DNA from: an uncultured Acidobacteriaceae bacterium | Lineage (GTDB): Bacteria; Acidobacteriota; Terriglobia; Terriglobales; Acidobacteriaceae | DNA length: 64,000 bases | Assembly: GCA_963760175.1 (NCBI GenBank) | Contig: CAVXBU010000026.1 | Span: 29,075 to 93,074 of the forward strand | Direction: 5' to 3' | In this document: positions 1 to 64,000 of the stretch, piece after piece | Layout of the letters: the number at the start of each line of letters is the position of its first letter | How positions within the stretch are numbered: position 1 is the first letter of the stretch | Notes under the pieces: model-generated | Database searches by the model: none | Seen by the model: the letters and a program-made list of their open reading frames with translations, nothing else | What the model was told of the DNA's origin: nothing | Translations under genes and position numbers: made by a program

Positions 1-625
1 CAACGCAAACGTGGAAATGAGTGAACAGGAGTTGTTCTTCCTGCAGGCGTTGTGCGATTACGCCGCGATTGCGATCGAGAACGCGCGGGCGGTCGAGAAG
101 ATTCAGGAACTGACCATCACCGACGATTGTACGGGCCTGTTCAATGCGCGCCATCTGCACAAAACGCTCGAGACCGAGGTCTACCGTTCGGCGCGCTTCG
201 GCTACCAGTTCAGCGTGATCTTCATTGACCTCGACCATTTCAAGCAGGTCAACGACACGCATGGACATCTGGTGGGAAGCCGGCTGCTGGCCGAAGTCGG
301 ATACCTGGTCAAAGCGCAGTTGCGGCTGATTGACTTCGCTTTCCGATATGGAGGAGACGAGTTTGTAGTGCTGCTGCCGCAAACCAGCAAAGATCAGGCG
401 GTGGTGGTGGCGAAACGTCTGCAGGATTCCCTGCGCACCGGAACCTTCTGCAGCGAAGTGGGTTTGAACCTGAACCTTCGCGCCAGTATGGGACTGGCGA
501 CCTTTCCGAACGATGCGCAAACCCCGCATGACATCATCCGCCAGGCCGACGAGATGATGTATATGGTGAAGAACACGACCCGCGACAATATCGGCGTGGC
601 GTCGCGCGGGCTGATGGAACCGTAG
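1..625 (+). CDS. GGDEF-domain diguanylate cyclase, C-terminal part (5' end lies outside the window)
   Basis: The frame is open back to base 2. It carries the 'RYGGDEFVVLL' GGDEF active-site motif and 'DHFKQVNDTHGH'. The preceding '...CDYAAIAIENAR' looks like the end of a GAF domain. Confidence 0.85.
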   Translation, partial: NANVEMSEQELFFLQALCDYAAIAIENARAVEKIQELTITDDCTGLFNARHLHKTLETEVYRSARFGYQFSVIFIDLDHFKQVNDTHGHLVGSRLLAEVGYLVKAQLRLIDFAFRYGGDEFVVLLPQTSKDQAVVVAKRLQDSLRTGTFCSEVGLNLNLRASMGLATFPNDAQTPHDIIRQADEMMYMVKNTTRDNIGVASRGLMEP

Positions 626-631
626 TTTCCA

Positions 632-779
632 CGTAGGGACAGCCGCCCTCGGCTGTCCGGGCGAGCGCAGTTCGCCTGGGGTTTTGCTTTGTCCTGTCTA
701 TCGTTGTCTATGTCTATCCTTCAGTTCAAGCGCCGCGGGGCTTTGCCCCGCTGGACAGCCGAGGGCGGCTGTCCCTACT
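632..779. repeat. Inverted pair of REP-like palindromic elements (family 1)
   Basis: cgtagGGACAGCCgccctcGGCTGTCC lies at 632-658. Its reverse complement GGACAGCCgagggcGGCTGTCCctac lies at 753-778. A small GC hairpin gcggggctttgccccgc (735-751) sits between them. Confidence 0.75.
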
Positions 780-1260
780 TGAGTTGGTACGGATTCTCTG
801 GATCGCGATACCAGAGCCAGCGGTACTCTCCGCACGACGACGTTAGTCCTTTCCGAACCGGGTTATCCAGAATGTACTGAACTTTCTCATCGAGTTTTTC
901 CGATTTCCGCAGCACCCGATCAAACGACCCTGTTTGCCACACTTTCCCCGTGCGGCCTAGCTGACGATTAATTTTGTGGGCGGAAGCACCTTTGATCGCA
1001 TCCATGATTTCGGCCAAGGAATAAACCTCACGGGCTTGGTCGTTCACCAGGGGCGTGAAAATCATGTGTACGTGGTCAGGCATAACGACGACCACTTTAA
1101 CGTCAATCTTTATGTCATTGTCGTGCAGGCACGACCCTAGTACGACATCGCGAGCGATCTCGGGAAGGATCCAACGTAAGTGAGTGCAGAAGGTCAGGAA
1201 ATGGGGCTTGTTGTCGCGTTGCAGGTGTGGGAGATTGCGGCAGTAGAACACTTTCGGCAT
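775..1260 (-). CDS. REP-associated tyrosine transposase (RAYT; IS200/IS605 TnpA-like Y1 HUH enzyme)
   Basis: HUH motif 'PDHVHMIFTP' and C-terminal 'VQYILDNPVRKGL' Tyr motif. The ATG at 1260 (MPKVFYCRNLPHLQ) is preferred over 1278. The stop codon lies inside a REP copy, and REPs flank both sides. Confidence 0.8.
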   Translation of the reverse strand: MPKVFYCRNLPHLQRDNKPHFLTFCTHLRWILPEIARDVVLGSCLHDNDIKIDVKVVVVMPDHVHMIFTPLVNDQAREVYSLAEIMDAIKGASAHKINRQLGRTGKVWQTGSFDRVLRKSEKLDEKVQYILDNPVRKGLTSSCGEYRWLWYRDPENPYQLK

Positions 1261-1368
1261 ACGCAGCCTCAATAGCATCGAGAATGCGCTGACCGAATCT
1301 GGAGTGCGGTGACTCGCGTCACTGCTCGCGTGTGAGATTGCGCCACAGGTTGGTCCACGGCGGCAAGG

Positions 1369-1413
1369 GGCGAGCTTCGCTCGCCTGGACAGCCGAGGGC
1401 GGCTGTCCCTACG
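1369..1413. repeat. REP-like element (family 1) with adjacent small hairpin
   Basis: GGACAGCCgagggcGGCTGTCCctacg at 1387-1413, in the same orientation as the 753-778 copy. It is preceded by the hairpin ggcgagcttcgctcgcc. Confidence 0.75.
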
Positions 1414-2463
1414 TTACTGCTTTTGCCTGTTTTGAAGTTTCGCGGGCTGGTCGGTTTTCGGTTGTGCCGCGGCGGGTTCGGTTTTCCAGGTAGACGCGTT
1501 CGCGGGCGCGGATGGGTTCACGCCGAAGTCCCACACATAGAGGTTGATTCCTTCTATTCCCATTATCTCGGCGACGGCGTATTCGCCCACCGCGAGAGGG
1601 TCGGTGGGGGTGAGCTTGACCCAGCCCCCAGTCATGGCAGTGGCTGTGGCCGCGACAAAGCGCTCGTCGGTTTTCATCTTTCCGCCGACCGCGATCTTGA
1701 GGGCGCCGGCAACGCGCTTGCTGCCTTTGATGTCGATGCGAATGATCTTGAAGCGGTCGGTAAGCGCCGGCGGAGAAGACTGGCCGGCGGCGGCCTGCAC
1801 GGTTGCGGGCGCTTCGACGCTATAGTTATTGTTCAGGTCAATGTTGATATAGAGCGAAGGCACGGTGGTATGCGACTGAATCTTCGCGTGCGCTCCGGGA
1901 AGCTCGATGGTTTGCTTGACGCCGCCCAGCGGATTGATCGCCGCCCGCAGAATATTCGACTTGGTGTTCTTATCCAACTCGCCGCCCGATTGCTGCAGTT
2001 CAGACAACTGCGGCTGATTCTCGTAAGTGTCGAGGAGGAAGATGCCGCCCTCATCGGGGAGGCGCAGACCTGGCGCAACCTGCGGTGAGCGGCCTTGTTC
2101 TGCTTTCCGTTCGGCTTCTAGTTCCTTGTCGAGTTCGACCGCTTCCGGAGCGAGGTTGCCGGGCTCGCGTCCTTGCTCAAACTTCTCGGTTGCATCCCAG
2201 TCAATGAGCGACTTCGGAACTTCCTCCCATTCGCCGCGTTCGGCGCTGAAATAACGGACGCGGTCGCCATGAATCTCATACTTGGTGACGGACTGGTAAG
2301 AGCCGTCTTTCAGAATGAGGCGGTGGGCCTGGACCGGGACGGGAGCAGGAACCTGGGACTGGGAAAACCGGGACTGGGACACGATGAGCAGCACAACGGT
2401 TGCCGCCGCGAGTAGCCCCGCCCTGCCGATGAATGATTTCACGCCGCCCAACATTATTAGCAT
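1414..2463 (-). CDS. Hypothetical secreted protein
   Basis: 349-aa ORF with an N-terminal hydrophobic signal-like segment (GLLAAATVVLLIVSQS). I recognise no motif. Coding-like composition, in contrast to the Arg/Pro-rich antisense shadow ORFs. Confidence 0.55.
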   Translation of the reverse strand: MLIMLGGVKSFIGRAGLLAAATVVLLIVSQSRFSQSQVPAPVPVQAHRLILKDGSYQSVTKYEIHGDRVRYFSAERGEWEEVPKSLIDWDATEKFEQGREPGNLAPEAVELDKELEAERKAEQGRSPQVAPGLRLPDEGGIFLLDTYENQPQLSELQQSGGELDKNTKSNILRAAINPLGGVKQTIELPGAHAKIQSHTTVPSLYINIDLNNNYSVEAPATVQAAAGQSSPPALTDRFKIIRIDIKGSKRVAGALKIAVGGKMKTDERFVAATATAMTGGWVKLTPTDPLAVGEYAVAEIMGIEGINLYVWDFGVNPSAPANASTWKTEPAAAQPKTDQPAKLQNRQKQ

Positions 2464-2575
2464 TATCGGTCTTTTCCAGCGCTTCCAAGAATTAGATGCG
2501 GGCGGTCAGGGGCGCAAGCGGCGAACCGGCAATTGAAATGCCGGGCGAGGACGCCCGGCGCTCCATATTGTTTCG

Positions 2576-5500
2576 TTACTTCCCTGCCGGCAGGTACAGC
2601 GCGGGGATATTCTGCTTGTTCACCATCTCATTCAACGCTGCCAGGTCTTTCGAGATCAGCTCGCGATACTGCGCCAGCAGCGGTTGCGCCTCTTTTTCCA
2701 GACTCTGAAAAACCTCGTACTGCTGCTTCGTGGGCGCGGCATCGGCGGACTCGAGGCTGCCGAGCAGCGAGTGCAGCCGCTCATCGATCAGCACCGGATA
2801 GTTCAGATTCGACTCCGAACTCTTCGAGTTCACCTGGATCAGCTGCGACTCCACATCGTAAGTCTTTTTGTCGAAGTCCTTGGTCGCCGCGACGAGCGCT
2901 GCGTAACGCTGGTCGTCACCAAAACGCCGTGCCAACCCGCGCGTCTGCGTGCGCAGTTCGCGAATGGTCACAGCCGCCCCGTGAATCTCCGTCACCAGCG
3001 CTACGATCTTGCCTCCCAACTCAACCTGTTTCTCCACGTCTTCGTTCGATGCCTTCACCCGCGGATCGAGTTTCAGCTCCAGCGGCGCCGTGTATGATTT
3101 TCCGTCCGCCGTCAGCCGCACCTGATACGAGCCCGGCGGCACCATCGGTCCACGGTTGCGGAATTCCGCACCCGGCTCTCCCGGCAGCGGAGTCGGCCCC
3201 TGCGAGCGCAAATCCCAGGCGAAACGGTTCACGCCTGCGTCGGTCGGAATCTTTTCGTTGGGAGGTGTCTGGTCGGGCCATTCGGGCGGCGTTTCCGCTT
3301 CTTTTTTCTCTTCGTTGGAGTAGCGCCGCACTACTTTTGCCGAGGCGTCCAGAAATTCGAGCGCCACTGTACCCTTCGGTGCGATTGGGAAGTAGTAATA
3401 AATAATCGCGCCCGTTGGCGGATTGTCGCCCACTGGCTGGTGCCGCTCGAAGAAATCGGGCCAGCGCAGGCGATAGGTCAGTCGCGGCTTGTAGAGCATG
3501 GTTGCGGTCGCTGTCTGCGCACCTGCCGCGCGCAACGGCGTGAGGTCGTCGAGAATCCAGAAAGAGCGCCCATGTGTCGCCACCACCAGATCGTCATTTT
3601 TCACGATCAAGTCGTGAATCGGAGTGTTCGGCAAGTTCAACTGCAGGGATTGCCAGTTCGCTCCGCCATCGAACGAAACGTAAACCCCGGTCTCCGTGCC
3701 CGCGTAAAGCAGATTCTTGCGCACGGGATCTTCGCGCACGGCGTGGGTATAAGCGCCATCCGGAATGCCGCTGACGATCTTGGTCCAGGTTTTGCCGAAA
3801 TCTGTCGTCTTGAAAATACACGGCTTCAGATCATCGAGCTTATGTGTGTCGACCGCCGCATACGCCGTTCCCGCGTCGTGTGGAGAAGCGTCGATGAGAC
3901 TCACCAGGCTCCACTCCGGGATTCCCTTGGGGGTCACATTCGTCCAGTTCTTACCGCCATCGCGCGAAACGTGAATCAAGCCATCATCGGTTCCCGCCCA
4001 TAGCAGATCTTTCTGCACGGGCGACTCCGCGATGGTGAACACGGTGTCGTAATACTCGACCGAGGTGTTGTCCTTGGTCAGCGGGCCGCCGGAAGAAACC
4101 TGCTTGCTCTTATCGTTGCGCGTCAGATCCGGACTGATCGCCGTCCAGCTCTTGCCTTCGTCGGTGGTCTTGAAGACGCGCTCGGCAGTCGTGTAGATCA
4201 CATTGGGATCATGCGGAGAGATCAGGATAGGCATCGTCCAAGCAAGTCGATATTTCAGATCGCCGACGCCGTGTCCCGAAGTCTCTTCCGGCCAAACTGT
4301 AATGTCCTGCTCCTGATTGCTGCGGCGATCGAGGCGGTTGACCACGCCGCTGCCCGAGCCTGCATAAATAATGTTCGAGTCGCGCGGATCGGGCTGCAGG
4401 TAGCCGCTCTCGCCGCCGCCGGCATCGAACCAGTGCTGACGGCCGATATAACCCTCGTCGGTGCGGCTGAGGATGCCGATGGTCGTGTTGTCCTGCTGCG
4501 CACCATACACCTTGTAGAGAAAGTCGTTGTCCGCCGCCACGTGGTAGAACTGCGCCGTCGGCTGGTTGTACTCGGTGGACCAGTTCTTGCCGCCATCGAC
4601 CGAGATGGTGGCCCCGCCGTCGTTTCCGTTGATCATGCGATTCGGATTCTGCGGATCGATCCAGAAGCCGTGGTGATCGCCATGCGGCGCCGGCAGCAGG
4701 CTCAAACTCTTCCCGCCATCGGTCGAACGAAACGCGCCGGTGTTCAGCATGTAGACCGTGTCCACGCTCTTCGGATCGGCAAAAATGTGCGTGAAGTACC
4801 ATGCGCGCTGCGTGAGTCGCTGGTCATCGTTGACGCGAGACCAGGTCTCGCCGCCATCATCGGAACGATACAGTCCGCTCTCTTTCGCCTCGATGAGCGC
4901 GTAGACGCGATTCGAATCTGCGCCCGAAACGCTTACCCCGATGCGCCCCAGGATGCCCTCCGGCAGGCCCTTCGCTTCTAGATGCTTCCAGGAATTTCCG
5001 CCGTCGGTCGAGCGGTACAAGCCGCTGCCCGGGCCGCCGCTTTCAAGACTCCACGGCGTGCGCTGAATCTGGTAAAGGGCAGCGAACATCACGTTGGAAT
5101 TATGCGGATCGACAGCGAGATCGATGGCGCCTGATTTGTCGTCCTTGTAGAGAACCTTGTCCCAGGTCTTGCCGCCGTCGGTGGTGCGGAAAACGCCGCG
5201 CTCCGTATTCGGCCCATAGGCGTGACCGAGCGCGGCAATCAGCACATGGTCGGAGTTGCGCGGATCGATCCAAACGCGCGCTATGTGCTGCGTGTCTTTC
5301 AATCCGATGTGCTGCCAGGTCTTGCCACCATCGGTCGTTTTGTAGACTCCATCGCCATACGAGATATTTCCGCGCAGGCAGGACTCGCCCGTCCCAACAT
5401 AAATCACATTCGGATTCGATTCCGACACCGCGATCGCGCCGATCGACGAGATCATGCTCCCGTCGGAGATGGGCTGCCAGCTTACGCCGCCATCGGTGGT

Positions 5501-5710
5501 GCGCCACACGCCGCCGGCAACTCCGCCAAAGTAGTAGGTGAAAGGACTGCCGGGAATTCCAGTCACAGCCAGCACGCGGCCGCCGCGAAACGGCCCAATG
5601 TCGCGCCACTTCATTCCCTTGAACTGCGCTTCGCTATACGGTTGCGCCGCGGTCGAGATTCCGAGCGTTACGACCAGAACACACCACACCACCAGACTGC
5701 GAACCGTCAT
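2576..5710 (-). CDS. BNR/Asp-box repeat beta-propeller protein (sortilin/VPS10-like 'glycosyl hydrolase BNR repeat' family), secreted
   Basis: 1044 aa with a signal peptide (MTVRSLVVWCVLVVTLGISTAAQ). Many Asp-box repeats: TTDGGVSW, TTDGGKTW (x2), STDGGNSW, SDDGGETW, STDGGKS, SRDGGKNW, SFDGGANW. Confidence 0.85.
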   Translation of the reverse strand: MTVRSLVVWCVLVVTLGISTAAQPYSEAQFKGMKWRDIGPFRGGRVLAVTGIPGSPFTYYFGGVAGGVWRTTDGGVSWQPISDGSMISSIGAIAVSESNPNVIYVGTGESCLRGNISYGDGVYKTTDGGKTWQHIGLKDTQHIARVWIDPRNSDHVLIAALGHAYGPNTERGVFRTTDGGKTWDKVLYKDDKSGAIDLAVDPHNSNVMFAALYQIQRTPWSLESGGPGSGLYRSTDGGNSWKHLEAKGLPEGILGRIGVSVSGADSNRVYALIEAKESGLYRSDDGGETWSRVNDDQRLTQRAWYFTHIFADPKSVDTVYMLNTGAFRSTDGGKSLSLLPAPHGDHHGFWIDPQNPNRMINGNDGGATISVDGGKNWSTEYNQPTAQFYHVAADNDFLYKVYGAQQDNTTIGILSRTDEGYIGRQHWFDAGGGESGYLQPDPRDSNIIYAGSGSGVVNRLDRRSNQEQDITVWPEETSGHGVGDLKYRLAWTMPILISPHDPNVIYTTAERVFKTTDEGKSWTAISPDLTRNDKSKQVSSGGPLTKDNTSVEYYDTVFTIAESPVQKDLLWAGTDDGLIHVSRDGGKNWTNVTPKGIPEWSLVSLIDASPHDAGTAYAAVDTHKLDDLKPCIFKTTDFGKTWTKIVSGIPDGAYTHAVREDPVRKNLLYAGTETGVYVSFDGGANWQSLQLNLPNTPIHDLIVKNDDLVVATHGRSFWILDDLTPLRAAGAQTATATMLYKPRLTYRLRWPDFFERHQPVGDNPPTGAIIYYYFPIAPKGTVALEFLDASAKVVRRYSNEEKKEAETPPEWPDQTPPNEKIPTDAGVNRFAWDLRSQGPTPLPGEPGAEFRNRGPMVPPGSYQVRLTADGKSYTAPLELKLDPRVKASNEDVEKQVELGGKIVALVTEIHGAAVTIRELRTQTRGLARRFGDDQRYAALVAATKDFDKKTYDVESQLIQVNSKSSESNLNYPVLIDERLHSLLGSLESADAAPTKQQYEVFQSLEKEAQPLLAQYRELISKDLAALNEMVNKQNIPALYLPAGK

Positions 5711-5782
5711 GGATCACTCCTGTATTGCGACCTTGAGTAGTTGAAGACCGTTAATAATAACTCATCGCTAAAGTAGCGAGCG

Positions 5783-5912
5783 CGTAGAGACAGCCGCCCC
5801 TGGCTGTCCAGCGGCGCGAAGCGCCGCTCCGCCGTCATGTACGAGCATGTACGAGGATGAGCAAACAAAACGCCGGGCGTTCTCTGGACAGCCGGGGGCG
5901 GCTGTCCCTACG
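5783..5912. repeat. Inverted pair of REP-like elements (family 1)
   Basis: cgtagAGACAGCCgcccctGGCTGTCC at 5783-5809 and GGACAGCCgggggcGGCTGTCCctacg at 5886-5912. The spacer contains the hairpin gcggcgcgaagcgccgc. Confidence 0.75.
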
Positions 5913-5924
5913 CGCTCTGGTCGC

Positions 5925-6767
5925 TTACGTTGAATAAAGAAACTCCAGCGCCTCCGGAAACCGCGCTGCCCATGCCGCTTCGTTGTGTGTGGCGCCTTCT
6001 TCGATGCGCACCTTGAGCCGTTTTTCGTCCAAGCCAGCCGCGCGCAGGATCGCTTCCAGTTCGCGTACGTCGTCGACAATCTTCGCGTCGTTCTCCGCGT
6101 TCCCCGTTTCTCGCGTCCCCATCCCCAGATACATGCGCGCCGGCCAACCGCGCGAGCGACGGCTCTCTCGGAGAATTTTTCGGTTCGCCACGAACAAAGA
6201 CGGACTCTCGATCAGTAGTCGCCCAAAGACTCCGGGCGCTGCCAGTTGTGTGTAGAGCGCGATCAGGCCTCCCAGAGAGGACCCGCCTAATCCGGTATTC
6301 TCTGGCCCCCTCAGCACCGAATAACGTTCTTCGATCAGCGGCATCACTTCACGCCGCAGAAACTCGGGGTAGCATTTTCCCTTCGCGTCCGGAACTCTGG
6401 GATCTTTTGACTTGTAGGGAATGTATTCGTTAGCCCGGTTCTTCGTGTTGTCGATGCCGACGATAATCAGTGGTGGAATTTTGTGTCCGGCGATCATCCG
6501 CGCCGCGGTTTCGCCGACCCGCCAGTCGACTCCCGCAAAAGCCGTCAGGGGATCGAAGAGATTCTGTCCGTCATTCAAGTACAGGACCGGATAGCGCGTC
6601 GCGCCCCAGCCGTCGTACTCCGGAGGCAGCCAAACCCGCACCAGCCGCGTGTTCCCGAAGATCTGGCTGGGGAGTTCATGCACCCACAGGTTGCCCGCCG
6701 AAACCGGCAGGGCGGTGGCTGCAGCTTTCGTTTTGATTCTCAGGGTTCGCGTTGTGGGCTGGGGCAT
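5925..6767 (-). CDS. Putative esterase (esterase D / IroE-like alpha/beta hydrolase)
   Basis: 'YPVLYLNDGQNLFD' is typical of the putative-esterase family. 'GGSSLGG' GxSxG nucleophile elbow. 280 aa. Confidence 0.8.
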   Translation of the reverse strand: MPQPTTRTLRIKTKAAATALPVSAGNLWVHELPSQIFGNTRLVRVWLPPEYDGWGATRYPVLYLNDGQNLFDPLTAFAGVDWRVGETAARMIAGHKIPPLIIVGIDNTKNRANEYIPYKSKDPRVPDAKGKCYPEFLRREVMPLIEERYSVLRGPENTGLGGSSLGGLIALYTQLAAPGVFGRLLIESPSLFVANRKILRESRRSRGWPARMYLGMGTRETGNAENDAKIVDDVRELEAILRAAGLDEKRLKVRIEEGATHNEAAWAARFPEALEFLYST

Positions 6768-6854
6768 GAAGTGAATCGAGCTTACAGCTGTCAGCTCTCA
6801 GTTTTCAGAAAAAACATTCGGGCCGGACCCGGGTTCGCTGGTGCTGACCACTGG

Positions 6855-7268
6855 TTACTGGCTTCTGTTGCGCTTCAACCAGATGAGCGCTCCCAAAATC
6901 GTCGTCGTCGCAATCAGGGCCAGCGAACTTAAACATAAAATGCACCAGACTCCAAGCACGTGCCCTTCAATGTAGGTCAGGTACAAAGCAAACGCCAGGC
7001 CCATGCCCGCGGCGCCGAAAAGCATTGTCGGAGTCTCGCGCCGCTCGCGATATACGGTCGCGAGGCCCGCTAACGCAGCGTACCCGAGCATCCCAATCAG
7101 CGCGACCGGGATTCCGAAGATCGACGAATATTCGCTGCGGTTCACGATGTCGCAGTTGAACGCTTCTCCGACATCGCAGTACGCCGTCTTCGAGGTCGCG
7201 TAATGATGTTGCAGGGACACCGACGACACCACGATTCCGCACACCGCCAGAACGGCGACGAGGCTCAT
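6855..7268 (-). CDS. Vitamin K epoxide reductase (VKOR) family membrane protein
   Basis: Loop cysteines 'YCDVGEAFNCD' and a membrane CXXC 'WCILC', with four hydrophobic segments. The ATG at 7268 (MSLVAVLAVCG) is preferred over the long upstream ORF extension. Confidence 0.75.
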   Translation of the reverse strand: MSLVAVLAVCGIVVSSVSLQHHYATSKTAYCDVGEAFNCDIVNRSEYSSIFGIPVALIGMLGYAALAGLATVYRERRETPTMLFGAAGMGLAFALYLTYIEGHVLGVWCILCLSSLALIATTTILGALIWLKRNRSQ

Positions 7269-7288
7269 GAGGCGCCGCGTGAAACTGG

Positions 7289-7723
7289 TCACTGAAGCGG
7301 GCACCCTGTCCGGTCGCTCAGTGCTTCGAGAGAGAAAACACGTTCCACTCGTTCGCCGGTTGGTGGAAATTGCCAGGTGGGATAGTGCTCGATGTTCGCA
7401 TCGATGCAAGCCTGCGATCTGCCGTGTGTCTGTCCTTTGATGCCGCACTCCACGTAAGGAGCGTATTCGAACGATGCGCCGAATTTTTCCTTTTGCTCCA
7501 CGCAATGCGGACACCACCACGCGCCATACATCTTCACGCCGCGGTCGGTCAGACAGCGCGCGAAAGCGTCGTGCTTATGCTGCATGCGGTTGCCGAGATA
7601 GTAGGCCAGCCCGAACGCGGCCGCGATCAGGACTGCATAGATCGCGATGCGCCGCCATTTCCGGCTCGCCGCCGTTGGTGCCCCCAGCTTTTCCTTTTGC
7701 CGTTCTCTTCGCTCTTGCGACAT
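7289..7723 (-). CDS. Membrane-anchored thioredoxin-like protein of the VKOR-partner type
   Basis: One N-terminal TM segment (IAIYAVLIAAAFGLAYYL). 'KMYGAWWCPHCVEQKEKFG ... YVEC ... YPTWQF' matches the Trx-like domain that is fused to VKOR in cyanobacteria. Confidence 0.75.
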   Translation of the reverse strand: MSQERRERQKEKLGAPTAASRKWRRIAIYAVLIAAAFGLAYYLGNRMQHKHDAFARCLTDRGVKMYGAWWCPHCVEQKEKFGASFEYAPYVECGIKGQTHGRSQACIDANIEHYPTWQFPPTGERVERVFSLEALSDRTGCPLQ

Positions 7724-7741
7724 GGATTTTTATATCACGAC

Positions 7742-7822
7742 CTGTAGAGACGGGGCTTGCCCCGTCTTTCTAGATGCACCGGTGAGTTGGTCCGCGAGAC
7801 GCGGCAAGCCGCATCTCTACAG
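7742..7822. repeat. Inverted pair of hairpin repeats (family 2)
   Basis: ctgtagagaCGGGGCttGCCCCGtct at 7742-7767. gagaCGCGGCaaGCCGCAtctctacag at 7796-7822 is its approximate reverse complement. Confidence 0.6.
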
Positions 7823-7841
7823 AAAAGCAAGAATGGATTCT

Positions 7842-8789
7842 TCACACCACGACCCGCAAGGCCGCGGGCAGCACGTCGATGGTCCGGCACTCCAGCGTCA
7901 GCACCTCGCCATCCACCATCACGTCCACCGGCCGGTCGAGTTGAAACTCGACGCGCCTTACAGCGTGTCGTTCCGCCAGCGGATGCCGAGTGTGAGTGCC
8001 ATCATAAAGCGTCGCCAGGTTCCAGATCAGCCCCAGTCGCCCAATCGGCCCCCACCGCACATACTCAATCATTCCATCGTCGGTTACCGCATCGGGCGCG
8101 ATCATCATTGTGCCGCCGGTGAACTTGCTGTTGTTAAACGTCAGAAACAAGCAGGGCCGCGAATCGAACTCTTGTTGCATGCCTTGCTCGCCTTCAAACC
8201 GCACGGGAAACGGGCGTCGATTGAGCCGCGCCAGACAAAGAAAGATCGATAACAGATACCCGAACTGCCCCAGCCCCTGAAACTTCCGATGCCGTAGGGT
8301 CGCCACGTCCGCCGCAAAACCCACACTTAGCAGATTGGTGTAGTAGATCGTGCCATCTTTATGGGTGAGTCTCAGAATATCGCAAGGCCGCGATCGGCGC
8401 GCCTCCAGCGCCTGCATCGCGTGCTCCAAACCGCCCTTGGCGGAAACTTCGCCCGTAAAATCGCGCAGAAACGAATTGCCCGTGCCCAGCGGAAGAAATC
8501 CCAGTGTCGCGACTGCATCTGCCGGATTACCCGCTCCTGCGAGCGAATCCGGAAACAGCCCGTTGACGATCTCGTAGGAGGTGCCGTCTCCGCCCACGGC
8601 TAGAAACTTCCGATATCCGCGTCGATAAGCCGCGCGAGCAATCTCGGTGGCCTCGCCAGCCGCGCGAGTCTCGGCCGTCTCCAGCGCAATCCCCGCAGCC
8701 CGCAGGCGATCGAGCGCCGGTCCCACGCGCTGGCCGCAACGCCCTCCACCCGCAGCCGGATTGACAATCGCAAGAAAAGTTTCGTTCAC
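7842..8789 (-). CDS. Diacylglycerol-kinase-like lipid kinase (YegS/BmrU family)
   Basis: 'AIVNPAAGGG' and 'FLAVGGDGTSYEIVNG' DAGK catalytic motifs, followed by 'LPLGTGNSF'. 315 aa. Confidence 0.85.
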   Translation of the reverse strand: MNETFLAIVNPAAGGGRCGQRVGPALDRLRAAGIALETAETRAAGEATEIARAAYRRGYRKFLAVGGDGTSYEIVNGLFPDSLAGAGNPADAVATLGFLPLGTGNSFLRDFTGEVSAKGGLEHAMQALEARRSRPCDILRLTHKDGTIYYTNLLSVGFAADVATLRHRKFQGLGQFGYLLSIFLCLARLNRRPFPVRFEGEQGMQQEFDSRPCLFLTFNNSKFTGGTMMIAPDAVTDDGMIEYVRWGPIGRLGLIWNLATLYDGTHTRHPLAERHAVRRVEFQLDRPVDVMVDGEVLTLECRTIDVLPAALRVVV

Positions 8790-8829
8790 AGGTCAGGTGC
8801 CAGGTCTCAGATCTCAGGGGACCATCCGG

Positions 8830-10539
<1,710 letters not shown>

Positions 10540-10620
10540 TCAGGTCGTTATCTCACCACGGAGACACGGGGACACCGAGAAAAACACGAGTTTACCAGAA
10601 CGTAACCATGGGAAGTGGTT

Positions 10621-10869
10621 CTAGAGCCGAGCCTGAATCCGATTCGCCAGCGTACGAAAATCTGACACGCCCTGCAGTTCATAGTCCGGCAATTCGATGC
10701 GGAAGTGATGCTCGAGGCGGGTGAGCAAGTCGAGCGCCTGCAGGCTGTCGATTCCGAGTGTCTTGAAAAAGTCGTCGTCGGGCGTGAGCTTTTGCCGGGG
10801 CACCTTGAAATGCGCAGCCGCAAGATTCAGGATTTCGTCGAGCGTGTGATCGATAGTCGGCGCAGACAT
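10621..10869 (-). CDS. Acyl carrier protein (stand-alone phosphopantetheine-binding)
   Basis: 82 aa with the 'LGIDSLQALDL' DSL phosphopantetheine attachment motif. Confidence 0.85.
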   Translation of the reverse strand: MSAPTIDHTLDEILNLAAAHFKVPRQKLTPDDDFFKTLGIDSLQALDLLTRLEHHFRIELPDYELQGVSDFRTLANRIQARL

Positions 10870-10895
10870 AACGGGATAGTCCCTCTAATTACAGA

Positions 10896-11700
10896 TTAAG
10901 GTAAATACGGCTGCACTCCCTCATTCTCCACAAACTTGCGCAACCCCTCTTCGACGGCCGGACGCGAATAGAGGTCGCAGAAAATATCAATCTCCCGCTT
11001 TAGCTCATCATACGGAATCGGCTTCACAAACTCCTTCGCCGCCGCTGCCGTCCGCCGGTCAAATTTCCCGACCTGGCTGGCCGTGGCGCGTGCTACACGC
11101 AGCGCCTCACCTTCCGCGGCAATCTGGCTGACCAGACCAATCTGCTGCGCCTTCATCACGTTGAAGCTGCGTCCGGTGAGCAGCAGGTCGCGCACCACCG
11201 CATTGCCCAAATCCCGCTTCAGACGGGGAATCCCGCCGAATCCTGGAATCAGCCCGAGGCGCAGTTCCGGAAAGCAGAATCGCGCCATGCGGTCGGCAAT
11301 AATAATGTCGCACACCAGCGCCAGCTCGAAGCCGCCGCCAAAAGTCACGCCGTGCACCGCGGCGATGGTCGTTAGCGGCGCCGCGTCGAGCGCGTTCATG
11401 ACGGCGTGTATGCGCTCCAGGAACTCTCGCACGCTGCGCAGGGCTGTGGCCTTTTCCATCTCTTGCCCGCGTTCAAATAACTCGCGCAAATCCGCGCCCG
11501 CCGAAAACCCGGCCTTCAACGTCGAATGGATTATCAACGCCTGCGCTTCATTCGCCACTCTGGGCAGAGCCGACGCAAATTTCTCCAACTCTTCCAAGCG
11601 TGAGCGACCCAATCTCGTTGCAGGGATCGCGATGCAATGCCAGCTCAATCGCTCCATTCACGATCTGCCACGAAAGCGTCTGCCCTTTGAATTCGTTCAT
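10896..11700 (-). pseudogene. Enoyl-CoA hydratase/isomerase (crotonase) family protein, frame broken near 11594 as assembled
   Basis: 'FSAGADLRE' and 'HGVTFGGGFELALVCD' crotonase motifs. The N-terminus MNEFKGQTLSWQIVNGAIELALHRDPCNEIGSLTL is in another frame, starting at ATG 11700 (ATGA overlap with the upstream stop). Removing one G in 'cttggaa' joins it to EELEKFASAL. Confidence 0.8.
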
Positions 11701-13442
11701 GCCGTCTTCGCCGCCTCGTCTTTCGAGGTCTGATTCTGCGACGCCTGACTCTGTGAGGCCCGATCCTGCGAAGCCTTATACATCGCGTCGATCTCGTCGC
11801 GAAAGCGTTCGGCAATCAAATCGCGCTTCAGCTTTCCGTTCGCAGTGAGCAGCCCGCTCTCGATGCTGAACGCTTCCTCCACCAGATGAAACGCCCGCAC
11901 CTGCTTGTAATGCGGCAGGTCCGGATTCACAAGGTCGAGCGCCGCCTGCGCTTTTTCGCCGCTTACTTTGCCGGTGATCAGCGCCGCCAGATATCCGCGC
12001 GCGTTGCCCAGAAGCACGACCTGACTCGCACCGGGCAACTCCTGCAGAATCTTATCTTCAATCGGCTCCGGCGCAATGTTGTGTCCTGACCCAAGAATAA
12101 TCAGGTTCTTGAGGCGGCCGATAATCTTCCAGTTTCCGTTGGCGTCCGCTTCACCCTGATCGCCAGTGTGGAACCAGCCATTGCGGAGCACCTTTGCCGT
12201 CTCCTCCGGACGATTCCAGTATCCCGGAAAAATATTCGGCCCGCGCACCACGATCTCTTCATTCTCCGCGATCTTCATCTCTACGCCAGTAATGGCCGGC
12301 CCCACGCGTCCCGCTACCACCGCGCCGTCCGGATCATCCAGGGTACAAAGTCCGGTGGTCTCGGTGAGTCCATATCCCTGGAGCACTGGAATGCCAAGCA
12401 TCATAAAAAACTGCTGCGTCTCCACACTCAGCGGAGCCGAGCCGCAGATCAGCGCGCGCAGCTTGCCGCCGATCATCTTTTTTCGAATCGTCGGAAACAC
12501 CAGCCGATTCGCCAGCCCCAGCCAAAGTCCGTCTCCGCGGCGCGCTTTGCCCTCCTGCCGCCGCACCCACGCGCCTTTCGCCCTGGTGTACACCTGCAGC
12601 GGAAGTCCGCCCGTCTTCCAGAGTTGCTCGTCGACCGCCCGGCGCATGCGCTCGAGAAGCGCGGGAACATTCAGGAAATAATCTGGCGCGGCCAGCCGCA
12701 TCTCAGCAGCAATCTTGCCGAGATCCGTATTCAACGTCAGCTTACTGCCGCGCAGCAGACAGGTCAGCATCATGATCCACGAGCCCGCAAAACTGAGGGG
12801 CAGATAATGAAAGACGTCATCTTGTCTCTGACGCTTCTTCCCCGTGTCACCCGGTATCGGTTGGCTCCGCATAAGCTGGTCGAGCCGCCCCGAGGTGCAG
12901 CCCAACATGTGAGCGACGTTGCCTGCGTTCAGCATCACACCCTTCGCCTCACCGGAGGTGCCGGAGGTGTAGATGATGGTCACCACATCTTCGTCAGCCA
13001 CCGTCAGCGCAGGATTCTCCACGGGCTCGCGCGCTGGCGTGAAGACATTTTCGAAGCAGAAAGTCGGCGGCGCTTCCGGCCACGCGTCCACGATCGCATC
13101 GGCAAGCGACTTGTCACCGCAGGCAATCACCGCGGGCCAGCAATCTTTCATCATCGCGACCAGTTCGGCAGGGGCCTGCCGCGCATACAGCGGCACCACC
13201 GTCAACCCTTCCGCCATGATGGCCAAATCCATCGCCACCCAATGCAGGGAGTTATGCGCCAGCAGCGCGCAACGATCACCCTTCTTCAGGCGCAAGCGCC
13301 GCAAATAAGCGCGCGCCACCTTCACCTGAGCCAGCACCTGCCGCGCGGTGATCGGAGCCGCCTGCCCATCGCGGAGTTCCTGCAACACGACGGTGTCGCC
13401 GCTGCGCTCCAGGTTCGCAAGAATTTGTTCAAGAAATCCCAT
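11697..13442 (-). CDS. AMP-dependent acyl-CoA/acyl-ACP synthetase (long-chain fatty-acid ligase type)
   Basis: 'YTSGTSGEAKG' P-loop, 'GYGLTETTG', and 'HTGDQG ... GRLKNLII'. 581 aa. Confidence 0.9.
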   Translation of the reverse strand: MGFLEQILANLERSGDTVVLQELRDGQAAPITARQVLAQVKVARAYLRRLRLKKGDRCALLAHNSLHWVAMDLAIMAEGLTVVPLYARQAPAELVAMMKDCWPAVIACGDKSLADAIVDAWPEAPPTFCFENVFTPAREPVENPALTVADEDVVTIIYTSGTSGEAKGVMLNAGNVAHMLGCTSGRLDQLMRSQPIPGDTGKKRQRQDDVFHYLPLSFAGSWIMMLTCLLRGSKLTLNTDLGKIAAEMRLAAPDYFLNVPALLERMRRAVDEQLWKTGGLPLQVYTRAKGAWVRRQEGKARRGDGLWLGLANRLVFPTIRKKMIGGKLRALICGSAPLSVETQQFFMMLGIPVLQGYGLTETTGLCTLDDPDGAVVAGRVGPAITGVEMKIAENEEIVVRGPNIFPGYWNRPEETAKVLRNGWFHTGDQGEADANGNWKIIGRLKNLIILGSGHNIAPEPIEDKILQELPGASQVVLLGNARGYLAALITGKVSGEKAQAALDLVNPDLPHYKQVRAFHLVEEAFSIESGLLTANGKLKRDLIAERFRDEIDAMYKASQDRASQSQASQNQTSKDEAAKTA

Positions 13443-13474
13443 GTTGATATGAAGTGGAAATTCTAGAAGTGCGG

Positions 13475-14884
13475 CTATCCGTATGCCGCCACCAGTTGCC
13501 TCAAGCCCTCATTCATCGGCGGCAAATAATCCTCCCAGCTCCATTCGCCGCGCCGGGTCGGAAATTCCGGATACCGCCGCTGCACCTCTTCCTCGAAATA
13601 CACGCCCATGCGCGCCATCAATTTCAAATTCCTCACCACCGTCCGCGCAATTCCGTCGGCGATTCGTTCCCCGTCGCGATCCAGAATTTCGAGCGCTGCC
13701 AGAGTTCGTGCCTCAAGATCCGGATCATCCACATTCATCAGCAACTCCTGATGCCCGCGCTCGTTCATCAGATTGCGGATGCGTTCATCCATGGTGATCC
13801 CCGCCGACGCCACCAGCGCCGGCATTGAAGTCACGATCCCGTGATAACGCGACGACACCATCATGCGGCAGGCGCGCAGAATGCTGACCAGTTGATACAT
13901 GTTGTAATCGTCCGAGGATATTATCGGAACTCCTCCCAGCTTCTCCGAAATGCGCCGGCATGGCCGTGCATCCATGCGCTCGGTCGCCGCCATGATCACA
14001 AACACACTCTTCTTCTGGCGAAACGACGCGACCGCATTTGCGATCGAATTCAAGTAATGTTCGTAAGCCCGATCCGCCTCGGGCCCGGCATTATGAAAAT
14101 AGGGTCCGCGGTAGTGGCTCTCCTTATATGCCCCGGTCAGGCGGTGCAGCGCGGCCTTCGCCACCGACGCCTTGACCGGCCACTCAAACGGGTTGATCGG
14201 ACACACCACGAGCACGGGCGTCTTTCCATCCCAACCCACGTCGCGTAGCGCTTTCTGGCCATACTCGGCGCCCAGCGGCTCGAACGTCCAGGCTGTGTCG
14301 GTGCCCAATTCGGTGGGTACACCCAATTCTCGCAGGATTTTCCGCGACTCGTCATTGCGGGTGATCACCAGCGAGTTTTTGCAATAGCGTCCGCACATCT
14401 TCGCTACCACGGGATCCATCTGTCCCGCCTCGGAGCCGTAGCCGACCGACAACTTGTTCTCGGCCGCCGCAATCCCCAGCGATCCGATCATCATCGTCGC
14501 CAGCGCATTGGCGAATTTTGATTTGAAAGCCGAACCTTCACACGCCACCACACCGTGATGCTTGGGCACTTCACTCGCCAGGAACGGCGGGAAAACATCC
14601 GGCAGCCGCACCTGCGAAGTGCCCTCGAAATATCCGCGCGACCGGTCAAAATTAAACGTCATCATGCTGAAGTCGACGTTTTCCGGCCCAAGAATCCGCC
14701 GAATCTGCCGCAGCATTTCTTCTACACGCACATCGGAGCCGGTATTGCGCGTCCCGTTGTAGCCGGCAAACAACAGCTTCAGTTTTTCGCCCGGCTGCCA
14801 CGGCTCGCGCTTTCCCATCATCCACTGAATTTTCTTGCCCTCGATGATGCTCGATACCCACGCTTCCAGAACGAAGTCCATCAT
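13475..14884 (-). CDS. Polysaccharide pyruvyl transferase-like family protein
   Basis: 'LKLLFAGYNGTRNTGSDVRVEEML' and 'SSRYHGIVTSMPALVASAGI' resemble WcaK/CsaB-type pyruvyl transferases, judged from memory of the family pattern. ATGA overlap with the upstream gene. Confidence 0.55.
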   Translation of the reverse strand: MMDFVLEAWVSSIIEGKKIQWMMGKREPWQPGEKLKLLFAGYNGTRNTGSDVRVEEMLRQIRRILGPENVDFSMMTFNFDRSRGYFEGTSQVRLPDVFPPFLASEVPKHHGVVACEGSAFKSKFANALATMMIGSLGIAAAENKLSVGYGSEAGQMDPVVAKMCGRYCKNSLVITRNDESRKILRELGVPTELGTDTAWTFEPLGAEYGQKALRDVGWDGKTPVLVVCPINPFEWPVKASVAKAALHRLTGAYKESHYRGPYFHNAGPEADRAYEHYLNSIANAVASFRQKKSVFVIMAATERMDARPCRRISEKLGGVPIISSDDYNMYQLVSILRACRMMVSSRYHGIVTSMPALVASAGITMDERIRNLMNERGHQELLMNVDDPDLEARTLAALEILDRDGERIADGIARTVVRNLKLMARMGVYFEEEVQRRYPEFPTRRGEWSWEDYLPPMNEGLRQLVAAYG

Positions 14885-16019
14885 GCCGCAGAGCCTCCCG
14901 CCCTGGTGCTCTCGGGCCAGGCTTGATAAGGGTATGTGAAATTGTGCTCGCGGCTGAAGCGGAGCAGCGGAAAACTGTAATGTGAAAACGGCACGGGCTT
15001 GCGTCCCAATTCCGTCGTGACGCGCGTGTTGTCGAAGACTGTGTTCCAGGTCAAATACGGCAGAAAGACCTTCATCAATGCGGCTCCGTGCCCCACTGAT
15101 CCTTTTCGGTTTGCCAGCGTGTTGACGATGGAGCCGAATGGCTTTTCGAGGATTGGCAAAAACACTGGCCCGCGCTTGTTCTGCTCAGCGGCGAGCGCCT
15201 GGGTCAATTCCTGAAACGACTGGGGCCGTTGCCCGAAGAAAGATGATAGGTATCGTGCTCGGGATCGGCCTTCATGTGCAAAGTCGAAATCGCGTCGGCA
15301 ACGAAATCCACATTCACAATGTCAATCTTGTCATGGGGACGAAACGGCAGCACCGGCAATCCCGCCAGAAACACGAACGACCGCACCATATCGAACTGCG
15401 TCGTTTGCGGAAAGCGGCTGTCTCCCAACACGATGCTCGGCCTGAAAATCGTCAGCGGCACGTCCGGGAGCAACTCGCGCACCATATGCTCGCAGAATTT
15501 TTTCGTGCGCGCGTAGGGATCGTAATCCGAGCGTTCCCAGTCAATCGACCGGTCTTCCACCACAACTTCGTGGCTGCGCTTCCCTGCCACTGCGACCGTG
15601 CTCACGTTGGAAAACCGCCGCAGGCCGTGATAGTACTGCGATCGCCGCGCCAGTTGCAGCACTTCGAGCGTCCCGCGCAGATTCACATTCAAGCAACTTT
15701 TTTCCGACTTCCGATTCAGCGAAGCCGCGCAGTGGATCACTGAATCGGTGGTGTGCACGAGCCGGTCGTAATCGCCCGGGTCCAACCCGAACTGTGGCGA
15801 GGTCAGATCGCCGCGAAAAATCCGGATCTTCGCCTGCAGGTATTCGTAGAATTTAGGGAACGGCAAGTGTAACTGGATGGCATTCCAAAGCCGCAGTTCC
15901 GCGTCACGCGGATCGCGGCCGCGCACGAGAAGATTCAGCGATGCGTCATGCTGATCGAGCAGATTAGCGGCGACATGGGCGCCGATGTACCCGGTCCCAC
16001 CGGTCAGGAATATTGCCAC
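14881..16019 (-). pseudogene. NAD-dependent thioester/acyl reductase (NAD_binding_4 / SDR-e type), frame broken at about 15222 as assembled
   Basis: '[14 protein letters not shown]' Rossmann motif and 'YARTK' YxxxK. ORFs 15204-16019 and 14881-15207 sum to about 379 aa. Adding one C to the run at 15222-15225 gives ...[20 protein letters not shown]... Confidence 0.75.
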
Positions 16020-18472
16020 GTTGCTCCGTTTGTTCCCGTCTTCACGGCATCGCCATTTTCTGGCGCTTTTGAAGGTGGCGCAGGCGAAGGTGGCATGTGC
16101 AGCACCCGCGGTGCGCGCGCTTCCAGCGGCCGCCCTTCAATCAGTGGATACGTCCATCGCCGCAATGCCGGAATATGGATGTCAATCCAATACTCCCACC
16201 AGTCCAGCCCCGCCGTGTCATATCCGAAAATCTCTTTCTCTTCGGGCGTCAGGGCCTGCGACAACTTCTCTACATTATCCGCGACAAAATCATGTTCGTT
16301 TTGCAGAATAAACGGCTCGAACAGTCCCACTAATTTTTCCACGCGCTCCAGGTTACGCTCGGTTTTCGCCAGTGGCTTCTTCATGGCCGATGGCAGCGGC
16401 GCCATCACTCGCTGAATCGACTGGATAATCATTCTCTGCGCCGGCGCCGACATCCGGTTATAACGCTCCTTTGAAACCGGAATCGCATCCATGCGCAATC
16501 GTAGCCAGTACTCCAGGCCTTCCTGGGCTCGGTAGTGACGGCGATGGCCCAGGCTCGTCAACTCAATCGACCGTCCCATGTCGCAAGGATTGGTCACCGA
16601 CGTCGCCAGCTGATACATCGGATCGTGCCGCCGCTCCACCAGCGCCGCGCCAATCAGCGTAATCCCCGCGCACACCGCATCCACTGGAATAATGTCCAGC
16701 CGCTTGCGCTGGTTGGAAGGGAGCTGCCGAAAGGTTGTCCCCAGCAGATACGAAAGCGAGGCCGAAGTGTTGATCCCTTCATTCCACCCACGAAACGGCT
16801 TCGTCACCGAAGTCTCGACAATCGACGGCCGCACAATCGCAATCGGAAGGCCCGCGCCATGTTTAGCAATCAGCGATTCCGCCAGGCTCTTGGTAAACGT
16901 GTAGGTATTTGGCCAGCCCAACTCGTTGGCGCGCCGCGTGGCTTCTTCCGTAAGATAATTTTTCAGCCACCGAACCCGGTTCTTGCGGATCTGATTTTCC
17001 AGCGCCTGGCCGCTCAGCCCTTTTGCGGCATGCTCTTTGCCGAGCGCTTGCTGCTTAAGCTCCTCGGTAACTTCCGGTCCTTCCGCCCGCGCCTCCGCCG
17101 ACTCCACCAGTTCATGCAGACGACGCCACTCTTTTTCCGAGTCGAAGTTCTTCAGGTGCGCCGGAGTGTAATTCAAGCGCACGCGCTCACTGACCCGCCC
17201 ATCGCGCTGTCCCGCCACATAGCAAGTCGAAAGATGCAGCAACGCCGCGTGATCGGACGCGCGAATAAATTCGATCAAGTGCGATGCCGAATCTACGTTC
17301 ACCGCCAACGCGTCCCGCAGATCGGGATTGAAATCCGTCAACCCCGAGCTGTTGATGATCAGATCGATCTCCGCACGCAGGCGCGTCGCCGTCTCTGAAT
17401 CCATTCCCAAGCCGGGCTGCGCGACATCACCCTCCACCACTTCAGTTTTTTCCTTCAGCAGCGCGCCCAGCCGGTCACCGTATTTTTCAAACAAGGGATC
17501 GAACACCGGCGACCCTTCAATGATTTTCTCGAAGCGCTTCTGCGCCGGACTCGATTTCTGCCGCCGGATCAGCAGATACAACTTTCCGATTTCAGGCAGA
17601 TCCATCAAGGTGTTCGCCAGCCACACTTTGCCGATAAATCCGGTGACGCCGATCAGCATCACGCGCTTGCCGCCCAGCGCCTTGCGCACCGAAAACGGCT
17701 CCGGGTGGCGCTTTTCATTGAAATACACAATCGGACGAACGCGCGGCGCTTCCACTCGCACCGCTGGAACAATCGCCGAGGCCAGCGCCTTCGGACCGCG
17801 CAGTCCGAGCGCCCGCACCCATCGCGCCGGACTCTGCTGCCCGTCTGGACCATCTTCACGAATCCGGGCAAACAATCCCCGCGGCCGGATCACCGGACTG
17901 AGTAGCCGTCCGGTGGCAACGCCGTCGCGGAAATCGAGTCGGTTGGCTATAATCCAACGCACTCCCAGATACCGCGCCAGCGGCCGCATCACGTGCTCCA
18001 ACCCCTGGCTCACCAGCACCACGTCGACGCCGGTCGCCTGCAACGCTTTCAGGTGCCGGACTCCTTCTTCTTTGAGCAGCGGCTTCAACTTGTATTCGAA
18101 TTCCTCCTCGCCCAGCAGATCGAGCCGGTCGCGGGTAATCCCGCGCAGCACGGCGTGGACGATCCGAGTCGCGGCGACGCGGTTCGCGGCATATAAAAAT
18201 GGCCGCAGCAACGCCATCAAAAGCACCAGGCTGCGGCGCACGGCTCGCGCGATATAGGTCTGGCTGTTCCAGGTAAAAAAAGCGATTGGTCGAACCGTGG
18301 TCAGCTCCAGCAGACTTCCCTCGACACGCCAGTAAACGGGCGATGAAGGCCGCGAACGAGGAGGCGGCGAAACGACTCCCGAGGCCGACGGCAGGGCTGC
18401 TGTCGGCGCGTCCGGGTCAGCCGGAGCACCCGCAAGTCCTCGTTCCCTTTCGAGATTGTCCACAGGTTCCAC
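16004..18472 (-). CDS. Fusion protein: HAD-IB-like domain plus fatty acyl-CoA/ACP reductase (NAD_binding_4 and 'male sterility' C-terminal domain)
   Basis: '[14 protein letters not shown]' Rossmann motif, 'STCYV', and 'YTFTKSLAE' YxxxK. The N-terminal ~200 aa resemble HAD-IB phosphatases. 822 aa, GTG start. Confidence 0.8.
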
Positions 18473-18667
18473 GAATCAATATCCGGTTGTGCCTTGTCCA
18501 AAGACACTTTTGCGAGGTAGCTTTCTCCCGGCTCACAGTGTCCCCGGAAAAGGACGGGATCATCCATTCTAACCTCTCCTCCCGAAAGCACGAAGAATAA
18601 CCGCAAGCCCATCCCCGCCCGGTTTTGGGCAAGAGTTGAGGGCTAGTGGTATGACCGCAGAACTAGT

Positions 18668-19877
18668 TCACTTCGCCCGCGCCAGTTCACGAATCTGGTT
18701 CAGGTACCCCACGTACACCGGGATCGGAATATCCGGCGAGTCCCCATCATTCAGGAAATGAGACAGTTGAATCTCCATGGGAATCGAACTGATAACTTCG
18801 CGGAACCGCGCCATCTTCAAATACTTCACCCGCCAGATCTCGAGCATCAACGAACGAAACTCTTCGCTGATAAAGCCGATCCGCCGATCTCCGAGATAGA
18901 CGGCGTCGAAATGTCTTGCGCCGAGCGCCTTCCGAACGGGATCGTCGGGTAGAGAGAATTCATATACGAGATGAAACACATCCGCCAGATCGCCCCACAG
19001 CGTTTTTTCTTCGAACGCACTGAAGCGGAATGAGGCCGCGCCGCGCTGCTGAACCGCCCGCGCATGATCGCTCGGGCTCAGCCCGTGACTCCCCAGTTCC
19101 GCACGAAACCATTGCAATCGCTGCGTTGCAAGGTTGTGCCGCAGGAATTCGATAGCATAAGCGTTCGGCAAGTAGATCTTGGGATCGCCATCGAGGCGCG
19201 CCAGCCACGGCCCCCAGTCGCTTCTGTTCCAGTAAGTCGAGTAACTCCTTCAAATCGGCTAGCGTAACATCGGGCTGATACTTCACCGCCTGCCAGAAAT
19301 GTTCAGTCGAGTCGTAAGTCGCGCCATAAAGCTGGATACCTTCCTCAATTAGGTACCAATTCGACAGCACGCGTCCGGGGATCGACGGTGACGCGCTCCA
19401 GCAGTTCAGCGAATGCTTCCATTTCTCCTGCACAGCCAGAAACGCCTCGCCGTATCCCGGCGGAATCGGCTCGGTTACGTGCGCAAGGGCCTGCCGCAGC
19501 TCTTCGCTGGTGTGTGTTACCAGCGTCTCCAGCGGCCGCTCGTCTTCCATGGAGATCACGCGGCTTTCGATTCCGCGCCGCAGCAATTCGCCCGCCAGTT
19601 GCCGCCGCTGCTCTTGATCCAGACCGCCCTGAACATTCCAGCGCCGCGTTTGCGACTCGATATACGGGAATAACTCGGCCAGCGACTTGAACTCGATGAA
19701 CGCATGAAGCGCGAATGTCACCGGGCGGCCATTCTTTACGATCGTGGTTGAAGGAGTAACCAGTGCCTGCAGAGAAGTAGCTTCCGCGCACAGTGGTCGG
19801 ACCACGCTAATGACCGTTAATGTCGTACATAATATCAACCAAGAGACAGCTTGTATATTCCTTGAACGCTTCTTCAC
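18668..19877 (-). pseudogene. Secreted NADAR (YbiA/DUF1768)-like protein, frame broken at about 19215-19225 as assembled
   Basis: Signal peptide (VSWLILCTTLTVISVVRPLCAEA). 'LSNWYLIEEGIQLYGATYDSTEHFWQAVKY' matches the NADAR 'FSNF..(n)..W.TSEHYFQA.KF' pattern. The continuation DWGPWLARLDGDPKIYLPNAYAIEFL... is in the frame of ORF 18668-19171. Confidence 0.55.
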
Positions 19878-19934
19878 GAATCTCCCCCACCATTCGGAAT
19901 TATTAACGGTCTCCTAGTTACTCCGAAGTGGACC

Positions 19935-21080
19935 TTACCGCATTACCCACCCTACGACTGCGGCGGCCGCGATCACCCAGGCCGAATTCACGCGAAACCG
20001 AAGCAGCGCGACCAGACTTACGGCGAATACTACCCACGATATCCGGTTTACGATGCAAGCCCTCCCTAATTGCCACGCCACCACCGCCATCAACGCGAGC
20101 GAGCCTGCGACCACGCCATCGAGCGCTGCCGCCGCGGCTGCAGATCTGCGCAGCCGCGGAATCAGTGGCCCACTCACCGCCACCAGCACGAACCCCGGCA
20201 GAAAAATTCCGACCGTAGCTATTGCCGCGCCCAACCAGCCCGCTACCACATATCCGATAAACGTCGCGGTTGTGAACAGCGGACCAGGCGTAAACTGCCC
20301 CACCGCGACCGCGTCAATCAACTGCTTCTCGGTCAGCCAGTGCAAACGCTCCACAAATTCGGTCTGAAGAAATGCCAGCAGAACATATCCGCTGCCGAAC
20401 ACCACCGACCCGATCTTCAGAAACGACAGGAAGAGCCGCGCCAGCCCGACCGGAAAAGCCGCGCCCACCGCCGTGACCGCCAGCGCTGCGGCCGCAAGCT
20501 TCGGGAACCCGACCGCTCCCAGCAGCCGGTTCTTCATCGCCAAAGCCGCCGCCGATACCAATCCGGCAAACACCAGCACCAGCACGGGACTGACTCCCAA
20601 GAGACTCAACCCCGCCGCCAGTACGGCTATCACCGCCAGCAGCGCCGTCCGCACTCCCGTCCGCCCGAGCTTCCCCAGAGCCTGGATCACGATCGCGACC
20701 ACAGCGGGCTTGATCGCCGACAGTACGCCTTCGACCTTGGGCAGCGAGCCAAAGCGCACATAGGCCCACGCGATCACGGACACAATCACTGCCGCCGGAA
20801 AGATGAAGCAGCAGCCCGCCACAATCAGGCCGCGCCAACCGCGTTTCAGCTGCCCGATGAAGATTGCGACTTCGGTCGAACTCGGCCCTGGAATTAAATT
20901 CGCCGTGGCCAGGCGGTCGAGAAATTCAGCGTGGGTGATCCAGCGGCGGCGGCGCACGAACTCTTCTTCCATCATCGCCAGATGCGCCGCTGGCCCGCCA
21001 AACGCAATCGTCCCCAGCTTCAAGAACACCAGGGCGATCTCCCCCAGCGACGCCTCCCGGATTTCGTTGGACTCGGCCAT
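19935..21080 (-). CDS. chrA: Chromate transporter (ChrA, CHR family)
   Basis: 'FLKLGTIAFGGPAAHLAMMEEEFVRRRRW' in the first half and 'FLKIGSVVFGSGYVLLAFLQTEFV' in the second half form the duplicated CHR signature. The start is uncertain (21080, 21182 or 21275). Confidence 0.85.
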   Translation of the reverse strand: MAESNEIREASLGEIALVFLKLGTIAFGGPAAHLAMMEEEFVRRRRWITHAEFLDRLATANLIPGPSSTEVAIFIGQLKRGWRGLIVAGCCFIFPAAVIVSVIAWAYVRFGSLPKVEGVLSAIKPAVVAIVIQALGKLGRTGVRTALLAVIAVLAAGLSLLGVSPVLVLVFAGLVSAAALAMKNRLLGAVGFPKLAAAALAVTAVGAAFPVGLARLFLSFLKIGSVVFGSGYVLLAFLQTEFVERLHWLTEKQLIDAVAVGQFTPGPLFTTATFIGYVVAGWLGAAIATVGIFLPGFVLVAVSGPLIPRLRRSAAAAAALDGVVAGSLALMAVVAWQLGRACIVNRISWVVFAVSLVALLRFRVNSAWVIAAAAVVGWVMR

Positions 21081-21228
21081 TGACCGTGTGGCGCGGACGA
21101 CCCCGTCCGCGACTCGCCGCCGAAGCGGGAAATTCGAGGGTACCGCAAATTTGGGTTCGCAAGAATTGGTAGGATGATTCATCGCGAAAATGGCGCACGG
21201 GGCAAACGGAGGAAGCAGCAACGTGAAT

Positions 21229-21438
21229 ATGCTGACGCTATTCGGACTGTTCGCGGTGACTGCGATGCTGGTCACTTATGCATTGGAGAGCCGCAGCACC
21301 TGGTTCATTCTGGCGTTTGCCTTTTCGTGCGCGCTCGGTTCTGCTTATGGATTTCTGCAAGGCGCGTGGCCCTTTGGAGTGGTCGAGGCGATCTGGTCGG
21401 TCGTGGCCGTGCGGCGCTGGTATCAGGCGCGGCAGTAA
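21229..21438 (+). CDS. Small two-TM membrane protein, function unknown
   Basis: 69 aa with two hydrophobic helices. A GGAGGAAG Shine-Dalgarno sequence lies 12 nt upstream of ATG 21229. Confidence 0.5.
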   Translation: MLTLFGLFAVTAMLVTYALESRSTWFILAFAFSCALGSAYGFLQGAWPFGVVEAIWSVVAVRRWYQARQ

Positions 21439-21445
21439 GAGATTT

Positions 21446-21499
21446 GTGTGGTGCCGGGGCTTCGCCCCGTCAGGTCGGGGCAAAGCCCCGCCACCACAC
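21446..21499. terminator. Double GC hairpin between convergent genes (probable bidirectional terminator / repeat)
   Basis: gtgtggtg-CCGGGGCttcGCCCCG-tcaggt-CGGGGCaaaGCCCCG-ccaccacac. The outer arms are also complementary. Confidence 0.5.
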
Positions 21500-21501
21500 A
21501 G

Positions 21502-22890
21502 TCAGAGTTTGTTCAGGCCGTCGAGCGCCGCTACTTTGTAGGCTTCCGCCAGCGTCGGGTAGTTGAAGACGGTGTCGCGAAAATATTCGATGGTCGCTCC
21601 CATGGTCAGTACCGCTTGCCCGATGTGCACGATCTCCGCGGCGCGATCCCCGATAATGTGCACGCCCAGCAATTTGAGCGAGTCCGGATCAAACAGAATC
21701 TTCAGCAGTCCCTGATCGTCGCCCAGCATCTGCCCTTTCGCCAGTTCCGAATAGCGCGCCAGACCGCTCTCATATGCTGTCTTGCTGACGGTCAACTCTT
21801 CCTCGGTCGAGCCCACCATGGAAATTTCTGGAATGGTGTAAATGCCGTACGGAATCAGATTCGCCATCATCCGGCTGGGCTTGCCGAACATGTGACAACC
21901 CGCGAGCCGGCCCTGTTCCATCGAAGTACTGGCCAGCGCGGGGAAACCAATCACGTCGCCCGCCGCATAAATGTGCGGCACCGCGGTTTGAAAGTGTTCG
22001 TTCACCGCCAGTTTTCCGCGCGCTTCCGCGGTCAGACCAGCCACCTCGATTTTCAACTTGTCGCTGTTGGCTTTTCGTCCAATGGTGTAGAGCAGCGCCT
22101 GCCCGCGAATCTTCTTTCCACTCTCCAGCGTGGCAAAAACTTTATCGCGCTCTTCGTCGAAGCCAACCGAAACCACTTTTTCGCCGACGCGGAAAACCGT
22201 TCCCAGTTGCCGCAACTGAAAGCACAAGCTTTCGATAATTTCCCGGTCGACAAAATTCAGCAGCGTCGGACACTGGTCGATCAGCGTTACCTTCACCCCG
22301 AGAGCGGCGAACATCGACGCGTATTCCAGTCCGATAATGCCCGCGCCCACCACAATCAACTCGCGCGGTATTTCATCCAGGCAGTGCACCTGGTCCGAAT
22401 CGAAGATGCGTTTGCCGTCCACCGGAATACCATCAATGTGCGCCGGACGCGTGCCGCAGGCAATCAGGATCTTCTCGCCTCGAACCTGCTGCACTCCGTC
22501 GTCCGACACGATCTCAATCGTATGGGGATCGGCAAAGTGCGCGTCGCCTTCAAGCGCGGTCACGTAATTCCGCCGCAGCTGCGCCTTGATTACATCCACT
22601 TCCCGCGTCATCACCGCTTGCGCCCGCAGCACCAGGTCCGACATCGCGATCCGGTCCTTCACCACGTAGCCGCGCCCATAGAACGACCGCTGCCGCAAGC
22701 CGCTCAGGTAGAGCACAGCCTCGCGCATTACCTTGCTGGGGATCGTCCCGGTATGAACACAAACCCCGCCCATGGTGAGGCGCCGGTCGATGATCGCGAC
22801 CTTCTTGCGCATTTTCGCCGCGCAGATCGCGCCCTTCTGCCCCGCCGGACCGCTTCCGATCACTACCAGATCGTATTCGTTAGCCTGCAT
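21502..22890 (-). CDS. sthA: Soluble pyridine nucleotide transhydrogenase (Si-specific NAD(P)+ transhydrogenase)
   Basis: 'YDLVVIGSGPAGQKGA ... GGVCVHTGTIPSK' closely parallels E. coli SthA 'GGGCTHWGTIPSK', with a single Cys rather than a CxxxxC disulfide. 462 aa. Confidence 0.85.
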   Translation of the reverse strand: MQANEYDLVVIGSGPAGQKGAICAAKMRKKVAIIDRRLTMGGVCVHTGTIPSKVMREAVLYLSGLRQRSFYGRGYVVKDRIAMSDLVLRAQAVMTREVDVIKAQLRRNYVTALEGDAHFADPHTIEIVSDDGVQQVRGEKILIACGTRPAHIDGIPVDGKRIFDSDQVHCLDEIPRELIVVGAGIIGLEYASMFAALGVKVTLIDQCPTLLNFVDREIIESLCFQLRQLGTVFRVGEKVVSVGFDEERDKVFATLESGKKIRGQALLYTIGRKANSDKLKIEVAGLTAEARGKLAVNEHFQTAVPHIYAAGDVIGFPALASTSMEQGRLAGCHMFGKPSRMMANLIPYGIYTIPEISMVGSTEEELTVSKTAYESGLARYSELAKGQMLGDDQGLLKILFDPDSLKLLGVHIIGDRAAEIVHIGQAVLTMGATIEYFRDTVFNYPTLAEAYKVAALDGLNKL

Positions 22891-23022
22891 ATCGCAACTC
22901 GCCGCAGCACGAAACTACCATTTTCTGTCTGAATGCGGAAGTTATCTTTGGTATCGAGCTGAGAATTTAAGAGTCCTTTAACAATTTGTAACGCGTGGCG
23001 CCGGACGCCCTTGTGCGCGAGT

Positions 23023-23649
23023 TTACTTCACGCAGAACGCAACTATTGTCTGTCCACGCGGACCTCGCGTCTTCTCCAGTTGCCCCACCAGCTTCGATTC
23101 CAGGGCGTCCGTATCCGCAACCATCTCGCAGGCAGCGATCTGTTCATCAGTCGCTCCGTGATAGCAAAGCTCGCAGACCCCCAGGCCACCTTCTGCTCGT
23201 ACGGGAGGACCAAACGTGCGGCAAGTCATCGGCCTCGCGTCGTAGAGATCGCACAATCCGGTCTCCGGATCGAGCACCGGGCAAGGCTCATCATTGGCAA
23301 ATTCCGCGAAGCGCTCTTCCGCCTCCGGACCTTCGTCGAGAATGCCCGTCTTTGGATTGCCGGGAAACTCTGCCGACAAGCGCTGAATCGAATCTCGCGC
23401 ACGCTCGCGGATCCGCCCCGCTCGCTGCGGGTCCGCCTTTTCCAGATCGGCCAGCCCGCGCTGCAACCGCAACGCATCCAGTTGATTGATGGCAAACACC
23501 CCGACACAGCACTGCGTGCACCCGGGACGACACACCAGCCACTCGCCGCTACGGCGCGTGGCATCGGCCAGAGCCGCGTCGACGATCTGGATCAGGACCG
23601 AATCCGCAGCCGGTAATGGTCGCGACGGCATTCGGGAAGCATACCGCAT
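23023..23649 (-). CDS. YkgJ-family cysteine-cluster protein (UPF0153, CxxCxxCC)
   Basis: 'CRPGCTQCC' motif plus later Cys residues (CPVLD ... CDLYDARPMTCR). The start is uncertain (23649 or 23715). Confidence 0.7.
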   Translation of the reverse strand: MRYASRMPSRPLPAADSVLIQIVDAALADATRRSGEWLVCRPGCTQCCVGVFAINQLDALRLQRGLADLEKADPQRAGRIRERARDSIQRLSAEFPGNPKTGILDEGPEAEERFAEFANDEPCPVLDPETGLCDLYDARPMTCRTFGPPVRAEGGLGVCELCYHGATDEQIAACEMVADTDALESKLVGQLEKTRGPRGQTIVAFCVK

Positions 23650-23701
23650 GGCCCCGGTGGCCGGGAGCGCTCCACCCTTGCGCTCCACCCGCAAATAGTC
23701 T

Positions 23702-24898
23702 TTGATAATCCCCATGACAATTTCGCTCCGCCGACGCCTGCCCTGGCTCGTTCTCGTCGCCATCCTGTCGCTGGTGACCATAACCGCCGCCAAGGAACCC
23801 CCCAAGAACAAGTATCTGCTCTTCGTTGGCACTTACACCGAGAAGGAAAGCAAGGGCATTTATGCCTACCGTTACGATGCCGCATCCAATCAACTAACTC
23901 CTCTGGGTGTAGCGGCGGAAACGACCAATCCCTCATTCTTAGCGATCGACCCGAGTCGCCGCTTCCTGTATGCCGTAAATGAAGTGCAGAACTATAAAGG
24001 CGCGAGCAGCGGAGCGGTAAGCGCCTTTGCCATCAATCTTGGGGCTGACGGTCGTCAGACCGGCACCCTATCTCTGCTGAACCAAGTCCCCTCGCGCGGC
24101 GCTGACCCGTGTTACATCGCATTCGACAAGAGCGGAAAATACGCTCTGGTGGCCAACTATACTGGAGGAAGCGTCGCTGTGTTCCCGGTTCAGTCGGACG
24201 GCCACATCGGCGACCCTTCCGCGTTCGTTCAGCACCGGGGGTCGAGCGTCAATAAAGAACGACAGGAGGGCCCGCATGCTCATTGGATCGAAACCACGCC
24301 CGACAATCGTTTCGCGATAGCTGTCGATTTAGGCCTGGATGAGTTACTCGTCTACCACTTCGACGCCAGTAAAGGCTCCCTAACTCCAAACGATCCGCCC
24401 TACGCCAGTGTCGATCCCGGAGCGGGACCGCGCCACCTGGCTTTTCATCCCAATGGAAAATTTGCCTACGTCGTCAATGAATTGCAATCCACCATCACCG
24501 CTTTTAGCTATGATCCGGGCCGAGGCGTCCTTGAGAAACTGAAGACGGTCTCGACGCTTCCAAAAGGATTCTCCGGCAGCAACGATACGGCTGAAATTCG
24601 GGTCCATCCTAACGGTAAGTTTCTATTCGCCTCGAATCGCGGACACGATAGCATCGCCGTCTTCTCTGTCGACAGCCGCACAGGAGCCCTGACCCTTGTG
24701 GATCACTACCCGACGCAAGGGAAGACGCCGCGTAACTTCGAGATTGATCCCAGTGGAAAGCTTCTGTTCGTCGCCAACCAGGGCAGCGACAATATCGTAG
24801 TTTTTCGAATCAACTCCGACAACGGAAGACTGACGCCCACCGGCCAGACCCTCAATGTCCCCTCGCCAGTGTGCCTGAAGTTCATGCTCGCCGACTGA
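23702..24898 (+). CDS. Lactonase family 7-bladed beta-propeller protein (6-phosphogluconolactonase-like), secreted
   Basis: Signal peptide (LPWLVLVAILSLVTITAA). Repeated 'G..P.h.af.p.Gk.ayv.N' blades, e.g. GADPCYIAFDKSGKYALVANY and GAGPRHLAFHPNGKFAYVVNE. An alternative start is at 23714. Confidence 0.85.
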   Translation: MIIPMTISLRRRLPWLVLVAILSLVTITAAKEPPKNKYLLFVGTYTEKESKGIYAYRYDAASNQLTPLGVAAETTNPSFLAIDPSRRFLYAVNEVQNYKGASSGAVSAFAINLGADGRQTGTLSLLNQVPSRGADPCYIAFDKSGKYALVANYTGGSVAVFPVQSDGHIGDPSAFVQHRGSSVNKERQEGPHAHWIETTPDNRFAIAVDLGLDELLVYHFDASKGSLTPNDPPYASVDPGAGPRHLAFHPNGKFAYVVNELQSTITAFSYDPGRGVLEKLKTVSTLPKGFSGSNDTAEIRVHPNGKFLFASNRGHDSIAVFSVDSRTGALTLVDHYPTQGKTPRNFEIDPSGKLLFVANQGSDNIVVFRINSDNGRLTPTGQTLNVPSPVCLKFMLAD

Positions 24899-24914
24899 GG
24901 CGGCGCATGCGGAG

Positions 24915-24955
24915 TCAAAACAAAACGGGCCGCTCTTTGTCTCTTCGAGCGGCCC
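24915..24955 (-). terminator. Rho-independent terminator (possibly bidirectional)
   Basis: 9-bp stem GGGCCGCTC / GAGCGGCCC (24927-24935 / 24947-24955). On the minus strand it is followed by GTTTTGTTTTG. It lies between the convergent genes ending at 24898 and 24992. Confidence 0.6.
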
Positions 24956-24991
24956 AATACTTTTAAACCTCGAAACTCCTCAACTTTGAAG

Positions 24992-27148
24992 TTAGTCTCC
25001 CGCCACCGGCTCACCAACCTCGGCACTCTTGTTGGCGGCACCGTTCCCATTGGCCGGAGCGATCGCCGCAGTGATCGCTGCCAGCGGAATGAATCCACCT
25101 TCATTCGACGTTGCCGGCTTCTCTTTCAGAACAACTTCCCGATAGAGCTGCGCCATGCGCGCGTCGTAGGCCGCGTCGTTCTTGACCTTGTTGGTCTCGG
25201 CCTTCTTGTCGCGGGCCCGTGCTTTTTCTTCGCGCGCCGTCTTTGCGATCCCCAGATTATCCAGATCGTGCTGCACTTCGTGGGTAACGATCTCTTCTCG
25301 CAGGTAGAGCGCGTGCTCTTTGTCTTCCATGTTGACTTTCTTGCCGCCCGCGAAAATCTCGTGACGTCCGTGCTCCTCGTACCACTTGGTGAGGGTCGAG
25401 GTCATGTGCATCTTCTCGATGATGTTGCGCCAGCCCACGCCCGTGTTGTAAGCGCAGAAACTGATCTCGCCTTCCTGCGTGGCATAAGGAATGATGCACT
25501 GCTCGGTGCGCCGGAAGTCGTAGTTGAACAAATCCTGGAACCACATGCCGGCGATGAACAGGAAATTCCAGCGATCCTGACGGCGCTTCATCACGTCGTC
25601 AATGGTCCGGTCCGGACCAACTTTGCCGTAGTTCCGTCCCGTCGCATTGAAGTTCTTGTCGAACTTCCTCAGCAAGTCGATCATCTTGAAGTGCGTGGGC
25701 GATTGGAACGGATCGTAGTTCTTCATCAAGCAAAGCGCCATGCCGAAGGCCGTCCAGAATTTTGAACGTGCCGCGTCATTGACCTTGGCGATGTCCTTGG
25801 CGAGCTGATCGCCCTTCAAGAACGCTGTCACCGGCACTGCTTCTTTGGTTTCCTTGTCGATCATCATCGCCATGCCGGTGCCGCAATTGGGATGGCATCC
25901 GCAAGAGAGTTGACCCCAATCGTTATTCGTATCCTGGGAGTGCAGGACATCGGCCCAGTCGGAGAACGTGCTCATGAAACTGATCGGGAACCAGTCGCGC
26001 GTCGGTTCGCCGAAACCGGTCTGATTTTTTACGTCGTGCGCGAGGTGGGCTAGCGTGTAGCGCTGCGCCTGGCGGCGGTCGTCGGTGATGGCTTCGTCGC
26101 GGCCAGTGAATGAAACCGGCTGGAAGCTGAGGAAGCCGATCTTTTTGGGATTGTCGAGCGCGAACTGAATGATGCGTCCGACTTGTTCGTTGTTGATGCC
26201 GTTAATGATGGTTACGACCGGAACGATTTCGCAGCCGGCGCGATGGAGGTTGTCGATGGCCTTCAATTTCACATCGAACAAGTTGCCCACGGCGCGATGA
26301 TCGTTGGCGGCGTTGCCGATTCCGTCGAACTGGAGATACGCATAACGCATGCCGGCTTCTACGGCTTGTTGGCAGAATTCAAAACTCTTCGCGAATTCGA
26401 TGCCGTTCGTGGCGGCTTGCACGCTGTTGTATCCGACTTTGCGCGCGTAGCGGACCGCGTCGAGGAAATATGGCGACAGGGTTGGCTCGCCGCCGGAGAA
26501 CTGTACAGACATTTGCCGGCGCGGCTTGATGGTAATCGCGTTGTCGAGCACGGTCTTGATTTCTTCCCACGTCAGTTCGTGGACGTAGCCCACCTGGTTC
26601 GCGTCCATGAAGCAGGGATCGCACATCATGTTGCAGCGGTTGGTGAGATCGACGGTGAGCACCGAGCCGCGTCCATACTTCACGGTGGAAGAACCGTGGT
26701 GATGCAGCTTCTCGTCGTTGTGGGCCTTGATGTCGCGGCCGGGGAAAACTTCTTCGAGGTGTTGCGAAAACTCTGTGTCGATCGACATCAGGTCTTCGAA
26801 GTGGCCATGCTTGGCGCAGTCTTTAACCATCCAGATTTTGCCGTCGCGCTCGATGATCTGGGCCTTGATTTCTCCTACTTTTTCGTTCATCAGAACGTCG
26901 ACGGGAAGATGCCCGTCGAGAATCTGTTGCCGAATCTCAGGCACGCACTTCGGACAAAGCGAATCGGTGGAGCGGGGCCAGCCCAGCGGCGGCTTCGACT
27001 TCTCCCACGATTTGAGCAGCGGCTTGTCGGACCACTTCGGAGTCGGCGACACATTCGGAGCGATGCGGTTCAGGCGTTGAAACACAGCCCATGCGCCAGT
27101 GGCGGCAACCGTCACAACCTTCTCTACATATTTGATCGGCTTGTGCAT
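24992..27148 (-). CDS. Radical SAM protein of the COG1964 / tetraether lipid synthase (Tes, GDGT-MAS)-like type
   Basis: 'LTNRCNMMCDPCF' CxxxCxxC and 'FSGGEPTL'. N-terminal knuckle 'LCPKC ... CAKHGHF', with extra Cys clusters 'SCGCHPNCG' and 'CIIPY ... FCAYN'. The ATG at 27148 (MHKPIKY) has an upstream GAGGAAAG. Confidence 0.8.
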   Translation of the reverse strand: MHKPIKYVEKVVTVAATGAWAVFQRLNRIAPNVSPTPKWSDKPLLKSWEKSKPPLGWPRSTDSLCPKCVPEIRQQILDGHLPVDVLMNEKVGEIKAQIIERDGKIWMVKDCAKHGHFEDLMSIDTEFSQHLEEVFPGRDIKAHNDEKLHHHGSSTVKYGRGSVLTVDLTNRCNMMCDPCFMDANQVGYVHELTWEEIKTVLDNAITIKPRRQMSVQFSGGEPTLSPYFLDAVRYARKVGYNSVQAATNGIEFAKSFEFCQQAVEAGMRYAYLQFDGIGNAANDHRAVGNLFDVKLKAIDNLHRAGCEIVPVVTIINGINNEQVGRIIQFALDNPKKIGFLSFQPVSFTGRDEAITDDRRQAQRYTLAHLAHDVKNQTGFGEPTRDWFPISFMSTFSDWADVLHSQDTNNDWGQLSCGCHPNCGTGMAMMIDKETKEAVPVTAFLKGDQLAKDIAKVNDAARSKFWTAFGMALCLMKNYDPFQSPTHFKMIDLLRKFDKNFNATGRNYGKVGPDRTIDDVMKRRQDRWNFLFIAGMWFQDLFNYDFRRTEQCIIPYATQEGEISFCAYNTGVGWRNIIEKMHMTSTLTKWYEEHGRHEIFAGGKKVNMEDKEHALYLREEIVTHEVQHDLDNLGIAKTAREEKARARDKKAETNKVKNDAAYDARMAQLYREVVLKEKPATSNEGGFIPLAAITAAIAPANGNGAANKSAEVGEPVAGD

Positions 27149-27462
27149 TCTGCTCTCGCTTTCCTCTAGCTCGGGAGATTGGAACTGTCCCCACGGTCCC
27201 GCGTACGGGAACCAGTGCAAATAGACCCTTTCCACGGAGAAACCTACCTGTAAAACCCAGAAGTTTCGAAGCCTGGAATGGTCACATTGATACTATTGAA
27301 TCCGTGACATTTAGGCACGAAGAAGGCAATGAAGGGGAGAAAAACGGGGTTAAGCGGGGAAATGGGGGATTTTTTGGGGGTAAGTTGTTGAAAAGATGGG
27401 GACATGGAATGGCAGGCAGGGCTAACGGCAAAGGGTCCTTCCCGGACGGCCCCAAACGGCGA

Positions 27463-28363
27463 CTAGTTCGCGACCAGACTGTGCACTTCAGCGATGTAGC
27501 CTCCTGGAAATTCCACAATCGCGGTTGCTCGGTCGCTGGTGGAGTAAGGCACCGACAGAATCTTCACTCCTGCCGTTTTGGCCTTCACCAGCGTCGCAGC
27601 GAGATCTTTCACCTCGTATCCGGTTATCTCGTGTCCGAACGGATACGGCAAATGGCCGTCCGTCACCAAAACCTGCATATTGCCAAAGCGTGATGTAATA
27701 CGGATGCGCCGATAGGTCTCTCCCCGGCGTCCGATCTCGCCTGCGTCGGCCTGCTTGTCGTCGGCGACAACCTTGCCGCCGGCAAAGGTGACGAAAGAAC
27801 GCACAAAGTTATCGGCCTGGTCTTTCGATACGTAGACGCGGTTTTCGGGAATGGTTTCGAGCGGCGGGTTTGTGGATGGCTTGAAGTGCCAATAGAGTTG
27901 CATTTTTACGCCGCCGGGCCATTGGATGATCGCGTCGATTCCAATGGGGTCTTTGAAAGGTTCGACAATCACCTCTGCTCCAGCGGCTCGAGCAGCCTTG
28001 ATCGCCTGGTCCATGTCTGCGACCAGATATCCGGTCCGCTCATCTCCAAAGGGAAACGGAACTGGCGTCTGATACGCAAAGACCGAAATTGCGCCTACTG
28101 GGGTTAGCACGGCCTGCATTTCTGTACTGCTCGAAACGGGGGTCACGTTCGCTACGCTTCGCTTCAAAGAGCTGCCGCCGAAGGTGGCGACGAAGCTGTT
28201 CACCAACGCATCGAAGTTCTCCGGCGCGACATAGACGTGTGTCGTATCGTACTCCGGCCCCACGGCAACAGATCCGCTGTCTGCCGACTGCACCTTGGTA
28301 TCCGACGCGAACGCCCCGAGGGCCATTAACAACAGGACTTCGAGGAAAAAGTCGAGTACGCAT
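27463..28363 (-). pseudogene. Secreted tandem glyoxalase/VOC-fold protein, frame broken inside the signal peptide (about 28344-28350) as assembled
   Basis: Two repeats end like VOC domains ('IVEPFKDPIGIDAIIQWPGGVKMQLYWH', 'ILSVPYSTSDRATAIVEFPGGYIAEVHS'). ATG 28363 gives MRTRLF. A one-base correction in 'tttttcc' continues it as LEVLLLMALGAFA-SD. Confidence 0.55.
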
Positions 28364-28474
28364 TGGCCCCGTAACCTCGTCTCTTTGTGGATTTAGAGGG
28401 ACAAGCATAGCCCCGAATCCTTGCTTGTCAAGATTGTTGGCCTGGCTAGCTTGGCAGCTATTGCGTTTGGCTGG

Positions 28475-29221
28475 TCACTTTGCCGGCAGCAGATCGCCCG
28501 CGGCGAAGACATAGGTAGTCGTCTTATCCAGCTTGATATTGGAAATCTTCGAAGTTAGCGTGACCGCTCCGTCACCATTGCGCGTGGACTCTACATTCTT
28601 CATCAGCATGCGGTGCTGAGAAATGTTTGGCCCGGGCGCGAGGCCCGTGTCCCTGTTTCTGTCTGAGTCACTGCCTGGAAAGGGCGGTGCAGTCGGGTTC
28701 CTCGGCCCGGGGTATGCACCAGCGCCATCCCAAACTTTCGGATGGTTGGCGGCATCGGGCAGGCCGGCCGAGGCATCCGGATTCGTCCCCATCACTACGG
28801 GGTAATACCAGGCGGTCAGGTAAACCGTTCGCGTGAGCGAAAGCGTGATGGGCGCCGCGCCATTCTTCCACTGCGCGGAGTCCATGCGAAGGGCGAGGCG
28901 GGATGGGTCGGTTGCAGACTTCGCTACTGACTCCGTGACTTCGCCGAACAAGAGGGCGTCCCGCGGAACTACGACGCCGTTGATCAGGGTAGCGACCGCG
29001 AGTTTGGCCTGGACCTTGGTTCCGACTTCGGTTTTGCCGGCAGCCACGTTTTGCCGCATGGTCGCGGGAAGCTCGAGCGCTGCCTGAGAACCTGCTGCCG
29101 CGGGCGCAGGTTGCGAGGACGTCGGTTGGGCGAGCAGCGGCTGAGCGAGCAACGCGGAGCCGAGAACGGCTAACGCCGCGTGGCGGAGGACGATCGTTTT
29201 AGCGAATGCTTTGCTGAACAT
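28475..29221 (-). CDS. Hypothetical secreted protein
   Basis: Signal peptide MFSKAFAKTIVLRHAALAVLGSALLAQPLLAQ from ATG 29221. I recognise no motif. Confidence 0.5.
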   Translation of the reverse strand: MFSKAFAKTIVLRHAALAVLGSALLAQPLLAQPTSSQPAPAAAGSQAALELPATMRQNVAAGKTEVGTKVQAKLAVATLINGVVVPRDALLFGEVTESVAKSATDPSRLALRMDSAQWKNGAAPITLSLTRTVYLTAWYYPVVMGTNPDASAGLPDAANHPKVWDGAGAYPGPRNPTAPPFPGSDSDRNRDTGLAPGPNISQHRMLMKNVESTRNGDGAVTLTSKISNIKLDKTTTYVFAAGDLLPAK

Positions 29222-29469
29222 CTGTTCGTCCCCTTGCTGGTTGACGAAGCGGGACTGCGCTTTCGGAGCGCGGGAAAAATCTTCCTTACACAACCACCGG
29301 GATTAACATTATTGTACTCGTCCGTTCGGATGTGTAACTGACTTCACGCCGAATGATCTGTCAAGCAGGCTGTAAGAGAATTTGCAGGGCGGCTCGGCTC
29401 AGCCGGGCCGCTCCGGGTCTGGGGGTCGCCAGCCTTCTGAATGTGCGTGAATTTAGCTTGGAGTACGAA

Positions 29470-30216
29470 CTACTTCTTGAGCAACGGATCGCCCAGCGAA
29501 GACGAATCCGCAAGCACCTGCTGGAGATGAGCGCGCATGGCTTCTCGCGCCCCCTCCGGATCGCGTCGCTCGATGGCTGCCAGAATGCGCTTGTGATGGA
29601 ACTGACCGCGCTCCGGACCTCCTCGCACATTGAAAATGCGGCTGCGCTCCTCGCGCAGGAGACCGACTATCGAATCGAGGAGCGAGAGAATCAGCGGATT
29701 CGCAGCCGCTTCTGCCAGCGCCAAATGGAAATCGAGATCCGCTTCGATGTAGGCATCGGGGTCATGCTGATTGCGATCCATTACGGTGACGGCTTCCCGC
29801 ATGGTGCTCAGCAGTTGTTCCTCGATTCGGGAAGCAGCCAGACTGGCAATCTCGGGCTCGAGCACCGCCCGCAACTCGGTCAGGTTCGCCAGCCCTTCCT
29901 GCCGGTTGATGCGAATCATTAGATCGAGCGACTGCCGCATCGCGCGCGAAGTCCGATTCGTCACGAAGGTGCCGCGGCCGGAATAGGCTTCGACCAGGCC
30001 CTTCTCGCGCAAGGTCTTCACCGCTTCGCGCACCGCGGTGCGGCTTACCCCGAAGCGTTGGGCAAGGTCGCGTTCCGCCGGCAACTGGTCCCCGGGCTTC
30101 AGCTTACCCTTGAGAACGGAATCTTCCACCTGTTGCACGATCTGCTCATACAGGCGGGAGGTTTTTACTGTCCGGTAGAAAGGCTTGGAGTCTGTGGAGT
30201 CGACTGCGATTGGCAT
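29470..30216 (-). CDS. GntR/FadR-family transcriptional regulator (wHTH plus FCD domain)
   Basis: 'LPAERDLAQRFGVSRTAVREAVKTLREKGLV' GntR HTH, followed by a C-terminal all-helical FCD-like domain. ATG at 30216. Confidence 0.85.
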   Translation of the reverse strand: MPIAVDSTDSKPFYRTVKTSRLYEQIVQQVEDSVLKGKLKPGDQLPAERDLAQRFGVSRTAVREAVKTLREKGLVEAYSGRGTFVTNRTSRAMRQSLDLMIRINRQEGLANLTELRAVLEPEIASLAASRIEEQLLSTMREAVTVMDRNQHDPDAYIEADLDFHLALAEAAANPLILSLLDSIVGLLREERSRIFNVRGGPERGQFHHKRILAAIERRDPEGAREAMRAHLQQVLADSSSLGDPLLKK

Positions 30217-30302
30217 TTGACCCTCGTAATCTACGACCATGCACGGGGGAAGGTGCCAAAAATATACTACAAAATTGTGGAGTACTACAAAATTACGTAT
30301 CT

Positions 30303-31667
30303 TTACTGAATCCACACCGTTTTGATGTTCATAAACTCGCGGATCCCATTCTCAGCCAGTTCACGCCCGTGACCTGAGTACTTGACGCCACCGAATGGCA
30401 AGCGCGGATCGGACGCCACCATCTTGTTGAGAAAGACCATGCCGGCTTCGAGTTCGTTAATGAACCTTTCGGTTTCCGCGGGATCGTTGGTCCATGCGCT
30501 GGCGCCGAGCCCGAAGCGGCTGTCGTTGGCGATCTGGATGGCCTGATCCACATCCTTCGCGCGAAAAATTGACGCCACGGGACCAAACAATTCTTCCTTG
30601 TAGGCGGGCGAATCTTTCGGGATGTTGGTCAGCACCGTGGCCGCGTAGAAGTTGCCGGGACGATCGAGGGGATGGCCACCGATCAGCACTCGCGCACCGG
30701 CGGCCACGGTTTTCTTCACATCGGAATCAAGCGAGGTGACCGCGTCCGCGTTGGCGAGCGGACCGAGCTGCGTGCTCTCCTCGAACGGATCACCCACGCG
30801 CAACTCCTGCATGCGTTTGACGAACTTGCGTTCGAACTCGTCCGCAATTTTCTCGGCCACAATAAAGCGTTTGGCCGCGATGCACGACTGCCCGTTGTTC
30901 TGAATGCGGGCGTCGACCGCGGTGGCGACCGCCGCCTCCAGATCCGCGCTCGGCATCACGATGAAAGGATCGCTGCCGCCCAGCTCCAACACGACTTTCT
31001 TGACACGTTTGGCCGCCGACATTCCCACTTGAATTCCTGCCTGCTCACTGCCCGTTAACGTCGCGGCCATCACGCGAGAATCGTTCAGGATGCCATCGAC
31101 CGGCCCGGAGCCGATCAAGAGCGTCTGGAACACGCCTTCGGCAAAACCGGCGCGGCGAATAATGTCCTCAATCTTGAGCGCGCACTGCGGAACGTTCGAA
31201 GCATGCTTCAGCAGCCCGACATTGCCCGCCATCAGCGCCGGAGCCACAAAACGAAACACCTGCCAGAAGGGAAAGTTCCAGGGCATGATGGCCAGGATGG
31301 GACCAATGGGCAAGTAACGAATGAAGCTGCGCTTCGCACCGGTTTCCACAATCTCGTCGGCCAGAAATTTCTCGGCGTTCTCGGCGTAGTAGCGGCACCC
31401 CAATGCGCACTTCTGCGCCTCGGCCACGGCGGCCTTCAAAGGCTTGCCCATTTCGAGCGTCATCAGATGGGCGCACTCGTCCTTTTCTTTCTCCAGAATT
31501 TCGGCCACGCGCATCATCTTGCTTGAGCGATCCGCGAACGAAGTGCGCCGATGGTTGCGGAATGCGGAGGCGGCGAGCTGCAATTTCTGCTCAATTTGCT
31601 CCGCGGTAAGAGGCTCGAAAGTCTTGAGGACTTCGCCGGTCGCAGGATTGGTGGTCGCGATTGCCAT
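30303..31667 (-). CDS. NAD(P)-dependent succinate-semialdehyde / aldehyde dehydrogenase
   Basis: 'LELGGSDPFIV' and 'GQSCIAAKRFIV' (catalytic Glu and Cys motifs), with an 'MAIATTNPATGEV' N-terminus typical of SSADH-like ALDHs. 454 aa. Confidence 0.85.
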   Translation of the reverse strand: MAIATTNPATGEVLKTFEPLTAEQIEQKLQLAASAFRNHRRTSFADRSSKMMRVAEILEKEKDECAHLMTLEMGKPLKAAVAEAQKCALGCRYYAENAEKFLADEIVETGAKRSFIRYLPIGPILAIMPWNFPFWQVFRFVAPALMAGNVGLLKHASNVPQCALKIEDIIRRAGFAEGVFQTLLIGSGPVDGILNDSRVMAATLTGSEQAGIQVGMSAAKRVKKVVLELGGSDPFIVMPSADLEAAVATAVDARIQNNGQSCIAAKRFIVAEKIADEFERKFVKRMQELRVGDPFEESTQLGPLANADAVTSLDSDVKKTVAAGARVLIGGHPLDRPGNFYAATVLTNIPKDSPAYKEELFGPVASIFRAKDVDQAIQIANDSRFGLGASAWTNDPAETERFINELEAGMVFLNKMVASDPRLPFGGVKYSGHGRELAENGIREFMNIKTVWIQ

Positions 31668-31718
31668 GCTGATTTGTTTCCCTTCGTTGCGGCTGCGGCT
31701 TGATTATCCGCTCAACCA

Positions 31719-31740
31719 GCAGCTGCCGGCGGGCAGCTGC
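31719..31740 (-). terminator. GC hairpin downstream of the crcB-DUF190 operon (weak terminator candidate)
   Basis: GCAGCTGCC-ggcg-GGCAGCTGC, about 65 nt after the stop at 31805. There is no clear U-tract. Confidence 0.35.
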
Positions 31741-31759
31741 ATTGTGGTCAAACCACAAT
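31741..31759. promoter_or_regulatory. Perfect 19-bp palindrome, candidate GntR-family operator upstream of the ALDH-GntR unit
   Basis: ATTGTGGTcaaACCACAAT fits the GntR-type ..GT-N-AC.. palindrome logic. It lies 74-92 nt upstream of the ALDH start. A related half-site ATTGTGG recurs at 30274-30280. Confidence 0.4.
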
Positions 31760-31804
31760 ACTAGTCGACGGGTAAGGCGCGTCAAGGCTATATGTCACGG
31801 CTCA

Positions 31805-32155
31805 TCACGCCGGAGAACGAACGCCATCCTGATGCACATACTTGATCACTTCCACGTCGGACACGGCGATTAGACCATCGTCCACCATCTGATCCAGCGC
31901 AGGCAGCAGCTTGCTGATGTTCTCGTGCGTATCCACAACCGACACCATGATGGGGCGATCGGAAGACCAGAGAAGGTGGGCGCGGTGAATCAGCGTGCTC
32001 GCACCGTAACCTTCAATACCGCGGTAGACCGTGGCTCCGGCAATGTCGAGTTCCCTGCACTTTTCGACGATCGCCTGGTAGAGAGGCTTGCCATGCCACT
32101 TGTCGTCTTCGCCGAAGTGAATCCGGAGCATCTTGGCCTTGCCTTCGAGTTTCAT
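31805..32155 (-). CDS. DUF190 (PII-like, COG1993) domain protein
   Basis: 'KMLRIHFGEDDKWHGKPLYQAIVEKCRELDIAGATVYRGIEGYG' is the DUF190 signature. ATGA-type overlap with the upstream gene. Confidence 0.8.
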   Translation of the reverse strand: MKLEGKAKMLRIHFGEDDKWHGKPLYQAIVEKCRELDIAGATVYRGIEGYGASTLIHRAHLLWSSDRPIMVSVVDTHENISKLLPALDQMVDDGLIAVSDVEVIKYVHQDGVRSPA

Positions 32156-32892
32156 GCGCGTGTCTCCTGCCGCCGCTCGGTTTTGTCGTAGTTGTGCGTG
32201 TACTTGATGACATCGACATCGGAAAGCACAACCAATCCTTGCTGCACCATTTCATCGAGGATTGGCATGAATGCTTTGAGCTTCTCCTCGGCATCAACGA
32301 TGGAGAGCAGGATCGGCCGGTCATGCGAGAGGCTGAGCGCAGCATCCTTGTGGATTCTCCGATTCGCGCCATAGCCCAGAATTCCGCGGTAAACCGTTAC
32401 GCCGGCAATATCGTGAGCTCGCAAACCGCCGACAATCGCTTCATATAGAGGTTTGCCATTCCACTTGTCATTCTCGCCGACGTAAATCCTCATCAACTTG
32501 GCCTTGCTCTCGCTCCTGAGCGCGGGTTTCTCGGGCGCGGCCGCTTGCTCTTTCTTTGTCTTCGCCTCAGCCGGCTTCACGATGGTCGTGTCGTGCATTT
32601 CAATCAGCCCGCTTCCCACCATCGTTTGCAGTTTGGGCAGCAACTCCCCCACTTTCTGCGCAGTCTCGATGAACTCAACCTTAATAGGCAAACGGGTTGC
32701 CAGATCCACCAGCCGGGTCGTGTGCAGTTTATGATCGGAGCCAAATCCGGCGATACCGCGCGTCACGGTTGCGCCCGCTACGCCCCGGAAGAACAGAAAA
32801 TCCAGGATGGCGGCGTAGGCCGCACTCCCGTGATACTGCTGGTCTTCCGCCACATAGATCGCGACCTTCTTTGCAGGTCCAGATGTGAGCAC
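32152..32892 (-). CDS. Tandem DUF190 domain protein
   Basis: Two DUF190 repeats ('VAIYVAEDQQYHGSAAY ... GATVTRGIAGFG' and 'LMRIYVGENDKWNGKPLYEAIV ... GVTVYRGILGYG') joined by a K/E/A-rich linker. Confidence 0.8.
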   Translation of the reverse strand: MLTSGPAKKVAIYVAEDQQYHGSAAYAAILDFLFFRGVAGATVTRGIAGFGSDHKLHTTRLVDLATRLPIKVEFIETAQKVGELLPKLQTMVGSGLIEMHDTTIVKPAEAKTKKEQAAAPEKPALRSESKAKLMRIYVGENDKWNGKPLYEAIVGGLRAHDIAGVTVYRGILGYGANRRIHKDAALSLSHDRPILLSIVDAEEKLKAFMPILDEMVQQGLVVLSDVDVIKYTHNYDKTERRQETRA

Positions 32893-33008
32893 TTTTTCTC
32901 CTCCGGTCTACGTTTAGAGTCCTCGCTGGCTGATAAACAATTCGGCTGCACGCCCTAGCATTCCACCACCTGCGTGATCTCCTTGATTGCATCCGCCTGC
33001 ATCTGTCT

Positions 33009-33386
33009 TCATGGGATCGCCCTCCCGGCCACGACACCGGCCCAAACCGCTGCGAAGCCAACCACCACGCTCAACGTGATGTTGAGGAAAGAGATTAACA
33101 ATTGGCCGTCCTGCACGCTGCGCAGCGTCTCATATTCGAATGTCGAAAACGTCGTATAAGCGCCGATGAACCCGATCGGGACCAGGTATATCCAATTCGG
33201 ACTCCAACGCGTCTTCTCTTCCAGTAGAGTGAGGATCAGGCCGATGAGAAACGATCCGGAAATATTGATCACAAAGGTTCCGTATGGGAAACGTGTTCCC
33301 ATCTTCCCTCCGATGTAGCTCCCCAACCAGAAGCGTGCGATCGCACCCACGAAGCCACCGATTCCGACCATTAGGTACTTGAGCAA
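33009..33386 (-). CDS. crcB: Fluoride ion channel CrcB/Fluc
   Basis: 'GIGGFVGAIARFWLG', 'PYGTFVINISGSFLIG' and 'GFIGAYTTFSTFEYE' are CrcB motifs. TTG 33386, with AAGGA 9 nt upstream, is preferred. ATG 33371 is the alternative. Confidence 0.9.
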   Translation of the reverse strand: MLKYLMVGIGGFVGAIARFWLGSYIGGKMGTRFPYGTFVINISGSFLIGLILTLLEEKTRWSPNWIYLVPIGFIGAYTTFSTFEYETLRSVQDGQLLISFLNITLSVVVGFAAVWAGVVAGRAIP

Positions 33387-33552
33387 TTCGTGCCGTCCTT
33401 TTCTGTTTTGCTGAGCTTTTGCATGAAACCCACGGACGCAGAAACGCACGCGTCCTGCTCACTTTATGTGCTCAGCTACTCAGGAATCTCTTGGAATCAG
33501 AAGCGGAAGGGGCCGGCAGACCAAATCCCTACCAAGAGAATTCCTTCTTCTT

Positions 33553-33603
33553 CGTAGGAGTCATCTGCCCGATTCGGGCGGTTAAAGGTGAACTCCAACA
33601 CCC
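33553..33603 (-). promoter_or_regulatory. Fluoride riboswitch (crcB RNA motif)
   Basis: Minus strand: GGGUGUUGGAGUUCACCUUUAACCGCCCGAAUCGGGCAGAUGACUCCUACG. It has P1 GGUG/CACC, pseudoknot GGAGU/ACUCC, P3 GCCCG/CGGGC, and conserved AACCGCC and GAUGA.UCCUAC. It sits directly upstream of crcB. Confidence 0.85.
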
Positions 33604-33753
33604 AAGGGAATTATGACAATCCGTCAGCATGAAGTCAATTGCCCCGAGTCAGGGCCGTGGCCCTTCGTCCTGCTCACTGCAAAATTGCCGAACTAACTGA
33701 ATACTTGGAGACCGCACTGTATTAGGATTCAGGGAGTTGCGGGAATATACGAG

Positions 33754-35025
33754 ATGCAAACAGAATCCATACATTTTCCAACTACTCCCATCGCTTTGAA
33801 GATGGCTGTCTCGATCGGCATCGGCATGCTGGCGGGAATGGAACGAGAATGGTCCAACAAGGACGTTGGGGTCAGGACATTCGCCATCGTCGCCTTGTTG
33901 GGCATGATCGCCTCCGTCATCGGGCTGAACGTCGCTATAACCGCGTTTGTCGGCGTGTTCCTTCTGGTTGCGGCCATGAACACGCGCAGTATTCTTGCCG
34001 ACCAGTCGTTGGAGATAACTACTTCCGCGGCGCTTCTCGTGAATTACTTGCTCGGCGTTCTTGTCGGTCTTGGTCATATCTTCACGCCGGTTGCGGGGGC
34101 GATCGTGATGACCATGCTTCTTGCGTGGAAGACCGAGCTAAGTCGTTTTGCGGGAGGTCTGCAGCCTTCAGAAATCCGGAGCGCCGTGTTGCTCGGCTTG
34201 ATCGGGTTTGTGATTTATCCGGTTTTACCCAATCGCTACATTGACCCGTGGCAGTTGTTCAATCCTAGCGATGCGTGGATCAGTGTCATCGCAATTGCCG
34301 GGATCGGATTTCTGAATTACGTGTTTCTCCGGATCTACAGTACCCGCGGCCTTTATCTGGGCGCACTTTTCGGGGGCCTGGTAAACAGCAGCGCGACCGT
34401 CGCCGAATTGGCTGCCCGAGCGCAGGAAACAGGCATGGCCGCGCAAGCAACGACTCTTTGCTTGATTACAACGGTTGCCATGTTCGCAAGAAATCTGATT
34501 CTTGCAACCCTTTTCTCCCCTCGCTCCCTCAGTGCCACTTTGGTGCCGCTCCTTGCCATGACCGTCGTTGCCGGTTTATGGATATGGCGCGACCATACTA
34601 TCCAGGACAATGTTCCCGGCACTTTGACACTCACGTCTCCGATCTCGTTGATGAAGGTTCTCCGGTTCGGGGTCTTTTTCATCACCATTCAAATTGCCGG
34701 GACTTTGCTTACGCGAACTTTCGGCAGTTATGGAATGCTAGCCACGGGCATCTTTGGCGGCCTGGTAAGCAGCGCAAGCACGACGGCTGCGGCTGCGACG
34801 ATGGCAATGCATGGAAAAATCAGCGCCGCGCTAGCCGGCAGCACGACCGTACTCACATCTTTAGCCAGCGCTGCCGTCAACCTCCCGATTGTCTGGCGGA
34901 CAACCAGGAACAAAGCTGTTATCGGAAGGTTGGCCCTGGAGATGGCAACTGTAGTCTCCATTGGACTCGTGGCCGTCACCGTCGACCGGATTTTCCAGTT
35001 CTCCGAATTGCTGATACGAAAATGA
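33754..35025 (+). CDS. MgtC/SapB-family membrane protein with C-terminal DUF4010-like domain
   Basis: 'IGIGMLAGMEREWSNKDVGVRTFAIVALLG' MgtC N-terminal signature, followed by a polytopic C-terminal half. 423 aa. Confidence 0.8.
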   Translation: MQTESIHFPTTPIALKMAVSIGIGMLAGMEREWSNKDVGVRTFAIVALLGMIASVIGLNVAITAFVGVFLLVAAMNTRSILADQSLEITTSAALLVNYLLGVLVGLGHIFTPVAGAIVMTMLLAWKTELSRFAGGLQPSEIRSAVLLGLIGFVIYPVLPNRYIDPWQLFNPSDAWISVIAIAGIGFLNYVFLRIYSTRGLYLGALFGGLVNSSATVAELAARAQETGMAAQATTLCLITTVAMFARNLILATLFSPRSLSATLVPLLAMTVVAGLWIWRDHTIQDNVPGTLTLTSPISLMKVLRFGVFFITIQIAGTLLTRTFGSYGMLATGIFGGLVSSASTTAAAATMAMHGKISAALAGSTTVLTSLASAAVNLPIVWRTTRNKAVIGRLALEMATVVSIGLVAVTVDRIFQFSELLIRK

Positions 35026-35082
35026 GGATTCTCGATACCCGACCATCGAGAGGTTCGTCCAGAGGCTGAACAGAATGTCGTA

Positions 35083-35490
35083 TCACTGGACGGCAGTCGG
35101 GGTTTCGCTGTAGCCCGGTCCGATCCAGGATGGGGCGCGCTCGAGACACTCGCGTATTTCCTGGACGTACGATGTGACAATTGGCGTGGAATACTTCGGA
35201 TGGCAAAACTCCAGACGCATGCCGCGGCCTACAAAACGCAGTTTCAGCATGGAACCGCCCCAAGTTGATCCTGCGATGGCCACCAAGGTCGGCTCAGGGC
35301 AGTATTCGGGATGACCCGAAATCAACGCCTGACTTCCTCCCAGCATCACTGCCGTGTAGCAACGGTGCTGAGTTTTGATCTGCAGGACGCTATACGGTTG
35401 TAACTGGTCGAGGAACACACCGCCCTCGATCTCGGAGCGGATAATGCTGCCGTTCACGTCATCGCTCAGATTGGGATGGGGCGCGAACAA
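35083..35490 (-). CDS. Hypothetical protein
   Basis: 135-aa ORF with ordinary coding composition and no recognised motif. Confidence 0.45.
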
Positions 35491-35904
35491 TGCTTTCCCT
35501 CACTTTTGCCGCAATAGTAGGCTTAGTCCCCGGAGAAGTCAAAAGCACCCTGAAATCGTCTGCACCACAACTTTCTCCTAAACGGCCCGTTGTTACCGAA
35601 TACGAGCGACCGCTTGGCTAGTGTCCGGCAGCTCTTCCATAACCGGATTGTTTGGAGTTTGCCCGTCACTCGACCGCAGCTTGCAGCACGGACACGAGAG
35701 GATGGCGACGAACGCGACGAAGGCGGTGAGAGTCTCTTGGGACGACGAGTAGTAGACGAAGAATGGGTGCTAAAAGTATTATGGCCTGCGACGAATCCAG
35801 GTGGCAGGCTCTGCACTTTGCTCCTTGCATCGTCGCGCAAACATGATCGCATCGACCGTATGCGGTGCCCGCTCTCGGCCGCTTCGCGGCGGGAGACTCA
35901 ACGC

Positions 35905-37719
35905 ATGAGATGCAGTCGCGCGATTTCGTTCTTGGTAAGCACCCTCGCCGTGGTTGGGCTTGTCTGGCCGCGGGCTCTTGGTGCGCAAGCCGCGACACCC
36001 TCTAGCTCCGCCGACATCGTCATTCAGCACGACGTGCCGATGAAGACGCGTGACGGCGTTATCCTCTACGCCGACATTTATCGCCCGAAGTCTTCCGACA
36101 GGTTTCCTGTCATCCTCATGCGCACTCCTTATGACAAAAGCGTCAACTGGGCCGTCTCACCCGTCTTCAAGATGGTCCCGCGCGGCTACGTTGTCATCAT
36201 TCAGGACGTGCGGGGCCGGTACACTTCGGAAGGGGAATGGTATCCGTTCAAGCACGAGCAAGCCGACGGCTTCGACGCGGTCGAATGGGCAGCGGCGCTT
36301 CCCTACTCGGATGGCAAAGTGGGCATGATGGGCGCCTCTTATGTGGGCGCGACGCAGATGCTCGCGGCCATCGCCCAGCCACCACATCTGGCGGCGATCG
36401 CCCCCAATATGACGGCCAGCAACTATCACGATGGTTGGGCGTACCAGAGCGGTGCGTTCGAGCAATGGTTCGATCAGAACTGGACGTCTCAGCTCGCCCA
36501 GAACACGCTGCAGCGCTTCATCGACCAAAATACCAATGCGCTCGTCGGCGCCCCTGCACTTCCGCTGGCCAATTATCCCGTTTTCAATTTCGGCGAGTTG
36601 TCCGCGGACGCGCAGCTCACAGCGGCTCTCGCGCCCTACTACCTCGACTGGCTGGCGCATCCCGATTACGACGACTACTGGAAGCAGTGGTCCATAGAGG
36701 AACATTTTTCAAACATCGCCGTTCCCATGCTCCAGGTGGGTGCCTGGTATGACATCTTCAATGCCGGCACTCTGCGCAATTACATGGGAGCCAAGGCTCA
36801 TGGATCCACCGACGCAGCGCGTACGCAGCAGCATCTGCTGATCGAAATCGGCGGCCATGCCGGTTTCGGTCGCCGCATCGGCGATGTCGACTTCGGGCCT
36901 CATGCCATGGAAAACGGATACACCGACGTCATCCTCGACTGGTACGATTTTCTGTTCAAAGGCATCAAGAACCAATTCGCCACGGACAAACCCGTCAAGC
37001 TTTTCGTGATGGGCGCGAATGAATACCGACAGGAAGACGATTGGCCGCCGCCACAAGCGCAAACTACGAAATATTTTCTGCACTCGGCCGGCAAAGCGAA
37101 TTCGCTCCGTGGCGACGGCTCACTCTCCGTATCCGCTCCCAAATCCGAGCCCGCGGACACGTACGTTTACAATCCAGCCAATCCCGTGCCCACGGTTGGA
37201 GGTCCGCTCTGCTGCGACGAGAAGCACATGGAGCCTGGCCCGCGCGACCAGCGTTCAGTGGAGAATCGCGACGACGTGCTGATCTATTCGACCGGCCCGC
37301 TGCCAAGCGACTTAGAAGTCACGGGCCCAATCACTGCCGATCTTTTTATTAAATCTTCGGCCGCGGACACCGACTTTACCGCGAAACTCGTCGACGTCGG
37401 GCCCGACGGGTTCGCGCAAGATCTCACGGAAGGTATCCTTCGCATGCGCTATCGTGGTTCCGCGGAGCACGCCACCTTGATGAACCCCGGGCAGATCTAC
37501 GAAATCTCCCTCGACCTCTGGGCCACAAGCAACCTCTTCCTCCGCGGCCACTCGCTACGCCTGGAGATTTCCAGCAGCAATTTTCCGCGCTTCGATCGCA
37601 ATCTCAACACTGGTGAAGAAATCAAATTCGCCCGCACCATGGTTGCCGCCAGCAATACAATTCTCCACGACGCGCAGCACCCTTCCTCGCTCGTGCTTCC
37701 GATTATGCCGTCGAAGTAG
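35905..37719 (+). CDS. CocE/NonD-family hydrolase (X-Pro dipeptidyl-peptidase S15-like), secreted
   Basis: Signal peptide from ATG 35905 (MRCSRAISFLVSTLAVVGLVWPRALGAQA). 'RTPYDKS' and the 'GMMGASYVGATQ' GxSYxG nucleophile motif. Confidence 0.9.
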   Translation: MRCSRAISFLVSTLAVVGLVWPRALGAQAATPSSSADIVIQHDVPMKTRDGVILYADIYRPKSSDRFPVILMRTPYDKSVNWAVSPVFKMVPRGYVVIIQDVRGRYTSEGEWYPFKHEQADGFDAVEWAAALPYSDGKVGMMGASYVGATQMLAAIAQPPHLAAIAPNMTASNYHDGWAYQSGAFEQWFDQNWTSQLAQNTLQRFIDQNTNALVGAPALPLANYPVFNFGELSADAQLTAALAPYYLDWLAHPDYDDYWKQWSIEEHFSNIAVPMLQVGAWYDIFNAGTLRNYMGAKAHGSTDAARTQQHLLIEIGGHAGFGRRIGDVDFGPHAMENGYTDVILDWYDFLFKGIKNQFATDKPVKLFVMGANEYRQEDDWPPPQAQTTKYFLHSAGKANSLRGDGSLSVSAPKSEPADTYVYNPANPVPTVGGPLCCDEKHMEPGPRDQRSVENRDDVLIYSTGPLPSDLEVTGPITADLFIKSSAADTDFTAKLVDVGPDGFAQDLTEGILRMRYRGSAEHATLMNPGQIYEISLDLWATSNLFLRGHSLRLEISSSNFPRFDRNLNTGEEIKFARTMVAASNTILHDAQHPSSLVLPIMPSK

Positions 37720-37746
37720 TTTCGTGCAAGGAACTTTCAACCACGA

Positions 37747-40337
37747 CTACTTCAGCGTGTCGCTGCGGTACAGTTGCCCGAGTTGCGTGCGGTAGCTAAA
37801 CGCAATCCACCGGCCATCGGGCGTAATGGCGGTTGGAGTGATCATGGGTCTCAGGCCCACAGCGTCTTTCGGAGTTATAGTCTGCCACGGTTCCCGCCGG
37901 CCGGATTCTATTTCGACCCTATAGATTGAGAGCCCCGTTGCGCTGATTGCTTGTGTAAACAGATGCTTCGCGTCCGACGCCCACGCAATCGGAAACTCCC
38001 CATCCGGAATACCGTGGACTGGCTTGGTGGTGCTGTCCGAAATGGAGCGGACAACCCAGGCCCCATTTTGAAAAACGACGAAGGAATTGCCGTCCGGCGC
38101 AATCGACCCCCACGGAACGCTTCCCGGCGACAACTGTTTTGGCGTCGAACCGTTCACGTCCGTGAGGTATATGGCCTCAGCCTGGCCGGACTGACTGGCG
38201 TTCATCAGAATATGTTGTCCATCCGGGAACCATTGAGCCCATAGCGCCTGCATCCCCTCCCAGTGCAACACGCGAGCCTGCCCCGGTCCTACGGGTACAA
38301 TCTGGACGCGCTGCGCCGGATCATCCGGAAGGATCACGATCGCCCATTTTCCGTCCGGAGTGATGTCCGTGGCATATCCGCCTCCGGTGAGGCGAATCGC
38401 AGGAGAGCCATCGTTCTTCCGCACATACACCGAGTAGTCGTTACCAGACTGTTCGGACAAGTCGGTGAACAAGACTTCACTTCCGTCGCGGGACAGCCGT
38501 GGACCCCAACTGTAGGAAAGCCAGCTCAGGTCGCGTTCCTGATTGGACCCGTGCTCCACCATCGCCATCGTCCCACGGGCTTCTTCGGTTGAAACCAGCG
38601 CACGACCCGACGACGCGATATCGAGGATGCGCGTCGGCGCCGTGCCACAATACACAGTCCGCTGCTTGCCCGACAAGGTGACGGCATGAATGCACCACTG
38701 TTCCCCTGATTCCGCGGCCGAGAACCAAATCTCTTTTCCCGATGGCGCCCACGCCAAGCCCTCCAAGGATTCCCATCCGGTCGATATGGTTCGCAACTGC
38801 CCGGATCGGTCGACCAGCACAAGATCGCCGCGATCATCTGGATTCGGCGGGTGACGAAACAGCGCAACCTGTTTTCCATCCGGAGAAACTCGCAGATCGC
38901 TCATCCAGCCTTCGCTCTCGAGCAACACCTTTCCAATGGGGAATTGCAAGCGCCATTTATCGCTCGCGCGGTCGAGAACGGCGAGTTCGTTTCCGTCTGG
39001 TCCCCAGTCAGCATCGAAGACATTCTCCAGCAGTTCTCGCGGCGCGCTGCCGCCCAGAGGAGAAGTAGCCAGGGTACCGCCCCATTCATAGTGGGCAAAA
39101 TATTTCGGTCGCGTCAGGACTGCCATCTGACCCTGCCGTGAGATGGCCAGCAGGAGGGCCCCGCCCAGACCCGTCGGCGTTGATGCCGGATAGTCTTCAC
39201 GGATGCTGAATGTGTCCGGCCCTCCTCCGCCGAACTTCGCGCTGTAGAAGACAGTTTTGGTATCTGGCGCAAATCGCCCTCGAATGACCTCGCCGCGATG
39301 GTACGACACCCGCGTGAACATCGGCGGCGGCGCGGCGCCGGGGCGCCAAGAACCAAGCGATGGCGGCTCCCACAGCCAGGCCAAGAACTGCGGCAGCAGT
39401 GACGAAGACGAACGCAGGCCAGCGCGGCTTCTCGGCTCTATCTGTGATCGCAGCGTTGGCTGCCGTTTTCGAAGTCGTGCCACTCAAAGCTTCCAGCGCG
39501 AAGGCAAGATCCTTGGCGGATTGGAAGCGCTGCTCCGGTTGCTTCTCCAGGCAGCGGCGCACGATCCGCTCCAGTCCCGGTGAGACCGGATGACTCAAGT
39601 CACTGAATTCCGGCGGATCTTCTTTCAGGATGGCAGTCATCGTCTCCGCCGTGGTATCGCGACGGAAGGCGAGCTGGCCGGAAAGCATCTCGTAGAGCAC
39701 CGCGCCAAAGGCAAAAATATCAGTGCGCGAATCGACCGCGGAACCGCGCACCTGCTCCGGCGCCATATACCCCGCTGTACCCATGACGATTCCGGCTTCG
39801 GTCGGAGAACTCGTCAGTGTCAATCCATCCGATTGAGCCTTTGGGCCGCCGGCATGCGGCGCCAGCTTCGCCAAACCAAAGTCGAGGATCTTCACCCGGC
39901 CTTCGCGGGTGATGAAAACGTTCTCCGGCTTCAAATCACGATGGATGATGCCCTTGTCGTGAGCGGCCGCCAGTCCCTGAGCGATCTGCGCCGCATAATC
40001 GGCGGTCTTCCGCGGCGGCACCGGACCGTGCTCGAGTTCGGCGCGCAAGCTGTTGCCCTCCAGAAGTTCGGAAACAATGAAGGGCGAGCCGCCTTGCTCG
40101 CCGATATCGTGAATGGCGAGGATGTTGGGATGATTGAGCGCGGCCACAGCGCGCGCCTCTTGCTCGAAGCGCCGCAACCGGTCGAACGTCGCGCGCAAAC
40201 GATTCGGGCAGCACTTTCAGTGCGACGTCGCGTCCCAGGCGCGAGTCGCGCGCCCGATAGACCTCGCCCATGCCGCCCGCGCCGAGGGGCGCAACGACTT
40301 CATAGGGGCCGAGCCTGGTGCCAGAGGTTAGGGTCAT
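37747..40337 (-). pseudogene. Ser/Thr protein kinase, one TM segment, PD40/TolB-like beta-propeller; two frame breaks as assembled
   Basis: '[12 protein letters not shown]' and 'VALKVL' (ORF 39936-40337). 'HRDLKPENV' and 'DFGLAK' (ORF 39197-40198). PD40 repeats such as 'SPDGKQVA' and 'TPDGRWIAF' (ORF 37747-39483). Breaks lie near 40197 and at the G4 run 39340-39343. Confidence 0.8.
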
Positions 40338-40433
40338 GCGTGCGCGTAATTATAGCCTGCGCCGCTGGTTGTGGAATTTGCTGAGATATACTTCGTAGAA
40401 CTTCCGCTGCTCACAGGTTGAGGACTCCTCTGC

Positions 40434-41459
40434 ATGGCCGTTGGCGTTCGCACTCAGGATCTGCGCAAAGTCTATAGCTCTTCTCCGCCGTTAGGCGCTG
40501 CTGGTGGTTTTGTGGCGCGCGCCGATGCAAAAGGCGGAAAGCAGCCGAAGACGCAAATTCCGGCTCTAGACGGACTTTCGCTCGAGATTCTTCCCGGAGA
40601 GATTTTCGGCCTTCTTGGTCCAAACGGCGCGGGCAAATCCACCACAGTCGGAGTGTTGACTACTCGCGTGCGGCCAACATCCGGCCAGGCCTGGATTGGC
40701 GAGCACGACGTCTGGAAGGAACAGGCCCGGGTCAAGCACCTCATCGGCGTCGTGCCTCAGCGTCCTAACCTGGATTTTTCTTTGACCGCCCGCGAGATCC
40801 TCGTTTTTCACGGCGCCTACTTCGGCATTGGCTCCAAGCTCAGAAACGAGCGCGCCGACGCGTTGCTCGAAAAGTTCAAACTCACCGAGCGCGCAAACCA
40901 GATGGTGCGGGGTTTTTCCGGAGGCATGATGCAGCGGCTTTCGATTGCTCGCGCCATGATGCACGATCCGCAAGTTCTGTTTCTCGACGAACCGAGCGCC
41001 GGACTCGATCCTCAAACCCGGATTCTTCTATGGGAGATCATTCGCGAATTCCACCAGGCGGGAAAAACCGTCCTGCTGACCACACATAATATGGAGGAGG
41101 CCGACGCGCTGTGCCAGCGTTTGGCCATCATCGACCACGGCCGCGGGATTGCCCTGGGTACGCCGGCGCAGTTGAAGGCATCGATCCCCGGAGGATTCCT
41201 GCTGCGCCTTCGTTTCGGAAATCGGACAAAGGATCTGCTGCAGCGTTTACAGTCGCTGCCGGGGGTTCGAGAGGTGCGAGCTTTGGACGGTACGGACAAC
41301 ACAGGTGCCGACGTCTATGCGGACCGCGGCGGTTCTCTCATTCCTGAAATCGCGAACCTGGCTGCGAATTCAGGCGCGGAACTGTCGGACGTTCACATTT
41401 CCGAGCCGAGTTTAGAGAATCTCTTTCTGCACCACACCGGAAGGAGCCTCCGCGATTGA
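40434..41459 (+). CDS. ABC transporter ATP-binding protein (ABC-2/DrrA type)
   Basis: Walker A 'GPNGAGKST', signature 'FSGGMMQRLSIA', Walker B 'VLFLDEP'. Confidence 0.9.
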   Translation: MAVGVRTQDLRKVYSSSPPLGAAGGFVARADAKGGKQPKTQIPALDGLSLEILPGEIFGLLGPNGAGKSTTVGVLTTRVRPTSGQAWIGEHDVWKEQARVKHLIGVVPQRPNLDFSLTAREILVFHGAYFGIGSKLRNERADALLEKFKLTERANQMVRGFSGGMMQRLSIARAMMHDPQVLFLDEPSAGLDPQTRILLWEIIREFHQAGKTVLLTTHNMEEADALCQRLAIIDHGRGIALGTPAQLKASIPGGFLLRLRFGNRTKDLLQRLQSLPGVREVRALDGTDNTGADVYADRGGSLIPEIANLAANSGAELSDVHISEPSLENLFLHHTGRSLRD

Positions 41460-42226
41460 ACTGGAAAACATTTTTCGCGATGCTGGCGCGCGACGCCCAC
41501 GTAGCGAGGCGTAACGCCATTCAACTCCTTCTGCAAACATTTCTGCAGCCACTGCTCTTTGTGTTCATTTTCGGCCGGGTGATGGTCGGCAGCGGCTACA
41601 TGCCTGCGGCGTACAAGAGCCTTCTGCTGCCGGGCATTATCGCAATCAGCATGGTCTTCACCGGAATCTGGGCGGTGGCCATGCCGCTCATTGCCGAGTT
41701 TCAGTGGACCCGCGAAATCGAAGACCGCCTGCTCGCCCCGATCGACGTCGCCTGGATCGCGATCGAGAAAGTCATTGCCGGAATGCTTCAAGCGGTGGTC
41801 GCCGGCCTGATCGTAATCCCGCTAGCCTGGCTCGTGCTTCGACCAGGAGTTGAAATCAGTATTCATGCGCCGTTGACGTTCGCTGTAATCATTGTGCTGG
41901 TAGCGACCTTCTCCGCATGCGGAGGACTGGCCCTGGGGTGCAGCATCAATCAGCAACATATCGGGCTGATGTTTGGCATGGTAATTACTCCCATGATTTT
42001 TTTTGGCTGCGCGTATTATCCCTGGAGCGCGCTGAAAACCTTCCCTATCCTGCAAAAAGCTGTGCTCATCAACCCGCTGGTGTACGCCAGCGAAGGACTG
42101 CGCGCCACTTTGGTTCCGCAGTTCCCGCATTTATCGATAACGGCGGTGCTGATCGCGCTGCTTTTCTTCGACGTTCTGCTGCTGGTGGTAGGGCTTCGGC
42201 AGTTCGAAAAGAAGGCGGTGAGTTGA
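41456..42226 (+). CDS. ABC-2 type transporter permease
   Basis: 256 aa with six hydrophobic segments. ATGA-type overlap with the ATPase gene. Confidence 0.8.
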   Translation: MNWKTFFAMLARDAHVARRNAIQLLLQTFLQPLLFVFIFGRVMVGSGYMPAAYKSLLLPGIIAISMVFTGIWAVAMPLIAEFQWTREIEDRLLAPIDVAWIAIEKVIAGMLQAVVAGLIVIPLAWLVLRPGVEISIHAPLTFAVIIVLVATFSACGGLALGCSINQQHIGLMFGMVITPMIFFGCAYYPWSALKTFPILQKAVLINPLVYASEGLRATLVPQFPHLSITAVLIALLFFDVLLLVVGLRQFEKKAVS

Positions 42227-43459
42227 GTACGTTCGGCGCCGCGAGCTAGACGGACTTGATGTGCTCGCGGAATTGACCTCGACCTCGCCGCGCAATTCTG
42301 TCCCCTCCGGAGCATCGCAGGGCATCGTGAACCTGAAAATGGAACCCCGGCCAGCCAGCGACTCGACCCAGATCTTTCCGCCACAGTGCTCGACGATCTT
42401 CTTGCAGATGGCCAGCCCAATTCCGTTGCCCGCATATTCGGTTCGGGTATGCAAGCGCTGAAAAACAACAAAAATATTTTCTCTGTGCTCGGGCGCAATG
42501 CCGATCCCGTTATCGCTCACGCTGAACATCCACTGCTGACCTGCCTTCTCGGCCTGCACTGAAATTGCGGGCGCTTCCTTGCCGCGGAATTTGATCGCAT
42601 TTCCGATCAGATTCTGCAAGACCTGCATGATCTGCGTGCGGTTAGCCCAAACCACGGGCAGCGCCGCGTGCGTCACGACCGCGCCGCTCGCTTGCATCGC
42701 CGGACCCAGACTGTGCAGAACCTCTTCCATCGCCGCGTCACAATCGACGCGTCCGCCGGCGGCCTCAGTCTTTCCCACTCGCGAAAAGGCCAGCAGATCC
42801 TGAATCAGAGTCTGCATCCGCAGAGCTCCCTCGCAGGCGTAGCCGATGTATTTGTCGGCGTTCTCATCGAGTTTGCCGCGGTAGCGCTCGGCAAGCAATT
42901 GCGTGTAAGCCGCCACCATGCGCAGCGGCTCCTGCAGATCGTGCGATGCTATATAAGCGAATTGCTGAAGGTCGGCGTTGGAGCGGGCAAGCTCTTCGAC
43001 TTTTCGCGCCAAATCCTCTTCCGCTTGCCGCCGCAACCGAAGCAGGCGTTTTTCCTGTAAAGCGCGCCGGATGGTTTCCGGCAGCCGTGCCAGACCGTCT
43101 TTCAAAACGTAATCCGTTGCGCCCTGCTTGATACACTCCACCGCCGTTACATCTCCCAAGGCGCCAGAAACAAGGATCAGTGGAATGTCCAGGCCTTCAC
43201 GCCGCAGCACCTCCAGCGCTTCCATGCCCTTCCATTGCGGCAGGTTGTAGTCGGCTAGCACCACATCCGGATGGTGCAAGGGCAGTTGCCGCTTAAACTC
43301 GGCCTCGTTCTGCACCACCACCACCGAAAGCGAGAAGCCGCCCTTGCGCAGCGCCTGGGCCACGAGTTCGGCATCGAGTTCGTTGTCTTCAACGTGCAGC
43401 ACTCGGAGTTCACCCGGTTGCGGCGCGCGATCATCGCTGCGGGTATCGCTGGGGGTCAT
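42131..43459 (-). CDS. Hybrid response-regulator / histidine kinase (REC-HisKA-HATPase)
   Basis: REC 'VLHVEDNELD ... DVVLADYNLP'. H-box 'ASHDLQEPLR'. N/G boxes 'GNAIKF' and 'DNGIGI ... GNGIGLA'. The C-terminal tail overlaps the convergent permease gene. Confidence 0.85.
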   Translation of the reverse strand: MTPSDTRSDDRAPQPGELRVLHVEDNELDAELVAQALRKGGFSLSVVVVQNEAEFKRQLPLHHPDVVLADYNLPQWKGMEALEVLRREGLDIPLILVSGALGDVTAVECIKQGATDYVLKDGLARLPETIRRALQEKRLLRLRRQAEEDLARKVEELARSNADLQQFAYIASHDLQEPLRMVAAYTQLLAERYRGKLDENADKYIGYACEGALRMQTLIQDLLAFSRVGKTEAAGGRVDCDAAMEEVLHSLGPAMQASGAVVTHAALPVVWANRTQIMQVLQNLIGNAIKFRGKEAPAISVQAEKAGQQWMFSVSDNGIGIAPEHRENIFVVFQRLHTRTEYAGNGIGLAICKKIVEHCGGKIWVESLAGRGSIFRFTMPCDAPEGTELRGEVEVNSASTSSPSSSRRRTYSTHRLLFELPKPYHQQQNVEEKQRDQHRRYR

Positions 43460-43932
43460 GAGCCAACCTTTACCGGTTGCGGAGCAGGTTCCCTCACCGG
43501 CGGCTGATTGATGACCAGCCAGTACAATCCCGCAGTTTTCACCGTCTCCCGAAACTGGTCGAAGTCGACCGGCTTCTGGATATAGCTGTTCACGCCCAGG
43601 CGGTAACTCGCGGCCAAGTCCCGGTCTTCTTTAGAGGAGGTCATAATCACGATCGGGATGGTCTTGGTCCGAGGGTCGCTCTTGACCTGTTTGAGCACTT
43701 CCATTCCATCCACCTTGGGGAGTTTCAAATCCAACAGAACTAATTTGGGGGGATGATCAAACGATCTCTCCGCGTAGGCCCCGCGACAGAAGAGGAAGTC
43801 CAGGGCTTGCTCGCCATCGCCCACAATGAAAATGTTGTTGGCCAGGTTCTCCCGCCGCAGCGCGTGCAGCGCCAGATCTCTATCGTCCTGATTGTCTTCC
43901 ACCAATAGTATGTCGAGTTTTCCTGGATTCAT
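43456..43932 (-). CDS. Single-domain response regulator (CheY-like)
   Basis: 'ILLVEDNQDD', 'LVLLDLKLPKVDG', 'IVIMTSS' and 'YIQKP' receiver motifs. Confidence 0.9.
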   Translation of the reverse strand: MNPGKLDILLVEDNQDDRDLALHALRRENLANNIFIVGDGEQALDFLFCRGAYAERSFDHPPKLVLLDLKLPKVDGMEVLKQVKSDPRTKTIPIVIMTSSKEDRDLAASYRLGVNSYIQKPVDFDQFRETVKTAGLYWLVINQPPVREPAPQPVKVGS

Positions 43933-45952
43933 GATTGGCCTCCAGCCGCAGCTCCATTACTTTTCGATTCCGCTTGTTTTCCTGCACCGAGCGTGAAATA
44001 GAAGGCTGCGCCCTTGTCCAGTTCCGCCTCCGCCCACACTCGGCCTTTGTGTTTGTGAACGATGCGTTGCACTGTGACCAGGCCTATACCCGTGCCTTCG
44101 AATTCATCCGTACTGTGCAATCTTTGGAAGACTCCGAACAACTTGCCGACATACTTCATGCTGAAGCCGATGCCGTTGTCGCGGACCATGAAGACCAGTT
44201 GCCCATCCGCTTCTTTGTGGCTGACTTCGATGACGGCGTGCGCGCGGCGACGGGTGAACTTGAGCGCATTCGCCAGCAGGTTTTGAAAGATCTGTTTGAC
44301 CAGAACCGGATCACACTCCACCGCGGGCAGATCGGCCACAATCCATTCCACCTGCCGCCCTTCGCTATCCGGCTGGAGCATCGCTATCACTTCAGCGACA
44401 ATCGCGTTCAACCCGGCTGGCTGCGCACGCAGCACATGACGGCCAACCCGTGCCAGATTCAGCAATTCATCCACCAGCAGGCCCATCTTTTGTGTTCCCG
44501 ACTGAATGCGCTCCAGGTAATGTTGTGCGCGAGGATCGAGGGTGGCGCCGAATTCCTCCACCAGTATCTTGGAGAAGCCGCTGATATGCCGCAAAGGCGC
44601 CCGCAGATCGTGGGATACCGAGTAACTGAAAGCCTCCAGTTCTTGGTTGGCAACTTCCAGTTGGGCCGTCCGCTCCGCGACTCGCTGTTCGAGTTCGTCG
44701 TTAAGCTTTTGGATTTCCCGTGCATCGGCTCTGCTCTGGGTAACGTCGCGGAAAGCCGCCACTCCGCCGCGTACTGCGCCCTGTTTGTCTCTTAGGGGGC
44801 CAGCGCTAACTTCGATCCAGATGCCATCGGGGTGTTCCGGATTGCGCACAAACATCTCGGTTGTGCTCACCTCCCCACGAATGGCGCGAACCAGGGGAAT
44901 CTGCTCACTGGGGAAAGGCGTCACCGCGTCGTTCTGAAACAGGCCGTAATGCTCTGTCCATTGCTGGCTGGGGAGATTGGTCGCGCCCATGCCAAGGATC
45001 TTTTCCGCCGCGGCGTTCCAGAGGACGAACTTGCCCTGCTCGTCCGCGGCGGCCAACCCCTCAGTCATGCTGTCTAGCACGGACTGGAGCATGAGCGTCT
45101 GCTCTTCCAGCGCCAGCCGCGAGCGGGCCAATTCTTCAGCTTGCTGGAAAAGTTCTTCGGCCTGATCGGCCAGGGCAGCCTCCGCCTCGCTTGCGTTCCG
45201 TGATGTCGCGCGCAATTTTGGAAGCGCCAACAATCGCACCACTGCTGTCCTTGATCGGCGAAATCGTCGCCGAAATGTCAATGTGCGTCGCCATCCTTTC
45301 GGACGCGGACGGTTTCGAAATGCTCAACGCTCTCACCGCGGCCAATTCGCGCCAGAATGTCGAGTTCCTCATTCGCGCGTTCGGGCGGGATCAGCATCCG
45401 CATCGATTTGCCCACGGCCTCCGCCGACAAGTAACCGAACACCTTCTCGGCGCCGTGATTCCAGGCGGTGATGGTTCCGTCGAGGGTCTTGCTGATGATG
45501 GCATCGTCGGAGGAGTCGACCACCGCCGCCAGCCGCTCGCGCACTTCCTCCGCCCGCTTTCGTTCCGTAATGTCGGCGCGTATCGCCATGTATTGGCGCG
45601 GCTTGCCCTCAGATGTAAGAAAAGGAACAATGGTCGTATCCACCCAATAAATCGAGCCGTCTTTGGCGCGGTTCCTGATTTCGCCATGCCAGACTTTCCC
45701 GTCGGCGATGGTGTGATACATCTGCTGGAAAAAGTCTTTTGGATGGTGGCCGGAGTTGAGAATGCGGTGATTCTGGCCGATCAGTTCCTCTCTGGAGTAT
45801 TGACTGATAGCGCAGAATTTGTCATTGACGTAGGTGATCGTGCCCTGGACGTCGGTGATCGCCACGATGGCGTGCTGATCCAAAGCGAACTTTTGGTCGG
45901 CCAGTTCTTTGAGCGCAGCCTCACTGGCGGTGAGGCTTTGTTTGGGTTTCAT
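43929..45952 (-). pseudogene. Multi-PAS sensor histidine kinase, two frame breaks (about 45285 and about 45200) as assembled
   Basis: PAS/PAC repeats ('[27 protein letters not shown]', 'DITERK' x2). H-box 'VSHDLRAPLR'. 'DNGIGF ... GTGIGL' HATPase. The pieces are ORFs 45278-45952, 45136-45372 and 43929-45281. Confidence 0.8.
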
Positions 45953-46103
45953 GAATCCGGCGTCGCCCCTTGGTGAGTTATCGGCAAAAGCGTTGCCGTC
46001 ACCAGCAAATGAAGAGGTTACTGAGGGTCGCGGCGGAAGCCAGGGTACGCAGACACGCGCGCGAGCCGGAGATCGAAGGTCTCCGGCTCGCCCGTCGGGA
46101 CCA

Positions 46104-46499
46104 CTACGATGGCAAACCTCCGCCCCAGCCCGCCCGCAGGCTGGCGCGAATCACTCCCAGCAATTCCTCGTTGTCGGCAGGCTTCTGGAAGAAAGCGACG
46201 GCGCCCGATTCGAGAGTACGTTTTTCGTTGCCTTCGGGATCGCGGGCGGTGAGCACGATCACCGGAATCGCCGAAAGCGCTGGAAACTCTTGCAAGTGTT
46301 TCAGCACGGCAAATCCGTCGCCCGCCGGCAGCCCGAGATCGAGGATGATCAGGTGGGGCTTTTCTTTCTGAGCCATGGCGATGGCGGAATAACCGTCACA
46401 AACATTCACGGTGTCGAAGTTATTGGCCCGCAGACGCAAACTCAGGGCCTGTCTGAGATCGGGATCATCATCCACGACCATAATCTTTGCTCGATTCAT
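46104..46499 (-). CDS. Single-domain response regulator
   Basis: 'IMVVDDDPD', '[13 protein letters not shown]', 'VIVLTA' and 'FFQKP'. ATG 46499 is preferred. Confidence 0.85.
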
Positions 46500-46521
46500 G
46501 GGCTGCTGGTCAAGGTAACTT

Positions 46522-48126
46522 TCAGTCGGCATTTTTGTGGCGCTCCTTTTCGGTGAAGTCTTGCTTGTTCCCAAGGCCTAGTTGAATGATTCCCGTGAGG
46601 TAATCGGCAATGCCCCAGACTTGCTGTTCCAAGGTTCTCGAGTCGGCGGCGGGCGGGCCAGGAATCTTCTCAGCCGTTACCCGCAGAGTGCCCCCGGTCT
46701 TCAGCCTGGGCAGGGACCCGATTTGATCGCGGATGCGGTCCATCAGGATGCTGACCTGCTCCATGTGAGTGGAGGCGACGACGTAGAGCGTTTCGACGGG
46801 GCCGCTGCTTCCGGTGACCGGAAGAACCAGATCCTTGTCCACGAAGATGCAAAGGCGCAGCCGTTCCAGGCACTGCTCACAGGTTTCTTTCCAGCTTCCG
46901 CGGAGAGATTTGGACAGCGGAGTCAGTTCCACGCGCACCAGCACCAGCGACTCCCGTAAGTGTCCCTGATACGTGGTCACCGGGAACAGGAGCTTGGCGA
47001 GGGAATAGAGCGGCAAGGTGAATGAGAATGTGCTGCCACTTCCGGGTTGGCTTGCCACCCACATTCTCCCGCCGTGCAGGGTGACAATTTCCTTGGCGAT
47101 GAATAGTCCCAGACCGAGACCGGTCCGGCTGTTGTCAATCGAGTCCGGATCCTGATAGAGACGTTCGAAAACCAGCGGAAGCGACTCCTGCGGGATGCCC
47201 CGGCCGGTATCGCTGACCGAGAGGTAGACGGCGGACGGGTCAGTCTCCACCATCGAGGCCAGCACCGCTACCGAGCCATCGGCGGGCGTGAACTTGATGG
47301 CATTGTCAATAAGGTTGATGAAGATCTCAAGCGTACGGTCGGGATCCGCATAGACGAGCGGGATGGTTTGATCGAGCGTCGCCTGGAGACCAACATGTTT
47401 TTCGGCGGCGGTCGGCCGCATCATCGCGACTGCCTGCTGGATCAGTTCGCCAATATCGACACAACGCTGGTCGATGCGCAGCTTGCCGCTATCGGCCCGG
47501 GTGGCTTCCAGCAGGTCGCGGATCATGGCGTGCAACTGATTCACACTCTTGAGGATTGTCTTGAGGTGATCATTTTGGTCGGGCTGCATGGCGCCAGCCA
47601 ACCCATCCAGAAGAATGGTGACGTACTGGTGAATGCACGTCAGCGGCGTACGCAACTCGTGCGAAACGTGGGATAGAAAACGATTCTTGAATTCGAGTTG
47701 CGCCTGGCGGGTAACTTCCAGAGAACGCAGCAACCCCTGCCGTTCGACGGCATAGTGCAGGGCCCGGTCCAGTTGCTTGCTGGTGATGTCGCCTTTCACC
47801 AGGTAGTCCTGAACGCCCTGGTGCACCGCTTTGATGGCCAGCGCCTCATCGTCCTGACCGGACAGAATCACAATGGGCACGTTCGGAGCCTTCTGCATGA
47901 TCCGGCGAAAGGTTTCCGCGCCGTGGCTGTCGGGAAGGTTCAGATCAAGCAGCACCAGCGAGGGCGTTTCCGCTTCCAGACACGCGAGCGCGTCCGAGAG
48001 CCGGGGAACGCAATTTACATGGACCTCGGACTTGCCCTCTACCAGACGAAGGCGTATCAGGTCCGCGTCTCCGGGGTTGTCTTCAACCAGCAGAATGTTC
48101 GCAGCTTCGTGTTCCATTATTTTCAT
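46522..48126 (-). CDS. Hybrid REC-HisKA-HATPase kinase with ~150-aa C-terminal domain of unknown type
   Basis: REC 'ILLVEDNPGD ... LVLLDLNLPDSHG'. H-box 'VSHELRTPLT'. 'DNAIKF' and 'DTGRGI ... GLGLGL'. The sequence after 'STFSFTLPL' (aa ~385-534) matches nothing I recognise. Confidence 0.85.
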   Translation of the reverse strand: MKIMEHEAANILLVEDNPGDADLIRLRLVEGKSEVHVNCVPRLSDALACLEAETPSLVLLDLNLPDSHGAETFRRIMQKAPNVPIVILSGQDDEALAIKAVHQGVQDYLVKGDITSKQLDRALHYAVERQGLLRSLEVTRQAQLEFKNRFLSHVSHELRTPLTCIHQYVTILLDGLAGAMQPDQNDHLKTILKSVNQLHAMIRDLLEATRADSGKLRIDQRCVDIGELIQQAVAMMRPTAAEKHVGLQATLDQTIPLVYADPDRTLEIFINLIDNAIKFTPADGSVAVLASMVETDPSAVYLSVSDTGRGIPQESLPLVFERLYQDPDSIDNSRTGLGLGLFIAKEIVTLHGGRMWVASQPGSGSTFSFTLPLYSLAKLLFPVTTYQGHLRESLVLVRVELTPLSKSLRGSWKETCEQCLERLRLCIFVDKDLVLPVTGSSGPVETLYVVASTHMEQVSILMDRIRDQIGSLPRLKTGGTLRVTAEKIPGPPAADSRTLEQQVWGIADYLTGIIQLGLGNKQDFTEKERHKNAD

Positions 48127-48560
48127 TTTTCCTCTCGTGGCAGGCTCACGGAGCCGAACCAGAATTCTTCAATCGATTTCACCGCCAGTAAATAATCCTC
48201 CAGATTTCCGGGCTTGCTGAGGTAGCAGTTGGCGCCCAGTTCGTAGCTGCGCGCTATATCCAACATCGAGCGCGAAGTACTGAACACCACGATCGGGATG
48301 GTGTGCAGATTTCTGTCCGCTTTGACCTCAGTTAACACCGCTCGACCGTCCTTCCGCGGCAGATTAAGATCGAGGATCACCAGGTCGGGACGAACCGCGT
48401 TCGCATACTTGCCCGCGCGTTGCAGAAACGCTATGGCCTCCTCGCCGTCGGGTACATTTCTGATTTGGCTTTTATGCCTGCCCCCGGCCAACGCCTCCTG
48501 TGCAAGGCCGACGTCGGCCGCGTTGTCGTCCACGAGAAGGACCTGAGGCAATCGATTCAT
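48123..48560 (-). CDS. Single-domain response regulator
   Basis: 'VLLVDDNAAD', 'LVILDLNLPRKDG', 'IVVFSTS' and 'YLSKP'. ATG 48560 is preferred. Confidence 0.85.
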   Translation of the reverse strand: MNRLPQVLLVDDNAADVGLAQEALAGGRHKSQIRNVPDGEEAIAFLQRAGKYANAVRPDLVILDLNLPRKDGRAVLTEVKADRNLHTIPIVVFSTSRSMLDIARSYELGANCYLSKPGNLEDYLLAVKSIEEFWFGSVSLPREEK

Positions 48561-48941
48561 CACCCCGGCTCCCCCCTTCTCATCGTGACGGCTGGCAGGC
48601 AAAGTGCAGTTGAACGTGGGACCACAACCATTCTGAAAACCTCAGCCATACGCTTCCGCCAGGACCGGCGAAAGGCGTGCAGATCCCAGCCAATGGGTTT
48701 GGGCCGTACGCGTCCCCACATGAACACAGCTATCGGCACCGCCCAAGAGGGCTTGAACCCTAAAGACAACGCACGGCTCGCAAGAGAACAGACGGGAACC
48801 TTCTATTTGGACATGTCCTCATGGGCGTACCGGGAAGCGCGGGAACGCTTGCGGAGAGGGCGAGCTTGCCAAACCTATGTCCCAGCGTAATGCCCGGGCT
48901 AATGCCGTTCGGAGTATGATTTTGTAGCACCTACGGCCTCC

Positions 48942-49862
48942 ATGACCAAGCCGCGTTTCCTGCTTTCGGTGACGAACGAAGACAACGATTTCCAGATCGA
49001 GCAGGTGGAAGCTGCGCGCCACGCTGCCGATAAGGTCGGCGTGGAACTCGAGATCCTCAGCGCGCGGGATGACGGCATCCTGCAAAGCCAGCAACTCCTC
49101 GACAGAATTCAGTCCCCGGTCGATCTTCGTCCGAACGCCATCGTCTTCGAACCGGCAGGGGCTACCGCGCATCCTCAGGTGGCTCGCGCTGCCGCCACCG
49201 CGGGCATTGGCTGGGCCCTGCTGAGCCGCAATGCCGAGTATCTCAACGAGCTGCGCTCCATCTTTCACGTGCCCGCTTTTGTGGTTACTCCCGACCATGA
49301 GAAAATTGGCCGCATCCAGGGAAGGCAACTTGCCGCTGTTCTGCCGGGCGGAGGAATGGTCCTTTATATACAGGGCCCCAGCCAAAGCCTCGCAGCCAAG
49401 CAGCGGCATGCCGGCCTGCTGGAAACGATACCGGCAAACATACAGTTACGCGTTCTCAAGGCCCACTGGACCGAATCGAGTTCGAACAAAGCCGTTACTG
49501 CCTGGCTCTGCCTTTCCACGTCTCGCGCGGCGGAGCTCCGAGCGGTGTGCGCCCAGGACGATTCCATGGCTCTTGGCGCCCGCAAGGCGTTCGAGCAGTG
49601 CAAGTCAGAGCTGCGCGGATCGTGGCTGAAGATGCCGTTCCTGGGCATCGACGGCATGCCGAAAACTGGTCAAGCATGGGTTCACGCCGGCCTTCTGACG
49701 GCCACCGTCTTCAGCCCTCCGACGGCCGGGGTTGCGATTGATCTGATGGCTCGGTCCATGCAAAGCGGAACCATGCCGCCGGTCTGCACAACGATCGAAC
49801 CCAGGTCCATTCCCGCCATCGAGGAACTGGCTCGAAACACGCGCGGGGCCTCAGCCCCGTAG
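48942..49862 (+). CDS. Periplasmic-binding-protein type I (LacI/sugar-binding fold) domain protein without signal peptide or HTH
   Basis: An alternating beta-alpha pattern typical of Peripla_BP ('FLLSVTNEDNDFQ', 'PNAIVFEP', 'MVLYIQGP', 'AVCAQDDSMALGARKA'). There is no hydrophobic N-terminus. Confidence 0.6.
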   Translation: MTKPRFLLSVTNEDNDFQIEQVEAARHAADKVGVELEILSARDDGILQSQQLLDRIQSPVDLRPNAIVFEPAGATAHPQVARAAATAGIGWALLSRNAEYLNELRSIFHVPAFVVTPDHEKIGRIQGRQLAAVLPGGGMVLYIQGPSQSLAAKQRHAGLLETIPANIQLRVLKAHWTESSSNKAVTAWLCLSTSRAAELRAVCAQDDSMALGARKAFEQCKSELRGSWLKMPFLGIDGMPKTGQAWVHAGLLTATVFSPPTAGVAIDLMARSMQSGTMPPVCTTIEPRSIPAIEELARNTRGASAP

Positions 49863-50012
49863 CGCGGGGCTCAGCGCATCGCAAACGTGGTAATCTGCTG
49901 GCCTGCCTTTGGTAGTAGCGAAAAATCAACACCATACCTCGTGATGTGCTGCCCTCGGCGATGGCAACTTCGCACAATGCAACTGCGCAATGTGACTTTA
50001 TCCGGAGGCTTC

Positions 50013-50927
50013 ATGAAATTGGCGTTGAAGACGTTAACCGCTCTCGCCGTAATGATTCTTTTCGCCAGTGCAATCTCGGCAAAGGCATCCGCCCAGTCCC
50101 AGGCGATCGTCTCACGCACGTCGCAGGTCAACGGCGTCAAGCTCCACTATCTAACGGCCGGCCATGGACCGGCAGTAATCCTGCTGCACGGCTATACCCA
50201 GACGTCGCGCATGTGGAAACCGATCATTCCGCTTCTGGCCGCGAAATTTACGGTGATAGCCCCCGACCTGCCCGGAATCGGCGATTCCGAGATTCCGACG
50301 GATGGTCTGGACATGAAGACTGCTGCTATCCGCATCCACTCCCTCGTCAAGTCACTCGGAGTCGGGAAGGCAAGAGTCGTTGGGCACGACATCGGGCTGA
50401 TGGTCGCCTACGCATACGCCGCGCAGTTTCCCTCGGAAACCGAAAAACTGGTGGTGCTGGACGCATTTCTCCCAGGCGTAGCCGGCTGGGAAGACGTATA
50501 TAACAACCCGGGGATTTGGCATTTTCGCTTCAACGGGCCCACGCCGGAAGTGCTGGTCCGCGGACGCGAGCGAACATATTTCGACTACTTCTGGAACGAT
50601 TTCGCCGCCGATAAGACCCACTCGATTCCGGAAGCCGACCGCGCGGCGTACACGGCAGCCTACGCTCGCCCTGGCCGCATGCGAGCCGGTTGGGCATATT
50701 TCGTTTCCTTCCAGCAGGCGGCCAAGGATTTTGCGCAGCTCTCCCAGACCAAACTCACCATGCCTGTCCTGGCAATTGGCGGCGAGAAGGCAAACGGAGA
50801 AGTACTTGGTCAGCAAATGAAGTTAGTCGCAGCCGACGCCACTATGGTCGTGCTGAAGAACTGCGGCCACTGGGTCATGGAGGAACAACCCAAGGAAACG
50901 ACGGACGCCTTGATGAAATTCCTGTGA
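50013..50927 (+). CDS. Alpha/beta hydrolase (epoxide hydrolase / haloalkane dehalogenase-like), secreted
   Basis: Signal peptide from ATG 50013 (MKLALKTLTALAVMILFASAISAKASA). 'VILLHGYTQT' and the 'VVGHDIGLMVAY' Asp-nucleophile elbow. Confidence 0.85.
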   Translation: MKLALKTLTALAVMILFASAISAKASAQSQAIVSRTSQVNGVKLHYLTAGHGPAVILLHGYTQTSRMWKPIIPLLAAKFTVIAPDLPGIGDSEIPTDGLDMKTAAIRIHSLVKSLGVGKARVVGHDIGLMVAYAYAAQFPSETEKLVVLDAFLPGVAGWEDVYNNPGIWHFRFNGPTPEVLVRGRERTYFDYFWNDFAADKTHSIPEADRAAYTAAYARPGRMRAGWAYFVSFQQAAKDFAQLSQTKLTMPVLAIGGEKANGEVLGQQMKLVAADATMVVLKNCGHWVMEEQPKETTDALMKFL

Positions 50928-50975
50928 GGGCCGCGCAGTTTTGATTCGCTCGCCGGCGATTTAGTCTTCGGCGAT

Positions 50976-51458
50976 TTACTCTTCGTCCAGGTATTCGCCG
51001 GGCACGTCGTCCTCGGGCACCTCACGGGTGTGAACTTCTCTCCCCTCGCGTTCTCCGGCGCGTTCCACGCCCGATACCACCCCAGCTTCGAAGGCGTTGC
51101 CTTCCTCAAGCAACTCGTCAACACTTTCTGAATCTGCGCTTGCGACGTTAGACAAGCCTTGCAGATCTCCTGATTCCTCGCCCGAGAGCGATGCGGGTAT
51201 ATCACGCGAGAATCCGAAGCCCTCCGGCTCCCGGTTTCTCTTCCCAGTCTTTTCGTTACGCACGTTGGCGGTCTTCCCGCTGATCGTCTTCTTCGAGCTC
51301 TTCGTTTTCGTTGCGGCTTTTTTCGGAGCTGACGCCCGCTTCGCCGATTTCTTAGGAGTCTTCCGCTTCTGCACCCGCTTTTTTGCCGGTTTCGATTTCC
51401 TGCCGGCACTTTTCTTCAATTTCGTCGATTTCTTCTTGTTTTTCTTTTTGGTAGCCAT
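50976..51458 (-). CDS. Bipartite charged protein: histone-H1-like Lys-rich N-terminus plus acidic C-terminal domain
   Basis: The first ~75 aa are about half Lys/Arg (MATKKKNKKKSTKLKKSAGRKSKPAKKRVQKRKTPKK...). The C-terminal half is acidic (ADSESVDELLEEGNAFEAG ... EVPEDDVPGEYLDEE). Confidence 0.6.
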   Translation of the reverse strand: MATKKKNKKKSTKLKKSAGRKSKPAKKRVQKRKTPKKSAKRASAPKKAATKTKSSKKTISGKTANVRNEKTGKRNREPEGFGFSRDIPASLSGEESGDLQGLSNVASADSESVDELLEEGNAFEAGVVSGVERAGEREGREVHTREVPEDDVPGEYLDEE

Positions 51459-51545
51459 TCGCGCAGTCTAGCACCGTCGGATGCGTGCGGCAAAACCGGG
51501 GCGGGCGCTCCCTTAGACCCTATGTTTCTTTCGAATGTGCATAGA

Positions 51546-52167
51546 TCAGATGACGCACCTCTGGCTCGCCGGCCAATCAGCATGACGGGAGCGAGTGTGC
51601 TCAACCTTTGTAAGCCAGCGGGTCGCTACGATTACGATCCCCAGGATCACTACGCCGGCCGAAACAACGACTTCTGACGACCACTTGGCACGCGCCGGCT
51701 GCATTATCAAGGCGCCGAGAATTGCACCGACACCAAAGCATCCGAGCAACAGCCCATAGCCGATTGCAGTCTTATTCACGCTCCGAGCAACTGTGGGCAG
51801 CAACGCAAAGAGTGCGCTGGAGAAGAACATGACTATGCCGGTTCGAACCACTACGGTGAGGATGGCGGGCGAATGGCGGACGTAGCGAACGGCGGCGACC
51901 GTGGCGCCGGTAAACGTCTCGGGTGGCGTGGTCCGCTTGCGAACCGGCCTTTTCCACCTCGCAACCACCAGAATCACGCCGAAGAAACGACACGAAGTTC
52001 ACTACAAAGGCCGCGGCTACGCCTGCGGCGGCTATGAGTACGCCCGCGAGTGCCGGACCGACCGCTCGGGCCAGATTGAATTCGATCCCGTTAAGCGCGG
52101 AGGCTGGCGCCAGGTCTTCCTTGGGCACGAGTTCAGGAACTGTATCCAGAGTCTTACTTATAACCCG
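51546..52167 (-). pseudogene. Remnant of an MFS (MFS_3 / EntS-like) transporter, truncated at both ends and frameshifted
   Basis: 'VPELVPKEDLAPASALNGIEFNLARAVGPALAGVLIAAAG' is an internal MFS_3 motif. It continues in a second frame (ORF 51546-51977). There is no room for the missing N- and C-terminal TM segments between the neighbouring genes. Confidence 0.65.
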
Positions 52168-52191
52168 TTAACGACACCCGTATGGGACAAG

Positions 52192-53100
52192 CTACCTTTC
52201 GAGGGCTTTGCGATCCCAATTGCCCAGGTTCGCCCCGGCTTCGTATGTCGTTTTGCAAAACTCCAGTAGTGCGGCAGAAGGTGAGTCGGCCTGCCGAACG
52301 TTTTCGTACATCAGGATGAATTCGCCGATCTGCTTTTCATAGTAGGCTGCACCCGGCCGCACCGGAGCTTCTTTAAAACCCGGCGGCTCAGGGGAGGTGT
52401 AGGAATAGAAGGCTGCATCTTTGACCCCGCCACCGCCGGGCCAGAAGCCGACGCTGCTCACTTCGTGGGAGTAAGCTTCTCGGGTGACGGCGTCGGCTCC
52501 GGGTCGTTCGGGGGCACGGCGGCCCGAAAAGCGTGAGACCGCAAGGTCGAAGCTCCCCCAAAAGAAGTGCACCGGACTGCACTTGCCGATGAATTCCGAC
52601 CGGAATTGGCTGAATACCGCGGCCACCGATAACAGAATGCGCCAAAATTTCTCCACCGACGCGGGATCGTACGATGCATGCACGCGATTCTGGTCGAAGG
52701 GAATCGGATCGGGAATTTCGACTGGCATTGGCCAGATTTTGACCGTAATCCCCGCGGAGCGAAGCATTTCCATAAATTCCGCGTAGAAATCGGCTACCGG
52801 GCGAGGCGCCAGCGGGAGCGTCTTCACGATGCCATCACTCGTCTCGAGCACGAGCCGGTGGCTTATGAAGTCAAACCAGAGTTCGAATGCCTTTTGCTCA
52901 TACGGGATTCGCGATGTGGTCAGGCCCCGAGTCGTTACGTACAACGGGACATTCCACCAGTGGTTCACCAACGGCGTCAGCCGCAGCCGAACCTTGCCCA
53001 CCATCTGGGTCCACATATGCAGCGTGGCGCGGGTATCATTCCACGAATCCAGCCGCAGAGCAGGCCAGCATTCCGGTTGATCGGCAAAGGCGTGCGGCAT
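52192..53100 (-). CDS. Conserved hypothetical protein (DUF5996-like, assigned from memory)
   Basis: 'WNDTRATLHMWTQMVGKVRLRLTPLVNHWWNVPLYVT' is the pattern I associate with DUF5996. ATG 53100 is preferred over 53148. Confidence 0.55.
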   Translation of the reverse strand: MPHAFADQPECWPALRLDSWNDTRATLHMWTQMVGKVRLRLTPLVNHWWNVPLYVTTRGLTTSRIPYEQKAFELWFDFISHRLVLETSDGIVKTLPLAPRPVADFYAEFMEMLRSAGITVKIWPMPVEIPDPIPFDQNRVHASYDPASVEKFWRILLSVAAVFSQFRSEFIGKCSPVHFFWGSFDLAVSRFSGRRAPERPGADAVTREAYSHEVSSVGFWPGGGGVKDAAFYSYTSPEPPGFKEAPVRPGAAYYEKQIGEFILMYENVRQADSPSAALLEFCKTTYEAGANLGNWDRKALER

Positions 53101-53246
53101 AGTCCAGTTTCTGATACTGCTTCTGGCGAAACCCATCGCGGCGGCCAAACGGGTCCGCTCCGAATGGAGGCTATTCTATCCCCACGCGAGGGACAAGGGG
53201 GCGCCACGAAAACCAATGTAGCGGGGCGCTCCCGAGTACGAGAGAA

Positions 53247-53807
53247 TCACGCTTTTACCAACTCGACATCGAGTGTGATCGTCACGTCCTCGCCCACCAG
53301 GACGCCGCCGGTTTCGAGCGCCGAGTTCCAGGTCAAGCCAAAATCTTTCCGGTTGATGCGCGTTGTGGCAGACAGTCCGATCCGGGTGTTGCCCCATGGG
53401 TCTTTCATGGGAGCGCTTGGTCCCTCGACCTCAAATACAACATTGCGGGTGACGCCATGGATCGAAAGATCGCCTTCAACCGTCAGTTCGTCAATGCCCG
53501 TCTTCGAAATGCGAGCCGACTTGAAGGTTAAAACCGCGAACTTCTCCACATCTAGGAAGTCCGCGCTCTTCAGGTGGGCATCGCGCTGCGCGTCCCGTGT
53601 GTTAATCGTAGTGGCATCGACTGAGGCCTCGATTCTCGATTTGGTTATGTCCGAGCTGTTTAGCTCTAACTTGCCGGTAACGGCGGTGAACTCGCCCTTC
53701 ACGTTCGAGATCATCATGTGCTTGACCTTGAACTGGGCATGGGAGTGAACGGGGTCAATGTTCCAGGTTGCGGTAGCGGTTACTTCGGGTGCGGTGATCG
53801 TGCTCAT
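53247..53807 (-). CDS. YceI-family (polyisoprenoid-binding) protein
   Basis: 'WNIDPVHSHAQFKVKHMMISNVKGEF' is the YceI signature. AGGAGG precedes ATG 53807. Confidence 0.85.
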   Translation of the reverse strand: MSTITAPEVTATATWNIDPVHSHAQFKVKHMMISNVKGEFTAVTGKLELNSSDITKSRIEASVDATTINTRDAQRDAHLKSADFLDVEKFAVLTFKSARISKTGIDELTVEGDLSIHGVTRNVVFEVEGPSAPMKDPWGNTRIGLSATTRINRKDFGLTWNSALETGGVLVGEDVTITLDVELVKA

Positions 53808-54016
53808 AGTGAATCCTCCTCTGCATACAGATGCTCGTGATAACGACAAATATGCAAAAATAATTATCCGGCCTTTTTAAACTGCGGTTTTCGCTCCAAT
53901 CAAACTGCTTCTACAATCAGAGACCTCGTTCTCACATCAAAGTCGTCTGGGATGAAGGCGGACCGCCCCAGCCAAACCGTTGAATCCGCCATTTCTATCG
54001 CCGCATCGAAAACCAC

Positions 54017-54811
54017 ATGGATCTACAACTGAACGGCAAACGCGCCGTGGTGACAGGAAGCACGGCTGGTATCGGTTTTGCAATTGCAGAAGCGCTCGCC
54101 AACGAAGGCGCTTCCGTTGTTGTAAATGGCAGGACCGAACAGCGGGTCAACGAAGCGATCAGCAAGCTCCGGGCCTCCGGCGTTCGAGGGCGGGTGGAGG
54201 GGATGGCCGCCGACGTCGGAACGGCTGAAGGAACGCGGAAACTCACGAATGGCTTTCCGGACGCGGACATCCTGGTAAACAACGCGGGCATCTTTGAAGT
54301 AAAGCCGTTTGAGCAGATCGGCGACGATGACTGGAAACATTTTTTCGAAGTTAACGTCTTGAGCGGAGTGCGTCTTAGCCGTCATTACCTTCCTGGAATG
54401 AAAAAGCGCAATTGGGGGCGGATTGTGTTCATTTCGAGCGAAAGCGCAGTGCAGATTCCGGCCGAGATGATTCACTACGGAATGACTAAGACGGCGCAGC
54501 TCGCCGTCTCGCGGGGCCTGGCCGAAACGACGGCCGGGACCAATGTGACGGTCAACTCAGTCCTGCCGGGTCCGACGGCGTCCGAAGGTGTGGAGAGGTT
54601 TGTCGGCGAGCTTGCAGCCCAGCAGAAGACCGACGCCGGAGCCGTGGAAAAAGAGTTCTTTCGCACCATGCGCCCCTCGTCGCTGTTGAAGCGCTTTGCT
54701 AAACCCGAGGAAGTTGCCGCGCTGGTCGCATTTGTGTGCAGTCCCCTGTCCTCGGCGACAAATGGGGCAGCCCTGCGCGCGGATGGCGGGGTCGTGCGAT
54801 CGATTCTGTGA
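54017..54811 (+). CDS. SDR-family oxidoreductase
   Basis: 'VVTGSTAGIGFAIA' TGxxxGxG, 'NNAG', and 'YGMTKTA' YxxxK. Confidence 0.9.
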   Translation: MDLQLNGKRAVVTGSTAGIGFAIAEALANEGASVVVNGRTEQRVNEAISKLRASGVRGRVEGMAADVGTAEGTRKLTNGFPDADILVNNAGIFEVKPFEQIGDDDWKHFFEVNVLSGVRLSRHYLPGMKKRNWGRIVFISSESAVQIPAEMIHYGMTKTAQLAVSRGLAETTAGTNVTVNSVLPGPTASEGVERFVGELAAQQKTDAGAVEKEFFRTMRPSSLLKRFAKPEEVAALVAFVCSPLSSATNGAALRADGGVVRSIL

Positions 54812-54992
54812 GTCGGTTGAAATTTCTCAACCGATGAAGCTATCTAGGGCGTGTTGCTTTATAACGCTGTGATGCCGATCCAATCTTTTCTCGTTCACCA
54901 AGGATGCAGGCGCTCAACCGCCGGGCATATCATGTCATCCACCCCGCTTGCGGGAGTACAACTCTTAGTTTCACGAAAGGAAGGCCACTCCC

Positions 54993-56444
54993 TTGAGACT
55001 CAGTTCCGAACACCGCCGCGTTTTCCTGTTGGCCGGAGTCTTGATTTGTGGAGCAGCAACGTCCCTTGCGCAAACCGAGGCCACACCCGGTCCGAGCACG
55101 CCTGGCCAGGAAATTCCCGGAACAGGCGGGGTGAGCCGTTTCGCAGGCAGCGTGCCGGCAAAACTCGTTCCGGGAAATCTTTCGCTTTCGTTGCAGGACG
55201 CCATCGACCGCGGATTGAAACAAAATCTCGGACTGCTGCTTTCGAATGCGGACATTCGCTCGGCCCGAGGAGAGCGCTGGGAGCAGCTAAGTGCTCTCCT
55301 GCCACACGTGACGGCGTCGCCTTATATAGCGGAGTCGAAGATTAACGTGGATGAACTCGGCTTTTCCGGTCTCGCCACGCTCTTACATATTCCGCCATCG
55401 GTTGGCCCCTTCTCTTACTTTGACGCGCGCGCAGCTCTGACTCAAAGGCTGTTCGATTGGAAGTCAATCAACGCCACCCGCGCCGCTAACCAGAGTTTGA
55501 AATCGGCCAGCTATACCTTTAAGGATGCTCGCGATCTGGTTGTGCTAGCCGTGGGCTATACATACTTGCAAGCCATTGCCGACGAGGCCCGCATTGAAAC
55601 GGCGGAAGCGCAGGTCAAGACGGCGCAGGCGCTCTACGATCAGGCTGCCGACCAGGTGACCGCCGGCACTTCGCCCGACATCGACGGCCTGCGCACCAAA
55701 GTCGAACTCCAGACTCGGCAGCAACAGTTGATCCAGGCAAGGAACAACTTCGCGATCCAGAAGTTGACCGTGGCGCGCGTGATCGGCTTGGCGCCAGGGC
55801 AGGAGTTCGAATTTGCGGACAAGTCACCGTACCAGCCGTTCGAAGACATCACCGTCGATGAGGCGCTGAAGCGCGCATACGCATCGCGTTCCGATTACCA
55901 GGCGGCCATGACCGACGTACGCGCCGCCGAATTCTCGCGGAAGGCCGCGCTGGGCGGCTATCTCCCGTCGCTTTCCGTGGACGCGGATTATGGGTTGGGA
56001 GGTTCGCATCCCTCCACGGCAACGCCGGTAGCCGACGTGCGCGGAACGCTGTCGATTCCGATCTTTCAGGGCGGCGCGGTTCACGGCGATGTTTTGCAGG
56101 CCGATGCGAGACTGGAGCAAAGCCGCGAGCGCCTGGAGAATCTGCGTGGACAGATCGACTCCGATGTGCGCGCGGCGTTGCTGAACCTGCAATCGTCGGC
56201 GCAGCAAGTGGATGTGGCGCGAAGCAACATCGATTTGGCGGAACAGACGCTGACCCAGTCGAGCGATCGTTTCCGCGCGGGTGTCACCGATACCGTGGAA
56301 GTGGTGCAGTCGCAAGAACTGGTCGCGAGCGCCCACGAACAGTACATATCGAGTTTGTACAACTATAATTACGCCAAAATTTCACTGGTTCGCGCTCTGG
56401 GACTTGCTGAGCAGGGCGTCAAGGAGTATTTGAAAGGAAAATAA
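54993..56444 (+). CDS. TolC-family outer-membrane efflux protein
   Basis: Signal peptide (VFLLAGVLICGAATSLAQ). Two OEP repeats with typical coiled-coil segments. It is the first gene of the efflux operon. Confidence 0.85.
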   Translation: MRLSSEHRRVFLLAGVLICGAATSLAQTEATPGPSTPGQEIPGTGGVSRFAGSVPAKLVPGNLSLSLQDAIDRGLKQNLGLLLSNADIRSARGERWEQLSALLPHVTASPYIAESKINVDELGFSGLATLLHIPPSVGPFSYFDARAALTQRLFDWKSINATRAANQSLKSASYTFKDARDLVVLAVGYTYLQAIADEARIETAEAQVKTAQALYDQAADQVTAGTSPDIDGLRTKVELQTRQQQLIQARNNFAIQKLTVARVIGLAPGQEFEFADKSPYQPFEDITVDEALKRAYASRSDYQAAMTDVRAAEFSRKAALGGYLPSLSVDADYGLGGSHPSTATPVADVRGTLSIPIFQGGAVHGDVLQADARLEQSRERLENLRGQIDSDVRAALLNLQSSAQQVDVARSNIDLAEQTLTQSSDRFRAGVTDTVEVVQSQELVASAHEQYISSLYNYNYAKISLVRALGLAEQGVKEYLKGK

Positions 56445-56446
56445 AC

Positions 56447-57685
56447 ATGGCGGAAGAAAACCTCCATTCAGTGCCTGAGACAGGAAAAGAATCCCCGGTC
56501 GAGTACACGCCGCCAGCGCGCCGGAAACCCACGCGACGCCGAAACATCGTGATTCTGGCGGTTGTCGTGGTGGTGCTTGTCGGCGGAGTGTTCTTGTGGC
56601 GCTACCTAAGCAGCTACGAATCGACCGACGATGCCCAGGCGGACGTTCACCTCTATCCGGTCAGCGCGCGCGTTTCCGGTTACGTGGTGCGAGTCAACGT
56701 CGACGACAATCAATGGGTGGAGAAAGGCACGGTGCTGGTGGAGATTGACCCGAAGGACTATGAGGTTGCGGTCGCGCAGGCGCAAGCCAATCTCGCCAAC
56801 GCCGAAGCGACGGCTCAGTCGCTGAATATCACGGTTCCGATTACTTCAGTAAATAGCTCAAGCCAACTGAGCTTCACTGCGTCCGGCGTCGATGACGCCA
56901 ACGCCGGAGTCATCGCCGCCGAGCGGCAACTGACCGCCGCCCATGCCCAGGTGGAAGCCGCCGAGGCAAACGATGTGAAAGCGCAAGACGATCTCCACCG
57001 CTACAAACTGCTGGTCGACAAACGGGAAGTATCGCAACAAATCTACGATCAAGCGTTGGCCGCGGCTAAATCCAGCACCGCGACGGTGGCGGCAGACCGC
57101 GCCAATGAGTCCGCAGCGCAGCAGTTCGTCCAGCAGGCCCGAAGCCGCCTGGCGCAAGCCGACGCGAACCACCAATATGCCGAAACCGGGCCGCAGCAAG
57201 TGTCATCGACCCAGGCTCGCGCGCGCGCTGCGGTCGCGGATGTTGAGCAAAAGCGCGCCCTGCTCGAGCAGGCCGAACTTAATCTCGGATACACGAAAAT
57301 CGTCGCTCCAGTCACCGGTGAAGTGAATAAGACGGTAGTGGTTGGGATGAACGTTCAAGATGGACAGCAACTCCTCACCGTGGTGCCCCTCGATGAAGTG
57401 TGGGTTACCGCCAATTTTAAAGAGACGCAGCTGCGGCACATGCGAGTTGGACAGAGAGCGGAAATCAATGTTGATTCGAGCGGCCGGACTTTAAAAGGCC
57501 ATGTGGACAGCATCGCGGGGGCAACGGGCCCGCTGTTCAGTTTACTTCCGCCAGAGAATGCCACCGGAAACTACGTGAAAATTGTCCAGAGGATTCCGGT
57601 AAAAATCGTCCTCGAACAGGGCGAGAACAAGGACCGACGGCTGCGGCCGGGCATGAACGTGGTGCCCGACGTATACCTCAAATGA
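56447..57685 (+). CDS. HlyD/EmrA-family membrane fusion protein
   Basis: N-terminal TM anchor. 'TDDAQADVHLYPVSARVSGYV ... V..G..L..iD' lipoyl-like motif, a long coiled coil, and a 'GNYVKIVQRIPVKI' C-terminal motif. Confidence 0.9.
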   Translation: MAEENLHSVPETGKESPVEYTPPARRKPTRRRNIVILAVVVVVLVGGVFLWRYLSSYESTDDAQADVHLYPVSARVSGYVVRVNVDDNQWVEKGTVLVEIDPKDYEVAVAQAQANLANAEATAQSLNITVPITSVNSSSQLSFTASGVDDANAGVIAAERQLTAAHAQVEAAEANDVKAQDDLHRYKLLVDKREVSQQIYDQALAAAKSSTATVAADRANESAAQQFVQQARSRLAQADANHQYAETGPQQVSSTQARARAAVADVEQKRALLEQAELNLGYTKIVAPVTGEVNKTVVVGMNVQDGQQLLTVVPLDEVWVTANFKETQLRHMRVGQRAEINVDSSGRTLKGHVDSIAGATGPLFSLLPPENATGNYVKIVQRIPVKIVLEQGENKDRRLRPGMNVVPDVYLK

Positions 57686-57709
57686 GATTGGTTCGGTGAG
57701 TTTGGTTCA

Positions 57710-59305
57710 ATGGCTGCCGCTGCAATCACCCTCGATCAGGACGTTTGGCACCCCAAGTACAACCCTTGGCTGGTCGCGGTCGTGGTTACCTTGGCGGCGT
57801 TCATGGAGGTGCTCGACACCAGCATCGCCAACGTAGCGTTGCCCTACATTGCGGGAAATCTGGCGGCAAGTAACGATCAAAGCACTTGGGTATTGACGTC
57901 TTATCTGGCCTCTAACGCCATCATCCTGCCGATGGGCGGATGGCTCGCCGGCACCTTCGGACGCAAGCGTTTCTTCATGGCCTGTTTGGCCGTCTTTACG
58001 GTGAGTTCTTTGCTCTGCGGGACCGCACCGAGCCTCGGATTTCTTCTTTTCTTCCGAGTGCTGCAAGGTGCTGGCGGCGGCGGGCTGCAGCCTATGGCCC
58101 AAGCCATTCTGGCGGATACTTTTCCTCCACAACAGCGGGGCTTGGCGTTTGCGCTGTATGGCATTACCGCCATCATGGCGCCCACCATCGGTCCAACTCT
58201 GGGGGGATGGATCACCTTCAACTATTCCTGGCGCTGGATTTTTTTCATCAATGTTCCGGTCGGGCTGGCCACCTTTTTTCTGGTACAGCACTTTGTCGAG
58301 GATCCACCCTACTTAGCCAAGCTCAAGTCGGCTGGGGTCAAGCTGGATTACATCGGCATCGCTTTCCTGGCAATCGGGATCGGGGCGCTGCAGATCTTGC
58401 TCGACAAGGGCCAGGAAGATGATTGGTTCGGATCGCGCTTCATCACGACTTTGATTGTGGTCTCGGCCGTATGCCTGATCTCGCTGGTGATCTGGGAGTG
58501 GTTTCAAAAGTCTCCGATCATCGACGTACGCATGTTTAAGAACTTCAACTTTGCGAGTTCGAGCTTGATGATGTTTATGTTTGGAGTCATGCTGTTCAGC
58601 AGCCTGGTCCTGATGCCGCAATTCCTGCAGACGCTCTTGGGCTATACCTCCGAACTGGCGGGAATTGCGCTTTCGGCAGGCGGTCTGCTTGTACTGATTG
58701 AGATGCCGATTATGGGCCAATTGACGAGGAAGATCCAAGCGCGGCGCCTGATCGCCTTCGGTTGGCTGGCTCTCTCGATCTCCATGTACTATTCCACCCA
58801 GCGGATCGATCTGCAGATCAGCTTTGCCTCAGCAACATGGTTGCGTGTCGAGCAAGTGATTGGCATTGGATTCCTGTTCGTGCCTATCACGCTGGCAGCT
58901 TATGTCGGAGTTGCTCCGGAAAAGAACAACGCAGTCGCGGGAATTATCAACTTTATGCGCAATATCGGCAGCAGTGTCGGGACTTCATTGGTCACGACAA
59001 TAATTGCGCGGCGCTCGCAATTCCATCAAGCCAGACTGGTGCAAGATGTCAGGGTCGACAATTTCAATTTTGCTAATTCGGCGAAGGGCCTGGCTCAGCA
59101 CGTGGCTGCATCGGGCATAGCCAAGCCGGACGCGCAAGCTCATGCTTACGCCGTGATTTTTCAATCCTTGCTAAGGCAAGCGTCAACCCTGGCATACATC
59201 GATACGTTTATGGTTCTTTGCGTGGGAGCGGCGATCATGTTCGGTCTCTCTTTTCTCTTGGAGAAGAACGACCCGGGCGCTGGTGGCGTAAGGATGGCGG
59301 AGTAG
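57710..59305 (+). CDS. DHA2-family MFS multidrug efflux transporter (EmrB/QacA type, 14 TM)
   Basis: 'FMEVLDTSIANVALPYIAG' and 'GWLAGTFGRKRFF' are MFS motifs. 531 aa. Confidence 0.9.
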   Translation: MAAAAITLDQDVWHPKYNPWLVAVVVTLAAFMEVLDTSIANVALPYIAGNLAASNDQSTWVLTSYLASNAIILPMGGWLAGTFGRKRFFMACLAVFTVSSLLCGTAPSLGFLLFFRVLQGAGGGGLQPMAQAILADTFPPQQRGLAFALYGITAIMAPTIGPTLGGWITFNYSWRWIFFINVPVGLATFFLVQHFVEDPPYLAKLKSAGVKLDYIGIAFLAIGIGALQILLDKGQEDDWFGSRFITTLIVVSAVCLISLVIWEWFQKSPIIDVRMFKNFNFASSSLMMFMFGVMLFSSLVLMPQFLQTLLGYTSELAGIALSAGGLLVLIEMPIMGQLTRKIQARRLIAFGWLALSISMYYSTQRIDLQISFASATWLRVEQVIGIGFLFVPITLAAYVGVAPEKNNAVAGIINFMRNIGSSVGTSLVTTIIARRSQFHQARLVQDVRVDNFNFANSAKGLAQHVAASGIAKPDAQAHAYAVIFQSLLRQASTLAYIDTFMVLCVGAAIMFGLSFLLEKNDPGAGGVRMAE

Positions 59306-59309
59306 TGAT

Positions 59310-59423
59310 GAGGTCGGAGGTTAGAGGTTAGAGGTCGGATTGCAGAAGCAAAGGTCCTGGGGTCGCGTCTCCATTGCGCCACGGGTTCTAACTTCTGCGA
59401 TCTGACCTCCAGCCTCTGACCTT
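59310..59423. repeat. Long imperfect hairpin built from GAGGTNA-type heptad words
   Basis: Arm 1 is gaggtcggaggttagaggttagaggtcggattgcagaag (59310-59348). Arm 2 is cttctgcgatctgacctccagcctctgacctt (59392-59423). It lies just after the efflux operon stop. Confidence 0.45.
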
Positions 59424-59471
59424 CCCTAAACGCGGCAAATTTCAAACTGACCACTAAACTGGAATTCGGAT

Positions 59472-60113
59472 ATGGCGGCGCACATGATCAAGATCATCAC
59501 CATTGAACGCGAGTACGGAAGCGGCGGCGGCGAAATCGCTCAGCTGCTTGCCAAACAGCTGGGCTGGAAACTTTGGGATCAGTTGCTGACGGAGGAGATC
59601 GCGCGGCTGGCTGATTGTCCCACAGCGGAAGTCGAGTGTCGAGAGGAACGAACTGATCCTCTGTACTACCGGCTCTTTAAATCGTTCTTGCGCGGAAGTT
59701 ATGAAGGCAGCCTCAATGCGCACAAGCTCAAGCTGGTCGACAGCGAGTGCATTTTGACGTTTACGCAACAGGTTGTTCAGCAGGCGGCGAAGGCCGGAAA
59801 CTCTGTCATCGTCGGGAGAGGGTCGCAGCAGATTCTCAGGAACCGCCAAGACACGTTGCGTGTGTTTCTTTACGCTCCGAGAGAAGATAAGGTCCGGCGC
59901 CTGTTGGCTCGCGGCAAGACTGAGGAGGAAGCCGAACAACTGGTGGATACGGTGGATCGGGAGCGCGTCGACTTCATCCAGAAGTATTTCCACGTCGAAT
60001 GGCCGGACCGCGCCATTTACCACACCATGATCAATACCACTATCGGCGATGAGGCCGTCGTGCGCATGATTCTGGATTTTATGAAAACCCTCGAGGCAAA
60101 GAGTACTGCCTGA
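59472..60113 (+). CDS. Cytidylate-kinase-like family protein
   Basis: 'IITIEREYGSGGGEIAQLLAKQLGW' P-loop-like N-terminus and the 'RERVDFIQKYF' pattern of the cytidylate-kinase-like family. Confidence 0.75.
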   Translation: MAAHMIKIITIEREYGSGGGEIAQLLAKQLGWKLWDQLLTEEIARLADCPTAEVECREERTDPLYYRLFKSFLRGSYEGSLNAHKLKLVDSECILTFTQQVVQQAAKAGNSVIVGRGSQQILRNRQDTLRVFLYAPREDKVRRLLARGKTEEEAEQLVDTVDRERVDFIQKYFHVEWPDRAIYHTMINTTIGDEAVVRMILDFMKTLEAKSTA

Positions 60114-60115
60114 TT

Positions 60116-62140
60116 TCACCGAGTCTCTGCCCGGGGTCGACATAAGACCACAATCGATCTTGGAGCCAGTAGGTATTTCGTCTGCTCTAAAGGGATTCCG
60201 TCGTCCGAGAAATCATCTGGACTGGGCAAAGCGGTGTCCACGATTCTCTTCCACTCCTGGGCTGTTCCCTCCTGCACATTGAACTCCAACTCTTCCCAGT
60301 ACGCATTGATCATTGCGTAGATGTCGTCATCATCTTGAGAAGCGCCGTGCAGGCAGAATGCCAGGCTGTGCGAGTCGTTGGAAAAATCGACCGTGGGGCC
60401 GACGCCGTACCAGGAAACATCCTCCCGCCAGAACCTGCTCCGGCTCAGCGAGGGATGATTTTTTCGGAACGCAATCATCTTCTTGAAGAACTGGAAAATG
60501 TCCTTATTGGATTGGAGTTGACTCCAATCCAGCCATCCAATTTCGTTGTCCTGGTTATAGGGATTGTTGTTGCCAAATTGGGTATTCAGGAACTCGTCCC
60601 CAGCTCGAAACATCGGCGTACCGTTAGATAAGAAGAGCAGACAGCAGAAATTCTTTACCTGCTGCCGGCGCAATGCGCGGACTGCCGCGAGAGACGCCTT
60701 CATCCCCTTCCTGCCCACAATTCCAACTGTAGTTCGCGTCAGTGCCATCCTGATTATTATTTCCGTTTTGCCAGTTGTGCTTGCGGTCATAGGAGACAAG
60801 ATCGTAGAGCGTGAAGCCGTCGTGGGAAGTTACATAATTCACACTCTGATATGCGTGATAAGCGTCGGCGCGGCTGTCTGGAAACAAATCATCGCTGCCA
60901 TAGATACGTCGCATCACATCGGGAACCATCCCTGTGTCGCCCTTAACAAAACGACGAACGTCATCGCGAAACCGTCCGTTCCACTGCAGCCAGGTCAATC
61001 CCGGAAATCCGCGCCCGAGCTGATAAGCGGCTGTGTCCCAAGGCTCTGCGATCAGACGCACCCGCCCTAATTCCGGGTCCGCGGCAATTTCACTGAAGAT
61101 GGGCGCTTCGCCCCAGTTGAGAGATCCGTCTGCATTGCGGCTGAATACCGACGCCAGATCAAAGCGGAATCCGTCGATATGCATCCCTCGCTTCCAATAA
61201 CGCAGACTGTCAATCACCATCTTGCGCACATGTGCCTGGCCGAAATTCAAGGTATTGCCGGTGCCGGAGTAATTGGCGTAGGGGTTTGCCGGATCGGAGG
61301 AAAGCATGTAATAACCGGCGCTGTCGAAACCCTTGAAGCTGTAGATCGGCCCTTTGTAGTCGCCCTCGCAAGTGTGGTTGTACACGACGTCCAGCACCAC
61401 GCCGATATCAGCCTGATGAAAAGCTTTCACCATATTCTTGAATTCAAGATGCTGCTCATCAGCACGGTGTGTGCTCGCGTACTGAGCATGCGGCGCGAAG
61501 AAATTCAAAGGCATATAGCCCCAGTAGTCGCCTTCTTGTGGATCACGCTGAAAAACCGGCATCAGTTCTACAACCGTCACCCCGAGTTCCTTTAAATAGG
61601 GGATCTTTTCCACGAGACCGGCGTATGTGCCGGCACGCGATGGGTCGACACCTGAGTTTGGGTTCTTGGTGAAACCTCTAACGTGAAGTTCGTAGATGAC
61701 TGCATCCGACTCATGATACGGAGGCCGAACCCCCGACCAGTCAAATGTCGATCGGTGATCAATCAGCACTCCCAAAGGCGCGCTGCCTGCATTGGATCCT
61801 TCTCGCATGGCCAAGTTCCGATCAAAACCGGGTGGAAAGAAAATGCACTTCGCGTACGGATCGAGGAGAACCTTCTGCGGGTCGAAACTATGGAGTTGAG
61901 GAATGGTCTCCCTGAGACGGAGTATGCGTAATAGCGAGCCTCAGCCATCTTTGTGACTGGGACGCGGCAGTGCCAAATCTGCCCCGACTTGTTGTGCAAA
62001 AAATCCAATTGAAGCCTGAGAAGAGGATTCACCAGATCGGCTGGAGAATAGAGCAATAGAGTGACGCTCTCCGCATGTTCCGAGTGAACGGCAAAATTGA
62101 ACGCTTGCTCCTCTTCGATCCACGTGACGCCAAGTGGCAA
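60116..62140 (-). pseudogene. glgX: Glycogen debranching enzyme GlgX (isoamylase, GH13), two frame breaks as assembled
   Basis: CBM48-like N-terminus (PLGVTWIEEEQAFNFAVHS). Catalytic 'VVLDVVYNHT', 'GFRFDLAS', 'IAEPWD' and 'YVTSHDGFTL'. C-terminal 'GTPMFRAGDEF..TQ.GNNNPYNQDNE'. Breaks lie at the C3 run 61910-61912 and near 60700. Confidence 0.85.
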
Positions 62141-62298
62141 TGGGTTGCCCTCGGCTTGCTCCCAAGTCGGTCGTTTCGACGAGTGGAGCCGCAGCGGTGT
62201 TGGCAGCCTGGCCGGATCACCGTGCTGGCGAGCACATCAACGCTTGAACTTTTCACTGCTCCTCTCTTTCATTCACTCCAGCCGCTCCTTTCTCGCTC

Positions 62299-62986
62299 TC
62301 AGTCGGGTCTCAAGCGCCACGAGACTCCGCCAAGCTGCGGCAACGAACTGAGCAATTTGCTCGCGCCGTTCCAAAAGATCTGCACGCCAATGCACACCAG
62401 CAGAAATGCGGAGAGCTTTAGAATTACGTTCGTCCCCGTGGGGCCCAGCTTGCTCGCCAGCCGATCTGCGTAGCCGTAGCAGAGATAGATGGTTACTGCG
62501 ATGAAAGCGGAACCGATCGCCGCCGCGAGAATTTCCAGCAGGTTTGCGCCCAGGTGCTGCGGCGCATTCGCGCCCAAAGTGATCGCAACCGAGATGGAGC
62601 CGGGACCAACTGTCAAAGGAAGCGTCAGCGGGTAAAACGCCTGGCTCAGAGCATCAGCGCAAGTGACCGTTCGCCTGGGAGAGCCTGGATCATTCGCGTC
62701 TTTCTGATTCAGCATCGCCCAGCCCGTTGAAATCACGATCAGCCCACCGCCGACCTGCACAACCGGGAGCGAAATCCCAAAGAAGGAGAGCACGTGCGCC
62801 CCGAGGATAAAGGACGCGATCAGCAGTATGAAACTATCTACCGCGATGCGGCGAGCCAGCACTCGTCGTGTCTCGGCCGCGTAATCTCTGCGTGAGCAGC
62901 AGAAAGACCGGAGCGCCTCCGATCGGATCCACGATCGGAAACAGCGCGCTCACGACCAGGAGAATACTCTTGGCAACTTGAATCAC
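62299..62986 (-). pseudogene. MarC-family (UPF0056) membrane protein, frame broken at about 62870 as assembled
   Basis: GTG 62986 gives VIQVAKSILLVVSALFPIVDPIGGAPVFLLLTQ. A one-base shift joins this to DYAAETRRVLARRIAVDSF... (ORF 62299-62862). Confidence 0.7.
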
Positions 62987-63041
62987 CAGGCTAACCTTCC
63001 CGTCTGCTTCCAGGATTTGAGACGCATCGCCCGTCCGCGGT

Positions 63042-64000
63042 CTAGTGTTGCGCCGTCAGCCGGATGTTGCAGGACTGACCGAGCGATTGGAACTCTCCGT
63101 CAAATCCCGCAGCCATTGAAAAGCCTCGAGGGGATAGCATGTCTTCTCGGACGCGCCAACGCCAGTTCCCATCGGCACGACCAGGCACGTTCATGCGAGC
63201 TTCGCTTCCCAGGTTGAGCAGATCCTGCAACGGAGCAATCGCGAGCGCCGCTGGTGACGACCATGCCAGCCGCATCAACTCCGGAGCGGCATCCGCACTG
63301 GTTCCCGGCGCACGCTTGAGGTAGCTCCAGAAGTTTTGCCGCTGGTAGTCGGGCAATTCCTCATACCATTGTCGAGTTGTGGCATTGTCATGCGTGCCGG
63401 TATAGGCGACGGTATTGTGGACAAAGTTGTGCGGCAGATATGGATTGTCCGCATGACCATCGAAGGCGAATTGCAGGACGCGCATCCCCGGCAGACGAAA
63501 CTGGTCGCGCAGGGCCTGCACGTCGTGCGTAATCACACCCAAATCTTCCGCGATGAATGGTAGATGGCCCAGCTCGGTTTGCACTGCTTGAAAAAAGCTG
63601 GCTCCCGGACCCGCCACCCACTGCCCGGACTGAGCCGTTGGCGCTCCGGCTGGAACGTGCCACGCGGCCGCGAACCCGCGGAAGTGATCCAGGCGAATCA
63701 CATCGACGTGAGCCAGCAGAGCACGCAACCGATCGATGCACCACCGATAACCAGTCGCACGCAGGGCATCCCAGTTGTAAACGGGATTGCCCCACAATTG
63801 ACCTGTGCGCGCTGAAATAATCGGGAGGAACTCCGGCGACGAAGCGTGGCCGATGCTGCTTCATCGAGCAGGAATAACTCAGGGTTCGCCCAAACATCAC
63901 TGGAATCCGGGGAAACAAAGAAGGGCAGATCGCCGATCAAGCTCACGCCTTTGGCATGGGCATGCTCCTTGAGTTGATCGGCCTGGCGGAACAGCAGGAA
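63042..64000 (-). pseudogene. malQ: 4-alpha-glucanotransferase (amylomaltase MalQ), 5' end outside the window, at least two frame breaks as assembled
   Basis: 'LIGDLPFFVSPDSSDVWANPELF', 'GVPPDYFSA', 'WGNPVYNWDAL', 'IRLDHFRGF' and 'FIAEDLG' are GH77 motifs spread over three frames (ORFs 63698-63946, 63388-63918 and 63042-63797). Confidence 0.85.

Follow-up and report, generated by a model that had tools for sequence, protein, structure and literature searches.

In this work we describe a conserved operon of eight co-directional genes in a soil acidobacterium (g1 to g8, minus strand, positions 7842-18472 of the window, by which we mean the whole 64,000-nt stretch of DNA analysed). The operon most probably serves the synthesis of a membrane lipid, a general assignment to which we give a probability of roughly 80%. 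It seems to be related in logic to the elb system of myxobacteria, but with a chemistry of its own. Specifically, we tentatively propose a route to alkylglycerols based on phosphoenolpyruvate (PEP), which we consider possible rather than probable. In the literature searched, we found no account of the g1-g8 operon.

Gene content of the operon

The genes are tightly packed. The overlap between g1 and g2 comprises 16 nt, the stop codon of g2 overlaps the start of g3 by 4 nt, with g3 being translationally coupled, and the remaining intergenic gaps are 26 to 81 nt long. A previous sequence-only reading had listed eight co-directional genes with named domains, and every one of these domains is backed by Pfam matches.

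The first gene, g1 (16004-18472), has matches to HAD (E 4.5e-12), NAD_binding_4 (E 2.5e-53) and Sterile (E 2.3e-10). Its product is predicted to be a fusion of two parts, a HAD-like domain in degenerate form (about residues 45-210) and a fatty acyl reductase (FAR) of the alcohol-forming type. The FAR part shows the corresponding architecture, a NAD_binding_4 Rossmann domain (residues 274-603) followed by Sterile/FAR_C (residues 705-772), and the translation contains VTGFIGK and YTFTK, which correspond to the GxxGxxG and YxxxK motifs. In the HAD-like domain, motif I reads R-x-E-G instead of D-x-D-G, R49 and E51 are invariant in all six aligned homologues, and the alignment to SerB leaves the first Asp of GDGxND unmatched. 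Because Arg-x-Glu replaces Asp-x-Asp, and the nucleophilic Asp of motif I, DxDx(T/V), is thus missing, a role as HAD-IB phosphatase seems unlikely. A profile search with the HAD-like domain matched only unnamed or MAG proteins. In Myxococcota and at other loci, HAD and FAR are encoded by separate adjoining genes.

The second gene, g2 (14881-16019), encodes a predicted stand-alone thioester reductase (NAD_binding_4, E 1.8e-46; TIGR01746, 129 bits). Relatives carry it as one gene of 379 aa, whereas in the window it is divided into two ORFs, 15204-16019 (271 aa) and 14881-15207 (108 aa). Alignment of the DNA with that of five relatives showed that the window lacks one base after GGCAACGG, near position 15215. 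The second reductase proposed previously is recognizable by its NAD_binding_4 domain, but is split here by a 1-nt deletion and does not form a single ORF. If the frameshift is taken as real, g2 would be a fresh pseudogene and the pathway would be inactivated in this genome; the one-base gap compared to five relatives and the premature stop after residue 271 are in line with this. We nevertheless regard it as unlikely, since the 108 codons downstream have been preserved, lie in frame with the overlap to g3 and share 65-90% identity with their counterparts in relatives, while the gap is located at a C-run, a typical place for consensus errors, in an assembly that appears to be of the metagenome type. 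Furthermore, every other gene of the operon is intact.

The product of g3 (13475-14884) is a divergent member of the polysaccharide-pyruvyl-transferase family (PS_pyruv_trans, PF04230, E 1.9e-08, 35.0 bits vs. a cutoff of 25.3). It is followed by g4 (11697-13442), encoding an ACSL/FadD11-like adenylate-forming ligase (AMP1) with AMP-binding and AMP-binding_C_3 domains, and by g5 (10896-11657), encoding a predicted crotonase-fold enoyl-thioester hydratase (ECH_1, E 1.9e-37). When aligned to EchA8, the g5 product matches both Glu-containing motifs, GGGfELAl and fPElrLG, which we take to be the sites of the two catalytic glutamates of crotonases. A discrete acyl carrier protein (ACP) is encoded by g6 (10621-10869; PP-binding, E 9.8e-13), and the phosphopantetheine serine motif GIDSL is visible in its translation. 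The product of g7 (8830-10539) is a second adenylate-forming ligase (AMP2; AMP-binding, E 6.5e-65) and likely the loader of the ACP; in other phyla, the g7-type gene directly follows the ACP gene with zero gap or overlapping it. Thus, the operon harbours two ligases and one ACP only. The last gene, g8 (7842-8789), encodes a predicted lipid kinase of the YegS/DgkB type, in which both Pfam domains (DAGK_cat and YegS_C) were found and which scores 105.1 bits against TIGR00147 (cutoff 118.65).

Conservation and genomic context

Among the 80 species-level loci of Terriglobia, all that extend far enough have kept the order g1 to g8, apart from two in which g7 and g8 were not found. The operon is also present at about 40-50% identity in Myxococcota, Planctomycetota and Pseudomonadota, and the order is retained there as well as on unassigned contigs. 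The gene block is far beyond chance. Its most conserved gene is g3, with 77-95% identity over the 80 Terriglobia species loci, and this conservation is on par with that of the neighbouring lipoamide dehydrogenase (92-95% vs. 91-96%).

Several variants were detected. The locus L089 contains neither crotonase nor kinase and ends with a permease of the MacB/FtsX type, the variant in Leptothoe comprises only the transferase, a pair of reductases and a single ligase, and in Schlesneria and Endozoicomonas the g3-type transferase occurs alone. The alkyl sulfatase encoded beside the g3 homologue of Schlesneria paludicola belongs to an enzyme type that releases fatty alcohols. At three loci (L087, L088 and L091; one from Planctomycetes, one from Pseudomonadota and one on an unassigned contig) the homologous operon is closed by an acyltransferase of the PlsC/AGPAT type (PF01553). 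The lack of an acyltransferase noted earlier thus holds for the window, from which PF01553 is absent, but not for these three homologous operons.

On the same strand as the operon, 6.5 kb upstream of g1, the gene at 24992-27235 encodes a radical-SAM protein homologous to the tetraether lipid synthase Tes. It matches NF045702 with 312.8 bits (E 3.6e-93) over model positions 2-483 of 486, a score under the equivalog cutoff of 450 bits. A Tes homologue was found in the upstream flank of 13 Terriglobia loci, and in L079 it directly adjoins the operon. Because this linkage recurs, it supports a role of the operon in membrane lipid synthesis. Peat and soil Acidobacteriota, the same organisms and habitats in which the operon is found, have been discussed as sources of brGDGTs. 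The likeness to the Tes/Mss/Ger-PlsA routes, which have been proposed for membrane-spanning and ether lipids of bacteria (brGDGT biosynthesis), consists in the recurrent Tes homologue beside the operon in Terriglobia. Ger/PlsA, however, reduces an existing ester in a reaction that is sensitive to oxygen, whereas the operon, which is without a PlsA-like gene, would build chain and ether by reduction and transfer.

Downstream of g8, the minus strand encodes a membrane-anchored thioredoxin-like protein with a WCPHC motif (7289-7723) and a VKOR (6855 to about 7268), both recognized by Pfam and in the translation, and a PF00756 esterase (5925-6767; Pfam). Within Terriglobia these genes (5925-7723) are syntenic; the operons of other phyla lack them, and whether they belong to the pathway is uncertain.

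FAR and CAR-like modules alone yield alcohols and aldehydes. The product could therefore lie outside the membrane, as fatty alcohols or aldehydes for storage or for the cell surface, as wax-like compounds or as a small specialised metabolite, with the kinase and the transferase in tailoring roles only; the terminal permease of L089 would suggest export. We consider this very unlikely. Wax synthase, PKS and NRPS are all absent, the operon shows linkage to PlsC and the Tes homologue, and its single-copy synteny and housekeeping-level conservation over hundreds of species are atypical of specialised metabolism.

Comparison with CAR and elb

The logic of ligase, ACP and thioester reductase, which the sequence-only reading had recognized, is confirmed insofar as all three are present among the genes. 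An adenylate-forming ligase, a carrier protein and a NAD_binding_4 reductase are also the parts of carboxylic acid reductases (CAR; adenylation-thiolation-reductase). However, CAR is one polypeptide, whereas in the operon the domains are located on separate proteins and are accompanied by five further enzyme types. The partial matches to the CAR model NF041592 (g4, 128 bits; g2, 76.6 bits; g6, 15.9 bits) are far under its cutoff of 1300 bits, and the operon was therefore rejected as a CAR.

The operon was further compared with elb of M. xanthus, in which ElbD is UniProt Q1DC43. The operon and elb share their occurrence in Myxococcota and Acidobacteriota. According to a review, elb comprises ElbB (HAD-like), ElbA and ElbE (NAD-dependent epimerase family) and ElbD, which combines FAR-like, acyl-CoA synthetase, ACP and AGPAT parts. 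The locus tags MXAN_1672-1676 previously given for elbA-E are not correct, since they overlap the separate AGPS operon MXAN_1674-1676, while elb is another, distinct five-gene operon. Compared with the published description of elb, and not with its sequences, g1 provides both the FAR part and the HAD-like part, while the NAD-type reductase is matched by g2, the ligase by g7 and the ACP by g6. By domain type, the g1 N-terminus is thus the counterpart of HAD-like ElbB, and g2 (NAD_binding_4/Epimerase type) that of the NAD-epimerases ElbE/ElbA. The AGPAT part has its counterpart in the PF01553 proteins of the three loci mentioned above and none in the operon of the window. While elb fuses functions in ElbD, the operon has FAR, ligase and ACP as separate genes and no ElbD-like fusion. 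In addition, its core contains the pyruvyl-transferase-like enzyme, the crotonase, a second ligase and the lipid kinase, none of which was described as an elb component. For elb there is genetic evidence for ether lipids, whereas the operon is known here from its genes.

Based on these parallels, the operon could be an elb-type pathway in pieces, in which ligase, ACP and one or more reductases would supply a fatty aldehyde or alcohol, and this would be joined to a backbone derived from glycerol-phosphate or DHAP, as by ElbD/ElbB/ElbE. The kinase and PlsC would then feed phospholipid synthesis, and g3 and the crotonase would have an accessory function, such as tailoring of the head group or the chain. 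The inventory of HAD-like, FAR-like, ACS, ACP, AGPAT and NAD-epimerase types fits elb by description, the elb-like clusters of sponge symbionts are also flanked by DAG kinases and acyltransferases, and the linkage to the Tes homologue suits a membrane-lipid role. Still, we consider such a pathway rather unlikely, because it leaves no role for the crotonase or for g3, which is the most conserved gene and translationally coupled. The previous comparison with a disassembled elb-like pathway is supported with regard to the inventory, in which the parallel goes further than that reading had seen. However, g3, the crotonase and the second ligase do not appear in the description of elb, so the operon is not simply elb in disassembled form.

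The pyruvyl-transferase-like protein g3

The AlphaFold model of g3 (pLDDT 91) matched GT-B enzymes and suggests a two-domain, GT-B-like fold, while a sequence search for a related solved structure in the PDB yielded none. With E. coli WcaK, hhalign aligned the motifs RxxxS, GxDTAW and SRxH, although the similarity is weak (probability 43.5%, E 2.4e-4); by comparison with Pvg1p and CsaB, these motifs presumably form the PEP site. Thus g3 resembles the polysaccharide pyruvyl transferases WcaK, CsaB and Pvg1p in passing the Pfam gathering score of PF04230, in its predicted fold and in the three motifs shared with WcaK. These enzymes, however, differ in having a glycan acceptor and belonging to glycan loci. 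Polysaccharide or glycan genes were found neither in the ten non-Terriglobia contexts of g3 examined nor in the Terriglobia context examined, and the contexts are lipid-related. Moreover, g3 scores 51 bits against the CsaB equivalog model (cutoff 213) and constitutes a family of its own, which comprises about 826 clusters when grouped at 50% identity. On the contexts examined, a glycan-acting transferase of a polysaccharide locus was therefore rejected. Natural fusions exist between a g3-type protein and a g4-type ligase (P0181; E 3e-70 to g4) and between a g3-type protein and the C-terminal region of FAR.

Characterised pyruvyl transferases form ketals on diols, and we know of no pyruvyl transferase recognized as releasing the enolpyruvyl ether of a mono-alcohol. 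Among the PF04230 homologues, ChtnH and CplI are lipid-tailoring: for ChtnH (chitinimine biosynthesis) action on lipid-chain hydroxyls was proposed, and in Collimonas a lipopeptide gains a pyruvyl mass through such a homologue. For one relative, an ester is reported as the product. This raises the possibility that the crotonase provides a 3-hydroxyacyl thioester which is reduced to a long-chain alkane-1,3-diol, and that g3 bridges the hydroxyls to give an anionic pyruvate-ketal lipid. It would agree with the canonical chemistry of the family, a ketal on a 1,3-related diol, and with the proposal of this chemistry on a lipid chain for ChtnH and the lipopeptide pyruvylation in Collimonas; the crotonase has kept its Glu-containing motifs, and two reductases are at hand. 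We think, nevertheless, that a ketal lipid is improbable. No acyl-CoA dehydrogenase that would produce an ordinary enoyl substrate is present in the operon, after closure of the ketal no free hydroxyl would be left for the lipid kinase or a PlsC-type acyltransferase, and the second ligase is unaccounted for.

Proposed pathway

It is tempting to speculate that g3 forms an ether instead. What has been demonstrated are the families of the enzymes and the linkage of their genes, and from these the PEP-based route outlined here was drawn up. A fatty acid would be converted to a fatty alcohol via ligase, ACP and thioester reductase, and/or via the ACSL-type ligase and the FAR domain. Using PEP, g3 would set the oxygen of the alcohol on C2 of pyruvate; in this step the ether would be formed, resulting in an O-alkyl enolpyruvate, R-O-C(=CH2)-COOH. 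Its carboxylate would be activated to the thioester by the second ligase, the crotonase would hydrate the 2-alkoxyacryloyl double bond to yield a 2-O-alkylglyceroyl thioester, and a reductase would convert the latter to 2-O-alkylglycerol. Finally, the alkylglycerol would be phosphorylated by the lipid kinase g8 and the remaining hydroxyl acylated by a PlsC-type acyltransferase, which elsewhere is encoded in the operon and in this genome would be a housekeeping enzyme. By these steps, the three-carbon backbone would be derived from PEP and not from glycerol-3-phosphate. The data do not tie the individual ligases and reductases to particular steps.

Several points argue for the PEP route. Being a 2-enoyl acid by its very structure, an enolpyruvyl ether would suit the crotonase without an acyl-CoA dehydrogenase, and crotonase is able to hydrate methacrylyl-CoA, likewise a 2-substituted acryloyl thioester. 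Further, we count the retained order of the operon, the high conservation of g3, the Glu-containing motifs kept by the crotonase, the WcaK motifs of g3, its fusions to ligase and FAR, its non-polysaccharide contexts, the presence of two ligases versus one ACP, the recurrent Tes linkage, the terminal PF01553 at three loci and the lipid-hydroxyl proposal for ChtnH. In Schlesneria paludicola, the solo g3 homologue is located between the alkyl sulfatase and PEP carboxylase, which is weak circumstantial evidence for such a route. Against it we count the variants without some of the parts (L089, Leptothoe, Schlesneria and Endozoicomonas), the weak similarity to WcaK, and the fact that the known products of pyruvyl transferases are ketals and one ester. 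In addition, the PEP route predicts ethers of the sn-2 type (2-O-alkyl), whereas the ether lipids described so far for Acidobacteria and myxobacteria are mainly 1-O-alkyl.

The analysis adds an uncharacterised lipid operon of a soil acidobacterium, which is conserved over several phyla and often located near a Tes homologue. It is a testable candidate for the making of ether-linked membrane lipids in aerobic bacteria, and if the PEP route is true, PEP would be the source of a lipid's three-carbon backbone.

Gene content and conservation of the operon

Eight co-directional genes, called g1 to g8 here in the order of transcription, occupy the minus strand between positions 7842 and 18472, and the Pfam and NCBIfam matches agreed one for one with the domains named in the sequence-only reading. 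In the first gene, a HAD-like domain is joined to a fatty acyl reductase (FAR, with NAD_binding_4 and Sterile domains; g1, 16004-18472). It is followed by a stand-alone thioester reductase (g2, 14881-16019), a protein assigned to the polysaccharide pyruvyl transferases (g3, 13475-14884), an ACSL/FadD11-like ligase with an AMP-binding_C_3 domain (g4, 11697-13442), a crotonase (g5, 10896-11657), an ACP (g6, 10621-10869), a second ligase (g7, 8830-10539) and a lipid kinase of the YegS/DgkB type (g8, 7842-8789). The overlaps are 16 nt between g1 and g2 and 4 nt between g2 and g3, and all remaining intergenic gaps are shorter than 85 nt. A scan for promoters and terminators returned zero promoter-like sites, and its terminator matches were as many as expected by chance.

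In the window, g2 is split into two ORFs of 271 aa and 108 aa, while its relatives have a single gene of 379 aa. Alignment at the DNA level with five relatives revealed that one base is missing after GGCAACGG, near position 15215. Since the 3' part beyond this break is intact and conserved and the missing base is located at a short C-run, an assembly error is more likely than a very recent pseudogene.

Relatives of g3 are numerous. Thousands of close relatives are named as Terriglobales, the family comprises approximately 826 clusters at 50% identity, and a scan with one genome per species found it in at least 587 genomes. Without exception, the best 80 of these genomes are MAGs of Terriglobia, sampled from peat, fen and soil, and their g3 identities are 77-95%. 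When every window protein was compared by tblastn with the 80 corresponding loci, the order g1 to g8 was complete wherever the contig was long enough, with two exceptions in which g7 and g8 were not detected. These are L082 and L083, in which g1 to g6 are present and the last two genes are apparently missing within 10 kb downstream. The best-conserved gene of the block is g3, and its conservation equals that of the neighbouring lipoamide dehydrogenase. The gene block is thus more than a chance arrangement.

Several neighbouring features were noted in addition. Downstream of the operon, a split disulfide-bond system (6855-7723, minus strand) consists of a thioredoxin-like protein (7289-7723), which is anchored in the membrane and contains a WCPHC motif, and a VKOR. 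The listed VKOR ORF (6855-7520) overlaps the thioredoxin-like gene, and therefore VKOR translation probably begins at the Met near 7268. According to the tblastn synteny, this pair and an esterase also lie downstream throughout Terriglobia; the pair is missing from the operon in other phyla. Directly upstream of g1, a 305-aa ORF without family match (18960-19877, minus strand) is kept in few close relatives only. The interval between the crotonase and ACP genes is only 26 nt in the window, while some close relatives, such as the loci L001 (14101-14493 of that locus) and L002, contain here an extra ORF of 130 aa without Pfam match. Farther away, three hybrid histidine kinase/response-regulator genes are located on the minus strand at 42131-48126 (42131-43459, 43929-45281 with a PAS domain, and 46522-48126).

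Variants in other phyla

Distant loci were collected by a profile search with distant g3 relatives and inspection of their contigs. A Myxococcota MAG encodes the HAD-like protein and FAR separately, and the other seven genes follow as in the window. The same arrangement on an 11-Mb contig stops after the second ligase. An acyltransferase of the PlsC/AGPAT type (PF01553) follows the core in a Planctomycetes MAG, in which the locus begins at g3, in a Pseudomonadota MAG with the core order reductase-g3-ligase-crotonase-ACP-ligase-kinase, and on an unassigned contig that also contains HAD and FAR. Previously, no acyltransferase was seen for this operon; this holds for the window, to which that statement referred, and does not extend to these three loci.

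Smaller sets of genes were also found. In one variant, which has neither crotonase nor kinase, g3 is accompanied by HAD-like protein, FAR, reductase, ACP and two ligases. In the cyanobacterium Leptothoe, it is accompanied by two reductases and one ligase. Natural fusions join g3 to a g4-type ligase (protein P0181) or to the C-terminal region of FAR (P0131). In the cultured species Schlesneria paludicola and Endozoicomonas atrinae, a g3 homologue exists alone and the operon is absent. The solo homologue of S. paludicola (54% identity; locus L094, 7313-14652) is flanked by genes for PEP carboxylase and for an alkyl sulfatase of the SdsA type. The former enzyme consumes PEP and the latter releases fatty alcohols, the substrates proposed below for g3, which is a weak hint and possibly a coincidence.

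Relation to the elb operon and other systems

The operon had been interpreted from sequence as a disassembled counterpart of the elb ether-lipid operon of Myxococcus xanthus or of carboxylic acid reductase (CAR). It does not qualify as such a reductase under the corresponding NCBIfam model. According to a review, elbA and elbE belong to the NAD-dependent epimerase family, elbB is HAD-like, the function of elbC is unknown and elbD combines FAR-like, ACS, ACP and AGPAT parts. The locus tags cited earlier for elb (MXAN_1672-1676) were mistaken, since according to the same review they overlap the AGPS operon MXAN_1674-1676. Compared by description, and counting the acyltransferase of the other phyla, the whole elb inventory appears to be present here as separate proteins, and the idea of a disassembled elb thus has substance. 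Among sponge symbionts, elb-like clusters are likewise reported to have DAG-kinase and acyltransferase neighbours. However, three core genes of the present operon, namely g3, the second ligase and the crotonase, do not figure in the descriptions of elb. A mechanism of the elb type, in which g3 and the crotonase would be mere accessories, would account for the shared inventory and leave these two genes aside, and we regard it as a serious but rather unlikely alternative. In elb itself, the steps that turn the fatty acid into an alkyl ether, including the mechanism of ElbD, are unknown according to the review. The Ger/PlsA system is associated with anaerobes in the literature. Our literature search returned neither a description of this gene combination nor of enolpyruvyl- or PEP-based ether lipid synthesis.

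In summary, the earlier interpretation is partly supported: the operon appears to be a widely conserved, uncharacterised variant of a reductive ether-lipid logic.

A Tes homologue upstream of the operon

A radical-SAM gene (24992-27235) lies 6.5 kb upstream of g1 and shares its strand. The 747-aa product has a zinc ribbon at the N-terminus and is homologous at full length to Tes, the tetraether lipid synthase, with a score of 312.8 bits for NF045702, which is below the equivalog cutoff of 450 bits. Such a homologue is present in the 10-kb upstream flank at 13 of the 80 Terriglobia loci (12/63 if loci whose upstream sequence is shorter than 9 kb are set aside). The 13 loci, counted without phylogenetic correction, are not independent events; they span identity groups of about 90% and about 80%, and in 12 of them gene and operon point in the same direction. 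At L079 the gene immediately precedes the operon with an ORF-to-ORF gap of 215 bp, and in L084 it is approximately 900 bp distant. Even so, this linkage has persisted through rearrangements, which connects the operon with the biology of membrane-spanning lipids. In the literature, Tes homologues are reported for only some Acidobacteria and only some producers of iso-diabolic acid. Between the operon and the Tes homologue, a protein with a CxxCxxCC zinc/iron-chelating domain (23023-23832, minus strand) is kept in the closest relatives.

We conclude, with a probability of roughly 0.8, that the genes form a conserved operon for a membrane lipid, in which fatty acids are reduced and a phosphorylated alkyl lipid is built. 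The PDB matches of both ligases are generic members of the ANL superfamily (FadD13, malonyl-, oxalyl- and OSB-CoA ligases) and are not decisive on the substrate or on CoA versus ACP specificity. A further alternative is a product outside the membrane; with the Tes linkage pointing to membrane lipids, we consider such a product improbable. A role in siderophore, PKS or NRPS tailoring was rejected, because such genes are absent and the conservation is at housekeeping level.

A possible route through enolpyruvyl transfer

The predicted structure of g3 (pLDDT 91) has a GT-B-like fold with two Rossmann domains. A search with this fold retrieved generic GT-B matches with a TM of approximately 0.5; the top 50 included no pyruvyl transferase, and comparison of the family profile with PDB sequences gave zero matches at E <= 1. 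The profile match to E. coli WcaK is weak (probability 43%), yet RxxxS, GxDTAW and SRxH align. In Pvg1p and CsaB, the PEP site is lined by these motifs.

In the crotonase, both Glu-containing motifs are retained in the alignment with EchA8. In crotonases these motifs contain the two catalytic glutamates, which makes hydratase activity plausible. All aligned homologues of the HAD-like domain have R-x-E-G in place of D-x-D-G as motif I, and motif IV is degraded, so that a phosphatase role is unlikely; an active phosphatase was rejected because the nucleophile is missing. A profile of stand-alone HAD-like proteins matched only proteins from the same operon type. A 230-aa upstream ORF at L087, tried as a HAD-like homologue, was discarded since it did not align.

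As the enzyme that would form the ether, g3 is a new candidate, and the following route can be drawn. A fatty acid would be converted to a fatty alcohol by ligase, ACP and thioester reductase and/or by the ACSL-type ligase and FAR. Then g3 would move enolpyruvate from PEP onto the alcohol, forming the ether bond, and the other ligase would convert the resulting 2-alkoxyacrylate to a thioester. The crotonase could hydrate this 2-alkoxyacryloyl thioester to a 2-O-alkylglyceroyl thioester, from which a reductase would release 2-O-alkylglycerol. The latter would be phosphorylated by the kinase and finally acylated by PlsC.

The route uses every conserved enzyme. It would explain a crotonase in an operon without dehydrogenase, two ligases with one ACP, a g3 that is translationally coupled to reductase and ligase and sometimes fused to the ligase, and the kinase and acyltransferase closing the operon. 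Against it are the reduced variants, which lack some steps of the scheme. In addition, we know of no family member that stops at the enolpyruvyl ether, and to our knowledge 2-O-alkyl products are not the main type reported from these phyla. In favour of the route, a published proposal already has the pyruvyl transferase family acting on lipid hydroxyls. Alternatively, g3 could build a pyruvate ketal on a lipid diol; this would fit that proposal as well, but the explanations listed for the crotonase and the two ligases belong to the enolpyruvyl route, and we consider the ketal quite unlikely. The PEP/enolpyruvate route as a whole, drawn from enzyme families and gene linkage, is tentative, with the odds somewhat against it.

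Significance

The operon described here bears on the question of how alkyl ether bonds arise in aerobic bacteria, especially in those Acidobacteriota that are suspected producers of the palaeoclimate biomarkers brGDGTs. Many genomes of peat and soil Terriglobia carry it, it crosses phyla and it is repeatedly linked to a Tes homologue. The g3 family forms C-O bonds from PEP, a chemistry that could account for the step in which the ether is made. Thus, the ether question becomes directly assayable. A lipid operon with ten functions, at least four phyla and no characterised member merits characterisation even if the specific route is wrong. It is possible, though doubtful, that it represents a previously unrecognised, oxygen-tolerant ether-lipid route, in which pyruvate carbons would become the backbone of a 2-O-alkyl glycerol, and which together with the Tes homologue might supply brGDGT-type precursors.

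What the first reader, a model, noticed from the sequence alone, without database searches (positions are those of the whole stretch)
24992..27148. Bacterial homologue of the archaeal tetraether lipid synthase (Tes / GDGT-MAS type radical SAM): candidate membrane-spanning lipid synthase
Seen in the sequence:
- A 718-aa radical SAM protein with the 'CNMMCDPC' CxxxCxxC motif and 'GGEPTL'.
- An N-terminal Cys knuckle ('CPKC ... CAKHGHF').
- Two further Cys-rich blocks ('SCGCHPNCG' and 'CIIPY...FCAYN').

This layout is what I remember for the COG1964 family, which contains M. jannaschii GDGT-MAS (MJ0619) and M. acetivorans Tes (MA_1486). Those enzymes couple two lipid tails C-C to make membrane-spanning tetraethers.

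Bacterial homologues, notably in Acidobacteria, have been proposed as the missing enzyme for brGDGT / iso-diabolic-acid lipids. To my knowledge none has been genetically validated.

This copy also carries a ~90-aa Lys/Ala/Glu-rich C-terminal tail ('REEKARARDKKAETNKVKND ... AIAPANGNGAANK'). I do not associate such a tail with the archaeal enzymes.
Basis: partly seen in the sequence, partly recalled or inferred. Interest (0 to 1): 0.8.

Follow-up and report, generated by a model that had tools for sequence, protein, structure and literature searches.

The report
Divergent acidobacterial tetraether-synthase-like radical SAM enzyme
This gene encodes a soil-acidobacterial relative of the archaeal enzyme that welds two lipid tails into a membrane-spanning lipid. 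It belongs to a divergent "long" branch of that family, has never been tested, and was already proposed in print as a candidate maker of bacterial brGDGT climate-proxy lipids.

Summary

The protein belongs to the Tes/GDGT-MAS radical SAM family:
- The best NCBIfam model is Tes.
- The best PDB sequence hit is GDGT-MAS 7TOL (E 1e-58).
- An AlphaFold model superposes on 7TOL/7TOM over about 560 columns (TM 0.85-0.86).

It is not the canonical Tes orthologue:
- It scores 313 bits against a Tes cut-off of 450.
- It has no cysteine where GDGT-MAS binds its N-terminal [4Fe-4S] cluster.
- It carries an N-terminal helix, an insertion in the rubredoxin-like domain and a family-conserved C-terminal tail of about 130 aa.

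It keeps the rubredoxin-like Cys3His site, the radical SAM motif, the C-terminal-cluster cysteines and the equivalents of Met439 and Tyr459.

This "long" type is very conserved (75-98% identity) in at least 598 species genomes; the 80 inspected are almost all Terriglobia (Acidobacteriota). Its gene neighbourhood is not conserved. Two related genomes carry a true canonical Tes paralogue (578-589 bits) 2-6 kb away, so the two types are distinct paralogues.

The brGDGT/iso-diabolic-acid hypothesis was published in 2022 and was still unvalidated in 2025-26 papers. A lipid tail-coupling function is plausible (about 0.5) but not shown.

The parts
24992..27148 (-). Complete gene for the 718-aa Tes/GDGT-MAS-like radical SAM protein; the stop codon is 24992-24994.
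   Evidence: ORF list; Pfam; NCBIfam; PDB search; AlphaFold model with pLDDT 80.7; Foldseek match to 7TOL/7TOM.
26978..27148 (-). N-terminal extension, residues 1-57. It holds a confidently predicted, moderately amphipathic helix (residues 2-29) and a conserved 'PKWSDKPLLKSWEKSKPPLGWPR' linker. It lies upstream of the part of the protein that matches GDGT-MAS.
   Evidence: pLDDT 84-95 for the helix at residues 2-29; 79-90% column identity in 81 orthologues; hydrophobic moment 0.39-0.47 and no transmembrane segment; the region is also present in the Terriglobus roseus paralogue.
26783..26977 (-). Rubredoxin-like zinc-ribbon domain, residues 58-122. The invariant residues are C65, C68, C111 and H114, a CX2C...CX2H arrangement. 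The spacer between the two halves is about 42 residues, against 20 in M. jannaschii GDGT-MAS.
   Evidence: Pfam PF23545 Zn_ribbon_HMPTM, 49.6 bits; residue invariance; the GDGT-MAS motif C9X2C12X20C33X2H36 from PMC9433317; the insertion is visible in alignment A1.
26663..26782 (-). [quoted passage not shown] It contains no cysteine. It has the invariant histidines H130, H143, H149 and H151 ('KAHNDEKLHHHGSS'). The model confidence is low here.
   Evidence: The canonical motif CPxxCGxCxxH is aligned to 'KLHHHGSSTVKYGRG'; 0 Cys in the 45 residues upstream of the radical SAM motif; invariant histidines; pLDDT 53 for residues 141-160.
26099..26662 (-). Radical SAM core, residues 163-350. It has the cluster motif C172-X3-C176-X2-C179 and the SAM-binding motif GGEPTL at residues 219-224.
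   Evidence: Pfam PF04055, E 7e-18, residues 168-330; residue invariance; motif positions.
25379..26098 (-). C-terminal auxiliary-cluster and lipid-pocket domain, residues 351-590. The invariant residues are C416, C418, H419, C422, M535, C551, Y555 and C565. C422, C551 and C565 align with conserved GDGT-MAS cysteines (inferred [4Fe-4S]C ligands), M535 with the labile ligand Met439, and Y555 with Tyr459.
   Evidence: Residue-by-residue alignment to 7TOL; residue invariance; cofactor description in PMC9433317 and PMC13459092; Foldseek alignment covering 555-564 columns.
24995..25378 (-). Family-specific C-terminal tail, residues 591-718. It is mostly low-confidence or disordered, with one long charged helix at residues 638-674. 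It carries conserved short motifs (HDLDxLGIAKxAREEKxRARD; ARMxxLYRExVLxEKP; GF[IV]PL; and a C-terminal xGD) separated by variable linkers.
   Evidence: pLDDT and secondary structure; column conservation; tail alignment of 16 orthologues; the proteins carrying the canonical N-cluster motif end 15-75 residues after the FCxYN motif, against 130-150 here.

Best explanation
The gene encodes a soluble or peripheral-membrane radical SAM enzyme of the Tes/GDGT-MAS family. It belongs to a divergent 'long' subfamily that is widespread and strongly conserved in Terriglobia (Acidobacteriota).

The most likely function is a Tes-type reaction on bacterial membrane lipids. The steps below are all inferred by analogy with M. 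jannaschii GDGT-MAS; none is shown for this protein:
1. The radical SAM cluster (C172/C176/C179) cleaves SAM.
2. The 5'-deoxyadenosyl radical abstracts a hydrogen atom from the terminal carbon of a branched (iso-C15-type) alkyl or acyl chain held in a hydrophobic pocket.
3. The carbon radical is parked on a sulfide of the C-terminal [4Fe-4S] cluster (C422/C551/C565, with M535 as labile ligand).
4. A second SAM generates a second tail radical, which attacks the parked carbon and forms a tail-to-tail C-C bond. The product would be an iso-diabolic-type membrane-spanning chain, the skeleton of brGDGTs.

The protein differs from the archaeal enzyme in three ways. It has no N-terminal auxiliary [4Fe-4S] cluster, so electron delivery must run differently, perhaps through the retained rubredoxin-like Cys3His site. 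It has an extra N-terminal helix. It has a conserved C-terminal tail carrying short linear motifs, which probably docks a partner or the membrane.
For: Family assignment:
- The best NCBIfam model is Tes, covering 482 of 486 profile positions, E 3e-93.
- The best PDB sequence hit is GDGT-MAS 7TOL, E 1.3e-58, over residues 93-589.
- The AlphaFold model (pLDDT 80.7, pTM 0.80) matches 7TOM/7TOL with target TM 0.85-0.86 and E 3e-33. The next hits cover only the radical SAM core, with query TM about 0.25.

Catalytic residues:
- The rubredoxin-like Cys3His site, the radical SAM CX3CX2C motif, three C-terminal cysteines and the Met439 and Tyr459 equivalents all align and are invariant in 81 orthologues.
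- The mechanism of the family is described in PMC9433317 and PMC13459092.

Phyletic and ecological fit:
- The long type is found in at least 598 GTDB species genomes. Of the 80 best, nearly all are Terriglobales, Sulfotelmatobacter or Bryobacteraceae MAGs, many of them from bog, palsa or peat samples; the one cultured organism is Acidipila rosea.
- Solibacter usitatus, the cultured brGDGT producer, has a 714-aa, 30%-identical second Tes homologue. Edaphobacter aggregans, which makes brGDGTs under low oxygen, has one 32%-identical homologue. That these two are the long type is inferred from length and identity only.

Selection: 75-98% identity across the 80 loci, including the Bryobacterales MAGs (77%), points to strong purifying selection.
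Against: - No activity data exist for any bacterial Tes homologue.
- The protein fails the Tes equivalog cut-off, 313 against 450 bits.
- It lacks the [4Fe-4S]N ligands entirely.
- Canonical Tes paralogues exist in Acidobacteria and lie next to the long type in L047 and L048. The canonical copy is therefore the more obvious Tes equivalent, and the long copy may do something else.
- Tes homologues were detected in only 3 of 14 iso-diabolic-acid-producing acidobacteria.
- Terriglobus roseus, which I recall (not checked here) as an aerobic iso-diabolic-acid producer, carries a sister protein that has lost every C-terminal-cluster cysteine. That its genome lacks an intact long-type copy was not checked here.
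- No lipid genes are consistently adjacent, and the neighbourhood is not conserved.
- A distant Tes homologue of Thermoanaerobacter ethanolicus gave no membrane-spanning lipids when expressed in E. coli (preprint version).
Confidence: 0.5

Rival explanations
1. The protein is a Tes-derived paralogue that still acts on membrane-lipid tails but performs a different radical modification from the canonical tail-to-tail omega-omega coupling. Possibilities include a different substrate class (ester-bound against ether-bound lipids), closing the second bond (brGTGT to brGDGT), a different coupling position, or a cross-link or cyclisation. In this view it works alongside canonical Tes where both are present.
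For: - The long and canonical types coexist 2-6 kb apart on the same strand in L047 and L048, at only 33-35% identity.
- S. usitatus has one homologue of each size.
- An NJ tree separates a long, N-cluster-less group from canonical Tes.
- The cofactor set differs (no [4Fe-4S]N), and two extra invariant cysteines, C416 and C418, lie next to the C-terminal-cluster ligand.
- The family-specific tail and N-terminal helix suggest different partners.
Against: - All residues so far implicated in the Tes coupling chemistry are kept.
- Most long-type loci show no canonical copy within 10 kb, and whether the two co-occur genome-wide is unknown.
- No known brGDGT modification has been assigned to a Tes-like enzyme. 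Ring formation, methylation and cross-linking are attributed to other radical SAM families in archaea.
Confidence: 0.27
2. The protein is a radical SAM enzyme with the Tes fold that has been recruited to a non-membrane-lipid substrate, for example another hydrophobic metabolite or a cofactor. It would then be unrelated to membrane-spanning lipids.
For: - The score is below the equivalog threshold.
- One metallocluster has been lost.
- The gene stands alone in variable, non-lipid neighbourhoods.
- Related sister lineages (T. roseus P0137, P0143, P0148) have lost C-terminal-cluster ligands, which shows that the scaffold is evolving away from canonical chemistry.
- The family was once annotated as a pterin methyltransferase. 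Source annotations still say so, although Lloyd et al. could not corroborate that activity.
Against: - The whole-length fold matches GDGT-MAS, including the C-terminal domain that forms the lipid pockets.
- The Met and Tyr residues that are completely conserved in archaeal Tes are kept.
- No alternative family scores better.
- The distribution fits organisms and habitats rich in branched tetraethers.
Confidence: 0.15
3. The protein is catalytically impaired or purely regulatory or structural, a relic of Tes.
For: One cofactor site is lost. Degenerate sister proteins exist.
Against: - Every remaining metal ligand and the SAM motifs are invariant in 81 orthologues.
- Identity is 75-98% across the 80 loci, including the Bryobacterales MAGs, which indicates strong purifying selection.
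- The reading frame is intact, with coding-type codon bias.
Confidence: 0.05

Closest known systems
GDGT-MAS / Tes of Methanocaldococcus jannaschii (MJ0619; PDB 7TOL, 7TOM)
   Same: - Same overall four-domain fold: target TM 0.85-0.86 over about 560 columns.
- Rubredoxin-like Cys3His site.
- Radical SAM CX3CX2C and GGEPT motifs.
- Three aligned C-terminal cysteines.
- Equivalents of the labile Met439 and of Tyr459.
   Different: - Only 26-27% identity.
- No N-terminal [4Fe-4S] cluster ligands.
- An insertion of about 22 residues in the rubredoxin domain.
- A 57-residue N-terminal extension containing a helix.
- A C-terminal tail of about 130 residues.
- Two additional invariant cysteines, C416 and C418.
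- A bacterial host whose lipids are not isoprenoid diethers.
Canonical acidobacterial Tes homologues: the L047 and L048 paralogues, and by published description Acid_5929 of S. usitatus and the Koribacter versatilis homologue
   Same: Same phylum, same Pfam architecture (Zn_ribbon_HMPTM plus Radical_SAM), and the same retained C-terminal-cluster motif set.
   Different: - The canonical copies pass the Tes cut-off at 578-589 bits.
- They hit 7TOL at E 1e-145.
- They keep the CPDDCGLCGMH N-cluster motif.
- They are 545-569 aa with short C-termini.
- The window protein is only 33-35% identical to them and falls in a separate tree group.
Second 'Tes homologue' of Solibacter usitatus (Acid_2410, 714 aa) and the single homologue of Edaphobacter aggregans, as listed by Halamka et al. 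2022 and Zeng et al. 2022
   Same: - Length (714 against 718 aa), identity to MA_1486 (30-32%) and E-value range (4e-61 to 4e-62) match what this protein shows against archaeal Tes.
- The long type is present in Bryobacteraceae MAGs at 77-82% identity.
- Both were proposed as brGDGT synthase candidates.
   Different: I could not obtain these sequences, so equivalence is inferred, not shown. The papers do not distinguish the long type from canonical Tes and do not mention the missing cluster or the tail.
Mss, the bacterial membrane-spanning lipid synthase of Thermotoga maritima and Thermoanaerobacter ethanolicus
   Same: A radical SAM enzyme that couples two fatty-acid tails to make diabolic or iso-diabolic acids, the reaction proposed here. 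Its authors report a Tes-like catalytic architecture in models.
   Different: A different radical SAM lineage. Its authors found no mss homologues in Acidobacteria, and it has been found only in anaerobes. It is experimentally validated by expression in E. coli, which the window protein's family is not.
Terriglobus roseus DSM 18391 radical SAM protein WP_014786616.1 (P0137)
   Same: Sister lineage, 38% identity over 613 aa. It shares the N-terminal helix, the rubredoxin insertion, the absence of the N-cluster, the radical SAM motif and the GMWFQD motif.
   Different: It has lost all five C-terminal-domain cysteines and most of the tail, so it cannot use the cluster-sulfur intermediate chemistry.

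Membership tests
Radical SAM superfamily (PF04055) | CX3CX2C motif ligating the SAM-binding [4Fe-4S] cluster, and a Pfam score above the gathering threshold. | tested here: met
   C172, C176 and C179 are invariant. PF04055 scores 65.7 bits against a cut-off of 29.5.
Radical SAM superfamily (PF04055) | Glycine-rich SAM-binding motif (GGE). | tested here: met
   GGEPTL at residues 219-224, in a block with 97% column identity.
Tes / GDGT-MAS (NCBIfam NF045702, equivalog) | Whole-protein score at or above the curated equivalog cut-off of 450 bits. | tested here: not met
   313 bits, although Tes is the best-scoring model. Canonical acidobacterial paralogues score 578-589 bits.
Tes / GDGT-MAS | The best hit among solved structures and the best fold match is GDGT-MAS over the full length. 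| tested here: met
   7TOL at E 1.3e-58 over residues 93-589. Foldseek 7TOM/7TOL at E 3e-33, target TM 0.85-0.86, 555-564 columns.
Tes / GDGT-MAS | N-terminal rubredoxin-like mononuclear Fe site with three Cys and one His (C9X2C12X20C33X2H36 in MJ0619). | tested here: met
   C65, C68, C111 and H114 are invariant. PF23545 scores 49.6 bits against a cut-off of 27. The spacer is longer, about 42 residues.
Tes / GDGT-MAS | N-terminal auxiliary [4Fe-4S] cluster ligated by three Cys and a His (C73, C77, C80 and His; motif CPxxCGxCxxH). | tested here: not met
   There is no Cys between residues 111 and 172, and the motif is replaced by KLHHHGSSTVKYGRG. This cluster is not universal in proteins that pass the Tes cut-off: P0257 scores 584 bits and also lacks it.
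Tes / GDGT-MAS | C-terminal auxiliary [4Fe-4S] cluster with three Cys and a labile Met (Met439). | tested here: met
   By alignment, C422 (HPNCG), C551 (QCIIPY), C565 (FCAYN) and M535 (AGMWF) are all invariant. That these residues are the ligands is inferred from conservation, not read from coordinates.
Tes / GDGT-MAS | The active-site Tyr that is completely conserved in archaeal homologues (Tyr459). | tested here: met
   Y555 aligns with Tyr459 and is invariant.
Tes / GDGT-MAS | Catalyses Csp3-Csp3 coupling of two lipid tail termini to give membrane-spanning lipids. | not testable with these tools
   This needs genetics, heterologous expression or an in vitro assay. Papers up to 2025-26 report no confirmation for any bacterial homologue.
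TrsS radical SAM (seleno)protein (NF045646) | Score at or above the cut-off of 490 bits. | tested here: not met
   200 bits, second to Tes.
SPASM/twitch maturases, MoaA, NirJ/Ahb and B12-binding radical SAM methylases | Full-length match, or a SPASM or B12-binding domain. | tested here: not met
   Only the radical SAM core (residues about 160-365) matches, at 25-75 bits and far below the cut-offs. No SPASM or B12-binding Pfam domain was found. Fold hits have query TM about 0.25.
Mss (bacterial membrane-spanning lipid synthase) | Sequence homology to T. maritima Tmari_0825 or the T. ethanolicus Mss protein (WP_129545148.1). | not tested
   No Mss sequence or model was available in the tools. 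The authors report no mss homologues in acidobacterial genomes.

The most novel reading that the evidence does not exclude
The 'long' Tes-like subfamily has no N-terminal cluster, an extra N-terminal helix and a motif-bearing C-terminal tail. It is 75-98% conserved in at least 598 species genomes, nearly all Terriglobia among the 80 inspected. In the most novel reading, this subfamily, and not canonical Tes or Mss, builds the C30 iso-diabolic skeleton of brGDGTs in soil and peat Acidobacteria. It would then be the main genetic marker for the source of the brGDGT palaeothermometer. Its reduced Fe-S content and its partner-docking tail would be adaptations that let a radical SAM lipid synthase work in microaerobic bacteria.
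Probability: 0.3. Interest if true: 0.85.

Novelty: new variant of a known kind. Interest (0 to 1): 0.45.

Why it matters
brGDGTs are among the most widely used continental palaeotemperature and pH proxies, yet the enzyme that makes their membrane-spanning skeleton in Acidobacteria is still unknown.

The practical gain from this analysis is sharper candidate definition. Acidobacteria carry at least three Tes-family lineages, and metagenomic surveys that count 'Tes homologues' with loose BLAST cut-offs pool them:
- canonical Tes;
- the long type, which lacks the N-terminal cluster (this gene);
- a degenerate type, which lacks the C-terminal-cluster cysteines.

Knock-out or expression tests, and gene-based source attribution of brGDGTs, should treat the three separately.

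If the long type proves to be the synthase, it would also show that the Tes reaction can run without the N-terminal [4Fe-4S] cluster.

The hypothesis itself is not new, and nothing in this window proves it.

Tried and rejected
1. Conserved gene neighbourhood. I ran tblastn of 18 window genes against 80 related loci, and clustered all ORFs within 7 kb of the gene. Nothing is conserved beyond close relatives. The HAD-reductase gene recurs in only about 10 loci. Two more distant relatives are also stand-alone.
2. Operon, promoter and terminator scan of 24700-27600. No promoter-like site was found, and terminator-like hits were at the chance level. The result is uninformative.
3. A lipid operon between the long and canonical paralogues in L047 and L048. 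The intervening genes are OmpA-like, TetR, DAO, DinB, PPK2 and unknowns, so this was rejected.
4. Other lipid genes in the window such as PlsA/Ger, Grs-like or B12 radical SAM. None was found apart from the acyl-activation and reduction cluster at 7842-18472.
5. Identifying which cultured acidobacteria carry the long type. Three homologue searches and two cluster look-ups returned almost only metagenome or MAG entries. Only Acidipila rosea and, for the degenerate type, T. roseus were named.
6. Supplementary tables. Table S21 of Sahonero-Canavesi et al. is not held, and the supplements of Zeng et al. do not mention the taxa.
7. The 2011 AEM lipid survey (PMC3131667) is not held.
8. A transmembrane anchor. 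The maximum Kyte-Doolittle 19-residue score is 1.11, so this was rejected.
9. An alternative upstream GTG start giving 747 aa. This was rejected because homologue lengths and N-terminal conservation support the ATG.
10. Model coordinates are not exposed, so Cys-Cys geometry and the position of the N-terminal helix and tail could not be measured.


Full report
**Observation**

The window has a minus-strand ORF from 24992 to 27235. It is 747 aa from a GTG, or 718 aa from the ATG at 27148. The ATG start is the supported one:
- Homologues are mostly 700-730 aa.
- The first 60 residues are 79-90% conserved in 80 orthologues.
- A purine-rich stretch precedes the ATG.

Codon-position GC is that of a real gene: GC3 is 0.75 and GC2 is 0.39.

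**Family assignment**

- Pfam finds the 'HMPTM' zinc ribbon (residues 58-122) and a radical SAM domain (residues 168-330).
- The best NCBIfam model is 'tetraether lipid synthase Tes' (NF045702). It is matched over 482 of 486 profile positions at E 3e-93 and 313 bits, which is below the curated equivalog cut-off of 450. TrsS is second at 200 bits. All other radical SAM families match only the core.
- The best solved-structure relative by sequence is M. jannaschii GDGT-MAS (7TOL), at E 1.3e-58 over residues 93-589.
- An AlphaFold2 model built on a 19-sequence alignment has mean pLDDT 80.7 and pTM 0.80.
- Foldseek places that model on 7TOM/7TOL at E 3e-33, with target TM 0.85-0.86 over 555-564 columns. 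The next hits (SkfB, MoaA, viperin) cover only the radical SAM core, with query TM about 0.25.

**Cofactor sites**

Lloyd et al. (PMC9433317) describe four metal sites in GDGT-MAS:
- a rubredoxin-like Fe, C9X2C12X20C33X2H36;
- [4Fe-4S]N, ligated by C73, C77, C80 and a His;
- the radical SAM cluster;
- [4Fe-4S]C, with three Cys and the labile Met439. A fully conserved Tyr459 lies nearby.

The window protein compares as follows:
- The rubredoxin-like site is kept (C65, C68, C111, H114), with a longer spacer.
- The radical SAM motif is kept (C172, C176, C179).
- The C-terminal site is kept: C422, C551 and C565 align to conserved GDGT-MAS cysteines, M535 aligns to Met439 and Y555 to Tyr459.
- All of these residues are invariant in 81 orthologues.
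- The [4Fe-4S]N site is absent. There is no cysteine at all between C111 and C172, and the canonical CPxxCGxCxxH motif is replaced by 'KLHHHGSSTVKYGRG'.
- That replacement region has four invariant histidines (H130, H143, H149, H151) and low model confidence.
- Two further cysteines, C416 and C418, are invariant next to C422.

The enzyme can therefore hold at most two [4Fe-4S] clusters and one mononuclear site. Loss of the N-cluster is not unique to this protein: P0257, from Parcubacteria, scores 584 bits on the Tes model and also lacks it.

**A distinct paralogous subfamily**

A search of representative proteins found 583 clusters at E up to 1e-30. Full-length members split into two groups; an NJ tree without bootstrap support gives the same two groups:
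- A canonical group. These proteins pass the Tes cut-off, and all but P0257 keep the N-cluster motif. Those carrying the motif end 15-75 residues after the FCxYN motif.
- A group containing the window protein. These proteins lack the motif, score 170-414 bits and mostly have long C-termini.

Two related Acidobacteriaceae MAG loci carry both types on the same strand:
- L047 has the long type at 10001-12106 and a 560-aa canonical Tes at 14337-16019.
- L048 has a 569-aa canonical copy at 18163-19872.
- The canonical copies score 578-589 bits and have CPDDCGLCGMH.
- The L047 copy hits 7TOL at E 1e-145, against 1e-58 for the window protein.
- They are only 33-35% identical to the window protein.
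- The genes between the two types are not lipid genes.

A third lineage is represented by Terriglobus roseus WP_014786616.1. It is 38% identical to the window protein and shares its N-terminal helix and rubredoxin insertion, but it has lost all the C-terminal-cluster cysteines.

**Distribution and conservation**

A scan of one genome per GTDB species found at least 598 species with a relative. Among the 80 best, which are 75-98% identical:
- Nearly all are MAGs of Acidobacteriaceae, Terriglobales, Sulfotelmatobacter, Angelobacter or Terracidiphilus. Two are Bryobacterales. Many sample names refer to bog, palsa or SPRUCE peat.
- The only cultured organism is Acidipila rosea DSM 103428, at 78%.
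- The closest locus, L014, is 98% identical, so the window comes from an uncultured Acidobacteriaceae bacterium.

Database clusters hold up to about 2100 member sequences. Searches seeded with the A. rosea and Bryobacteraceae orthologues return the same family at 80-98% identity. Such identity across the 80 loci, which include Bryobacterales MAGs at 77%, for a 700-aa enzyme indicates strong purifying selection; this is my inference.

The gene neighbourhood is not conserved. In the window the gene lies between a convergent lactonase-like gene (23702-24898) and an upstream gene with only a weak, sub-threshold glyoxalase-like Pfam match (27463-28332), separated by a 314-bp gap.

**Family-specific additions**

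- Residues 1-57 include a confidently modelled, moderately amphipathic helix at residues 2-29.
- No transmembrane segment is predicted.
- The tail, residues 591-718, is mostly low-confidence, with one long charged helix at residues 638-674.
- The tail is not random. Across orthologues it keeps four short motifs separated by linkers of variable length: HDLDxLGIAKxAREEKxRARD, ARMxxLYRExVLxEKP, GF[IV]PL and a C-terminal xGD.
- That pattern suggests docking motifs for a partner or for the enzyme's own surface. This is inference only.

**Literature**

- Zeng et al. 2022 reported 456 bacterial Tes homologues, named Acidobacteria and proposed them as brGDGT synthases. They cite a 32%-identical homologue in E. 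aggregans and 40-42%-identical ones in Koribacter and Solibacter.
- Halamka et al. 2022 proposed diether condensation by 'one or both' S. usitatus homologues. Their table lists Acid_5929 (545 aa, 40.2%, E 1e-139) and Acid_2410 (714 aa, 30.1%, E 4e-62).
- By length and identity, Acid_2410 and probably the E. aggregans protein are the long type. I could not fetch those sequences, so this is inferred.
- Sahonero-Canavesi et al. 2022 validated a different radical SAM enzyme, Mss, in Thermotoga and Thermoanaerobacter. They found no mss in Acidobacteria, and they found Tes homologues in only 3 of 14 iso-diabolic-acid producers.
- In the preprint version of that paper, a 24%-identical Tes homologue of T. 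ethanolicus gave no membrane-spanning lipids in E. coli.
- Papers from 2025 and 2026 still describe bacterial Tes homologues as unconfirmed.

**Mechanism and verdict**

The most likely function is Tes-type radical coupling of lipid tail termini, using the retained radical SAM and C-terminal clusters. Electron entry would be altered because the N-cluster is missing. I put this at about 0.5.

The main rival, at about 0.27, is a related but different lipid-tail modification that complements canonical Tes. It is suggested by the coexistence of the two paralogues. A non-lipid role (about 0.15) or loss of catalytic function (about 0.05) is less likely, given the full-length fold match and the invariant ligands.

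None of the catalytic steps is shown for this protein.

The functional hypothesis is reasonable but already published, and it is weaker for this paralogue than for the canonical one. The new information here is the subfamily distinction: the missing cluster, the added N-terminal helix and tail, and the coexistence with canonical Tes. That distinction matters for choosing which genes to test and for metagenomic source attribution of brGDGTs.

Noticed in passing
window 7842-18472 (minus strand): A tightly packed lipid-type gene cluster on the minus strand:
- an 822-aa HAD + thioester/fatty-acyl reductase (NAD_binding_4) + 'Sterile' protein, 16004-18472;
- a second, 271-aa reductase, 15204-16019;
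- a 108-aa protein with no family match;
- a pyruvyl-transferase-like protein;
- two acyl-AMP/CoA ligases, 11697-13442 and 8830-10539;
- an enoyl-CoA hydratase;
- an acyl carrier protein, 10621-10869;
- a YegS-type lipid kinase, 7842-8789.

It could make fatty aldehydes or alcohols, the kind of chemistry ether-lipid synthesis would need. It lies 6.5 kb from the Tes-like gene and is linked to it in only about 10 of 80 related loci.
   Followed up: partly
L047 14337-16019 and L048 18163-19872: A canonical Tes paralogue (560 or 569 aa, 578-589 bits on the NCBIfam Tes model, with the CPDDCGLCGMH N-cluster motif) lies 2-6 kb downstream of the long-type gene, on the same strand, in two Acidobacteriaceae MAGs. 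The genes in between are not lipid genes.
   Followed up: yes
P0137 (Terriglobus roseus DSM 18391, WP_014786616.1): A sister lineage of the window protein, 38% identical. It keeps the radical SAM motif and the rubredoxin-like site but has lost all five C-terminal-domain cysteines. From memory (not checked here), the organism is an aerobic iso-diabolic-acid producer, so either this protein uses different chemistry or another enzyme makes iso-diabolic acid.
   Followed up: partly
window 31805-33611 (minus strand): A fluoride riboswitch (33548-33611, 47.5 bits) lies upstream of a crcB fluoride-channel gene (33009-33449). Two DUF190 genes follow, at 32152-32892 and 31805-32155.
   Followed up: no
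window 24995-25060 and the tails of the 80 orthologues: In the 16 orthologue tails inspected, all but two (L014 and L033, which diverge near the end) finish with a conserved C-terminal xGD (VAGD, VMGD, VYGD or VFGD), after a variable linker and a conserved GF[IV]PL motif. The purpose is unknown.
   Followed up: partly
L014 10001-12155: The closest relative (98% identity) diverges abruptly from the family consensus in its last 35 or so residues ('GGFIPSGCDHSCHR...'). This looks like a frameshift or assembly error in that MAG. The window copy follows the consensus.
   Followed up: no
window 26687-26728 (residues 141-154): An invariant histidine-rich loop (H143, H149, H151, plus H130 upstream) occupies the place of the lost [4Fe-4S]N cysteine motif. 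It may be a replacement metal site. The model confidence is low here.
   Followed up: no
window 42131-48602 (minus strand): A run of signalling genes: two hybrid histidine kinase/response regulators, a PAS histidine kinase, a PAS-only protein and a stand-alone receiver. A GGDEF fragment lies at 11-625 and an IS200-like transposase remnant at 775-1278.
   Followed up: no
P0257 (Candidatus Parcubacteria / Minisyncoccales): A protein from CPR bacteria scores 584 bits on the Tes equivalog model yet also lacks the N-terminal cluster cysteines. The N-cluster is therefore not universal even among proteins annotated as Tes.
   Followed up: no
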